NCBI RefSeq assembly: GCF_964204645.1
Contig: NC_134028.1
Location: forward strand, 12,509,263-12,573,262
From: Tubulanus polymorphus
Taxonomy: Eukaryota; Animalia; Nemertea
Length of the DNA stretch: 64,000 nt
Reading direction: 5' to 3'
This document shows, in pieces, positions 1 through 64,000 of the stretch. The notes beneath the pieces were generated by a model that had not been told where the DNA came from, did no database searches, and worked only from the letters and a program-made list of their open reading frames with translations. Position 1 is the stretch's first letter, and each line of letters begins with the position of its first letter. Position numbers and translations under genes: made by a program.

Positions 1-69
1 TCCAGGTACATACTCGGCAGCGGACACCGGCCCGGAAAATATTTCAAAACGTGTATTGTCGGTACCTAG

Positions 70-202
70 CACGATTTCAGCGTTTTTCGGGAATTCCCTG
101 ATATTTCGGCGTTTTTCGGAAATTCCCTGAAATTTAAGCGTTTTTATTTCAGCGTTTCAGCGTTTCAGTGATTCAGCTTTTTCAGCGAAGTTCAGGAACC
201 GC
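70..202. repeat. End of a TIR element with tandem subterminal TTCAGCGTT-type repeats (other end outside window)
   Basis: Repeated tttcagcgttt units and two gcgtttttcgg(g/a)aattccctga copies, ending abruptly at ...gttcaggaaccg. Confidence 0.45.
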
Positions 203-600
203 TTCTAAAAATACTGATTTTTGTTCAAGTCTCCAACAATTACAGTAGACTCTATTCGCGTCTGATCTAGGCGTTTCAAAAATGTATCCAACACTTGCAA
301 AATCCTAGTTAAACCTTTAAATATCTTAATTACTTTAACATATAAAACATTTCTTCATACATCCAACTTTACTTTCCTCTTATGTGCTGAACATATCAAT
401 TTGGCCATACATCCTACTCCACCTAATTTCCCCATCATTCTATTTATGACTTTTCCTAACAGGTTTTTACTAAACAATTCTCTTCATCTCTCCTTTCAAT
501 TTACAATTTTTCAAATATACATGTCTCTATATTTAAAAGCTTTCAATAATAGTAACCTGCTACATATTTTCTGCCAGTTATACTTAAACATATTTCTTCA

Positions 601-848
601 TACTGTCTTTTGATATACCTACATATACTCTAATTAATATACATCGATTACATATCACTAGAACTTCTAGCATTACTGGCCAATGTGCCTCAATATTGTT
701 GATTCCTGTATACATGTTACATGTTTCTTAATACTGTTTTTTGATATACCTACATATACTCTAATATCCATCAATTACATATCACTAGAGCTTCTAGCAT
801 TACTGGCCAATGTGCCTCAATACTGTTTATTCCTGTATACATGTTATT
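601..848 (+). repeat. Tandem duplication of about 125 bp
   Basis: tactgtcttttgatatacctacatatactc...cctgtatacatgtta occurs twice head to tail. Confidence 0.85.
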
Positions 849-2236
849 CTGAATTCCCAACCTCACATTTCAACAATTGCATAACGCTGTCCCCTCTTGA
901 TACTACCGATATCTCTTATGGTACAAAAGGTATTAACGTTGCAAACGTCACATCTGACAAACTATAATGCTTCTGTATCATTTTCATTGGTACAACTAAG
1001 GTGTCACAATCAGAATCTCCTCCTCGATTGACAAGGAATGTTGTTGTTGTCTTATCAATTTTCTCTATTGCTAGTATCTGATACTTAGTTGTAACTGTCG
1101 GCGCTGTCAGTGTCTGCAAATTAAATGATACAAATTAACATTCTTTTAATTCCTAAATTACCCTATTTTCACAATGCTCGTAAATTATATTTCTTAAGGA
1201 GTAAGTATAGCTTATATCAAAGTTATTGCACCTATTGTGATGCAGTCCAATACTGTATTCTTTCACTTTCCATTACATCATTATCAATTGTCTACTTACT
1301 TGTATCGTTGTGCGTGTTGTCGTTCCTAGCACATTCTCATAGTTAAATGTAGACACTGACACGTTCTCTGCTTTAATATACTGGCCTTTGTGAATGTCCA
1401 TATCTGCATGTGTACGCCACAATGCAAGTTTCACCATAGCTGTATCATCCTCCACTGTAATATTTCGTACTGCTACTGATTCGTTGTTACATGATACTGT
1501 CTTCTTCACTTCATCCTAAAAAGATGATTTTCTTTCCTTAATCCATGTTACACCGTCCATCATTCAACTATCTTACATTTACCTGCTACATATATTAGGT
1601 GCATTTGCTTATATCACAAACATATTGATACTCCCAAATTTTCCTTCTCTTCATAAAAATATTTTATTTTCCTAGGTCATTTTTCAATCGTCTCCATCTC
1701 GCCTATCAAAGATTTCCTAACCCTTACATCAATACTCTCTTTAATTCACTCAGCAATAACCACTAAACTATTTTTTTCCTCTGCAATTTAATTTCTTCCC
1801 TATTCCAGTCTTACATTCAACATTGTTCTTATCGTCATTATTATAATTTATACATTCACCAATACCTTTGTGTTTTCTTAATAATTTGATGTATAAAACT
1901 TTGTCTTTATGACATATACCTGTACAATGGTCCCTTGTATTGTAACTTTCGTCTTCTGAGGACTACCAGTGTACTCTCATTTACCAGTGTACTCTCAGTG
2001 CTTATCAGTGTACTTTATATAATATATACCACTTCGTTCTTTACTCGATAATTCCTAATCAGAATTCCTGTGTCTTGGTTCAATTTGTGTTTTGTTCCAT
2101 ATACTAATGCCTTCACTACTCCTGTACTGTCTGCGAGTGCTACCTGATTACCATCTACTTCGACCACTCTCACTCTCAGCGGTTTACTATATGGACCTGT
2201 CCTCTGCTCATTCTTGAGTCGCTCAACAGACAACAT
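844..2236 (-). pseudogene. Spliced multi-OB-fold ssDNA-binding (RPA/SSB-like) gene, disrupted
   Basis: Exons 2236-1920, 1515-1300 and 1113-844 have GT-AG ends in phase 0. Peptides: LRVRVVEVDGNQVALADSTGVVKALVY, and SPQKTKVTIQGTIVQ|DEVKKTV..VRNITVEDDTAMVKLALW..KGQYIKAENVSVSTFN. In-frame stops at 2015 and 916, and a repeat-scrambled patch at about 1960-2015. Confidence 0.7.
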
Positions 2237-2381
2237 CTGAATATATAACCACGAATAAATTTTACATACATGGGTTATTTCATATATCAATAACTATTCA
2301 ATTCCACTTACCATTTACCCAGTACTGATATAACAATATTTCAAAGTAGGTTCAAAAATCCTTTTTAGCGCTACTACCACC

Positions 2382-2816
2382 TACCCTAATGTCTATTTCA
2401 ACTTGACTTGAGAGCATTTCAGGTGACCTAGCTCAGTCAGTTTTCGTGGTACATACCTAATATAGGCCTAGGTCTTATTATGACCAGGAAGGAGCAGCAG
2501 TGACTCCATGATTTGACACTTTAACAATATGTCACCATGCCTACCAACTGACATTTGGTGTGTAGACATGGAAACATATTGTTAAACTGTCAAATCATTA
2601 TCATGGAGTCACTTTTCTCTATTTCACTCCTTTTAATGAAGACTTTTTAATGAAGACTTTCAATACAGTGAATAATGTATTAAAAAGCAATGTTTTAGGT
2701 CAACTGCTGGTCATTCCTGGTCCTAATAAGACTTTCATCAGGTATGTACCACAGAAGGTGACTGAGCTATGCCACCCGATGTGCTCTCAAGTCAAGTTGA
2801 AATAGACATTAGGCTA
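2382..2816. mobile_element. Foldback MITE with long imperfect TIRs
   Basis: cctaatgtctatttcaacttgacttgagagca... matches ...tgctctcaagtcaagttgaaatagacattagg, and complementarity extends more than 150 bp inward. Confidence 0.8.
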
Positions 2817-3410
2817 ACGTTTGAAATGATTGATACGTGTACCACCATCACCGTAACACTTTCGTATCGTCAATCATCGCCTATATCGATTATTAACCCT
2901 CTTCTTTTCAATTACTTTCATTCCCCTACTATTCCAACCATTCTTTCGCAAACATATTTTTACTTTTACATACCTTTAACGTTCTTGAATAGGCTTCTTT
3001 CTCTACTTTTATTTCTTCTATCGCTCTACATCAAAGATGGCCATGCTCTCTTCTAAAAATAGATCTCTCACTTCGGTACTCATATCAGTACGCTAAGAAT
3101 ATAGTTCCTTCCGTTTCCAATTGGTGGTCATCATCTTCTACGATATTTAACATCACGTCATAATTATTCTGTCTTCTGACACCTGATATCTTCTTTCATC
3201 ATTTATCATCCCAACTAGAGTTTTTCAATCGTCAGAGTACCAACTACGCCAGCGATGCCGGATCTCCTCTCGCAATACTTCTTTGTATTCCTACTCTCAT
3301 TAATAATCTTAATCTAATTACATTTATACCATCGACCTTCCTTCTTTCATTACTACTTTTCAACTTTTTCAATAATCTATATTTCCATCATTTAATATTT
3401 ATAATAGGTT

Positions 3411-4537
3411 ATATATACCTAGACTGGTTACCGCTCTCTCCTCAGTCTAAAAGCGTTTTTGTGAGCTGAATAGATTAGGTTTTGATTAGCTAGTGCGATT
3501 AGGTGCAATTTTGATTTGATTAGCTTTGGTCCACAAATGAGCAGTTTAGTTACTTCGATTAGGTACATGGCTGCCTCCATGGACAACAAGAAAAAGAGTT
3601 CAGCGCTTCTTATTATCAATGAGCTGCTGAAAACTGACAAATACCCATACCAAAATAAAAATGGGAAGATTACAGCCGTCAGAAATAATCTGTTATGCCC
3701 TACGAGTTCCAGTATATTTTTGAAACAGAAGTAATGAAACATACAAAAAGTATCTATAAAAAACCGCGGATTAATGATTATGTTGAAAAAACTGTTGAAC
3801 AATATAACGAAGAAGAATTCACTCCGCCATTTTAATTTTTGATTGAAAACCGGTATAATCGAATCGCCTAAACACCTCCTGGGACGATTAGGAGAATTTG
3901 CCAAATCAGTTTTTGTAAATCGTCTCACAAATGTACCGATTAGCCTAAACACCTTGGCTCACAAATGCGCATAATAGCTAATCGACCTAATCGAATCGGC
4001 TCACAAAAACGCCTTAATATATACCCATCCTCGCTTGCCAGGGGTTCGGTATCACTCCCGAACTCGCTTCCACCAGCCCCCTGGGCCAAATTCGGTTTTC
4101 GTATCTAGTGGACTAGTGGTCGGAACTAATAACCAAATGCACTTGATTTTCGAACTATCTCCGGAATATAGTTCCGACTAACGGACATTCGGTTTCGTTT
4201 AGTTCGACTATAGTCGACTAACTCAGATAACCGAAGGTGGCCTTGGCCTCACGAAGCGTGATTTCATTACTGGCGCTGTCGCGCGTGACGTCATATATCG
4301 ATTTGCGTAATATTTCCTTGTGCGGTAAAACGTTCGCTGATTGGTCAATTTAACGGGAAAACCAACAGAAGTCTACTGACGGTTAGTGAAAAGCGCTGTG
4401 ATTGGTACGACCGGATTCTGGTCGGCTAGTAACGACTCCAACGACTCGTGAGGTCAAGGGGTTCGGGGAACAGCTTTAGCGTAGTGGGTTCGAATCCCTT
4501 GACGGGTGAAGATGATATATACCTAGACTAATTGTCA
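3411..4537. mobile_element. Non-coding segment bounded by 15-bp direct repeats, each opening a hairpin (possibly Crypton/tyrosine-recombinase type)
   Basis: atatatacctagact at 3411-3425 and 4515-4529, each followed by a complementary agtct arm. Confidence 0.4.
3447..4016. mobile_element. MITE nested in the hairpin-bounded segment
   Basis: TIRs gcgtttttgtgagctga / tcggctcacaaaaacgc, with internal gattagg/cctaatc repeats. Confidence 0.7.
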
Positions 4538-4575
4538 GTCTCTATCAATACAATATAACTTTATTGAACTCTTAA

Positions 4576-5118
4576 TTACAAGTAAATAAATGATCTACGT
4601 CGCTTGGGGTATTTGTTAGCATTTTTTACACTAAACTCATTTTCTTTGCGCTTATAAAAGACCAGTGATTGCTCTGCGCTAAGTGTATTTGTTGGCATAT
4701 CTCCAAAAGACGCATTTTCATATAACTGTTGCCTTCCAATTCGACCGTTGATGATTTGAAATAATGTCTGAAAACCCGTTATCGCTGCTTTGCAGCTATA
4801 TTTTGACTTATTTTCTGGTATAATAGGTTTATCATCGGAATCATTATTATTAGATTTGAATTTATATTTATATATTACGCCAGAAAATGTAATAACTGTT
4901 ACTAATCCAATTGTGATATATAATTTATCATTACTTCCAGCATTAGAAGAATGAGATGGATTATCATTCGAATCAATAACAGATAATTTCTGTGGTTCAT
5001 TTATATCAGTTAATTTCTTTTTCTTAGCTTTTTTTAACTCAGAAGATCTTTTACCCAAATCCCTTGCCCATTTAATTTGTTTTTCGGATCTAGGCTTCTT
5101 CTTAATATCATCTCTCAT
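4576..5118 (-). CDS. Maverick/Polinton (adintovirus)-like small basic membrane protein; 3' part probably chimeric
   Basis: Intronless 180-aa ORF with basic N-terminus KKPRSEKQIKWARDLGKRS..KKAKKKK and one hydrophobic helix LYITIGLVTVITFSGVIY. Resembles small ORFs recalled from invertebrate Mavericks. Confidence 0.5.
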   Translation of the reverse strand: MRDDIKKKPRSEKQIKWARDLGKRSSELKKAKKKKLTDINEPQKLSVIDSNDNPSHSSNAGSNDKLYITIGLVTVITFSGVIYKYKFKSNNNDSDDKPIIPENKSKYSCKAAITGFQTLFQIINGRIGRQQLYENASFGDMPTNTLSAEQSLVFYKRKENEFSVKNANKYPKRRRSFIYL

Positions 5119-5318
5119 TTTAATTTTTGTTCTGATTCAATATCTTCTGATTTACTTTTATCTTTGTATTCTATAGGTTTGATGTTAGAAAATGTTATAA
5201 CTCCAGTAGAAATTAATGTCATTATTTCACCTAATTGGAATGAAGCGTATCCAACCCTTTCCTGTAGTTCTGTCATAACTAAATAATCATTTTTTAAATC
5301 AGTATATAATGTATTTTC
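5115..5318 (-). pseudogene. C-terminal fragment of a second Maverick-like ORF
   Basis: Open frame ENTLYTDLKNDYLVMTELQERVGYASFQLGEIMTLISTGVITFSNIKP...KLK*; its TGA overlaps the next ATG (ATGA at 5118-5115). Confidence 0.5.
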
Positions 5319-6346
5319 ATGCTACAGTCTCATGGGTTGAAATATCCATAATTTCTGATTCCACATCCTTCTATATTCACTTTCCTGATTCAAATAGCAA
5401 TTGTCTTCTTGTTACGCGTAGCATTTTGTTATCTAAAAGATAAATATCTAGCGTAGAATAAAACTAACTTGAAGTTGTAGTTGTCAAATATGAATTACAG
5501 CACTTAAACATGTTTAACCAGTTATTCACCAGCCTAACACTGTCTGCCGCGAAGGTAACTGGTGTTCTTTTAGGATGAAATTAATTAATTCTTTTCAACT
5601 GAAAGAGCGCGTTCGATCAATATTCAAATGAGGTACTCAACCATCAATACTCTATATTTCCTACAGTACATACCGATCATTGTCAACTGCACAAGGTATT
5701 TACTAAATACCAGTATATAACACACTCCTATCCGTTTCACCAAGAATCTTCACAGCGTTCACTGTGGGGGAAAGGAGATCGATCGCTGTGTCGCTTGAAG
5801 TGTTTATCGAGTTTTACGCGGCTTTAGGCCTACCGGTACTGAGCTTGACTGTCTCAAACAAACACACTATAATTGTTGCGTTTATTAACGCACTCATTGG
5901 ATTGAACTTCAAAACAAAATTTACGATATTTAGGAGGGTAGTTATTCAATAGGCCTACGACCAATCTGTCCAGATGTTAGGCCTACGCATATACATAGGC
6001 CTACATAGGCTAGTAGCCTCTACTAGGTTAATGCTAAGTTCACTGTATAGGAGGAATCAGATTTATTAAAATGCATGTTAATTAATGATTAACCGGTTCT
6101 GACTTGCAACGATCAATCAAAATTATCAATTTTATTGCCAAAAATGAAGATTTTTTTGAAAATTTCGTCTGAGCAGACAGCTTTATAAGCCAGACTTTTC
6201 ATTTGAGTTTTTTCATCATAAATGAAACTGGTATTTCATTAATTCCTAATGACTTAAGCCGGGTATATTTCCAATTGATTTTTTGCTCGTTTTATTCTGT
6301 TATTTATTGTTGCTAAGAATGCTTTTCTATCTCCCATTTATTATAG

Positions 6347-7966
6347 GAAAAAATTACTTGTGGTGATGAGTGGTGTGTCGCCCTCTCGCCCTCAGGTATG
6401 AAAACGTCATTTTCCAATTACTCATTGTCATATTGAGATATCTGATAAAAAACATGTACTTTGTTGTAATTTTAGTTTTGCTATCTACCTCCACTACTAA
6501 AGTCCAAGGGCATACGAAGCGTTACGGAGTACTGGTGTTTTAAGTTTACCAAACAAATCCACACTCAAAGACTATTCAAGCTTTTTCCGACCCCAGGAAG
6601 GTTTCCAGCCCCATGTATTTCAGGTACAAAGTGTGACATTTATGATGAGACTGGTTGCAGAAATATTCCTATAAATTTTCTATTGTTTTCAATAGTTGTA
6701 GACCATTGCTTCAAAACTGTCAAGCGAGAAGAGATATGCTGCTCCCATTCTTGATGAGATGAGCGTCAGAGGAGACCTGGTGTATGATCGGCGAGGTGGA
6801 GAAATAATTGGATTTGTAAATCCTCAAACGTGGAGTTTCGATGCATTAAATACTAATAACCATTTGATAACTAAAAATCTTTTACAACAACCAGTATCCG
6901 ATTATGGAATGATTAACAAATTGTTCCAATATATTTTTTGCAGAAGAGTAAATCTGATGTATTAGTGTATTAGTGTTCATGATAGTCGGGATGAATAGCA
7001 ATATCTAGTCATCCTTGGGCTACTTCCCTACGAAAAATGCTATTGCTGACACACTGTTCCCTCTATTATGGGAAGCAGTTATGTTGATTGAAATGCATGA
7101 CCTGAAGGTAAAAAATATTTCCTTTCAGAGTATTGCCCTGATAATAGTGATTTAGGACTTATTTTGACTCTATTTAAAAGGTAGTTTCATGCACAAGTGA
7201 TAAAGCTTCGCCCAACCAGCGACTTTACAGGATGCATGGTGATGGTGGAATGGTCTACCAAACACCTAACCCCTATGCGGACGAAGACCTTTTCTTTATA
7301 TCGGATGCTCCTCACCTCATGAAGACGATCCAAAATAACTTGGAAAAATCAAAACCTGGAGGTAGGAGATTTTAGTGGGTACGTAAATCTCAATCCAACC
7401 ATTTACATCGGATGCTCCTCACCTCATGAAGACGATCCAAAATAACTTGGAAAAATCAAAACCTGGAGGTAGGAAATTTTAGTGGGTACGTAAATCTTAA
7501 TCCAACCTTTTACAAAGTGACATGGAATTGAGTGTAGGTTGATTTTATTTCTATCTTTAACTAGCGTTAATATCATCATACTGTTGTGTGCGAATTTTGT
7601 GTTTCAGAACAATGACCAACACTTGTTGTGGAGCTCCATATTCAATTTGTATTGAGATGATGCTTACAATGACCCCAGCTTCCAGAATGTCGGTTAAACT
7701 AGCTGTACAGGTAACTCGGTTTGTTAATTAATTAGAATGATTTCCCTTTTCATCACTGTTTTGAATATAAATCCCAGAAATGATTAAATTTCCAGGTTCT
7801 CAGTCGATCTGTTGGCTTAATGCTTTAAAATTATTATGGACCAGAAGTCAATGAACTATGTGACAGATCTCTTGACTGTCTTAATTCAAGATCGTTACAA
7901 GAGCACATACCTAAAAGAAAACCAGATCTAGCTCCGTATTATAAAGTTGATGATATAAGATTTGAG
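6347..7966 (+). pseudogene. P-element/THAP9-family transposase pseudogene with spliceosomal introns, 3'-truncated
   Basis: Exon peptides FAIYLHY*SPRAYEALRSTGVLSLPNKSTLKDY; ILDEMSVRGDLVYDRRGGEIIGFV; VLVFMIVG..LGYFPT..LLWEAV; VVSCTSDKASPNQR..FFISDAPHLMKTIQNNL; SRMSVKLAVQ|VLSRSV..DCLNSR..KRKPDLAPY. Mostly GT-AG boundaries, several stops. Confidence 0.92.
7300..7511 (+). repeat. Tandem duplication of about 106 bp covering the DxxH motif exon end
   Basis: atcggatgctcctcacctcatgaag...gtacgtaaatct twice. Confidence 0.9.
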
Positions 7967-8010
7967 GTAATTCAATTTATTCATTTAGATATTGTAAATT
8001 TTTTCTTTTC

Positions 8011-8056
<46 letters not shown>

Positions 8057-8083
8057 GAAAAGAAAAAATTTACAATATCTAAA

Positions 8084-8158
<75 letters not shown>

Positions 8159-8230
8159 GAAAAGAAAAAATTTACAATATCTAAATGAATAAATTGAATT
8201 ACCTCAAATCTTATATATATATATATAAAT

Positions 8231-8261
<31 letters not shown>

Positions 8262-8262
8262 T
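7955..8262. repeat. (TA)n microsatellites with fold-back inverted copies of flanking DNA
   Basis: 7955-8012 is reverse-complemented at about 8153-8213 and partly at 8052-8088, separated by (TA)n runs. Confidence 0.9.
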
Positions 8263-8319
8263 CTATGCATAAACATGTTGTTAATAAGTTGCTCTACAGC
8301 ATATTTCCACTTACAGAAT

Positions 8320-8610
8320 ACTAGTAAAATTAGACAAATCTTGTCACCATGTCACTGCTGAATGCCTCTCTTCGGTAACCACCTGTCTCGATTATTGTAC
8401 TTCTTTGCTATTTGATCTCCCAGATAATATTACATCTAAGCTACAGCGTGTTCAAAATTCTGCAGCTAGTGTCGTAACTCGCAACTCCAAATTCTGTCAT
8501 ATTACATCCATTCCTCAGGGCCTTCACTGGATCCCAATAAAATCTTGCACCAGTCTTAAGTCCTGATCTTAACATTTAAATCCCTATACGGTCTTGCACA
8601 ATATTTACAG
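8320..8610 (+). mobile_element. L2-clade LINE ORF2 3' fragment
   Basis: LDYCTSLLFDLP..KLQRVQNSAASVV..HITSIPQGLHWIPI..LTFKSLYGLA, matching the L2 post-RT motif. Confidence 0.85.
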
Positions 8611-9177
8611 TAACTTGTGCAATGTAATACATCCCCTGGAGTTCGAGTAAAAAAGGCCCACAAACTACCCCTTGCTATTTGCTAGTGGGATGTGGCTGCA
8701 CTGTAGATCTCAAGTACCAACCGGTGGGTTTTTGGAGCTTCATTCAATTCGGCCTTTGAGATCAAACTATCAACCCCTGCTAGTTATCTATGTGTTAATC
8801 CAGCTCAGTCAGACATAAAGCCTTTACTTACTCTGCTCCAGTACTGTGGATGATTTAGTCCAATGGCTAACTGTAGACCATTTTTTGATTAGTAGAACCC
8901 ACGATCCTGTTCAGCAGGGTGCAGTTTATGGAGCAAAGACTTTTTTTTTGGTTATAAGTACTGGTATTGCTAGTGGAGCTCCAGTGATTACAGCATTAGC
9001 CATAAATAAATCAAAGAAATAAATCAAAAATAAATCAATTCCGAAGTGTTATGTCAATTTATTGAAATACTGTTCATGATTCTGTCTAGCTAGACGATTA
9101 TATGCTGTTATCAAACTATCCACATGATCGTAATCTTGTCCCAAACATTCTGTAAAGAGCAGCAAAGCACAAACTAA

Positions 9178-9893
9178 AATCTATCCCAGTGGTTATGATC
9201 GCGGCATTTCCACTCTCAAAGAGCCAGTATCAACAACAATTTAATTGATACTGACAGCCGTAAGTGGTCAAACTCACCATGAGCATCCCTGACTCCCTGG
9301 ACCCCAGCTGCTTGTTACTATAGTAACAGGCAAGAGTGAATAAAGAGCAAAACTTTTCGAAGCTTACACTAAGAAAATGAAGAAATTAGCAAGGAAAAAT
9401 TAGTTTTGAAGTCTTGTTGCATTCAAGAGTGAATATTTTCCGAGGATACCAAAGTCAATGTTTACATTAGAAAGTGTCAGAACTAATTTTCAAGTTGAAA
9501 CATTATATTTGGACGGTGTTTAAGCAAAATAGCAACACAGAACGTACGACTCATGAGATGATAATCAAATCCACAAATAGTCATTTGTTAACATATTTGC
9601 GCATGTCTAGCTTTGTAAAGCGCACTAAATAAGAAATTAATCCACGAAATTCCATGCTTAAATACATTTTACGTAATTCTCTTTGAAAATATACAAGAAA
9701 AAACCAAATCTAGAGGAATAAAGAGAAGTGAATGACCAGGATGGGAAAACTTTAGTATTATTAACTCTTGAATGTAGTAGTTGCCTGACCTCAGTTACTT
9801 GCAGGGTTGAGCACTTAGAAACCACAGGGTTCCAGATCTGTGATGATATGAACTGTTTGATGCACCGCGATCATAACCACTGGGATAGACTTT
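9178..9893. mobile_element. MITE
   Basis: 25-bp TIR tctatcccagtggttatgatcgcgg / ccgcgatcataaccactgggataga. Confidence 0.75.
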
Positions 9894-11719
9894 AGAACCT
9901 TTATCTACATGTCTGATAAGATATGTTTTCTGATAACAGTCAACCTTGGTTAATCTGTATCACTTGGGATTGGGATAAGGTCAGATGGAGACAGTCAGCA
10001 CCATTTATTCTATTTCAAGCAAAAGCATTCTTACTGGTATCGCATATTGCATGGAAACATTTTTATCATATATGTATTTAATTATTACATTCACATTAAA
10101 TTCAGGATATCAAAGTTTAATCGGGTGTTGTTGTCATTTGCTTATATCGCCATTGCATGTAGAAATCTCAGCTGCACACTACAATACAAAAATGTTCCTG
10201 ACAGCTGATACGCACACATATGGTTATAATCTATTCATATGGAATAAACACTTATACGCTTTAACTGGGGATGGATTACCAAGGTTGCCTGTATAATGAA
10301 AAACCAAAAATAATTTGTTTTAAGTTTTCTGATGGTAAGCTTTAACTAATCCATCAGTTACATCACTTAAGAATTGTCAAATTTACAAAATATGGGAAAA
10401 TATTTTACTTTTTAGAAATATGATATTAATGCCTAAGATAAAACAATGCATGGTGTATTTACATTATAACTCTCATTTCTTATTAATGTAGGGTATTAAA
10501 CCCTAAAACATACGATCAACTAAACAACATACCGGTATTTGAGAGCTACTGTTGATGGCTCCCAGTTTGTGTGATAACAATCTGTATAATGGTATGAATA
10601 ACCTGCCTGAGTCCTGAGGTATTTTCAACATATTTACTTTCTTGCAAGCAAATGGAGGATAGATATTTATTACCCATTTTTACTTGACTAAGTTGAAGTT
10701 GACTAATTATGAAAGGTGATTCCATAGTTAATACATCATGGTTCTTAAAAGGAAATAGTTATTCCCTTAACTTCATTCTGTGACAAATATGTCGAAATAC
10801 ACAGTAGAGTAAGCATATAAGACAAATGACTTCAGACAGCAAATCTGATTATCTGTTAAGTTATCTACTGTATTCCAATTTCCTGGGTCAACAGGGTTAT
10901 ATTCTTTACACCATATATTCTTTAAAACGTACATGCCTTTTTGTGATTGGTATATGCAAACTTTGTTTGATTTTTGTAAATGTGCAGGTTTACAAGAGGT
11001 CCAGGGACACCATGCTCTCTTGGTTAAATGCTTGACATTTCAGGATTCAACGTTTCTTGTTGATAGCAGGCATGGATCCAGACTGTCGAGCATGCAGCAC
11101 GTGCGGTAGTCACAGTTTTCAAATGCCCTTGAAAAATTGTTGTTTCGGAAAAAATAAATAAAAGGGTACACAATTTGTGAGTCATAAGAAATAATTGCTT
11201 TTCTGTACTAGGCCTAAAGCAAAATCTAAATGAAAATTGAAAAAGGCAATCCAGGGCACTCTCATTTGCTGAAAAGGGGCACTATTCCAAAACTATTGAT
11301 TAAACTTATAGAGCAACAATAATATGGGCTATTTTGCCAAAAATTCTAAAAAAGGCACTAGCAAATTGAATGCGAAGGCAAATTGAGTGGCATGATACAA
11401 ATAATTGGCACTCAAGTGGCACTCGCTTGCAGGGCCTTTAAAGTTGCTGTAGTCATGGATAAAATACATGTACATTAACCATTAAGCATGAAACACCCCA
11501 ATCACAGAACTTGTCAGGAAATAAAATTTTACATTTGATTGCGGTAACAAAATATGCATAGTTATAAGTATATGGAAATACCATGTTTTCCCCCTAATCA
11601 GTGCCCCCTAGTTAACATTTTGAAAAAAATTAATGAACTTGAAACTCTGATCATAGAGAATGTAATGAGCAACAATTTTGTTATTGATTGTGGTAACAAA
11701 ATATGATTAGGTCAGGCAT

Positions 11720-14700
11720 GCATGCATTGTCTGCTACCGGTGATCCTGTAATCCGGTACCACCTGTTCAGGGTCGGTCAAATGGCGACTTAACCGGTCCT
11801 CCCACCGACCGCAATGTAAGTGACGAGGGTGGCTAGACACCCTGAGGGAATGAAAATAATATCTTTATTAAAGGTGGATGAGCTCTCAGCGAGCCAAAGG
11901 CCATCTAGCAGCTTCTGGAGAGGAATTGGGTGCCGCATCACCCAAAGAAACCAGCATGAACATCAACTCATGCAGAATCATACCGGATCGGACAGGGCCC
12001 GGGTCAACAATGTCCGCACCTGTCATTCGCCAGGATGGAGGTGATAAGTATGCTACTGGTACTCCATATGCTACTAACAACAATCAGACTCACAAAATTG
12101 TCTTTTGGAATTGGAACATGGAATGTCCGTACCGCCACAGCAACAGGCAAGCTTGAAGAACTGGAGTATGAACTGAGATGATACAGTTGGTATGTAATTG
12201 GCTTATCGGAAGCGAGACTTGTTGGACAAGGTGAAATGTTTACAGAAGCAGGCCATAAAGTAGTTTTCAGCGGCCACGAGACAGCAATGGAGTCGCATTC
12301 ATCATCCATAAAGATACTTGCTCTGCAGTCCTGGCAAACCAGCCTATATCAAGACTGGTTTATGTCACTTCATATCAGTGCAAAGCCTTTCAATTTTACG
12401 CTGATCCAGGTCTATGCACCTACATCTGATGCTCCTGATCAACAAACAGATGAGTTCTTCATTACCTAAGAAGTATTGATGAAAAAACCCAAGGCAAGAT
12501 GTACCAGGTACTCATGATAACCGGCGACTGGAACGCAAAAATTGGTCCTGATGCCTATGACAGCTGGATTGGAGTAATTGGAAAACACGGCCTCAGCCAA
12601 ACCTGGGCTTAAGCTCTTAGAATTTGCCAGATTCCACGAGTCCGAAAGCAACATGGCACTCTCGAAATGGTAAAACTCACAATTTCATCGACTATATCCT
12701 AATATCCAAAAGATTTGAAGGCAGCGTGAACCTTGCACGTTCTAGAACGTACCCTGTTGCAGACGTAGACAGTGATCATGACCTAGTTATGACCTCTCTG
12801 AGGATACGCGTCAAAGCACTGCCGAGGATTCCTGGTGGCAGAATATAGTACCACTAAGGATGAAGGATCCTGCTATCTGTGATGCATTCCAAGTCACAAT
12901 CGGAAGCTGTTTCAATGCACTGCTTAAACGAAATCTAGACGATGAATGCCTGCAGAAACAAACAGCAGAAAACCTAAGACTGCTCAAGAATTTTTAGGAA
13001 ACCAATGGAAAGTAAGGCAGTCCTGGGTAACCGCGGAAATGCTTCTGAAATGCCACAATCACAGGCTTGAAGGCAACCCGCTTTTGTTCACAAGATGATG
13101 CTGAAACTTACCGTATGTCGAAATATGAGGTCAAAGTGGAAGTTAAACGAGCCAAACAGAAGTGGATCGAGGATAAATGTAACTCTCAGAAGACAGTATG
13201 GGCAATGACACCACCTACAACATCATTTAGGGACACCAACACAAATACACCTAAAGGCTGGCTTATGTCGACAAGCAACCCTACCAACGCAACTGGGTTT
13301 ATCGCCGATTAGCGGCAACTAGCGGCCTACGAGAGGCCGCCAGTTGCTGCTCTATCGGTTGGACATAAGCCGACTTGCAACGGCAACCCGACGCCTACCG
13401 ACTCGTCGCAAGCCGTATCCGGCTAGTTGCCCATGTTCTACTACGGCCTACGGTAGGCGGACAGTTGCTTTCGATCGCAACCGACATAAGCTCATCTACA
13501 ACGCGACGGAACTGAGCGCAGCAATTCCAGCCAATGAGAGAACGCATATACATAGTACAAATTATTACGGCTAGTTAGTGTCATTAGTATTTAGTCATTA
13601 ACTTTCAAATTCCAAGCAGTTCCATACACAAACCAAACCTTCAGCACGGCAGATGATTGGACTGAAGATGTAGAAACGAAATTGGTAGAATTATGGTGTG
13701 AGTGGCCACCTTTATATGATGTCGCTAGCACATTGTATTCAAACGAGAATCAGAAAGAATAAGATCTTAAAGAAATAGCTTATCTACTGGAATTATACTT
13801 CCCAATTATTCAAAATAATCCAAATCTATTGTCAAAATGCTTATCACGTGATCATCAGTGGTCAGCTCAGTTGCCAGTAATCGTACCGACATAAGCAGGG
13901 AAGCAACTGGGCGGATCTCGTATCTCACTAGTCGGCCTCAGTTGCTGGGAATCGGAGCGCAGTCGACATAAGCTGGGCTGCAATCGCGGTCGCCGGCAGT
14001 TGCGTCGGTAGGAGTCGGTAGGCGTCGCGTCGCTTGTCGACATAAGCCAGCCTTAAAGCCTCTTGTGTCGAAGACAAGGATGGCAGAATTCTAAACAGAC
14101 CAACAGACATTACAGGATGGTGGCATAATTACTGTCAATAGCTCTACAATTACCAGATATCAGCAGACAAGCAGATATTGGAGCACCTAAAGACAGATAC
14201 GCTAGACAGTAATGCTGATGATCCACCGATACTTGAAGACAAGGTAGAAGCAGCAATCAAGAGTCTCAAAACTGGCAAGTCTCCTGGACCTGATAACATC
14301 CCAGCCGAATCACTGCAAGCAGGAGGAAAGTCTATCATTAAGGTTTACACCCGTGTGTGCAACCATATCTTCAGGACAGGAAACTGGCCAGATGACTGGA
14401 CAACTTCGATCGTCATTCTCTTGCCCAAGAAAGGGAGCCTTAGAAAATGCCCGAACTATCACACTATCAGTCTTATTAGTCACCCTAGTAAAACTTCGCT
14501 GAATTGCTTTTGAGGCATCTTCAACCACAAGCCGAGGCACTGCTCGCAGAAGAACAAGGTCGTTTGACGACAGAGCAGATATCCAACCTGATGTATCCAA
14601 GGCTGATGTGTGAAAAATTCATCGAGCTTGGTAAACCAGTTTTTCACACTTTCGTGGACTACAAGAAATGTTTTGATCGAGTTTGGCATGAGGGTCTATG

Positions 14701-15050
14701 CGCAATGATCAGTCACGGTATAACTAATGCCATCAAGGCGCTGTTAAAGGCATCAAAAAGCATAGTTATGGTCGGAAGTGATTTCAGTGATTGTTTCCCT
14801 ACAACAGTCGGTGTATGTCAAGGATGCTTATTATCACCTACACTGTCCAACATTCCTTGAACACATCATATCTCAAGCTCTGATACAAACAGACTTGCCT
14901 GTAAAGCTAGGAGGAAGAGAAATCAGCAACCTTCGTTTTGCAGATGACATTGATCTCTCAACACATCTTTTCTTGGTCAGGCTAACCAAGCAAAGAACCT
15001 AGACCTCCTGAGCAGACGACATGGCATGGACCTGGCATTGACCGTTGAGG
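11720..15050 (+). mobile_element. RTE-clade LINE, degenerate (APE + RT), 3'-truncated
   Basis: APE: IGLSEARL, LIQVYAPTS, TWHSRNGKTHNFIDYIL, DSDHDLV. RT: KSPGPDNIPAE, WPDDW..LPKKG..NYHTISL, FVDYKKCFDRV, GVCQGCLLSP, ISNLRFADDIDL. Many frameshifts. Confidence 0.93.
13255..14053 (+). mobile_element. Non-autonomous PIF/Harbinger element with MADF/Myb-SANT remnant
   Basis: TIR aggctggcttatgtcgacaagc at both ends, TAA TSD. Internal WTEDVETKLVELWCEWPPLYDVASTLYSNENQKE*DLKEIA at 13658-13780. Confidence 0.88.
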
Positions 15051-15479
15051 GATACGTATGCATATAATACATCAACAAAATTTATCATAGTGTCTTCAAA
15101 ATCTCCATTTAAGCAGCTTCAAATTTCCCAAAATAATTAGATTCCCTCAATGGATGGACGGACAATGTGAATGCAATAGCTCACTGGGACATAAGTCTAA
15201 ATGGGCTAAAAACTGCTTGGTAGCCAAAAATCAGAATGAATCATAGGCAAGAGATTGGAAAAGACAGAAGCATGCGAGATACACTACCAGTTCACCAAAT
15301 TTTGGCTGTAATGAGTTATGGATTACTGAAATATCAATGTTAGATAAGTGTAAATTTGAATGAATTTTTACATCGTGAAGTTCATCTGATGTCCATGTAG
15401 ATGGCGCTGATGATGACAAAATAGGGGCTCCAGAGTGAATTATCGTCAGCGCGAACTCCTAAGCTAGATAGATATTTAT

Positions 15480-15857
15480 GGTACCCAGCGTTTTAGTTAT
15501 CCATGCTCCAATGGATATCCAAAAATGACCTTGAAACTCACCACAATTATACAACATGTCATGAGCTACAATTTTGCAATTTACAACAAAATATGTCCAG
15601 GTGCCAATATAATAAGGAAATACTAAGTAATTCTGCTATTCAAAGCCCCCTGGTGACCATACACAACAGCAAATAACCCTGAAACTCATTACAATTGTAG
15701 GATACATCATGAACAACAATTGCAATTGAACAAAATAAGCCTAGGTACCAACAAAGGGAAATACTGAGTAATTTTACTATTCAACGCCCCCTGGAGACCA
15801 TGTCATGAGCTACAACTTTGCAATTGATTTTGGTTACAAAATATGCATAGGTACCAA
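15480..15857 (+). repeat. About 150-bp satellite units inside a Helentron-type element
   Basis: Units gccccctggtgaccat...gaccttgaaactcaccacaat...aaaatatgc.taggtacc; also at 34760-35080, 37610-38045 and 41150-41350. Confidence 0.8.
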
Positions 15858-16623
15858 CAGAGCTGCCAACCTTGAAAAATCCTTTCATTAAAACTTTTTT
15901 TCATGGACAAGACACATTTCTCAGGGACATGGTGCCAGGGACGTATCATATATAGACTCGCACTTGGACAAAATTTTTCAGAAGAAAAAAATCAGGGACA
16001 ATTTGATGACACTCAGGAACTCAATCAACAATTGGACAAACAAATGCATTTCTGAGCTTCTGAACACAACTTTTATTGAAAATTATTACAAGAATTGGCT
16101 AAAATAGAATGTTTGTGGTTGGTTTTGAAAATCTAGGGTCAATAGGACCCCAGGGTAAGAAAAAAAATGTTTTTACCCTCGACCGGGGCCGCCTGGGCCC
16201 TCCCGGAAGGTTTATTTCCATCTATTTATCTCCATAATATCCGCTGTGTATAGTATATTACATTATATGTCCAGCACAATGAGTCGGATGCCGCTGATAA
16301 AAATTTGTTTACATTAGCTGACCCCGATTCACCGGGGTGCGCTGGGCTAAATTTAGATCGTTTTCTACACGAGCATAGCTGGTGAATCATCACGTAACAA
16401 AATGTCAAGTGTTGCCAAGGCTACCTGGCATCGAGGCGTGACCTCATTCGTTTGTAGATGGTACATTGGGACAATTATTATATCAGATTGCACACTCGAG
16501 AAATCTCCTGGATTTTTCTCGATATATTAAAAATCAGGACAATTTAGTACTGTAGTAACATTTACTTAGTGTGCCATGTCTACGGGACAAGTCCCGGCGA
16601 AAACGGGACGGTTGGCAGCTCTG
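15858..16623. mobile_element. hAT-like MITE
   Basis: TIR cagagctgccaacc / ggttggcagctctg; taccaa duplicated on both sides. Confidence 0.75.
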
Positions 16624-17660
16624 TACCAATATAAATAGACAAATTGTATATCATTCAATATTTAACTTCCCTGGTGGATAGAACAAAGAATTGGGTGATC
16701 CCAATTTCATGTCAGATGTATTTCATGACAGTGCTATGTATCAAGACTATAAGTTAGACCCTGTTGATATTTTCAGCAAAGAACTTTTCTCCGCCTACGA
16801 ATGAGTACTGATGACACCAAGATGGCCGCCAATTGCAATACGCAATAGTCCGCTGCGACTAAAGTCCGAAGTCGGCTAAAACCAATTAAACTTATACTAA
16901 TTATGTGTGTACAGTGTATGGCGCATTCCCTGCGATATCATACGAATAGATAATAGTCAATGCGTGCTTGGAAATTTGTAAACCTGTTATTTATTTTTCA
17001 AACCCATATATTTATGTATTAAAGTTCAGTGTTTAACAAAAAATAACATTTTGTACTGGTATGTGGGTTAGTTAACTATTGAATGAGATCATAATAAGTA
17101 TTTTGATAAAGGATATCCGACTTAAGCATACTCTACTGCATATATCTGGACTTCAAGACAATGACAATAATTTACACTACCCAACCCAACAATATACACT
17201 GTATACAGTTCACAGTTCGAATATCATACACTAAATAAAAATATTCAACTCCTTGTTTTTATATACATATAAATCACAATTACACCAGACCCCAGTTTTA
17301 GATCAAACAAAACCCAGAACCTTTAATCAATAAAAATTCCATACATGTATATCCTGATAAAAGTTACAACCGATTTAATTCATTATTGTTCATTAGTTTC
17401 AATATCAATTCTACATTGTGAATATACAATACCTGTATAGCAGCCATCGCTTAATGATTTCTCTATATAAAAAATTGTAAAAATACAGTTTATATACAAT
17501 TTACCATGAGGAACAAACCGGTGTCATCAAAATATTTCCTTCTTTGAATGAATTCATAAGTCCATTCTAGACTCAAATCTGAACATATTTCAAACCCGCA
17601 TCCTGTGAAACAGAGTATTTAAATCACTGCACTTTTTACCATCCTAATTCGCTTAATAGT

Positions 17661-17783
17661 TCAATATCGACCATGATTGTCTTGTTGATGCTGAGAGCGA
17701 CCATTAGCATGTTGTTGATAACTGTAAGATGATATCCGATAATTTCCGCCATTACGTGTGTAATCACGATGTGAAGACCATTG
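17661..17783 (-). CDS. USP36: USP36/42-like, last coding exon
   Basis: ttattgcag acceptor, phase 0, QWSSHRDYTRNGGNY...HGRY*. Continues NPFQ...RNK, like the USP36 tail NAFQ..RRNFWS. Confidence 0.72.
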   Translation of the reverse strand, partial: QWSSHRDYTRNGGNYRISSYSYQQHANGRSQHQQDNHGRY

Positions 17784-18617
17784 CTGCAATAAGAATTCAA
17801 ATACATATATAGGCCTTTTAATCATCAATTATCAACATTGCCATCAAAAGGATCCATAGATGTGCAATAAGAACAAGAAAAAAAATATCTGGACTCGATG
17901 TCGGTCAGTGTGAGCTTTTCATATACATGCACAGATCAATACACCACATAGCAGCGAGTATATGTGACACGCTAGTATATACGTAACAGGGCACGTGTTC
18001 TTCCGAAATGAATACCTTTTCCAATGTATGGCCACAGAAGCTAAAATACCAGGACCGTAAAAAATCGCCGTTTCGTAAGTAGATCGTTTTGAATCCTAGA
18101 TTTTACCGCTAAAATATTCAGACCTAGACCTATAGTTTGCTGTTAAGTATTTTCAGGTCACAAGAAATTACAATTAATTACAAATTCTATCAAACAGAAA
18201 ACACAGCGCTCATCTTCTGCTATAAAAGTGTAAATAATTATTCATAAAGTGTATATTATGTCAAATGTGCACGCGCCAGCAAGCAGCGTTACAGAAACAC
18301 TACATAGTTGTGTATATTGTACAAATGTGTGTGTAACGGTCTAATCATAGCACTCCGCGCGCACGTGGAGGCCTTATCTGTCAGTGAATGTTCGCTTACA
18401 CTGCAATGTCAATCAAAACAATCACCGGGTATTAAAAGGAAACAATACCTATGGCGGATATGTGAAATAGTTATTTTCACACCAGCAATGAGCATTTGGA
18501 ATTCGCACGTTTACAGCACCTAGTCCAATCAAACGTTTGCTATTTATGACTTTCCCATGAGGAGAGAATCCCACAATGATAATAAAAAGTCCGAAAATGA
18601 AACTTCGAGATAGTAGT

Positions 18618-18664
18618 TTATTTCAACGTTTCGACTATATCCTAATAGTCATCTTCAGGAATAA
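18618..18664 (-). ncRNA. Minimal type I hammerhead ribozyme (inverted pLTR copy)
   Basis: Exact reverse complement of 19546-19592. Confidence 0.75.
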
Positions 18665-18942
18665 TGAGATACTACAGAAATTATGAGATATATATACAAT
18701 CCAGAGACAAAGAGACTAATTCAAGTAATCAGAGATGATACAAACTAAAGGAAAATTAACGTAGAAACAGTTACACGCTAAAATAGATTAAAGGAAAGCA
18801 AACTAAGGGGTGATTATAAACAACAATAGTGAGTATAAATATAAATGAAACTTAAAATCAGTAGTAAAAAGAAAGACAAACTAGGGGGCACTTAAATCCG
18901 ACCTGTTTCTCCTATATATACTTTGTCGCAAACAGGAGAAAC

Positions 18943-19236
18943 ATAGGAGAAACAGGACGGAATCTTAATCAACGCATAAAAGAGCATAAATTAGATGTAA
19001 AAAACTTTAAACCTGAAAGCGGAGTTGCTAGTCATGTTTTTCAGACTTCACACAATTTTGATTTTGCTAATGCTGAATTAGTTTACCCTTGCAGCGATAA
19101 AACTAGAAGACATATTTTGGAATCTGCATTAATTATTGAAAATTCGAACAACGTTGTAAACCTTAACAATGGTTTTTCACCCCATAATAAACTTATATCA
19201 AAATTCCTCTGTAAACTGGTTAAACTCAACACTTGA
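18943..19236 (+). pseudogene. Penelope GIY-YIG endonuclease C-terminal fragment
   Basis: IGETGRNLNQRIKEHK..SGVASHV..HNFDF..RHILESALI..VNLNNG; an inverted piece at 18902-18930 encodes CDKVYIGETG. Confidence 0.9.
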
Positions 19237-19545
19237 TTTCCCCTTTGATTATTTGTTATTTGTTCTCTCATCAATTTCGTCTCTGACTTAACTTGTATTC
19301 ACCTTTGTTTTAATTTAAGTGCCCCCTAGTTTGTCTTTCTTTTTACTACTGATTTTAAGTTTCATTTATATTTATACTCACTATTGTTGTTTATAATCAC
19401 CCCTTAGTTTGCTTTCCTTTAATCTATTTTAGCGTGTAACTGTTTCTACGTTAATTTTCCTTTAGTTTGTATCATCTCTGATTACTTGAATTAGTCTCTT
19501 TGTCTCTGGATTGTATATATATCTCATAATTTCTGTAGTATCTCA

Positions 19546-19592
19546 TTATTCCTGAAGATGACTATTAGGATATAGTCGAAACGTTGAAATAA
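19546..19592 (+). ncRNA. Minimal type I hammerhead ribozyme in Penelope pLTR
   Basis: ttattc-CTGAAGA-t-gactat(taggat)atagtc-GAAAC-GTT-gaaataa: CUGANGA and GAAA cores, stem II, palindromic ACGT stem III. Confidence 0.8.
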
Positions 19593-20544
19593 ACTACTAT
19601 CTCGAAGTTTCATTTTCGGACTTTTTATTATCATTGTGGGATTCTCTCCTCATCGCGTCAACACGGATATTGTGTTCTACCTATCGTGATGATGACTTTC
19701 CCATAATCATTTTAGTAGTGCCGGAATTCGCCGTATATCCCAGAAACAGCCAATCACATTCACTTGTAGAGACGACGCCCCCAATCGAGGTCATTATATC
19801 AAGGTCATTTTATAGGCAAAAGCTAAGAATTTTCCCGCCAAAACAGTTTTTCGTAGAATTTTAACTAAGTTGGCCTTGTCATCGACGGAGGTTCGCCATG
19901 TCTTCAATGGCATCGATTATACGTCGTTTAGGCCGAGAACCAATAAAACATATGCTCACATGAAAAAATGTACAGCGATTTTACATGCATTGTCTCAATG
20001 CCAACATGACAAAGGTAAACCAAAAAGCCTAAGACGTCTCCCCTTGATTGAATCAAAAGTTTTTATGTCAATCTGTCTATTGACACGATCTCCGTAAAGC
20101 GCTATACATGTAATAACACTCGACTGCATGATGATTCATCATGAATACATGGTAATGGGTTTTCCCGACTGACTCAAATAGACACTGTCCACGTTCATGA
20201 TGTGACAATTTCATTTATTTCATACACTGTGTACGAAATTTAATGGACAATCTATTTTCCTAAATTGAACAATTCCCAAGATTGACTTCCCCCTTTCCCA
20301 ATAAAAATGCACTTCTATAAAATTCACTGCTTTTCACGGCCGCCCGGGACCAAACCTGGCAGTTGAATCATTTGCAGTTTCCAAGAAAACTTTAACTAGG
20401 CCACACGTGAAATGCGCTTTTCGTATACATGCACAGATCAATACACCACATGACAGCGAGTATTTGTTTTACATGTGTGAAGCATGAATATATTCAACAG
20501 GGTATGTGTTCTTCTGAAACCAACAATAACTAAATAACTAAATT

Positions 20545-23500
20545 AACAAGGAGCGAAATTCTTAATATGGACTTTCCTAAATTGACATGATAGTGTATGT
20601 TTAATCCAGCATCAAAATTTAACATTGGTACCCTCTGATTAAGCAGAAGAAATGAAAAGGAGTGAAAACTCTATTGGATAAATGATGGGAGAAAACTGAC
20701 TTTTTACAAATTGAAAATAAGGACGGAGGAAACACATCTTTGGTTTGAAGTTTTTGGCAGAATTTCAGAGAATCTGTGCTCATGTAATAAAATAAATTGC
20801 CCATGGGCAAAGTGTGGTTTACCTTGAAAGCTAGTGGTGGTTTGGAATAAGGGCATTGCTTGAAAAATCTTTTTAAAAGTTTCACAAGTTTAAATTGAAT
20901 TTTATCTTTCTTAAAGAATTATTTTGTAAGACCAAAGATATACATTTGTTTACGGTCCACGTCCAAAATTTTGTAGGGTACAGATAGGCGCGGCAGGGAA
21001 ACTATTTTATATTTAAAAAAAAATATGTTTCACAATATGAATAAATATTCAGATAAGGCCATCCCAAAATAATTGTCTGTTTGCTGTAACACCGACTCAA
21101 CTTTGCAGCAGTCGGTATTTAGTCGGTTTTTTTTTTGCAAAATTTTTGGGCAAAAAAAAACAAATTTTTCACCTTTGGGCTATTTTACATGGAAACAATA
21201 TCGCAAAAAAATCATCTACGTTGTGCACGGGAAATTTGTCTAATAGCGTAGATTTCAAGAATTATTCTTAAATTATAACTTCGTCCAGAGCATCATCTCT
21301 GTGTTAAAAATGAAACAGTACATTGAATATGTGCGCGCTTTTACGTTACCGGCTTTAATATAGTCACTATTAGAATGAAGAGCAGCTTATTTGAACACTG
21401 CCAGTTTCCTGGAAAACTTGAACTAGGCCACATGTCAAGGCATGTTTTCACACGATGCACACTTGAATTCAAACATACGTAGCCCATACGTCGGCAGTGG
21501 GTCAGTCGGTTGGCCGTTTTTATCAAAAACAAAATCTACTTCAATGAATCCCAGAAAAAAGTTTTCACTCGGTACCTTTGAAGTCGGGTTGGTCGGGTTA
21601 AACAGACCATTATTTTGGGATGGCCTAAAATTCATATGATGTCACGTATCAGAGGGTGGCTGAATATTGGGTCTTGACAACCTTTTCCAATGTTGGCTGC
21701 GGAAGCTAAGATAGCGGTACAAAAGAAATCGGCTATTAGATGGTTTAAAATCCTGGAATTTACCACTACAATATTCAGACCTCGACAGACCTTATAGTTT
21801 GCTGCTTAGTATTTTCAGGTCACAAGAAATTACAATTTATTACAAATTCTATCGAACAGAAAACACAGCGCTCATCTTCTGCTACGATTATTCAGCCTAT
21901 TTTCATGTCAAACGTGCATGCGTTACAGCATCACCCATAGTAGTGTACTGTACGAGCTTGTGTGAGTTGTGTGGGACTCCGCGCACACGTGGAGGCCTCG
22001 CGTAAGTGAATATTCGCTTACACCTCAATGTCAATCAAAACAATCACCGGGTATTAAAATGAAACAATACCTGTGTGAAATAATTACATCCTCACCAGCA
22101 ATGAGCATTTGAAATTCGTACGAATACGGCACCTAGTCCAATGAAACCCATCCAATCCCATAATAATCCCATATGAATCCCATAATTATTTTAGTAGCGC
22201 CGGAATTTCCCGTACATCCCAAAAACAGCCAATCCCATCCGGTCGTAGAGACGACGCCCCCCAATCGAGGTCATTGCAATTTTATACGCGAGAGCTCAGA
22301 ATTTTCCCGCCAAAAACAGTTTTTCGTAGAATTTTAATTCAGTTGACCAAGTCATCGACGGAGGTTCCCCATGTCTTCAATCGCATCGATTATATGTCCT
22401 TTAAGCCGAGAACCAATGAAACAAATGCTCACACAAAAAAACGTAACGCGATTTTGCATGAATTCGTATCACATCATATCGCTGACAAAGGTAAACAAAA
22501 AAGCCTAAGATGTCCACCATTGATTGAATCAAGAATTTTTTTGAAAATTTGTCTATTGACAAAATCTCCGTGAAGCACTTTGGCAGATTTCACAATAATG
22601 GGTACCAACGAAGTCAAAATTTTTGATGGAGGGATTCTTTTCTTCAGGGTCAGCAAATAAAAACTTGTTTCATGAATATGTGTCATAAATCTCCTCTAAT
22701 ATTTGAAACTTAACAGGTTTGTACGGATATCAATCAAACCAGGTAATATTTTATTTTGAAAAAGTTTTTGACTGCGCTGATCTACTGATCTTCGACGACC
22801 GATTAGAAATGGGGCTTTCCACAAAATAACAAATTTCCCTTCCATTCATCAAAGATACATTTCTTTTCTTAACATCCTAATCTCACAACACAATGCATTA
22901 AATTGAGTATAGAATCACTTTAATCTGAAATAAACGAAAGTTAACAAGCAATATTTGAACGTAACGCACCGCCGTCAAATATCTGTATGTTGAATGATTG
23001 GGTACTACAGCGCGCGTGTATCAGCCAGCTATAATGCTGGTACACTAGATCGATAAACAGTTCACATGCTTGCTTTTAGTGGTGAACTGTGAGGCTCCCT
23101 AGGAGAACACTGTCAAGCAAAAGCACGCGTAAACTTTTCCGAGCGTAACGAATTTTTTGTGAAGTCAAACACTATTACCTTCAACTACATCGATTTACTG
23201 ATAAGTCATATATTGTTGTGCCATATATTGTTGCGCAACGTCATTTGCCCTTTTGATTGACCCTCCAGGAATATGACAGCACGAGCAACATTTAAAGGCC
23301 GAGGAGCAGTATAAAAGCCCAATCAATGTCAAAGATGGCAGTACCCATGAAGCCATAGTGCAGTGGAGAGCACCAACGGTTGAAACTGGAATTCTCCTAT
23401 TTTCTCTGTCAGTTATCCGATTTGGATCCTCCTTTTTGTCAGACATATGTATTAATGTGTAATATATTCATTTCTGCAGTCAAAAATGTGTTTTAGGCCC

Positions 23501-25210
23501 TCCTCTTCGAGAAATAAAGCTTTTTAGTTAGCATTTCCTTCAAAATTTGAATCTTTGAATGACATAGAGTGAGGAGTTATCCAGTGAATTAGTGTAGCTC
23601 AGAGAGCACAGTAACAGTAATATGATACCTATATTCATCAGTATACATAAACAAAACATAGCCTCATTCATAGTACAAAAATTTGGCAACATCAAAACTT
23701 TTTTTATGGTCAATGGATCAGTCTGAAATTTCGTACACTTGCTAAGCTATCTACCATCAAAATTGGATAAAAATTAATGATTTTCAAAACATTTGAGGTG
23801 TCTCTAAAATCGTTAATCTTGGCCCTATCTCTACAAAAATTCATCACTAGCATCATATTTTTATTCCCACTATGACTAGATTAGTTGAAATTAGTTTAGA
23901 ACTTGATATGAAAACTTTTATAAAACTGTGTGTGACCAGCAGTTAATGTTGTGAGCCATCGTCGCTCACTCTAAACATTATAAACAAGATACTGTAGTAA
24001 GTGGGACGGCCGATCTCAAGTGTTTGCCACCCGGTTAACTAGCATCCATACTCCTCGGCCTTTAAACAACAGTTACAGATACGTTGCCGGAAAATTTGAT
24101 TTTTATGACCAAAGTCAAATTATGATTACGTTCGATTGGCTTTATACACACTGGATCTATCTTGCGATATTTTACAATTATGCAGGTTTTGATTGATTTT
24201 TATGGTAAATTGATAAATAATGACATCTTTCCTTCCATCATTCGTGTTTCGTAAGTGATTATCAGGTAAGGGGAACTAAATTACGTGTGGAGTACCTGAT
24301 CAGGAGGAAATTAAACAGTGTATTGAACGTAACAGCGTAACCATTCAGGAGCCTCATTGATTGACTGAGCACTGGCTGACTGCCAGGAATATCACATGTT
24401 GCACACACAGCACAGTGTATACGAATCTAGGATACTGGCGCTTCAAGTCACTGGTTTTATATGAGCGCCGGCCGCAGTTTGTTAACGAACGTAATACTTT
24501 TTTGTTGACTTTTTGTTACGTTCATATACGAGCAGTCCAAAGTTTGCAAGTAGATATTGGTACCAACAACCGTAAAATTTGCCATGTACATGTTGTATTC
24601 AAACACAACTGCATGACAATTCATCATGCATATACCTGGTAGTGGGTTTTCCCCTGTGACTCAAAATAGACACTTAGTCTCAACATTTATGGTGTGACAA
24701 TTCCATTCATTTCATACAGTGTGTACGAAGTTTGTTAGACACTTTCTTTTTTGCAAATTGAAAAATTTCCAAGATTCACTTCCCCCTTTCACAATTTCTG
24801 CCCTTCTATAAAATGCACTGCTTTCACGGCCTGCTGCGATGAACCCTGGCAGTTAGTTGAATCATATGCAAACGAGAGGCGCTCTTTTCATATACAAACA
24901 CAGATCAATACACCACATAGCAGTGAGTGTATGTACCGCGGATGTGTGTGAAGCATGAATATACAAAATAGGGCATGTGTTCTTCCGAAACGAAATGTAG
25001 TTTAACAACAAATAAATAACTAAATTAATAAATAAGCAATGGATTCAATAGGGTTAGAAGTTCAATAGGGTTAGAGATTTAATTACTGCATTGAATGTTT
25101 TGAAAGTTCCGAAGAAAAATTAAGGTTCGTTCAGAAGTTATTTTGCACCAAAGGAAGAAATTTTCATATGCAATAGCAAAATGGACTTCACTGAAGCGAA
25201 AGTCCATAAT
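20545..25210 (-). mobile_element. Helentron/Helitron2-type non-autonomous element, family A (with nested inserts)
   Basis: aacaag..gaaattctt hairpin plus atggactttc at one end; atggacttc..gaaagtccat hairpin at the other (asymmetric subterminal IRs); A/T-run flanks. Partial copy at 17905-20540. Confidence 0.75.
21057..21625. mobile_element. Harbinger-like MITE
   Basis: TIR ggccatcccaaaataat.gtctgttt, TAA TSD; empty site near 53253. Confidence 0.82.
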
Positions 25211-25464
25211 TAATAAGCAATGGATTCCGATAAAATTCAGTACTGTTAGAGATTTAATCACTACATTGAATGTTTTGAAAGTTCCAAAAGAGAAACTAAG
25301 CCTTGTTTGGAAGCTATTTTGCACCAAAGGAAGTAAGTTTCATATGAGATTCTGAAAATAAACTGTCGCATTTCATCATCATCATTATTTTGTTCATTTC
25401 AAATTATTGAAAGACTAGAATGTCGCTGAAACGCCTGAGTGTATGTCGACCTATTTATGAAGGC

Positions 25465-26390
25465 AAGAAATGAAAAATACAAAACGGCTTCTGGCGACCT
25501 TGACCTTCTACCTATACAAGAAATCTAATCAGTCACTCACGGTCTCTAGGGTAACCCGTCCATAAAATTTCACTAAGTTATCTTATACCGTTTATTAATT
25601 TAGAGCCTGGAAATGGAAAATACAAAACAGCTCCCAGTGACCTTTACCTTTAACCCATTAGCACTCAGGAATTGCAGTATGCAGTGTCAATAAATCTTCA
25701 GAAAATTCAAGGTAAAATCAAAGTTCGGTCACGATACCCAATAGCTCATTTGCTATTTATTTCCATGCATTACAAGTTAGTGTTATTTTGTAGTAAATAG
25801 TCAAGGCTTTCATATGATGAAAGATTTGATGAAGTGGGCCACCAAAATCGTGTCCTTTTGGCCCCCTGAAATTCATCCAAACTTACTTGGATCTGAAGTG
25901 ACCGCTCAGATGTGTCATGTTCAAACTGGTGTGTAGTTTATCATAAGCTATTGGGTTCGAATCCCACTATACCAGTTTTTGCGCAGCATACAAAAAAGGT
26001 GCCAGGGCGGATTCGGGCGGCTTGAGGAGAAATAGGCAGGGCGGATACGGGCGGCTTGAGTGCTAATGGGTTAACCTACAGAACCCGAAAAGTAATCACT
26101 TACTCAAGGTCTCTAGGATAACCCATCCAAAAAATGTCACCAATTTATCTTAAACCGTCTGTGAGATAGAGCCCGGAATTGAAAAATAACAGCTTCTAGA
26201 TACCTTGTCCTTTGACCAACAGGACCTGAAATCTAATCAGTTACCCACGGTCCCTAGGATAACCCATCCATAGAATTTCAGTTATCTTAAACCATTTATG
26301 AGTTAGAGCCCGGAAATGAAATTTACAAAATGGCTTCCCGTAACCTTGAGCTAAGACCTACAGGGCCCAAAATCTAATCAGTTACTAACC
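25465..26390 (+). repeat. About 140-bp tandem units (gaccttgacc / aaatctaatcag type)
   Basis: About four diverged units, interrupted by the piggyBac MITE. Confidence 0.7.
25654..26070. mobile_element. piggyBac-type MITE
   Basis: TTAA|CCCATTAGCACTCA...TGAGTGCTAATGGG|TTAA. Confidence 0.88.
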
Positions 26391-26559
26391 TCATATAGTA
26401 CAATACAACTGTTGAATTTGAAGATAAAGGACCAATGGTCCAGTGGCTCGCCAAACTGGTGTGAAGTAAAAATCTATCACGTAGGCTACCGGTATGCAAA
26501 AAAATCATTTCATTGAAAATAAAAAAAGAAAAAAAATATATATAAAAAAGGACTCAATT

Positions 26560-28350
26560 TTGATCAGTGTGAACTTATAATGATAACTGACTTTTAACGA
26601 GAATGAAATCTTCCCAAAAATTGATCATGGGCCTTTTGTCTGAACTAATGTTCATAATTGCAATACATCCCTTGAATGATATAAAACAACTAAAACTATG
26701 AGTGACCATATAAGATACGGTACAAACTTGGTGAGAGCCTGGGTTTCATCAGAGGTTTTTCATTTTTATCATACGGACCAATCAGGACAGCAGCTCCCAA
26801 GTTCTTCAAATTTGAGGCCAGTCAGTCGGTTACTGACAAAACAGTTCATCGACTGACATGATTTTTAATAATTCCACGATAGGATTGCTTTATGTGGCTT
26901 TCATCTTCACTCAGACAAATCGTTGTTACGCGCGACCTATACCGTGGCGTGCGTACTCTATAACTGACACATACACGCAGTGAACACGAGAGTGTAAGGC
27001 TATATTGCCTACGCGACTGTACACGAACGCTCCACTGTGTTGGAAACTGGTGTATTTCATATAGATATATATGTTGATTTATTATATTTCTTTAGAGCTA
27101 TTTCTATAATGTATTCAACATTCAGTAGTGTGATTGTACTGTGTTTGAAGCGTATTAAATCCTGCAATTCATCATTTTGTTACGCGAACTTAAACATTTT
27201 TCGCGCTTATGACCAGCACGGTATTTAAACCTGTGAATTCTTGGCTAGGCGTCAGTCTGGTTCTATATACCCCTTGTACGGCACAGTTATTGTAAGTATT
27301 TATATCAATTTAGATTTGCTGGATTTCAAACTAAAGTTTGGCCTTTTGAATGTTATTTGTCTAAATCTTGTATTTTTTGTACCTTTGTAGCAAACCTCAC
27401 TCACTCACTCCCTTAGTCGTTCTGTCATTGTAAATAAATGAGCGTATTGGAACTGTGAATTTTTGTCGTTGTTTGTTGAGGATTTAGGACCAGGCTGAAC
27501 ACACTGTGCACCAGTTAACAAACTAATACAGATAATCAGGCTCCAAAACGGATCACTAATCAAATAACTTCAATTAATAATGATAAAATAAGTATTACAG
27601 TAGTGTCAATATCAGACTCATGTCTAAAAATTCGAATCTATCAGTGAATCAGCCGTGTGGCGAACACGGAAGTAAATTTCCACATTTTGAAACCACATTT
27701 TCATCAGATATCTTGATGCAACGTTACCCTACGCACGGGATATCAAAACTAGATGAACCATTGAACACATCGCACACAATAAAACGTTATATCATACGCC
27801 TTGAATATCAGTATTCGCGCTAGAAATGATGAATATCAACCTATTCAATCGTGCCACCATTTTGTTTGTAAAATAACGTGCACCAGCTGATCCACCTCGT
27901 TCAATGTTATGACATCATGACGGAAGTCAAAACCGGGTCAACACAAATTTTATAGAACCAAGATTTTGAGGGGTTTCGTCTTTGAAAGCCCATAACTACC
28001 GAACCAAGCGTCAGATCTTGGTGATATAAAGTTCTTCCGACACAAATAGCATTGAATTTTCACATGTGTTATTTTGGACATTCAAAGATGCTGCATAAAA
28101 AAACGTGCTCAAATAAATCGAATTTTTGAATCTTTTTGGTAAATTTCTCAAAAAATATGAAACCCACGGCTTTCAACTTTGTGCACCATAAAGAAAAACC
28201 AATTACGATATATATTTTTGATTAATCCGTTCAATTCGCCCATAAGTAGTGAAATTACAGGCTAATGAAATTGCGTTTGAGTGTGCTAAAAATAGCTTCG
28301 AGCGTAGTGTATTAAGCATACGAATGATTATCGATCGGCAAGACTGTTGA
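26560..28350 (+). repeat. Dispersed repeat family C (about 1.3 kb core)
   Basis: Inverted copy at 49900-51675; direct partial copies at 51690-53075 and 59590-60040. Confidence 0.8.
27038..27501 (+). mobile_element. Solo LTR (BEL/Pao-like)
   Basis: TGTT...AACA termini, 5-bp TSD CACTG, internal TATA-like and AATAAA motifs; single CACTG in the paralog near 52815. Confidence 0.85.
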
Positions 28351-30424
28351 CATAGGCTCTGTCAAAGGGTTTAGGTGCTAGGGCACAGAAACCACTACGG
28401 ACCATTGCGAAGTGAATACAGTATGCCCCCACAACGCGATAAAATCACAATGGACTGTTAATTGTTGGCTATACTATGTTGATGATATCAGCCCTTGGGT
28501 CCGATATGACAAAGATTTTTGCCTATTCTTATTTGTTTATTTACTAAATGTTTAGTCTCATTTCATATATTTAACAAGCAGTCTCCCTATTCAACTTTAC
28601 TATTATATTTCTTTTATTTCCAAAACATAGTAGGGGAGATTACAACAAAGCCCTTTCTACTTCGACATTATTCAGACATGCCAGATTTAAAAAATCTACC
28701 TCAGGGACATATTCAAATTTCTTCAGGGACATTATTAGAACTGTCAGGGACAAAAATATCCAGCCACATTTTCAAGGACATTTACAAGGAGGATCTCAGG
28801 GAAAAAACCTACTAAATTTTACAGTGAAACAATGTCATGATGATCCGAGATATTAGAATATAGGCCTGTTGTTTTTTAAACACAACTTGAATTCCGTTTC
28901 ATAATTAGCTGCTTTGCTTTGATTGACGTGATGCCAGATTGCCCCTAGCTGCTCTACGAGCAATTATCCAAAAAAGCTGTGTCTTTATGAGCTGAAAATT
29001 ACTTATGTTGGGCAATGCAACTTGTTCATTTTGTAATTTGTATCAATTATAAATGAGTTGTTGATACTATTTTACGTCTTCTCGCCTATGTCTGTAGAAT
29101 TTGGAGGACTCTGAACACCAGGCGGAAATAGTCGATTAGCAATTAGCGTGCGGCAAGTTTGATTGACAGCACTACTGATTGTGTCTATGGGAGGCCGAGC
29201 TCTCCTCTTTTATCGTGCGCGAATGCATTTTGTCTCATTTTGTTGAACGAATGACAGCTTATTGGCACACTGCCAGTTTCCTGGAAAACATAAACTAGGC
29301 CACACTCAAGGCACGTTTTCACATGATGCACACTTGATTTCAAACATAGGCCTATGTAGCTCATACACACAGTCTCTCGTGTGGGGTGTGGCATTGCTGT
29401 GGCAACTCAGTTGGATCGATTATGTTAGCTCAAGCGAGCAAGTGTCGGGACCAATGCAGAATTAATACCTGAATGAGGCAATTCTCTCCGGGATTTTTAT
29501 GGGCTATTCATAAAATGTTAACTCCCACTGGTAATTTAGGACTAAATGAAATTTCCGTGACAAATTGCGTCTCTCCGGTACAGCGGGATACAAAATTTAT
29601 AAAACCGGGACTGTCCCGGCGGAACCAGGACGTCAGGGATGTCTAATTATTATATCTTAGGTCTAATTATTGTTTCTTAACTATAATTATCTGCTCATTT
29701 GTTTCCTTATTAATTAATGAATTTTTGCTCAGACAGATAACCCACCAATGGATTAAACAATGACCAGTTTGTCACCTGTCAGCTACCAGTCTGTCACATG
29801 TCAGACTGTTTGTTCTTATCATAACCAATAATATATAGCATGTGATATTCAGAAGAATTGACATACTCACTCAATTTCGTTAAGTCAGCCTTAGGGTGAA
29901 CAAATTCAGACACATACCATGTGTGTCCGGAAGCCTTTGTTGTCTATGTCGAGTAAGCAAGTTCCAGAATAAACTTGAAAAAAGTGAACATTGCTATACC
30001 AGTTCCAGACCCCAAAATTATAACAAGAGGTCGATGGAGGTTGAGACTTTGTCAAGAAAATCTCAAATTCCAGACAAGAACCCGATGGGCCTTGAAGCAT
30101 TGGTAGATTACACAGTATCGAGTAGGGCAGCCAACCTGTGAAAAGTGCTATTGGTAATAGATTGAATTTATTTCTGTTACATCTCATTGAAATATGAAAC
30201 ACAATGTTTAAAAAATATTTAAATCAATCAGTACTGGTAATTAATAAAAAGAACCTTAGTAACACCTTCCATATTTCAGTTTGCATCAAACAAATCAAAT
30301 CATAGAATAGTATAGTATATCAAAGCTAAAATTCATATATAATGGTTGTTCATATTTATATATAGCTTATATTTGTTTAATGTTAAATGTCTCTAATTAT
30401 CGTTTAAATGTCTCTAATTATCGC

Positions 30425-30757
30425 AGTAATAATACCAGAAGTAAAAATGCCAGAGGTAAAAACGCCAGGGGTATACAAATGCCAGAGGTAAAAATGCCAG
30501 AGGAAATAATGCCAGAAGGATAAATTGATTCAATGATTTTAAGAAACAAGTGCATCAAAACTTAAAAACTATTCATCGAATTGTTGCTTTGATGTAATAA
30601 ATGAATTACAGCAAACTAACTTGTCGAAAACTTTTGTTTTTTATTATCATACCTGTTATCATAATTCTTCGCTTATTTTTCCTCATATTTCCTTCTGGCA
30701 TTTCTACCTCTGGAATTTTTACCTATGGTGTGATTTTTACTTCTGGTATTATTACCT
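30425..30757. mobile_element. MITE with tandem 15-bp (aaatgccagaggtaa) inverted arms
   Basis: gtaataataccagaagtaaaaat... / ...atttttacttctggtattattac. Confidence 0.75.
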
Positions 30758-30759
30758 GG

Positions 30760-32330
30760 ATTCGTTAATTGTTGTTTGTCTCCCTGTCATGTCATTACTC
30801 GTCACCTTTATTTTTCTACCATTTTCCGTGTCTCCACCTGCCTTGTAACTCAATGTATATAAATAGTTTGTGTCTAAAATAAAGTCAGTCCAGTTTTGGT
30901 ATTCCAAGCTGATAGTTCAGTCGTTACTTTGCTCTCTTCCGGATTTCCGACAGCGACCATTCTTCGAGAATAGGATCAAGAATAACATTGTTTAAATAGG
31001 AATAAATTCTGAAAATCAGAAAAAGCTACCATGGACATTGTGTTGATAGGCTACCCGTCATCTCTAATCCTGAAAAAATATTGTCCTAAGGTACGTTCGA
31101 TTGATAACAAACTACCTTCTTCTTTTCTATCATCAAGTCAATCGATACACAGAAATAATTTTTGCACCATTTTGAATATAAAAGTGTTTTGTATAAAATA
31201 TATGCAGTGGGGATAACAGACTGTAATTCGTTAGATTATTCCAGACGTACATTTCACGTACAGTTTTATTAGAGGACCGAAGGTCCTGTGCTCTCGACAT
31301 ATTTACATTGTTCATTCTACAACTCTTCTAATTATGCATATCTGTTTGCTTAAGCAACTGCCCTGGGCACTACGGTGAGACTTGACGCCTCGGACAGTGG
31401 TAGGCAGGAACAAATGCGTCAGGTCGATTTGTTCTGATATCAACTTTAGAGTGAAATATGGCCAGTTATCTATGTCTATCACTTTCAAAGAATTTTTCAT
31501 AATAATTGGACCGATAATAATTTTAACAATTTTGAAAATCGTTAAAATTATTGAGTTTATTTCATTCATAATAATTACCCATGGACCAAGAGGTTTATTA
31601 CATCCTTGTGAAGTGCATAGATGAGATATTTGTCGAAGTTCAAAATACCAGCTAACGATGGAGGGATGCACTTAGTAATATACGAGTAGATTCGTTCGCG
31701 GTCAGAAGAATGAACCATGTTAAACTCTATCGGCGTGGTGCGGATCCAAGGACCATACCGCACCAGATTCTTCAAAGAGTAAGATCGATTCCATCGCGAC
31801 ATCGTGTATACAAACTGCTGCAGCCGGGAATCAAACGTCACAACGAGATGCATTCACAATGCTCATTCTCCCCACACGATGCCCATTCAAAGACGGGACC
31901 GCTACGGAGTAACCGCGTCATTGCAAAGAATGACAATGACTTATATCCCAAACAATACTAGTTCGCCTGTTCGGTGTTTTTTCTATTATTTTCTATACGC
32001 AAAGTATTGCGTAAAATTCATCCGAATATTCATGTGCACGTTTTATTCACCACTGGTGCACCAAAAATCAATTTTAGAATGCAAAATATTTTCAAATTAA
32101 TGTTTCTATTTTCATACAATATAGATTTAGAATACAAGTTTGGCAAGGAAAATGTGTTACTAAACAGTCTATCGACGGGAGTCCGTAGCAGGTGTGCGTA
32201 GCTCTGATTGGTTGTTGCAATGCATTGGTAGACCCCGTTAATGAGGAATCCCACAGAATCCAATTGTTGCTACGCAATATGTACGCAGTAAATGAACAAA
32301 AGCATGCCACACTGCCTTACAACTCGGCGT
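30760..32330 (+). mobile_element. LTR-like end plus very decayed Gypsy pol fragments
   Basis: tatataaa, aataaa and ...ataaca near 30988; RNase H-like LDASDSG..WPVIYV (about 31380-31480) and YNIDLEYKFGKENVLLNSLS (about 32115-32175). Confidence 0.45.
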
Positions 32331-33104
32331 TAATTTCGGTCTTACTGTAAAAATTTAAGGCTTTCAAGGATATTGTCTATCTAAAAATCTTCTTAATATT
32401 ATTGTGAGCAACTTCTATCACCATTTAACCCAATATAATGTGAAACAATCTTGAACACAAAGTTGCCAGATCTATTTTTCAGCGTATTTAGCCCTATTAA
32501 TCCGATCTTTCGTAAATTCAATGACTGTAAAAATGGTGTGCTTTGGTTCGCGGTAAACATACATGACACGATGCTGACACGCTCGTAATAGCTCTCTCAT
32601 TCCTTTAGAGCTAAAAATCTATCTAATAAATCTAAGTTCATTGTTCTTAATCTAATCTAATAGTGTGCCATAGCTTTGCTATTCATAAAGCGCACCAAAA
32701 GCTTGTTTCCATAAATTTACGTCACTTCAATTACATATTTTACTAAAAACTTTATTTGCCATACCCATTGCATATACACTATTCCGCACATACAAGCAAA
32801 TGGTGGTACAACACTTGTGGAAATGTGTGACAACAATGATGTCAGTGTAAGTGGGTTTTTCACGGCAAACCTGCACGTGCTGTCTGAAAACCTTACAAGT
32901 CACAGCTTAAGTTATCAAGTATAATCCTTTTGAATTTCTTTCTTGAACTCCAAATCTTTTTGTTTAAAACTGGTTATTGCTACTCTCCAGTTATATAACA
33001 GAATTAAAACTTATGCCCAAAGATTTAAAAACTTACCGGCTGTATTTCAGAATTAAAACTTATGCCTAAAGACTTAAAAAGTGGCAACACTGATGGCATA
33101 GTAC

Positions 33105-36100
33105 AAAAAAAGAAACGAAATTCTTAATATGGACTTTCTTAAATTATTATGAGTGTATGTTTAACCAGCATCAAAATTAAACATAAGTACTCTAGATTAG
33201 AAACTAAAAGCAGAACAAATAAAAAAAAGTGAAAACTATTGGATTGAATTCAAATGATGGGAGAAGACTGACTTTTTACAGATAATTTGATCAAAAATCA
33301 AAAATAAGGACAGAAAATATCAAATAAATTGCCCATGGGCAAAGTGTGGTTTACCTTGAAAGCTAGAGGTTGTTTGGAGTAAGGGCATTGCTTGAAAAAT
33401 CTTTTTAATTCGTGACTTCAAAGATCCACAAGTTTATATTGTATTTTATCTTTCTTAAAGAATTATTTTGTAGTAAAATAAGACCAAAGATATACATTTG
33501 GTTACGGTCCAAGTCCAAAAGTTTGTAGGGTACAGGTAGGCGTGGTAGGGAAATTATTTTAAATTTTCCAAAAAAATATGTTTCACAATATGAAAAAAAT
33601 ATTCAAATAAGGCCTATCCCAAAATAATTGTCTGTTTGCCGTAAACACCGACTCAACATTTCAGGATGAGTCGGTAGGTAAGAAAAAAAATCATCTACGT
33701 TGTGCACGGGAAATTTGTCTAATAGCGTAGATTTCGAGAATTATTCTAAAATTATAACTTCGTCCAGAGCGTCATCTCTGTGTTAAAAATGAAACAGTAC
33801 ATCGAATATGTGCGCGGATTTATGTTAACAGCTTTGATATAGTCACTAGGAGAATGAATGGCAGCTTATTGGAACACTGCCAGTTTCCTGGAAAACTTAA
33901 ATTAGGCCACATTGAGATGGCTTGTTTTCACACGATGCACACTTGAATTCAAACATATATAATACCTAGCTCATACGTAGGCAGTGGGTCGGTCGGCCGT
34001 TTATATCAAAAATAAAATTTATTTCAATGAATCCCAGAAAAAAAGTTTTCACTCGGTACCTTTGAAGTCGGGTCGGTCGGGTTACGGCAAACAGACCATT
34101 AATATGGGATGGCCTAAAATTCATATGATGTATCAGAGGGTGGCTGAATATTGGGTCATGGTAACCTCTTCCAATGTTGGCCGCAGAAGTTAAAATACCG
34201 GTACAGAAGAAATCGGTTATTAGATCGTTTTAAATCCTGGAATTTACGACTACAATATTCAGACCTCGACCTTTACTTTTAGTTTGCTGCTTAATATTTT
34301 CAGTTCACAAGAAATATAATTTATTACAAATTCTATCAAACAGAAAACACAGCGCTCATCTTCTGCTACGAATATTCAGCCTATTTTCATGTCAAGCGCG
34401 CACGCGTTACAACATCACCTTGAGTAATGTATAGTGTATAGTACTGTACGAGCTTGTGTGTGTGTCGTGTAGCACTCTGCACGCACAGGTGGAGGCCTCG
34501 TGTAAGTGAATGTTCGCTTACACTTCAATGTCAATCAAAACAATCACCGGGTATTAAAATGAAACAATACCTATGGCGGATGTGTGAAATAATTACATCC
34601 TCACCAGCAATGAGCATATAAAATTCGTACGTATACGGCACCTAGTCCAATGAAACGTACGCCATTCTATGGCTTTCCCATAATCATTTTAGTAGCGCCG
34701 GAATTCTCCGTATATCCCAAAAACAGCCAATCCCAATTACCAATTTAATATGTAATACAGAGTTATTCTACTATACAACGTCCCCTAGTGACCATATGCA
34801 AAACCCAATAGCCTTGAAACTCACCACAATCATAGAACATGTCCTGAACTACAAGTTTGCAATTGATCATGGTAACAAAATATGCCTAGGTACTCATCTA
34901 ATAAGGATATACTAAGTTATTCTAATATTCAACGCCCTCTGAACATATAGATTAACTAATGTGCTTAAAACTCACCACAATCATAGACGATGTCATGAAC
35001 TACTACTTTGCAATCGATTTCGGTAACAAAATATGCATAGGTACAAATATAACATGGAAATACTAAGTTATTGTATTATTCATCACAAATTACATATATC
35101 CATCACAAATAACAATGAGAAATGGCAAACTAGAAGGAAGCTACAGGACTCAGAATTCGGCCCAATATTTGGGCACTATAAAGGTCATAGGACAGCCATC
35201 CTGAGTCTGATCAACCCAATTTTTCTTATGCTGATGGGCCCTTGGGGGATTCAAATATATCCAAAAGATCCAGGTAATTGATCAAAGCGTCTTCAAAATT
35301 TCCCTCAAAAAGTTCAAAAATGTGTAAAAAGTGCTGATTTTGGCGAACAACAATGGCTGCCAGTCGGCCATCTTGATTCTGACAGGGCCAGTTTTTGGGC
35401 TCAAGATGTGTCTAGGGTAGATACACATGTAACCCAAATATCAAGACATTGCATTGAAGCGTCTTCCAAACTTACCAAAATAACTGGATTCCTTCTACGG
35501 ACGGACGAACGGATGGATGAAAAGTGAACGCAAAAATGTCATTTTTCGAATTATGAATGGAAACGCATAGGTCTACCTATCTTCGGCATGAAGTTCTTGG
35601 CAGAATTTTTGAGAATCCGTGCTCCAAGTAATCAAAAAAGCCAAAGATGTCCCCACTTGATTGAATCAAGAAGTTTTCATGAAAATCTGTCTCTTGATAT
35701 GATCCATCACACACAACTGCAGATGAATTATCATGAATAAACATGGTAGCGGATTTTTCCCACTGACTCAAATAGACACTCGCCACGTTCATGGTGTGAA
35801 GATTTCTATACACTGTGTACGAAGTTTGTTCCAATTTCCAAGTTCCCAATTTTACTGCCCTTCTATAGAATTCACTGATTTTCACGTCCACAAACCCTGG
35901 CTATTGAATCATTTGCAGTTTCCAAGAAAACTTTAACTAGGCCACGCGCGAGGCGCGCTTTTCATATACATGCACAGATCAATACATCACATAGCAGCGA
36001 GTCTGTAATGAGCACGTGTGTGAAGCATGAATATATGTAAAAGGGCACGTGTTCTTCTGAATCGAAATGTAGTTCCATCAACAAATAAATAACTAAATTG

Positions 36101-36276
36101 ATAAATAAGCAACGGATTACGATGAAATTCAATAGGGTTAGAACTTTTATTACTGCATTGAATGTTTAAAAAGTTCTGAAGAGAAACTAAGCCTTGTTTG
36201 GAAGTTATTTTGTACCAAAGGAAGAAAGTTTCATATGCGATAACAAAATGGACTTCGATAAAGCGAAAGTTCATAA
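33105..36276 (-). mobile_element. Helentron-type element, family A (nested MITE and family B piece)
   Basis: Same termini and body as 20545-25210. Confidence 0.72.
33611..34114. mobile_element. Harbinger-like MITE, second copy at the same host position
   Basis: Same TIRs, TAA TSD and flanks as 21057-21625. Confidence 0.8.
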
Positions 36277-36345
36277 TAAATGATACGTTCTCTAAGCATT
36301 ATAGGTTTTGAGATCCGAAAATAAAATTTTTACATTCTTACATAC

Positions 36346-36450
36346 CTTGTTCCGATTTCGGTTTTCATGATAGCGTTGAAAAGGATTTCCCGATTTATAG
36401 CCATAGTTTTCACTTCTTCTAGGTAAAGATTCCTTACGATTTTTCTTGGT
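36346..36450 (-). CDS. USP36: USP36/42-like exon
   Basis: tttatag|TKKNRKESLPRRSENYGYKSGNPFQRYHENRNRNK|gtatgt, phase 0/0. Confidence 0.87.
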
Positions 36451-37545
36451 CTATAAATTAAAAGAACCAATCCATTTAGAAGGAAAGAAAAGCTGGTATC
36501 ACAAGTGAAGAGCTGTGTATAGCATTTTCAATTAGATTACTGATTCCTCTTGCATCCTCAGCTTATCAAAAGGACAAAATCCTGAGGTTAAGACCCCCAA
36601 GAATCTTCTCAAATGTAGAATCAAGTGTACTTTTTATTATTGTAAAATAGATTAATTTTTGGCGCCCTCTTAAGACGTTACCAGACATAAATGAGAACCA
36701 TAAAAACGTTTCAGAAGCCACTACCAATGAGAGATGTTAAACAGTCACATGAAACATGTGCACTGTAGTTTACAACCAGCAGTTGGAATATTATGAGCAT
36801 ATTTCCGATGACTTTATTTGATAATTGATTAGAATACGTACATTGATCATTCTAATGTGAAACTTTATATATCTTCAGTAAATATTTTGAAGACTAAATT
36901 TTTAAACCTATTCATCTGTAACCGGCTGGTTGTTGTATCGGCAGGGGAACTAGCATTTACACCAGCGGTACAGGATTCCATCCATCAGGAACAACAAGGC
37001 AGTTAAACCTTATATGTACAATCTTTATTGCATCCCGGAATGAGAATGATTATCATAGCTTTACATAGTCTTTATATACAGAATCATGAGTATAATGTGA
37101 GAACTAGGTGTCAGACAAGTTGTAGACATCAGGACTCACAAACAAACACCTAGTGACATGTTTGAGAGACATTAATTAATTATCGATGAGCACTGACTAT
37201 AGCTAATTATTGTGAAAACATATTGAGTAATGTCACATGTTGATTACGACCTTAAAGCACATATTGACACTATAGTCATAAGTTATATTATATTATTATT
37301 ATTATTATTATTATTATGTAGTAGTAGTAGAGCTATGAAATGTCATGAACTGTTCGATATGACATTGTAGATCTATATGATTACGAAGTATGCAAATTAT
37401 ATCAGGGTGACACATCAATCCGCAAAAAAGTGGTGATCCGCCTCCCCCAGGTGAACAGACAAACTATGGTACAGACGAAATTTATACAATTATATGAAAT
37501 GGCTGTATTTTAATATGTCAGTTGTACAAATTGAATATATAAAAC

Positions 37546-38555
37546 AACTAGGGGTCCAGGGACACCATGCCCACTTGGGCAGTGGTTTCCAATGCTCAAC
37601 TATCTAACAATTTCCATATTCGACGCCCCCTGGTAACCATATACAAAAACCAATGACCTTGAAACTCACTACAATCATAGAACATGTCAGCAGCTACGAT
37701 TTGTAATTGATTGTGATAACAAAATATGCCTCGTTACCAATCTAATATGGAAATACTAAGTATTTCTACTATTCAATGCCCCTGGTGACCATATGCAAAA
37801 CCCAATGACCTTGAAACTCACCACAATAATAGAACATGTCATAAACTACAACTTTGCAATTGATCATGGGAACAAAATATGCCTAGGTACCTTTCTAATA
37901 AGGAAATCATTCTACTATTCAACGCCCCCTGATGACCATATAGAATAACTAATGTCCTTAAAACTCACCACAATCATAGACAATGTCATGAGCTACAACT
38001 TTGTAATTGATTGTGGTAACAAAATATGCTTAGGTATCAATATAATGTGGAAAAACTTTTTCCCACCAATGAATGAGTACTGATGATACCAAGATGGCCG
38101 CCAATTGCGTCCTAATTGGCCGATCAAAAATTTCTGGCTCAGGTATAAAACATCCCTTTCCAAAGAATACCCTTCACAAATTGCAATGAGAAATGGCAAA
38201 CCAGTAGGAAGCTACAGGACTCAGAATTTGGGCCAAAATTAACATTTTTGGGCACTAAAAAGGTCATAAACAGCCATCATGAGTCCGATCAACCCAATTT
38301 TTCTTATGGTGATGGGCCCTTGGGGTATTCAAATATGTACGAAAGATCAAGGTTATTGATTTAAGCGTCTTCAAAATTTCCCTTAAAAAGTTCAAAAAGT
38401 GTAAAAAGTGCTGATTTTTACTAACAACAATGGCTGCCAGTCGGCCATCTTGATTCTGACAGGGCCAGTTTTTGGGCTGAAGATGTGTCTAGGGTAGATA
38501 CATGTTTAAACCAAATATCAAGACATTACCTTGAAGCGTCTTCAAAACTTCCCAA
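37546..38555 (-). mobile_element. Helentron-type element, family B, with three satellite units (truncated)
   Basis: aactaggggtccagggacaccatgcccacttggg terminus; GCCCACTTGGG subterminal IR shared with the family's other end. Confidence 0.7.
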
Positions 38556-40403
38556 CATGGTGACTAAAGATTGTTGATTGACAGGTGCGCATGTACCGTA
38601 CTCTTCACTGCTGATTTTGAAAAATGCAGTTTTGAGATGCCCATCTTCTAGGCGATCTCGCATAAAAGGGGTGGGACTGGGGATCACAAAACCTTAACAG
38701 GTGTTTTCTTGATTGACATCCAAGCATGCCGTAGTTGTTTGTACCGTACCGGCAATTTGATGATTTTACGACACTTTAAAGATTTAAACGCAATATATTT
38801 CAAAAAATTATGAAATTTAGAAATAAGTTCTCCCCCAGGTGTAAAAATAAAGTAGTTTTGGTGTATATTGCAAAAGGTTTTAGTTTGATTCGTTAAGCCA
38901 TCTTTTCCCGGAAATTGCCGTAAAGTTGGGAAGTATTAAAAAAATTGCTACATCCAGGCATTTTCGTTTATTTCCGGGTTCGCGTAAGCGTTTCACGTTT
39001 AAATCAGCTGTTTACCTAAGTTTTAAGTTGTTTTGTCATTTTCTCTGATGAATGAAATGAAATTTGTGATAATTATTTCATTTTGAATAGTTTTGGGGAT
39101 GATGTTGCCGATAAAGCTAAAGAAATCCCCTGTTTCATTCTGAATGAAGGCCTTGCCCTTAGGCCTACCTCATCATCAATCACACTGAATAAGCAGCTAG
39201 ATGAACCCCCTGCCTCTGCCCAATAACACTGACATATAAAAACTTAACTGAAATGAAAATGCAATATTTATTTATCAAAAAATAATTCATTTATGTTTTA
39301 CAAATTAATTATTAGCTACAACTGAAATTGCCAAACTCTTATGAACATCGTTGGACTTGGGCCGCCACAAATTTTCTTTGGCTTTGTTATTGTGGGATTT
39401 CTCTCGTTGTGTTAATTTATTGTTTCATGGGGTCTTAGATACACAAACCTACAACACAACTGGACGTATATTCCCACCCATACCTATATATCAGCCGGAT
39501 TCCTCAACGACGTCAACACCATTATTACAAAAACTTGAATTTTCAATATTCCTGCCCATAAGCAGTAAGGACACATGTCACGTTTGACCTACACGTCACA
39601 GCAGACTAATATTATGTATTACCCCCAGAACCCCTCAACACAGGCAAAACCATCCAGTATTAGATTTTTGCAATCTCTTCTCCAATTGTTTACCTACACA
39701 ATATTCCATTTTTCACTGGCAGATGCTGAAGACAAAAATCTGATAAATTCCTATTTACACCAAACCACTACATTTATATTAAAGAGGTATTCACAATATG
39801 TAGCCCATAGAATGGTCACCTTACAACAAAGTTCTAAGACCACATGCGTTCCAATGTTCCCACCAGCGGGTGCTGCAAACATGACACAGCTGATTCTTTC
39901 CTATCATTCATAAGGCAGCAAACTTGATAATTACAAATTATTGCACATATATAACCCGTGGATTGACACACCTATTGAAAAGTTATACAACATTTACTCA
40001 ATGACAGCTGACGTTTTGGGGGTATATGCCTAACTTTAATAATTAACACTAGTCTTATAATCATATCAAAAGTGACCATGGTGTCTCGGGACCCATAGTT
40101 TCATGAAAAATCCCCAAATACACAAACCTCCATGTCCCATTCACCTATATGTTTATATTATTACATTCTCTATTTTTCCACCAGGCGCCAGTATTTTCCT
40201 CAAAAGTATTTTTCTTGTTATGATTTGATGAAACATAAAAAACTGCCACAAAAAAGTTCATTGTAGACATCATAGAACATTATTATTAATTGAATAAGGT
40301 CCCATAAAATAAAAAACACCACAAAGTAGGAATTTTTAGAGAAAAGAAATGTCGACCGAATTTGCATAGTTCATGAATTGATTCATTGGATTAATTAACT
40401 TAC

Positions 40404-40519
40404 CCGACCACGATCTACTTCATCATCATAATCATCAGACCAGGTCCGTTTATTTTCACGAGCCCTCTCTGCAAAGACTTCATTGTCTATATTATTTTTT
40501 CCACCAGTCCATGAATTCA
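40404..40519 (-). CDS. USP36: USP36/42-like exon
   Basis: ttttcag|(V)NSWTGGKNNIDNEVFAERARENKRTWSDDYDDEVDRGR|gtaagt; resembles USP36 VLTWDG...DDWDEEFDRGK. Confidence 0.9.
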
Positions 40520-41092
40520 CTGAAAAACATGAAGGACATTGAAAATCCAAATGCATAGACATTTATTGACACATAAGTAACATGCCTATAATCTGCTTAT
40601 CTAGATTGTCATTGGACTTTTAACTGCATTGACTGCTGAGTTAGTAGGAGTAGTGAGGTCATTATACACAGAAGCTATTATGTCCAAATTATAGAATTTA
40701 ACTCCGCAGTTTACTTAACTTTGGGTTTAAACAGATTCAGTGTGAGTGAGGAAAAGTTAACCCCATGTGCATACTCTATTTTTATTGAGGAATGCAATTA
40801 AACAAGGGGTCCAGGGTCACAACGCCCACTTGGAAAGTGGTTTGAAATTCTCAACAAATCATTACAATATTACACAACCCCCTGATGAAAGAAACTACTG
40901 ACTTTCAATCTCACCACAGGCGTAGACAAGAAACGAAATTATTAATATGGACTTTCCCAAATTTACATGATGGTACACGTTTAATCCATATATAAACAAT
41001 CGAAACCAAGGTGAAGAAAAATTGGTACCTTGTTTCTCATTTCCGACTGGGTGCAAAAGTCTTTGGCTCAGTGACCCGGAAAAATACTAGGA

Positions 41093-42024
41093 ATCTAGGG
41101 ACACCATGTCCACTTGGGAAGTGGTTTCAAATGTTCAACATTCTAACATCTTCAATATTCAACACCCTCTGGTGACCATATACTGAAACCAATGACCTTG
41201 AAAACTCACCACAATCATAGAACATGTCATGTCTTACAATTTTGCAATCTACTGCGGCAACACATAGGTAACAATATAATATGGAAATAAGCTTTTGTTT
41301 GTAATTGATTGTAGTTACAAAATATGCATAGGTACTAATATAAGTAGACAAATTGTATACCCAGGTGGCAAAACCATATGAATTGATCCCGAATTCCAAG
41401 TGAAGAGATTTATCCTACGACGGTGCTCATTATAATCGAATATCAAGTCAAATTATTTTTCTGAAAAAACCTTTTTCCACCTATGAAAGAGTATTGATGA
41501 CACTAAGATGGCTGCCAATAGTGTGATAATTGTCAGACAAAAATAACCTGTCTTAAGTATTAAAGATCACTTTTAATAGAATACCCACAACAAATTGCAA
41601 GGAAAAATGCCAACTCATTAAAAAGCTACAGGACTCAGAATTCAGTATTTTTTGGCACAAAAATGGTCACAGGATGGCCATCTTGAGCCCGATCCACCCA
41701 ATTTTTCTCATGCTGATGGGAACTTGGGGATACTAGTATATATGAAAGATGAAGATAATTGATTAAAGTGTCTTCAAAATTTTCGTTGAAAACTTCAAGA
41801 ATGTGTAAAAATTGCGGATGTCCACAAACAACAATTGGTCCGCCATCTTGAATCTGACTGGACTGACCAATTTATTGGCTGAAGATGTCTAGGGTAGATC
41901 CTTCAAATACCAAGACATTACCAACTCCCAAAGTAACTGGATTCAGTCTAAGGATGGACGAATAGATTGAGGACGGATGAAAAAAGAATGCAATAGCCCC
42001 TCGGTCCCAAGTGGGCTGAAAAAC
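41093..42024 (-). mobile_element. Helentron-type element, family B
   Basis: gggacaccatgtccacttggg...gcaatagcccc..gtcccaagtgggctgaaaa. Confidence 0.68.
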
Positions 42025-43452
42025 CTGCCTGCTGGGTGGTTCAAAATTAGCTCTGGGAGTACAAGAAATAAAATAAAAGCATTTGGATGGGTCTCAGTAT
42101 GTCTTTCTGATATTTTTTCCCTTTTATTGTGGGGTTCGAGCTTACAGGTACAACAGATTATGAGTTTAGTTATCAATGTTTCTTTTTCCCAATGGGGGAG
42201 AGACCAGAGAACATTGTTCACATTTTTCATGTCAACACCCCTGATGTCATGATTGAATTGCATTGACCAGGGATGAGAACGCCGACCTATTAAATCCTCG
42301 TTTTTTTTTCTTGAGTTACACCCGCGAACCAGCACTCGCGAGCGCCGAAGGCGCGAAGCAATTACGGGGGGTCATTACATTTTAGAAGGAAATGACTATT
42401 TCCAATGTGGCACGTGCACATTCGATGCATCATGGGTCAGGCCCTGAATTATTACAGTTAAAATGCGCCCATGAATGCTTTCTAAAAATCATCCTGTTGT
42501 ATACAGTGTATATAATATCTCGTGGTGTTTGCCACGTACGCGCGAGGCAACAGTAGAAGGCCTATATACAATACTACTGTTGCAGCGCGCGCGTGTCTGC
42601 AACCGATCGTTGAAATACATCATACACATTGTAGTAGATATAAAATCAGTGTTGCAATGAATACGCATAGAAATGCAATAGGCAACGATAAGTAAGATAG
42701 GCGTTGAACGCTTTTACGGTTCACCCGCTTACCAATCACGCTGGACCAGCTGAGTAAGACCATCATCAACCCCACCCCTTATACTTTTACATCATTTTTG
42801 GAATTTTTTTGAAAAATGATATGTTTCAATACCGAAATCCAGGGGAAACTGTGGGCAATTCCTATTTCTGATTGACCCGATTTTAGATATGGCTCGGACC
42901 TAAGTAATGCCCTACTTGTATACCAAGGGGATAAAAATATGTAAGTACATAATACAGAGCCTAAAGTGTCCCAAGCCAAAAGTGTAGGAAACGTAATGTT
43001 TCTATTACATAGGATGGACAGTAGCATACATGGATTCCACTCGTGCCGAGAGACTGATAATTTTTGTCTGAATTTAAACACAAATTTTATGTTTATAAGC
43101 TGTAAGTAGTCAAATTTGATAGGGCATCCTATTTGATGAAAGCTCAATGACTGGAAAGAGGGAGGAAAATAATACGAATGAACCTCATGAATTTGATTCA
43201 GTTTAAGACAAAATCCATTTACTATGATGTTTTGCAGCATGTCCCAGCTAAGATCAAGCTTTGGCTAATACAAAAACCTGTTAAATACAACTTTTGCCCA
43301 CAAGATTCATATTCATGAGGTTCCAATGAAATAATCAACAGAATAACAAGATTTCTGTGAAAAGCAAAACCCTAATAAAAAATTCCTGGGAATAACAATA
43401 GGGTTTTCTGATGAAAGGTCAGAAAACCCGTAAGTATAGGATAATGCAGTAC

Positions 43453-43617
43453 CTGAGCTACCATAGCCATGAAGTGTCTGTTTCTGCAACTCCTCTATAA
43501 CATTTGAACTATGACTTCCATCCCATGATGTTTTAGCGTAACTGTGATTTGTTTTATCGTGGTGTTGTCTGCTTGTGAAGCCATCTTTAACATGATGATC
43601 CCAGCACGTACTTGGAA
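43453..43617 (-). CDS. USP36: USP36/42-like exon
   Basis: tatttcag|(V)PSTCWDHHVKDGF...SWDGSHSSNVIEELQKQTLHGYGSS|gtactg, phase 1/1; resembles USP36 DVVQELLKYSSDKAYG. Confidence 0.88.
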
Positions 43618-44059
43618 CTGAAATAATGTAGGTTTTAGTGCTATTTCATACACTGAGATAAGAAATATACAAAACGTGAGACAAAAAAAGAGTGCATGAA
43701 AACTATACAATATTACAACTTATGATTACTTAATTACTATTTAAGATACATTCAAAACTAGATGTCCAGAGATACCGTGCCCATGTGGTAGTGGTTTAAA
43801 AATCTCAATCTGAAATTTCAATATTCGACATGTCTCAATACTCAATTCATTGCCATTAAAAAACGGGCATAGGTACCAATATAAATAGACCAGTTGTACA
43901 TACTTCAACTCGCCCAGTTAGCGAGAACAAAAAGTAGGTGATCCCAATACCATGTGAGGAGATGCATCACATAACAGTGCTAAGGATTAACAAATATAAA
44001 GACCTCCTGATATTTTCAACAAAAATCCTTTTTCCATCAAGAATTGAATACTGATGACT

Positions 44060-44165
44060 GTTAAAAATCTCTTCCCCATCCTCTCCCGGCAGGGCTTCGA
44101 ACCTAATGGCATCGAGATTGCCACAGTACAAAACCCTGCCATACTGGACTGAGTGCGCAGCTACA
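44060..44165 (-). mobile_element. Possible tRNA-derived SINE head
   Basis: Reverse strand has an A-box-like ctcagtccagtatgg and a B-box ggttcgaagcc; no complete cloverleaf. Confidence 0.35.
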
Positions 44166-45280
44166 AATGTAGCCTAGATGATGTTATCATTAGCCAATCA
44201 GATATCCTGTTATATTTGAGCCCAGATTTTCCCATTTATAGTTCTTCCGTGAAATTTACCTCAGCGAATATGATTGGGTCTGCATGTTTATATGTGGAAA
44301 TCCTGCGCATGTGCCTGCACACCAAGTCTTAAGTATGTTCACTCTGAAAAGAGCCCGATAGGCGTGTATGTACTGTTGACCTCAGAGCTCTAGTTGCGTC
44401 TGATTGTGTACATTGAATTATTTGAGTGCATAACCAATAACACTGCTGCTACACGCTATGAACAACCTTTCCATGCGCTTACTATTGCACAATTCTATGC
44501 TTTTGGTTTTCTTAGTTATTGTCCTGTTTGTCAAAAATGTATGAATTGACAAAATTTCCAGGATTGTAGCGGCAAATGCCTTGCCTTCTAGGAAACCGCA
44601 ACCAGCCCCAAGTACTTATCAACAAGGTCTGTAACTAATTTTCAAGTTTAATCCAATTCCAAAGGGAAGATGATATATTACTGACAGTATTTATACACAA
44701 ATAGGTCGGAGATACCCCCATGGTTTGAGGACCATAAGGCGTATCCATCTAAATTCATTTGTACAGAGTTTTACAAGACACTCAGATAACTTAAGAGCTA
44801 CCAAAAGAACAGTCCATCGGAAGCCTCAAATTGCTGGTTGAAACAAATATGTCTAGAAATGGGGATACTGAAGGGATTTTTACTATATAAATGGATTAAG
44901 CCATAATACCAGTATTTTCTTCTTGGTTAGACTTAGGCACTACACTTATCCATATGTTTATCATTTATGCTCAGTGAATTCTAGGATAGCAAGGATTCTC
45001 ATAGTGCATAAAAGAGTTTAATGAAATGAAAAACTTATCACTTAGGTTAGGATAGGTTAACTTAGGTTTATTTGTTTCAATTAGGCCAATATATTATTTC
45101 AATATCAATTGAAATTCAAGGTAGATATTTTTACTATATGCATAGTTGGAACGAGCACATGGTAATGTTTACCATTGCTGTGGTTATACTCAATACAGTC
45201 ATGTTGCAATTGGTTGTTAATTTGAGTGGCAGTACATAGTGACCCTCCTTCCTGGCTCTTTTGAGAGTGAACAGACTTAA

Positions 45281-45916
45281 AGGCGAACTGTAGTGAAAAA
45301 TTTTTTGTATCTAGATGTGTTAGAAACCTTTATAAATACATTTTCAAAACAGCAGAAAAACATTTCATCTAATACTTTATCCAAAAAAGAGGGTTTTGTA
45401 AAGTGACTGGCCGCCGCCATTTTCTCCACGTAGCTGACGCTTTTCTCTCGGCTGTGACGTAGTTGCGGCCCACTTCGATACGTGTTACTGCTGCTATTCA
45501 TAGTGTATTCATCACTTTAAGTCCAATAACAGTTCTAAACTGCAGCATGATGCCACATCAGCAATTATTTGGATATGTTTCACACAGTGAGTGGATAAAT
45601 AAAAGTAGAGACCCCACTGGCAGCCCAGCAGGAGTATTTTAATCGCAATTTTCAACTGATATCTTCAATGAGTGTATCTATTTGAGTACACACTGGAGTG
45701 TGTGAAGGGCCGGGATACGTCATCAATGTTTACATGCCTTGCTTTGGAATTTAAATATGGCGGCTCTCATCTGCCGTAAATTCTGCTGATAACAGTATCA
45801 AAATCGTTGTATACAAGTTAATTAGGAAGAATTGGAAATTTCAACTAGCATTATGCTAAACAACAACAAATGTAGAAATGAATGGCCAATTAAAATTTTT
45901 TGACTGCAGTTCCCCT
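45281..45916. mobile_element. Kolobok-type MITE
   Basis: TTAA|AGGCGAACTGTAGTGAAAAA...TTTTTGACTGCAGTTCCCCT|TTAA. Confidence 0.8.
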
Positions 45917-46352
45917 TTAAGAGCGGCAGGGGTTCGTGCCGTGGCTTCATTGCCACTTTTGTTTTTATAAAATGTAACAAATGACTGAGTGACAGATCAT
46001 AATCAAAGCACTTTTTAGAATACCCATCACAAATTGCAATGATGAATGGCATACCAGTAGGAAGCTACAGGACTCAGAATTTGGGCCAAAATATACATTT
46101 TTGGGCACAAAAAAAGGACATAGGACGGCCATCTTCAGTTAGATCGACCCAGTTTTTTTATGTTAATGCGCCCTTGGGGGTTTCAAATATATACGCAAGA
46201 TCCAGGTTATTGATCGAATCATCTTCAAAATTTCCCTAAAAAACTTAGAAATTGTGTAAAAAGTGCTGATTTTGGCGAACAACAATGGCTGCCAGTTGAT
46301 TCTGACAGGGCCAGTTTTTGGGCTAAATATGTGTCTAGGGTAGATATATGTA

Positions 46353-47419
46353 CAGTGCTTCATCTAGCCAAAAAAAGAAGGGCGGTCCGCCCCGCCCCCG
46401 AAAATAGCCGCCCTTGTGCCCTTCAGATGTGTCCCATGCTCGCCCTTGTGCCCTAATCACTTGCCGTAGGTCCGCCATCCTGCCCTTGTCAGTCACTAGT
46501 AATGAGTCAGGGCTTTCAAAATAAGCCGACACATCCGACTGTTAGTAAGTTTCCTGCGACGGCTATGAAATATCTCGTACGATATCAACGATAGTAGCTC
46601 ATGTGATCAGTGGTTATATTCAAATGTTCTGCAGTCAGTGTGCATCGTGTGAAAACGTGCCTCAGACGCGTGGCCTAGTTTAAGTTTCCAGGAAATTGGC
46701 TGACTTCCAAACCACTGCCAATCATTCTAGCGACTGCCGTTGTAAAGCTGGTAGTGTATATTCGATGGATTGTTTCGTTTTGAACACATCGTGATGCTCT
46801 GGATCTTTTTATCTAGACTATTAGACAATTTTTTTTTTATACAAGGTGACAAACTTTGTTCGGTGAACTCACAGAGAGACTCGCACAGACAATTAGTTTG
46901 AGTAGCCTAATAGCAATAATGTGTTCTTAAGCTGGCTGCTTACCAATTATCAACAGTTACTTGCCAATCACTAACACTATCAATTTAAATCAATTAATTT
47001 GATATTTCTAAGATTAAAAATATGCAATTTCATGTAGGCCTATACACTATTGCTGGCTCTTTTTCGCTGTATTTGCTACTTGAGATTGCTTTTTTCTGCA
47101 ATTTTTTTGTCTGCAACTGGTTTTCCAAATCATTTTGAAAGCCCTATCTAGATTAACTTTTGTTCATTGACAGGCATAGGTGTAAGGATGTACTGTGGTC
47201 AAGTGTGTCACTCATGGCATAATCAGATTTAAACATAGTTTCTAGTCCTCAATCGTAGTAGGGGGTACCTCGATTCTATGCAATAGGGAACATTGCAGTT
47301 TGCCCCTAAAACAGACGTGAGTGCGTTATTATGTGCCCTTGCTCCGATGGAATCACGCAAAAAAATGCCCTTATTTGAAATCAGCATCCTGCCCTTTTTT
47401 AATGCTAGATGAAGCACTG
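46353..47419. mobile_element. hAT-like MITE inserted in a family B element
   Basis: TIR cagtgcttcatctagc / gctagatgaagcactg; tatgta duplicated; subterminal gccc repeats. Confidence 0.8.
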
Positions 47420-48586
47420 TATGTATAACCCAAATATCAAGACATTACCTTGAAGCGTCTTCAAAACTTCCCAAAATAACTGGATTCCGTCTGCGGCGGA
47501 CAGAGGGACGGATGGACGAACGGACGAAAAGTGAACACAATAGCCCACTGGGACATTAGTCCCAAGTGGGCTAAAAAAGGTTAGTTTTTTTCATTTTTCC
47601 CATCATTTGAATCCAATTAATCAGAATTTCCACTCCTTTCTTGTCATGCAGTCAGTCTGTGGTTTTGTGGAACATACTCAAATAATAAAAAATATTTATC
47701 ATATTTCAATCCCTTTGTCTCACGTTTTCTTCTTAAAAACCCATGCCTTATCGCGGACCTGTGCTGGATAGTAAAAAATTCATATGCTCTCTTGTATCTT
47801 CCATCTTGCAGAGACTGCCTCGATGAGCATATGTTCGTCTTACGCTACCTTCTACCAGCCAAATCGGCTGACCGTGCATGCCAGATGTCTGTATATCGTG
47901 AGAAAGCTGTGTGCAATGACTTTCCTGGGCTAGATAACTGCAACAATGTGCGGGGCCAGCGGTAAATCGTTATGTACAATACGATGTATGTATATATGCA
48001 TAAGAAATCTTGTATATCGGTGTTCTCCATTGCAAAAAATTCCCAGGGGCAGTTAGTATGCAAGAACATGCGCCGAGGCTTTCGAGCACTTATCGGCAGC
48101 GGAAAGATGTTCTATTTGTAGGTGCTCAGATGCATTTTCCCAGAATTTGCGATCATAATCAACTAGTCTAAGTTCGAAAATTTTTATAGCCTTTGTCTAG
48201 AAAGTGATCGTCGGCAGTTTCCTTGAAGCACTTTTCTGCCAGAGATTGGTAGTCCTGCGGGCATGAAATAGTTTCGATGTTCTTCCATCTGTATAATTAG
48301 ATTTGTCAATAAAGCTCAGCAAGAATTATATTTATTTCCATTTAGTGAACTTATGTTTGAAAAATAATTTGGTAATCATAAGAAAAGATTTTCTACGGGT
48401 TCTACGATCTTTTACGGGCATTGAGACTTGAAAAATTGAGGCTGCTGGTTTCGATAATTCAGCTGCTGAGTGCAGCAGTGTGACTCGTCGTGCATTGATC
48501 TTCGCGTGCATGCCAGGCAGTCCCAGGATATCTATCGGCTTACCTGAGCGGCACCATGGTGAGCCCTTTCTACAATTATTGACGTA

Positions 48587-49194
48587 CCGTATTTTCCGGC
48601 CAATAAGCCGATTTTCTAGCCTCAGATTTTTACCCAAAATATCGTGATCGGCTTATTGGGCGGATACGATCTGACATAAAAAATCACTTCCCGATCTATG
48701 CCACTCTAATGCTCTCAATGATCGTCAAAATCAAGAAAAGTGGTCGATATTTATTTGAGGTCATTATTTACTACCAATTATAATCTATTTTGAACTATTT
48801 TATTTTTACTTAGATTGTTCCATCACCGCACAGCGGCAATGGGATACATTTATATAACGCGCGAGTTCATCGTACTACCACGTGTCAGTTCATACATTAG
48901 TATATATGCAAATCAGCAGTGAGCCGCGTACTGCGTGTATGGCTGTGTGTATAGTAATCAGCTGAGTGAGTCTATATATAGCACAGTCACTCAGCGATGA
49001 TAGTATACACAGCACTCTCACACATCGGCGGGCCCTACTGTCAGCCTCTTAAATCGTCAATTAAGACGAACTAATTGACAAATCAGTGAATTAAAATCTC
49101 TGATGAAGGGCCTCGGCTTATTGGACGAAGCTTTATGAAATCCATGTATTTTAGGCTAAAAAACTGCCCTCGGCTTATTGGCCGGAAAATACGG
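48587..49194. mobile_element. Tc1/mariner (Tc2/pogo-like) MITE
   Basis: TA|CCGTATTTTCCGGCCAATAAGCCGA...TCGGCTTATTGGCCGGAAAATACGG|TA. Confidence 0.9.
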
Positions 49195-50886
49195 TATGTA
49201 ATAAGTTTATATGGCATGAAGCGTTTATCCGACTCACTATTTATACAACTATTGATATACCGGAAATGTTTCAATTTATTGGGACGATCTAGATTTATTT
49301 TTTGTAGGGGCGCTTTTATAAAAGGGCAGCAAAAAATAACAGGGGCTGATTTTCAAGTTTTCAAATTTTCATGGGGCGCCCGTCCCTCAAAAAACCTTAT
49401 GAACACTATATATCAATCCAGTGTTCAATTATGCAAATTAATGTAGTGCAGTGATCGATCGTACATCAAAACACAAGTTATTTTCATCAATATAATGGGC
49501 ATGCAAAAAACGAATATAACAATAAGAGACAGATGTAATTTCCACTTTAGTTTTAGACATCACCAATAGAACACCAAACGCGCATGCATCAGTAACTCAC
49601 TAATTGATCCCAGCAAATTGATCCCATACAAAATTTCCCACGTCCCAAACCACGAAAATGAGGGCAAAAATCAACAAGAAAAGAAATTTCTAATATGGAC
49701 TTTCCTAAATTTAAATAAATGTATGTTAAATCCAGCATCAAAATTAAACATTGGTACTCTTGAGGTTATGCAGAACGGTTGAAAAAGAGTGACAACTATT
49801 AGATTGAATTTAAATGATGGGAGAAAACTGACTTTTTACAGATAATTAGATCAAAAATAAGGACTGAAAATACCGAGAAAATATTTCTTTTTTGGCTCGA
49901 GTCAACCGTCTGGCCGATCGATAATCATTCGTATGCTAAATACACAACGCTCAAAGCCATTTTTAGCACACTCAAACGCAATTTCAGTAGCCTGTAATTT
50001 TACTTCTAATGGGCGAATTGAACGGATTAAGCAAAAATATACTTCGTAATTGGTTTTTCTTTATGGCGCGCGCAAAGTTGAAAGCCATGGGTTTCATATC
50101 TTTTTAGAAATTTACCAAAAAGATTCAAAAATTCGATTTATTTGACCATGTTTTTTCATGCAGCATCTATAACTGTCCAAAATTACACATGTGATAATTC
50201 GATGCTTTTAGCGTAGAAGAACTTTAAATCGCCAAGATATCGCCAAGGTAGTTATGGGCTTTCAAAGACTAAACCCCTCGAAATCTAGGTTATATAAAAT
50301 TTGTGTTGACCCAGTTTTGACTTCATCATGACATCATAACATTGACGAGGTGGATCAGCTGGTGCGTGTTATTTCACAAACAAAATGGCGGCACAATTGA
50401 ATGGGTTGATATTCATTATTTCTAGCGCGAAGACTGATACTTAAGGCGTATGATGTAACGAATTAATGTGTGGGATGTGTTCAATGATTCATCTAGTTTT
50501 GATATCCCGTGCGTAAGGTAACATTGCATCAAGATATCTGACGAAAATGTGGTTTCAAAATGAGGGAATTTACTTCCGTGTTCGCCACACGGCTGATTTA
50601 CTGATAGCATCGGATTATTAAATGAGTCTGATATATACACGACTGGAATACTTGTTTTATCATCATTGCATCAGCAATCCATTTTGGAGCCTGATTATTA
50701 GTACTAGTTTGTTAACTGTGGCACAGTAATAAGCGTTCACATTGAAAACAGTCGTGTACAGTCGCGTAGGCAATATCGCCTTATACTCTCGTGATCACTG
50801 CGTGTATATATCAGTTATACAGTATGCGCACCAGTGTAGGTGGCGCGTCACAACGATTTGTCTGGTTGAAGATGTAAGCTACTTAA

Positions 50887-51343
50887 CCCATTAGCACTCA
50901 AGCCGCCCGTATCCGACCTGCCTATTACTCCTCAAGTCACCCGAATCCGCCCCAGCACTTTTTTCGTATGCGGCACGAAAACGGTTACAGTGGGTTTCGA
51001 ACCCAATAGCTTATGATAAACTACATACCTAAGTCCTCGAAATACCAAACAGAAATCAACATCCTCCTACTTCAATTTCTCAAGTATTTCGAGTTTGAAC
51101 ATGACACATCTGAGCGCTCACTTCTAATCCAAGTAAGTTTGTATGAATTTCAGGGGGCCAAAGGGACAAGATTTTGGTGGCCAACCTCATAAAATCTTAC
51201 ATCATATGAAAACGTTGACTATTTACTACAGAATAACACTAGCAATGCATGGGAATAAACAGCAAATGAGCTATTCGGTATCGTGATGAACTTCGTCGAG
51301 GAATAATCGACACCACAGAGTGCAATTCCTGAGTGCTAATGGG
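50887..51343. mobile_element. piggyBac-type MITE, second copy (opposite orientation)
   Basis: Same TIRs and TTAA TSD as 25654-26070. Confidence 0.88.
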
Positions 51344-51954
51344 TTAAAGCAATCCTATCGTGAAATCAATAAAAACCATGTCAGTTGATGAACTTTGTTT
51401 CAGTCAGTAACCGGCACTGGCCTCAAATTTGAAGAACTCAGGAGCTTCTGTCCTGATTGGTGTGTATGATAATGAAAAACCTCCGATGAAACCCGGGCTC
51501 TCACCAAGTGTGTACCCTATCTTAAGTTTTAGTTGTTTTACGTTATTCAAGGGATGTATCAAAATTATGAACATTTGTTCAGACAAAAGGCCCATAATCA
51601 ATTTTGCGAAGATTTCATTCTCGTTAAGTCAGTTATCAATAAAAGTTTACACTGACCAAAATTGAGTCCTTTTTCCAGAAACTCCAAAAACTCCTAAGTT
51701 CTTCAAATTTGAGGCCAGAGCCGCTTACGGACAAAACAAAGTTTATCGACTGACACTTTTTTAAGATTTTCTATTTTTTACACTAAATGATAGCAAATAG
51801 TATATAAGTAATAAGGCTAGGTGATTTCAAAATTGGAAAAACCTTTTCAATCTACTCAGAATTGATGATTTTGGTGTTCACGCACCTGTTCAGTGTATAC
51901 ATTGCTTCTGCTGAACGCGTGGTACCGTGTCTATTAATAGAACTATGTCACTAA

Positions 51955-52444
51955 AGGGACAGCTCGGAAATGATGTCTATAGAAATGAATAGGAAATAAG
52001 CTACAAGAGCAATTCAACTCAATTTTATACTTACTTGGCATTCGATTTCAGACAAAATGCCTCTTGATTTTGAAAGTCTACATATCAATGATTATAATTA
52101 GCTGTTGAACAGACCTCATCTGTTCGAACTAAGCGCAAAAATAGGAATTGAATAGCAATCCATGGCATTTTCTAGTAGACAGCAAGGAACACGGATGTAA
52201 AAATCATCATTTTGGATTCTCATTTAGCGATAGAAAGTAAGATCATGGTTAGAGCTAATACTGAGGATATTTTGACTTATGAACTGATGAATCTTAGACA
52301 GAATTAGCCGCAAGAATAATTTCGATTATTTGCTTGAAATGCACCTCGTCTTGGTAGCGGTAACCATCTGGCATTGAGATATAACAGAAAATACATTTCC
52401 TCAAAATTCAACGCATTTCTAGACGCTATTTCTCAGCTCTCCCT
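51955..52444. mobile_element. Kolobok-type MITE
   Basis: ctaa|AGGGACAGCTCGGAAAT...ATTTCTCAGCTCTCCCT|ttaa. Confidence 0.6.
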
Positions 52445-55045
52445 TTAATGATGTTGCAACGTGCGCACCTGCTGGTTTAGCCGACGCTGAGTAGTAAGCC
52501 TTGTAAACAACGAAATGAGGTAAAAAAATCATGTAACAAAATCACAAATTGCGCGTAAACTAAACATTTTTGAACAGAACGGTTGAAGATGAGTGTATAG
52601 ATCAATAGAATACATCATATTGTGAAAAAAAAAGAAAAGTGTTAAGTTACCCTTTAAGTAGCTTACATCTTCACTCAGACAAATCGTCGTTACGCGCGAT
52701 ATACACTGGAGCGTGCGTTATCTTTAACTGATACATACATGCAGTGAAGACGAGACTATAAAGCGATATTGCCTACGTGACGGTACACTACTGTTTTCAA
52801 CGCGAACGCTCATCACTGTGCCACAGTTCACAAACTTATACAAATAATCAGGCTCTAAAACGTATCGCTAATGTAAACGTCAATAAAATGACTTCAATTA
52901 TTTGAGTATCCTTGAATATCAGTAATCGCGCTGGCAATGATGAATATCCACCTATTCAATTGTGCCGCGCACCTGCTGATCCATCCCATTCAATGTTATG
53001 ACGGCATGATGTAAGTCAAAACCGTGTGAACACAAATTTTGAAATACGACATATATTTTTGCTTAATCCATTCAAGTTTAAATATTGTATTTTATCTTTC
53101 TTAAAGGATAATTTTGTAGTCAAATAAGACCAAAGATATACATTTGTTTACGGTCCACATCCAAAATTTTTTTTGGGTACAGGTAGGCGCGGCATGGAAA
53201 CTGTTTTATATTTTCAAAGAAATATTTTTCATAATATGAAAAAATATTCAAATAAAATTCATATGATGTCACATATCCAAGGGTGGCTGAATGTATGGCC
53301 GCAGACCGGTGCAGCAAGAAATCGGCGTATTGTTTTAAATCCTGGAATTTACCACTACAATATTCAGGCCTCGACTTATAGTTATAGTTTGCTGCTTAGT
53401 ATTTTCAGGTCACAAGAAATTACAATTTATTACAAATTCTATCAAACAGAAAACACGCCGTTCTTCTGCTGATGAAATGTCAAACGCGCTAGCAAGCAGC
53501 GTTACAGTATCACTATAGTAGTGTATGCTGCAAGCGCGTGTGTTTGTGTGTGCAACAGTCCAATCTAATGATTTCCGCACGCACGTGGAGGCCTTGTGTA
53601 AGTGAATGTTCGCTTACACTTCAATGTCAATCAAATCAATCACCAGGTATTAAAATGAAACAATACCTATGGCGGATAATAATTACATTCTCACCAGCAA
53701 TGAGCATTTGAAATTCGCACGTATACGGCACCTAGTTCAATGAAACGTTCGCCATTCTATGGCTTTCCCATAATTATTTTAGTAGCGCCGGAATTCCCCG
53801 TATATCCCAAAAACAGCCAATCACATTCACTCGTAGAGACAACGCCCCCCAATCGAGGTCATTGCAATTTTATACGCGAGAGCTAAGAATTTTCCCGCCA
53901 AAAATAGTTTTTCGTAGAATTTTAACAATGTTGACCATGTCATCGACGGAGGTTCGCCATGTCTTCAATCGCATCGATTATACGTCGTTTAAGCCGAGAA
54001 CCAATGAAACAAATGCTCACATAAAAAAAGTACCGCGATTTTACATTTACATGAATTAGCTCAATGCCAACTTCATATCGCTGACAAAGGTAAACCAAAA
54101 AGGCCACAGTAAGGCACACGTTTCATATATATGCACAGATCAGGTTAGAGGTTTATTACTGTATTGAATGTTTTGAAAGTTCAGAAGAGAAACTAAGCCA
54201 TGTTAGGAAGTTATTTTGTACCAGAGGAAAAAAGTTTCATATGCAATAGCAAAATGGACTTCGCTAAAGCTTAAGTCCATAAAAAATTGGCCACGATAAC
54301 TATATTATCGCACAGATGTTTAAAAGCTTAACCTTTCCCTTTGAACCATCTTAATAAGTCTGTGTTGTATGAGGTTCCTCCCCCCTGAATTAGACTTATG
54401 CCTAATTGTAATTTACATTCCAAGAACGACTTATTTTATAAGTTATGCTTGTTTTCTGGGCTTTATTTCTCCAAGATCTGCATGAACTAAAACTTTAAGT
54501 AATCCCTTTGAAGGTTTATGTTTAATGCTCTATCCAACGATTTCAGTTTCAAACTGCACATCACTGAATACCTCTTAAAACCAGATGAACAACAGCCAAA
54601 GCAAAAACTACACTGAGAAGGCGAAAAATGGTTGTCCAACTTATTCGAACTTTATTAAAAATACTCTTAAAATTGTTGCAATATAGAATCTTTCAAGAAA
54701 AAATAAACATTACATAAAGGTCCAATCATAACATATTATTTGTCATTACAAACACAGTTATTAATGTAATGATATAAAATATTTGAGCAATTTTACTTAA
54801 TTGTACAAGAGTAACAAAAATCAACAAAACTGTCTTTGCTATTAGGCTTCAAAGGTTACTCGTTATTACTAGCATAGAATGAATAAGCTTCGACATTCTC
54901 ACTAACTTGTAGAACTAATTCTATTGTCACACCAAAACAAATATTGAGCCTCTTTTTTTGGGTTTGAAGTGAAGATAGATGCCTGAAAGAAATATGTGTG
55001 ATGAAAGCGGTGTTTGCTGTAGTTTAGATAAACAGAAACCACTGT

Positions 55046-55095
55046 CTAGTGTTGATAGGGGTTGTACATATCATTCAACATCCACCTGACAAAAT
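55046..55095 (-). CDS. Candidate alternative terminal exon of the USP36-like gene
   Basis: Strong acceptor tttttattgtttcag; read in phase 1 gives (D)FVRWMLNDMYNPYQH*; followed by unique AT-rich DNA with AATAAA. Confidence 0.4.
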
Positions 55096-55194
55096 CTGAA
55101 ACAATAAAAAATGTACCAATTTAGTTTTGGCCTAATCAATAACATAAATAAAATGTATTCAATTCACCGCCGGGCTTTTTGAGTCAGATATCAA

Positions 55195-55575
55195 GGCCTT
55201 TTTTGATAGCTTGGTTTACGGGAACCGCGTCTGAAATTTGAAGAAAAGTCGAATAACAAAATCTTTTTTTCATTTCAATTCCCGTCTGTGGAACATATTC
55301 AGTGAAAAAACGAGTAAAAAAAGTTTTTCACCTCCGCCGAATGAGAATCCTGGCTTGAATGATGAAAAAATTGAAAAACTCGAGGTTCTTTTTTGATCAC
55401 AGTGTAAAGAATTCGAACTTTCCAAGAATCATTTGTTTGGCATGTATATTGCCATATCGACAGTTCTCTCTTCCTGAAAACGTGATTTTATCTCACTGAG
55501 GGAATTTCTTTTTTCCTCCTCCAAAATGCTATTTTAATAGGTCTACCCTGTAAACCGAGCTATCAAAAAAAGGCC
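55195..55575. mobile_element. MITE with 3-bp TSD (Harbinger-like)
   Basis: TIR ggcctttttttgatagct.ggtttac; CAA duplicated. Confidence 0.72.
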
Positions 55576-56951
55576 CAAAGGCCAGCCATGGAAAACCCAA
55601 TGATCCAGTTACTGTTGCTTGCAAAAACCTAAGGACCTAAGTCAAGACCTAAGGAAGATTTTGGGAGACACTCAAGCCCGGCCAAGCCATTTTCATTCAT
55701 CCCCCAACCCCATGCAAGTCTACAACAACTGTCACAATAACTTGCCCGTCCCATATTGAAATGACAGAAATACTGAAAAAAAAAAAACTTACCTAAGCAG
55801 AGATCCCGAAACAGAGATTGAGAACGTTGAATCTGAAAAAATGGAAATATTTTATTCATTTTATGGTTACATAGGCCCCTACACGGCTAACAGCAGATCG
55901 TCTCCAAGGCAAAATTAATTAAGTTGAAATTTAAATTTGATAATCATTAGAAAGGCACACAAACACGGTTGAAAGAAAATTGGCGCTATTGCATTGTTCG
56001 ATTGCGCAAAGCGGTGAAATGTCAGAGTATTTAGGAGCCCAATATATCACAATTTTGACATTAAAAATGTTAGTTTTTTCGCAGGGGGTTCAAGAGTGCA
56101 ATAGCGCCTGAAAATTACACGCAACTAAAAGATTTTGCAACTTTGGTATCGATACAGTGTAGCTCTGTTTCACAATAGCCTAGTTAATGACGGTTTGCCG
56201 CTAGATAAATCAACAGAAAACACCAGCTAACTTCAACGTCAAGTCAAAATTGTTTACTTTTTCAAAGAATTATGCAGGCCATACTTAAATGAGTTCTAAC
56301 ACAACACTAGATAATTCTATCATATTCGGCAAAAAAATTCACTTACCCAACTAGACTTCAAAATGGCGTGTCACCGGTAATTAGCTGTAATAAATGAGCC
56401 CACGTGATCTCTGCAGATCAACAGATAGACAAATAAAGATATTCTCCGGATAGAACATATATTCCCGAAAAAATAGCAAACTCTAAATAATTGGAACATT
56501 TCACGGAATTCTCCTCTCACCGTTTCATCTTTGTTTGTAAGTTTTAGATGGCACTATTTGCCAACTGAAATTGTATTACGGTACAAAAGACGAGTTTACG
56601 TGCACTTCATTTTACGAGCAAGTTATTTTTTGCACAGGATTCCAAACTCATTATGAAGACTTCATCGATATACAAAGACAAAGAGATATTTATTTCAGGC
56701 TTTTTCAGGCAATTTCAGATCAATTTGAACCTTGTCATGCATCATATTGCTTGGTTTAATCAACACGCAGTAGAATTATCTTCTGTAATCAACACGCAGT
56801 AGAATATCTTCTGAAGCATATCCAAATTCTACTACCATTTGGCAGCAGGGAAGACTGCATACAATTAATCTACATCACTTTTTGACTGGATAGTGTAGAA
56901 AATCAGTCACTGTACTAAAATAAATGCTAAAAGTAATTAAAAATTTCTAAC

Positions 56952-58619
56952 CTTCACTTGGAATTTTCGTTTCTATCATTGTCTCCATTTCAACCTCACC
57001 ATCTTCTCGCTCTGCCTTGAGTAATTCAGACTCCTGTTCAACTTCAGGATGATTAAGATATTTGGCATCACTATCTATCTTCTCTTTTGGCTTTTCCCTT
57101 TTCGATTTATGCATTATTTTTGGTAATAAACTTCTCGGTTGAGGTGGTTTGGTCATGAATTTTTTCACTTCAGCAAGAGCCCGATATTGATTCATATCTT
57201 CTTCAGCTCCTCGCTTATTGCTGTATTCCTTTTTCACTATTTTCTCTTTAGTTTTTTCAACCCAATCATATATTTTCCTAACATCCTTTTTTGCACTAGA
57301 ATTGTCAAATCCTTCATGTTCTGTGGATTCTTCAGTTTGGTCGCTCATGACCTCCCCATCTTCATGGTGATGTTTCCGTTTATGTTTGTGTTTACGTTTC
57401 TTTTTCTTATGTTTTCTGCGCGACAAACATTCTTCCCCATCTGAGCCCTCATTAATGTCATTGTCACCTCTTTTCCGCTTGTGCTTTTTGTGCTTTTTAG
57501 ACTTTGGACATTCATCTTCATCCACTGGCTCTGTAAAATTTTTCTCTATCAACCTTGGGGACAATTTTACCACCCACTCAGTGTCATACACATCGTCTAA
57601 TCCATCTTCCTTTTCAGAAATATGGCATCCATATTTTGAATCTGAATTTAATTGTTCAGCATTTTTATCAAGGAATGGCTCTTCGACAAGTAACTGTTCA
57701 TTAGTTGGTTGCCGACAAGACTCGGCATCAACTGATGTATTTAAAGAAGATTTACGCCGATTAACGTTTTCATGGTTACATTGCACACCAGCATTGTTTC
57801 GTTTCAGCCTACATGGTTTTAATTTTTTCGATTTAGCTCTGTTAATCAAATCATTGGGAGTTACAATCCACCCAGCAGTTAATCTACTTGTATCGTTCGA
57901 ACAAATTCTCTGATTTTCTATATTATCCTCAACTTTCCATTCTGATGTGGAATTAGCACTGTTGTTACTAACGTTACTAACATCGGACCCAATTGATGGA
58001 GAGACTTGACAGTCTTTATGTAGTATATGCCACGGCGTGGTAGCATTAACTTTAGGTTGGGAAGTAACACACGTTAGCTGTTGATCACCACATGGCCTTT
58101 TTACTGAAAGCGTATGGGCGGCAGCATATGGCTCAGAAAATGTCTGTTTTACAACTTTACTTTTAGGTAACATCATATCACGCTTTTCCGGTTTTGTCAA
58201 GTTTGTGAAAATATTGCCATAGGAGTCCGTTTTACAGCTTTCTTTGTTGACGTTGCAATGTTTATTTGAAGGCTTCACATTTTGCGACTTACTTAGCTCA
58301 TCTAAAGGAGTTTTACCGAGATTGGAATCTTTAATCTCTGGTTCATCACTGCTACATGGTGATGATTTATTCTCCTGGTCTGAATCCAAATCATATGGAA
58401 CCAGAGGTGACTTTTTTTTAAAGGCAGGTTTTCCATTTTCTACAGTATATCCACTGCTGTTCTTCTTAATGTTCAAAACAATACGAGGTTTTTGAACTGA
58501 GTTGATTCCAAAAGATATTTTGTCACGTTTTCCAGGTGTGGCTATCATGCAGGTACTAGGCTGTGGAGTTGGTAGATGTGGACCAACAATTTGCTCAACT
58601 GGTCTACCCAAATCATTAT
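56952..58619 (-). CDS. USP36: USP36/42-like large disordered exon
   Basis: 1668-nt open exon, cttatag|..|gttaga, phase 1/1. Motifs DLGRPV, PLVPYDLDSD (USP42 LVPY+acidic), NSANSTSEWKV and KH-rich tracts; splices in frame to the 43617 exon. Confidence 0.88.
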
Positions 58620-60602
58620 CTATAAGAAGAAAATCATATTTAATTTTTTAAGTTACTACCAATGATAAACATACCTAAAAGCTCAACAAATTTATAAGTT
58701 GAAAGTGCAGGACCTGTTACAGGTCTCTCATATAAGTAACACATAGATAATAGTAACTCTTCAGGATTCTAGTTAATTTTTGGATCTGACTCATCAAAAG
58801 TAATGCTTTTTATATCTTATCACACTAATAGTAGGGGTGTGTAGCTATGTAACATATCTACAGGGTCTCAGAAAATGCATTACCCAAGCTTTGAGATTAC
58901 TAATTCATCAGCTACGAATTATTGTTTTGGGGCTAAGGTTGGTTGACTAAGATTTTTACTTGAGGATGAAATGTTGAAATACAATGATAAGCCATGCATG
59001 GCTGAGCACGAGTTTTCACGAATAGCCATGAAAATGGTGTTGCACCAAAATTAAGGATTGTTCCATTGTGTATGTTTACAGGTATTGATAAATGACCAGC
59101 TGCAAAATGAAATGAAGGGCCAATGGTCCAGTAGCTCGCAGAACTGCGTGAAATAAAAATCAAACCAACTGAGAGCCTGGTCTCATTGGAGGGTTTTCAC
59201 TAATCATATGGACAATAATAAAGGACCATGGGTCCAGTAGGATCAACTGAGTACATTTTAGTTTTGAGCACAAAAATCGATTTGTTCTTGGATTTGCAAA
59301 AACATATAAACAGCTGATAAATATGAAATCATCGCAGACTGTGTAGTAAGCATGTTCAACTTTGATGATATACATGGTAATGGGTTTTCCCTATGAGTCA
59401 CAAGTACATGGTAGAACAGTTCTTGATGATGATGAGACTAGGAAAGCCCTTCTAGTGGGATTTCCAAGTGATACCCTTCTGATGCCCTGTGATGTCAGGA
59501 AACAAGGTATAAATCGATAAGTAGAATGGGGAAAAATTTTCTCCCAGCACTTCCAAACGGCTTAAGAGCTGATGGACGAAACTTGCCATATCAATTACAA
59601 CACCTATTTCCTCCTAATGACAAAATATCAGTTTTGTATATCATTAGTTACAATTTGTGCCACCAAGAGCTAACAGAAATTTACTCTCAGAACCATTATA
59701 TAAAGATCAACACAGTTGATCCTAATAAAACCAATCAGGACAGATGCTCCAACTTCTTCAAATTTAAGGGCTGTGCTGGTTAGTGACGAAGCTAGGTTTA
59801 TCAACTGATAATGTTTTAATAGTTTCATGATAGGTTTGGTTTTTGGTAGGCAGGCATAAGTTAAAGCTTAAAACGATATGACTCAAGCTTATATCTTCGC
59901 TGACCACTACTCCGTGGCGCGCATTACATACACGCACAGAAAGCAAACGTATAAGGCGATATTGCCTATGCGACTGTTCTTAATGTTTTCAATGTGCCGC
60001 AAACTGATACAGATAAACTAACTCCAAAACGAATCAATCATGCAAACGAGCGTCGTCGTAGCAACGCGCTATACAGCGGCTTGAACTAGCGAGTAACGTT
60101 AATTATCTTTTAACCAAATTAGAGCCCTTATAACCATCGGAATCAAATATAAACCAAGCTGCACCATCTACATCAAGTAGAGAATACCTGTGTGAAATTA
60201 CAGAATTGTCGGTCCACACAAACAGCTTAAATCGTGTCATAAAGAAACATCCACAGACGGACAGACAGACAGACAGACATGACGACTATGCCATAGATGG
60301 GTTTCGTCTGACGACGAAACCCATCAAAAAAGTGACGCAGTATAAACTAGGTCAAACAATGACGTCATCAAGATGGCCGCCGAACTCCATTCCAATCGAA
60401 AAATGAAATTTCAAACTCATGTATCATGTTACAGTAAGCAAATACATGATTACTTTCAATCTAATACACTTATATGTAATGATTGCTACACAATAAAGTT
60501 AATTTCATGTTGATAAGTATGGTAATTCAGTTTTTATTGCTTTTTTATACCAGAATATGGTCACTTCACTGATACCAAAATTCTCGGATTTCGAACACAC
60601 AT

Positions 60603-61173
60603 TCAATTTTCAGTCAGCTTCTTTTAAGCATGCCATATTTTGAAACAAGGATAAAGACACAAGGGAATGTTACCACAAAAATAATGACCAGCTGGCTGAA
60701 TTCCATCACTGTTATAATCATGATCATCCGAATTATTTTCAGCATTGCCATGGTTACTGTCAAAATCATCACCCTCTTCAAAATCCGAACTACTATCCTC
60801 AACACCAAATTATGAATTCTCATCTCACGCTTCATCACTCAAATGTCCAAATGTGTTATCATTCTGATCAAAAATATCAACGAATTGGTCCAACCGTAGT
60901 CGCTTTGTTGATCTCACATTATCCATAAGACAATAATTATTACATATCAAGTCATTTTCTAAGCGTAAATTTTAAGTAAAAGCGTAAAATCTTTCCATAA
61001 AAACTCTACGACCTTGAAGTTAAGTTTGTGTCTGTACTACCGATATAGTTCTATCAATATCCGCCAGGTGCGGACACTTCCTAGTGATATTCATTCAGCT
61101 CCCGACTATTTCGGGAGCGGCAGTTTGGAGTGAAATTACGCTTCCGACTATCTCGGGAGCGGCAGTTATAGGG
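60603..61173 (-). mobile_element. Internally deleted piggyBac derivative
   Basis: TTAA|CCCTATAACTGCCGCTCCCGAG end with a subterminal direct repeat. Frame 60926-60603 joins an acidic N-terminus to FCGNIPLCLYPCFKIWH (piggyBac Cys-rich domain); contains stops. Confidence 0.8.
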
Positions 61174-62482
61174 TTAAACACTATGATATTTATATACCGA
61201 GGGTACATAAATTTATGGTTTTCTATTCAAAAGAGGCAATTCCCCACTTTTTATTGTCAATGTAAATGCGGACATATCACTACGCGATTGCTTAACCCCC
61301 TCTCATCCACCAGATAACTAAAGAGAAAAATGCACAGAACAACTTTTTGGACCATTAATCAGAAATGTGGCGATGTATGTAGGCAATAATTGAAACATTA
61401 TTTTGAGTCATTTTCAGCTGTTTCTAATGTTTTACGTGAACGGAGTGACAATTTGAAGTTATTATGAAAATGAGAAGAGTCTGCGCTATTTTTTGGTACA
61501 ACTATTTTCGATCCATTTTACTAGCATTAACTATCATTGCCTGTAAAATCTTAAGAAAACCTAAATATACTTACCAAAGAAGCCATTTGAGGTCTTATTA
61601 CAACCAAGAGCAGCTGGTTTCGATTTATGGGCAAATGATGGTCTATTTACAGCCTAAAAACAAGAAACAAAATACTTAATATGGACTTTTCTAAATTAAC
61701 ATGATAGTGCATGTTTAATCCAATTAAAACATCGGTAAATATACTCTAGAGTTTAAGGAGAACAAATGAAAGAGTGAAAATTCTATTGGATTGAATTCAA
61801 ATGATGGGAGAAAACTTACTTTTACAGATGATTAGATCAAAAATAAGGACGGAAAATATCAAGAAAAAAATTTTTCTTTTTTTGTTAAAATCATGAATGG
61901 AAACATATACCTATCTTTGGCATGAAGTTTTTGGCTGAATTTCAGAGGAACCAAGCTCCGAATGTTTAAACAAGAGGACCATACGGTCCATATGGTCGGA
62001 GACAGTGTTTAGTATTGACTAAATAGTAGTGAGTGGATGCATGAGGAGATATCAATTCTATCAGTGAAAACAAATTCCAGGGTTTCCATGAGGCTGTTTT
62101 ATTTTACCGTTAAACAAACATTTTCCCCCAGCCAAAGGTGGTCCTATAAATTCTTTGAGGAATTGTACAAATAAATTGATTATTAGTTCTCTAAAGACAT
62201 TATAGTGTTTTCATTTTAGTTTATTTCGATGAAACGATCTGTTTAAATAATAAAATGCGTGGCTGGCGATGTAGTGTTTAATAGTAATAGTGCGTAGGCC
62301 ACGTCTCTACCTTCGATCACATGGCCCAGACAGACCCTTCCCAGTGTTATCGCCCAGACCGATCTTTCCCACCCTATATTTCATAAGGGTATAGTCCACA
62401 TGTTAGCCAATGAAACTGTGTATAGGCAGTGTTCTGTGTGCTGCTTCAATGAATGAATGAAGTTCATGTGACAGGCAATATA

Positions 62483-63107
62483 CCGTATTTTCCGGCCAAT
62501 AAGCCGATTTTCTAGCCTCAGATTTTTACCCAAAATATCGTGATCGGCTTATTGGGCGGATACGATCTGACATAAAAAATCTTTTCCTGATCTATGCCAC
62601 TCTAATGCTCTCAATGATCGTCAAAATCAAGAAAAGTGGTCGATGTTTATTTGAGGTCATTATTTACTACCAATTATAATCTATCTTGAACTATTTTATT
62701 TTTACTTTGATTGTTCCATCACCGCACAGCGGCAATGGTATACATTTATATAACGCGCGAGTTCATCGTACTACCACGTGTCAGTTCATACATTAGTATA
62801 TATGCAAATCAGCAGTGAGCCGCGTACTGCGTGTATGGCTGTGTGTATAGTAATCAGCTGAGTGAGTCTATATATAGCACAGTCACTCGGCGATGATAGT
62901 ATACACAGCACTCTCACACATCGGCGGGCGCTACTGTCAGCCTCTTAAATCGTCAATTAAGACGAACTAATTGACAAATCAGTGAATTAAAATCTCTGAT
63001 GAAGGGCCGCGGCTTATTGGGCGAAGCTTTATGAAATCCATGTATTTTAGGCTAAAAAACTGCCCTCGGCTTATTGGCCGAGTCGGCTTATTGGCCGGAA
63101 AATACGG
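62483..63107. mobile_element. Tc2/pogo-like MITE, second copy
   Basis: Nearly identical to 48587-49194, TA TSD, one extra 17-bp subterminal unit. Confidence 0.9.
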
Positions 63108-64000
63108 TACTCTGCGGCAAAGACCACATGTGATAACGTAAGAATGCACTTTAAAATGGCTCCAAAAATCCTCTAAACTTACCCCTTGTGGGCTTCACAC
63201 CTGATGGGCTCGTCATTTGGCATGGATACACATTTGCATAATTTTTTTTCCAATAAAGAGTAACGGATATTTCTTTTAAAGATCACGGAAACCTTACTTT
63301 TCTCATTATATATTTTTTCTACTACGCGTGCCAAACAGCTTATTTTTCCTCAGTCAATCTGAGTCAGCCAGTGTTTACACAAGGCGGGACCCAGCCGTTT
63401 ATCTGGCTGTGTACACAGCACTGCTGTCTCTAGGGGGTATTCCCAGAGAGTACAACAAACTGCACAGTTTCTATGAACTACTTACGAATGTATCAGTGCG
63501 CAAGCCCATGTGAGGACAGTGATGGGGATAACACGTGATTACCGGGTAAAAGCGAAGAGCCAAGAAGTAACATAACTCATAACGTGTCCAGCGTTTGTGG
63601 GAGATTGTTACGTTTTCGTTTTTCATTTTTGATAAAACAAAATAGAAATGCAAATCTAACTAGTTACTACCGCGGTTCAAATTTAATGCGTCTGTCTCAC
63701 GCACATCGAATGCACATACGTATTAATAGCAGCTCCCTTCTTTTCAAGTGCAACTTCTTGTAGTTGGATGACTATATGGTAAACTACATGCAGTAAAGTG
63801 TATTCACAATGAGTTGACAGGCAGTTTTTTGACCACAGAGGTATCAATTTACAGTACTGAACTCTGATGCATGTTGTGCCAGTTAAGTGACTTGTTGCTA
63901 TGGTTTTGTACACAGATATATCGCATATTTTTGTAATATATTTTCACAGCTTGGCAATTTCACAACTGGAATAAAATTATTTTCGTAGTTTTCACTCATA

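What the first reader, a model, noticed from the sequence alone, without database searches (positions are those of the whole stretch)
18546..19704. Young Penelope insertion places a hammerhead ribozyme and its perfect antisense in the USP36 pre-mRNA
Seen: apparently identical 341-bp inverted arms, each with a minimal hammerhead. The minus-strand copy (18664-18618) is sense to the host transcript, about 0.8 kb before the last coding exon. Established: PLE hammerheads with a palindromic stem III are thought to cleave as dimers. Inference: in either transcription direction the ribozyme is paired with its own antisense in a long hairpin. That could be a self-masking design that spares host genes, and also an ADAR/Dicer substrate that may affect terminal splicing.
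Basis: partly seen in the sequence, partly recalled or inferred. Interest (0 to 1): 0.7.

Follow-up and report, generated by a model that had tools for sequence, protein, structure and literature searches.

The report
Penelope mirror end facing USP36 exon
A young jumping-gene fragment in the last intron of a ribbon worm's USP36 gene has the mirror-image end that most of its sampled sibling copies also have, so it is likely an ordinary insertion footprint and not a ribozyme-masking device; the one open point is that the mirror end carries a predicted promoter aimed at the gene's last exon, next to an unannotated splice seen in one likely RNA data set.

Summary
Observation confirmed: identical 341-bp arms, two minimal hammerheads, a 13-bp target duplication, in the last intron of a USP36-like gene (Tubulanus polymorphus). 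It is a 5'-truncated Penelope/Poseidon-type copy, a layout already published and noted many times by this scan on other DNA.

'Self-masking design' is not supported. 46 of 77 sampled sibling loci are head-to-head, and in 44 of those 46 exactly one arm has the tail, as priming on both target strands would give. Here the element body is antisense to USP36, so the inversion creates the only sense hammerhead. Published minimal hammerheads do not cut as monomers.

Added here: 33 of 89 sibling 5' ends fall within six bases at a TATA(-31)/initiator site at the hammerhead's 5' edge, and 1 of 89 at its cut site. This points to a promoter and uncut templates. The inverted arm holds that promoter, facing USP36's last exon. 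One RNA-like run shows an unannotated GT-AG joint from 18449 to that exon (depth 85.8, against 32.9 for the annotated joint). A link from that exon to the element was not seen.

The parts
18546..18558 (.). Left target-site duplication, 13 nt (last 2 bases shared with the arm)
   Evidence: single copy in empty paralogues at 34669 and 53759
18557..18897 (-). Inverted, tail-less pLTR arm (element positions 2482-2821); sense to USP36
18618..18664 (-). Minimal type I hammerhead, sense to host; predicted cut after 18625; stem I has one bulged A
18665..18696 (-). Predicted core promoter in the inverted arm: TATA box 18696-18689, initiator +1 near 18665, pointing to the last USP36 exon
   Evidence: sequence; pile-up of sibling 5' ends at the equivalent site; activity at this locus inferred
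18897..18942 (-). Junction: second inverted piece (element 2094-2130) plus 9 filler bases repeating nearby element sequence
18943..19236 (+). 5'-truncated end of the element ORF (C-terminal part of the GIY-YIG endonuclease)
   Evidence: (weak alone, E 0.017)
19237..19653 (+). Forward pLTR; 19313-19653 is the partner of the inverted arm; TATA 19514-19521, initiator +1 at 19545
19546..19592 (+). Minimal type I hammerhead, antisense to host
19654..19689 (+). 36-nt Penelope 'tail', on this arm only
19692..19704 (.). Right target-site duplication
18014..20103 (.). Older dispersed repeat of unknown class, split by the insertion (18014-18558 and 19692-20103); three more copies in the window
18447..18479 (-). 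Unannotated splice donor (exon end 18449, GT at 18448-18447) joined to the last USP36 exon in run X1; exon reaches at least 18479, its 5' end is unknown
17069..17783 (-). Last USP36 exon (coding 17783-17661, then 3' UTR to at least about 17069)
17784..36345 (-). Last intron of the USP36-like gene, 18,562 nt
   Evidence: annotated joint seen in runs X1 and X3

Best explanation
This is a recent, 5'-truncated copy of an abundant Penelope/Poseidon-type retrotransposon, and its mirror arm is likely a by-product of insertion rather than a device to mask the ribozyme. Shown: head-to-head layout, one tailed and one tail-less end, 13-nt target duplication, both arms from one source. Inferred: the element's nuclease cut both target strands about 11-15 nt apart, each free end primed reverse transcription at one of two start sites 36 nt apart, and the two cDNAs were joined at their far ends. 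The hammerhead likely cuts rarely or never here: it is a lone dimer-type motif, it is predicted to be paired with its antisense in read-through RNA, and family templates appear uncut. If the insert affects USP36 at all, the likeliest route is the predicted promoter inside the inverted arm, which would start a short RNA that splices from 18449 into the last exon (about 0.4, see novel case).
For: Family: 2857-nt unit, 833-codon frame with RVT_1 and GIY-YIG over cut-off; the window body differs from sibling L037 at 7 of 747 positions; 610 exact copies of a 22-mer from the 3' end. Head-to-head in 46 of 77 short-cut loci; exactly one tail in 44 of those 46, two tails in none. By coordinates alone: 26 of 72 loci head-to-head, 0 tail-to-tail; 20 of 74 and 1 of 74 with another probe. 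Among 37 long loci 22 have a 3' inverted arm, 21 of them starting at element 2818-2824, with duplications of 11-15 nt wherever both ends were held (this set may be biased to inverted copies). Both orientations share the stem I allele in 36 of 36 loci, although alleles are split 97:50. The window arm has 0 differences to its own partner and at least 2 to each of 36 other copies. 5' ends: 33 of 89 at 2711-2716, 1 of 89 at the cut site 2753-2757. Published: same layout, inverted arm shorter by the tail (PMC3846280, PMC8557442); both strands cut and extended, two start sites that bound the tail, uncut RNA as main substrate (PMC11167929); introns cut by a hammerhead still splice (PMC2995048, citing Dye 2006 and a second study).
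Against: Read-through pairing is real in prediction (-704.6 kcal/mol for 1251 nt), so masking can occur as a side effect. I could not test whether inverted copies are enriched in genes (no annotation to hand). PMC3846280 explains such inversions by self-priming on an antisense template, and several long siblings end both arms at nearly the same position, which fits that model too. The X1 joint at 18449 shows the neighbourhood is not silent.
Confidence: 0.8

Rival explanations
1. The inverted arm works as an outward promoter: a short capped RNA starts near 18665, carries the hammerhead unmasked at its 5' end, runs through the flank and splices from 18449 to the last USP36 exon. This adds to the best explanation rather than replacing it.
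For: TATA at -31 and initiator at +1 lie in the arm; sibling 5' ends pile up there; 214 copies of the TATA 26-mer against 610 of a 22-mer past +1. Joint 17783->18449, GT-AG, depth 85.8 in X1; its contig carries the window's letters at 18470, 18475, 18479 (all minus other depth = 85.8). The annotated-joint contig is the only one over 36385, so no branch at the upstream donor is seen. Two element-free copies of the same repeat in this intron keep the GT donor and show no joint among the rows displayed. PMC2377424 shows an internal pLTR promoter in Drosophila and predicts driving of downstream exons.
Against: No X1 contig carries the window's letter at 18515 or 18541, so continuity from the exon to the element is not seen. 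One run only; library type not on record; contig depth is a poor measure of level; 98 of 113 joints were not displayed. X3 shows only the annotated joint (depth 3.9). The protein collection holds one isoform. Whether the animal behind X1 carries the insertion is unknown.
Confidence: 0.4
2. The 18449 exon comes from the older host repeat (own start site or another allele) and has nothing to do with the Penelope copy.
For: The donor lies in the older repeat; the repeat has CCAAT-like motifs (sequence); no contig links it to the element; it is the repeat copy nearest the acceptor.
Against: The two other intronic copies show no joint in the displayed rows; no pyrimidine-rich acceptor lies between 18449 and 18560.
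Confidence: 0.3
3. The T-rich sense arm donates a splice acceptor, making a cassette exon (acceptor in the arm, donor 18449) that would alter or truncate the USP36 C-terminus.
For: Six pyrimidine-rich AG sites in the arm (18880, 18802, 18777, 18744, 18715, 18671); joint at 18449.
Against: No joint from 36346 into the arm among displayed rows; a single unbranched contig covers 36385; the predicted hairpin would bury these acceptors.
Confidence: 0.12
4. One reading: the inversion is a selected self-masking design that shields host pre-mRNA from the ribozyme.
For: Antisense arm is made first in both directions and pairs 47 of 47 ribozyme bases in prediction; head-to-head greatly outnumbers tail-to-tail.
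Against: Here the inversion adds the only sense copy; 26 of 46 inverted loci do not cover the whole hammerhead on both arms; the tail asymmetry ties the layout to the insertion reaction; lone minimal motifs are inactive in vitro (PMC4209133).
Confidence: 0.07
5. The perfect inverted repeat is an assembly artefact.
For: Perfect palindromes can arise in assembly; no listed contig spans the whole insert.
Against: Clean target duplication, single in empty paralogues; tail asymmetry as in 44 of 46 siblings; asymmetric junction.
Confidence: 0.02

Closest known systems
Endonuclease-bearing Penelope-like elements with inverted pLTR and tail (Pen2a_Av of Adineta vaga, PMC3846280; general scheme in PMC8557442)
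   Same: Head-to-head inverted 5' arm, shorter by the tail; target duplication; small palindrome at the junction; TATATATA about 20 bp before an initiator-like site in the pLTR.
   Different: Nemertean host; hundreds of near-identical short copies, which lets ends be counted; duplications 11-15 nt rather than 8-10.
Poseidon of Anolis carolinensis, PAc (PMC11167929)
   Same: RT plus C-terminal GIY-YIG; two reverse-transcription start sites bounding the tail; hammerhead not needed for insertion; uncut template.
   Different: There the ORF starts inside the hammerhead and the tail lies in the ORF; here the first Met lies just past the tail. That work is in vitro; here the signature is genomic (one tail in 44 of 46 pairs).
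Minimal metazoan PLE hammerheads (PMC4209133)
   Same: Type I, long helix II, extra base between 9 and 10.1, G10.1-C11.1, palindromic helix III without loop; opposite-strand pairs 100-700 bp apart already noted.
   Different: U at position 17; a bulged A in helix I in 97 of 147 copies; very low sequence variation, as in D. virilis.
Drosophila virilis Penelope pLTR promoter (PMC2377424)
   Same: Promoter inside the pLTR, predicted to drive downstream exons of host genes.
   Different: That promoter is described as TATA-less and internal; here a TATA box at -31 is predicted and there is a candidate host joint.
Non-LTR retrozymes derived from pLTRs (bioRxiv 10.64898/2026.07.22.740005)
   Same: The family has a 69-nt tandem derivative with the same hammerhead, near chromosome ends.
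   Different: Not part of this locus; 69 nt is within the 51-972 nt range reported.

Membership tests
Endonuclease-bearing Penelope-like element | Single ORF with RT and C-terminal GIY-YIG endonuclease | tested here: met
   Sibling L037, 833 codons: RVT_1 39.5 bits, GIY-YIG 25.5 bits, both over cut-off; window holds the last part only
Endonuclease-bearing Penelope-like element | CCHH motif with two cysteines between GIY and YIG; DKG motif | tested here: met
   GIY..CxxC..YIG at 723-739, two downstream His by eye, DKG at 284 (definitions from PMC8557442 passages)
Endonuclease-bearing Penelope-like element | pLTRs in tandem or inverted layout, 30-40 nt tail at one end, target duplication | tested here: met
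Penelope/Poseidon clade | No Zn-finger in the RT-endonuclease linker (present in Neptune and Nematis) | tested here: met
   Only two scattered Cys between YVDD and the endonuclease
Penelope/Poseidon clade | RT phylogeny groups with Penelope/Poseidon | not tested
   No clade reference set was fetched
Minimal type I PLE hammerhead | CUGANGA core, extra base, helix II with G10.1-C11.1, GAAA, palindromic helix III, UH | tested here: met
   helix II 6 bp; H17 = U
Minimal type I PLE hammerhead | Helix I closing the core | tested here: inconclusive
   6 bp perfect in the sibling allele (-2.1 kcal/mol), bulged in the window allele (+0.1) and absent from its predicted fold
Minimal type I PLE hammerhead | Self-cleavage as dimer or with protein help | not testable with these tools
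   Genomic 5' ends show no pile-up at the cut site, 1 of 89; this is indirect
ADAR/Dicer substrate hairpin | Long duplex possible in the transcript | tested here: met
   341-bp perfect stem predicted in read-through RNA
ADAR/Dicer substrate hairpin | Editing or small RNAs at the locus | not testable with these tools
   Only contigs, multi-copy sequence; the three T>C differences in X1 are letters also found in genomic siblings
Retroelement-driven chimeric transcript | RNA continuous from element start site to host exon | tested here: inconclusive
   Joint 17783->18449 seen; link to the element not seen

The most novel reading that the evidence does not exclude
The mirror arm is a working outward promoter whose start site sits one base before the hammerhead. 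It makes an unmasked, ribozyme-headed chimeric RNA spliced to USP36's last exon at a level like or above the normal joint. More widely, this family's hundreds of short copies map the Penelope start site and show uncut templates and one reverse-transcription start site per target strand in vivo. Each insertion with a long mirror arm would then plant two outward promoters.
Probability: 0.35. Interest if true: 0.55.

Novelty: new member of a known kind. Interest (0 to 1): 0.33.

Why it matters
The layout itself is known and common, so the finding as written is ordinary. Two things add value. First, a young family with hundreds of near-identical copies gives countable genomic support for a poorly understood insertion reaction: paired use of two start sites, templates that begin at the hammerhead's edge, and no trace of ribozyme cutting. 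Second, a pLTR driving a downstream host exon was predicted for Drosophila in 2008; this locus is a concrete candidate that one long-read or 5' RACE experiment would settle. If real, mirror arms matter to hosts as promoters, and the hammerhead in such RNAs is exposed, the opposite of masking.

Tried and rejected
Rfam at gathering score: no match in the window. PDB sequence search with the element protein: none at E 0.01. Run search: no RNA holder listed on record. Insertion polymorphism: raw DNA run X6 gave about 5-fold depth; no empty-site joint among the rows shown (15 of 450, 15 of 113), and reads with the window's rare letters were too few and ambiguous, so undecided. X7 laid nothing. Editing: not callable from contigs of a multi-copy element. 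Element expression: X1 depth over the element is within what copy number times intronic background would give. The bulged A as a private disabling lesion: rejected, it is the major allele (97 of 147). Splicing as cause of the 5'-end pile-up: the nearby AG would give ends at 2708, but they lie at 2712-2715. My first descriptor scan was faulty and found nothing; it was rewritten. Gene-enrichment test of inverted copies: not possible without annotation. Host repeat class: not resolved. Rows dropped before counts: L032 (duplicate of L033) from 38 long loci; L103, L104 (69-nt arrays) and L134, L142 (halves of long pairs) from 81 short loci; 11 of 100 segments cut by locus edges. L128 and L129 share a flank and may be one event. 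Literature searches for a start site at the hammerhead edge (0 papers with all five terms) and for twin priming in these elements (one unrelated review) found nothing in the held library, which lacks most subscription papers. Supplements were not read; those of PMC4209133 and PMC11167929 may hold similar end maps.

Full report
Observation. The arms 18557-18897 and 19313-19653 are 341 nt long and fully complementary. Each holds the same minimal type I hammerhead. A 13-nt duplication bounds the insert, and two empty copies of the surrounding older repeat have the site once. The host protein P0001, labelled Tubulanus polymorphus by its source, has a UCH domain, and its closest longer relative is named USP36-like. 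Its exons map on the minus strand and the insert lies in the last intron, 775 nt before the acceptor.

What the insert is. A search of the own genome scored 40 of 1277 candidates and returned copies 98-99% alike. Sibling L037 gives a 2857-nt unit with an 833-codon frame bearing RT and C-terminal GIY-YIG domains, a DKG motif, the CxxC inside GIY-YIG and no linker Zn-finger. By the features in PMC8557442 (passages read) this is Penelope/Poseidon type; no tree was built. The window copy reads: inverted element 2482-2821, inverted 2094-2130, nine filler bases, forward 2112-2857 with tail. It differs from L037 at 7 of 747 positions.

How the mirror arm arises. From position-ordered match lists on the two largest contigs I fetched the loci. 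46 of 77 are head-to-head, a lower bound because the cuts were short. In 44 of the 46 exactly one arm ends at the tail and the other about 36 nt earlier; none has two tails. Target duplications are 11-15 nt in the long inverted loci where both ends were held. The two orientations share the stem I allele in 36 of 36 loci while the family is split 97:50, so both arms come from one source. An Anolis element cuts and extends both target strands and starts at two sites that bound the tail (PMC11167929, main text read). My inference is one start site per strand, then joining. PMC3846280 (passages) describes the same layout and proposes self-priming instead; my data do not exclude that.

The ribozyme. 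It has the features of PMC4209133 (abstract, results and discussion read): extra base after A9, G10.1-C11.1, palindromic helix III. That paper saw no cleavage by a single motif and low cleavage by dimers, and already noted opposite-strand pairs. The window allele has a bulged A in helix I. Only one sense motif lies in 134 kb spanning the mapped gene, so there is no partner in cis. Among 89 sibling segments with a readable 5' end, 1 ends at the cut site. Templates therefore seem uncut, as found in vitro for the Anolis element. Introns cut by hammerheads still splice in mammalian cells (PMC2995048, passages, second-hand for the original studies).

Masking. In read-through RNA the hairpin is predicted to pair all 47 ribozyme bases. 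But the element body is antisense to USP36, so the inversion supplies the only sense ribozyme. In only 20 of 46 inverted loci do both arms cover the whole motif. Masking is a possible side effect, not a supported design. Enrichment in genes, editing and small RNAs could not be tested.

A promoter instead. The pLTR has a TATA box at 19514 and an initiator with +1 at 19545, 31 nt on and one base before helix I. 33 of 89 sibling 5' ends lie at element 2711-2716, 5.5 per base against under 0.7 in every other bin. Copy counts step up across the site: 214 for the TATA 26-mer, 610 for a 22-mer past it (probes differ in length). The inverted arm contains this site (+1 near 18665), facing the last USP36 exon. 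PMC2377424 (passages) predicted that pLTRs can drive downstream host exons.

RNA evidence. Run X1 behaves like RNA: depth 89.1 on the exon, 2-14 on listed intron pieces, and GT-AG joints; its library type is not on record. It shows the annotated joint 17783->36346 (32.9) and an unannotated one, 17783->18449 (85.8). The second contig carries this locus's letters at three diagnostic places. One contig alone covers 36385, which argues against a cassette. Two element-free copies of the repeat in this intron keep the donor and show no joint in the displayed rows. Against: no X1 contig has the window's letter at 18515 or 18541; X3 shows only the annotated joint at depth 3.9; X4 and X6 show neither; 98 of 113 joints were hidden; one isoform is on record; carrier status is unknown. 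The joined RNA would have no long frame in the USP36 register. I put an element-driven first exon at about 0.4, a host-repeat origin at 0.3 and a cassette at 0.12.

Verdict. A new member of a known kind. The scan's index lists 133 notes with these words in at least 25 genomes and none for this genome. Interest 0.33, carried by the end statistics and the candidate chimeric splice, not by the masking idea.

Noticed in passing
L058:4307-5915; also L103, L104: Tandem arrays of a 69-nt unit made of this family's hammerhead plus a 27-nt linker (23.3 copies, 98% matches). 889 exact linker matches genome-wide; all 100 listed lie within about 1.2 Mb of a contig end. A retrozyme-like derivative in which cis dimers are possible; joints also in runs X1, X2, X3, X6. 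Within the size range of the bioRxiv preprint (parts 1-3 of 5 read).
   Followed up: partly
window 17783->18449: Unannotated GT-AG joint into the last USP36 exon in run X1, deeper than the annotated joint.
   Followed up: partly
window 18014-20103, 21680-22579, 34164-34735, 53329-54102: Unclassified dispersed repeat of about 0.9 kb with several CCAAT-like motifs and a conserved splice donor; all four copies in the same orientation inside USP36 introns.
   Followed up: partly
window 19534-19538 and 19593-19597: Five extra base pairs could extend helix I past a 6-nt bulge, but the 5' strand lies upstream of the predicted start site, so only read-through RNA could form it; an AG acceptor-like site sits in the same strand. 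Seen by eye, not tested.
   Followed up: no
window 7953-8216: Perfect 102-nt inverted repeat built around (AT)n tracts, with an internal duplication; microsatellite-targeted element or assembly slip.
   Followed up: no
window 25648-28351 and 49901-51674: Two inverted copies, about 90% alike, of a 2-3 kb repeat 22-25 kb apart in different USP36 introns; a possible long-range duplex.
   Followed up: no
window 14142-14860: Broken reverse-transcriptase fragment of another retroelement (RVT_1, E 3.4e-8).
   Followed up: no
window 4576-5136 (-) and 3428-3958: 186-codon frame with a basic N-terminus and a central hydrophobic stretch, no Pfam match, in a C-skewed region; unexplained.
   Followed up: no
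L031, L033, L036, L056, L057: Sibling insertions with several scrambled internal pieces at the inversion junction, a sign of repeated template jumps.
   Followed up: no
L032 and L033: Same insertion on a small contig and on a chromosome-size contig; probably a duplicate haplotype piece in the assembly.
   Followed up: no
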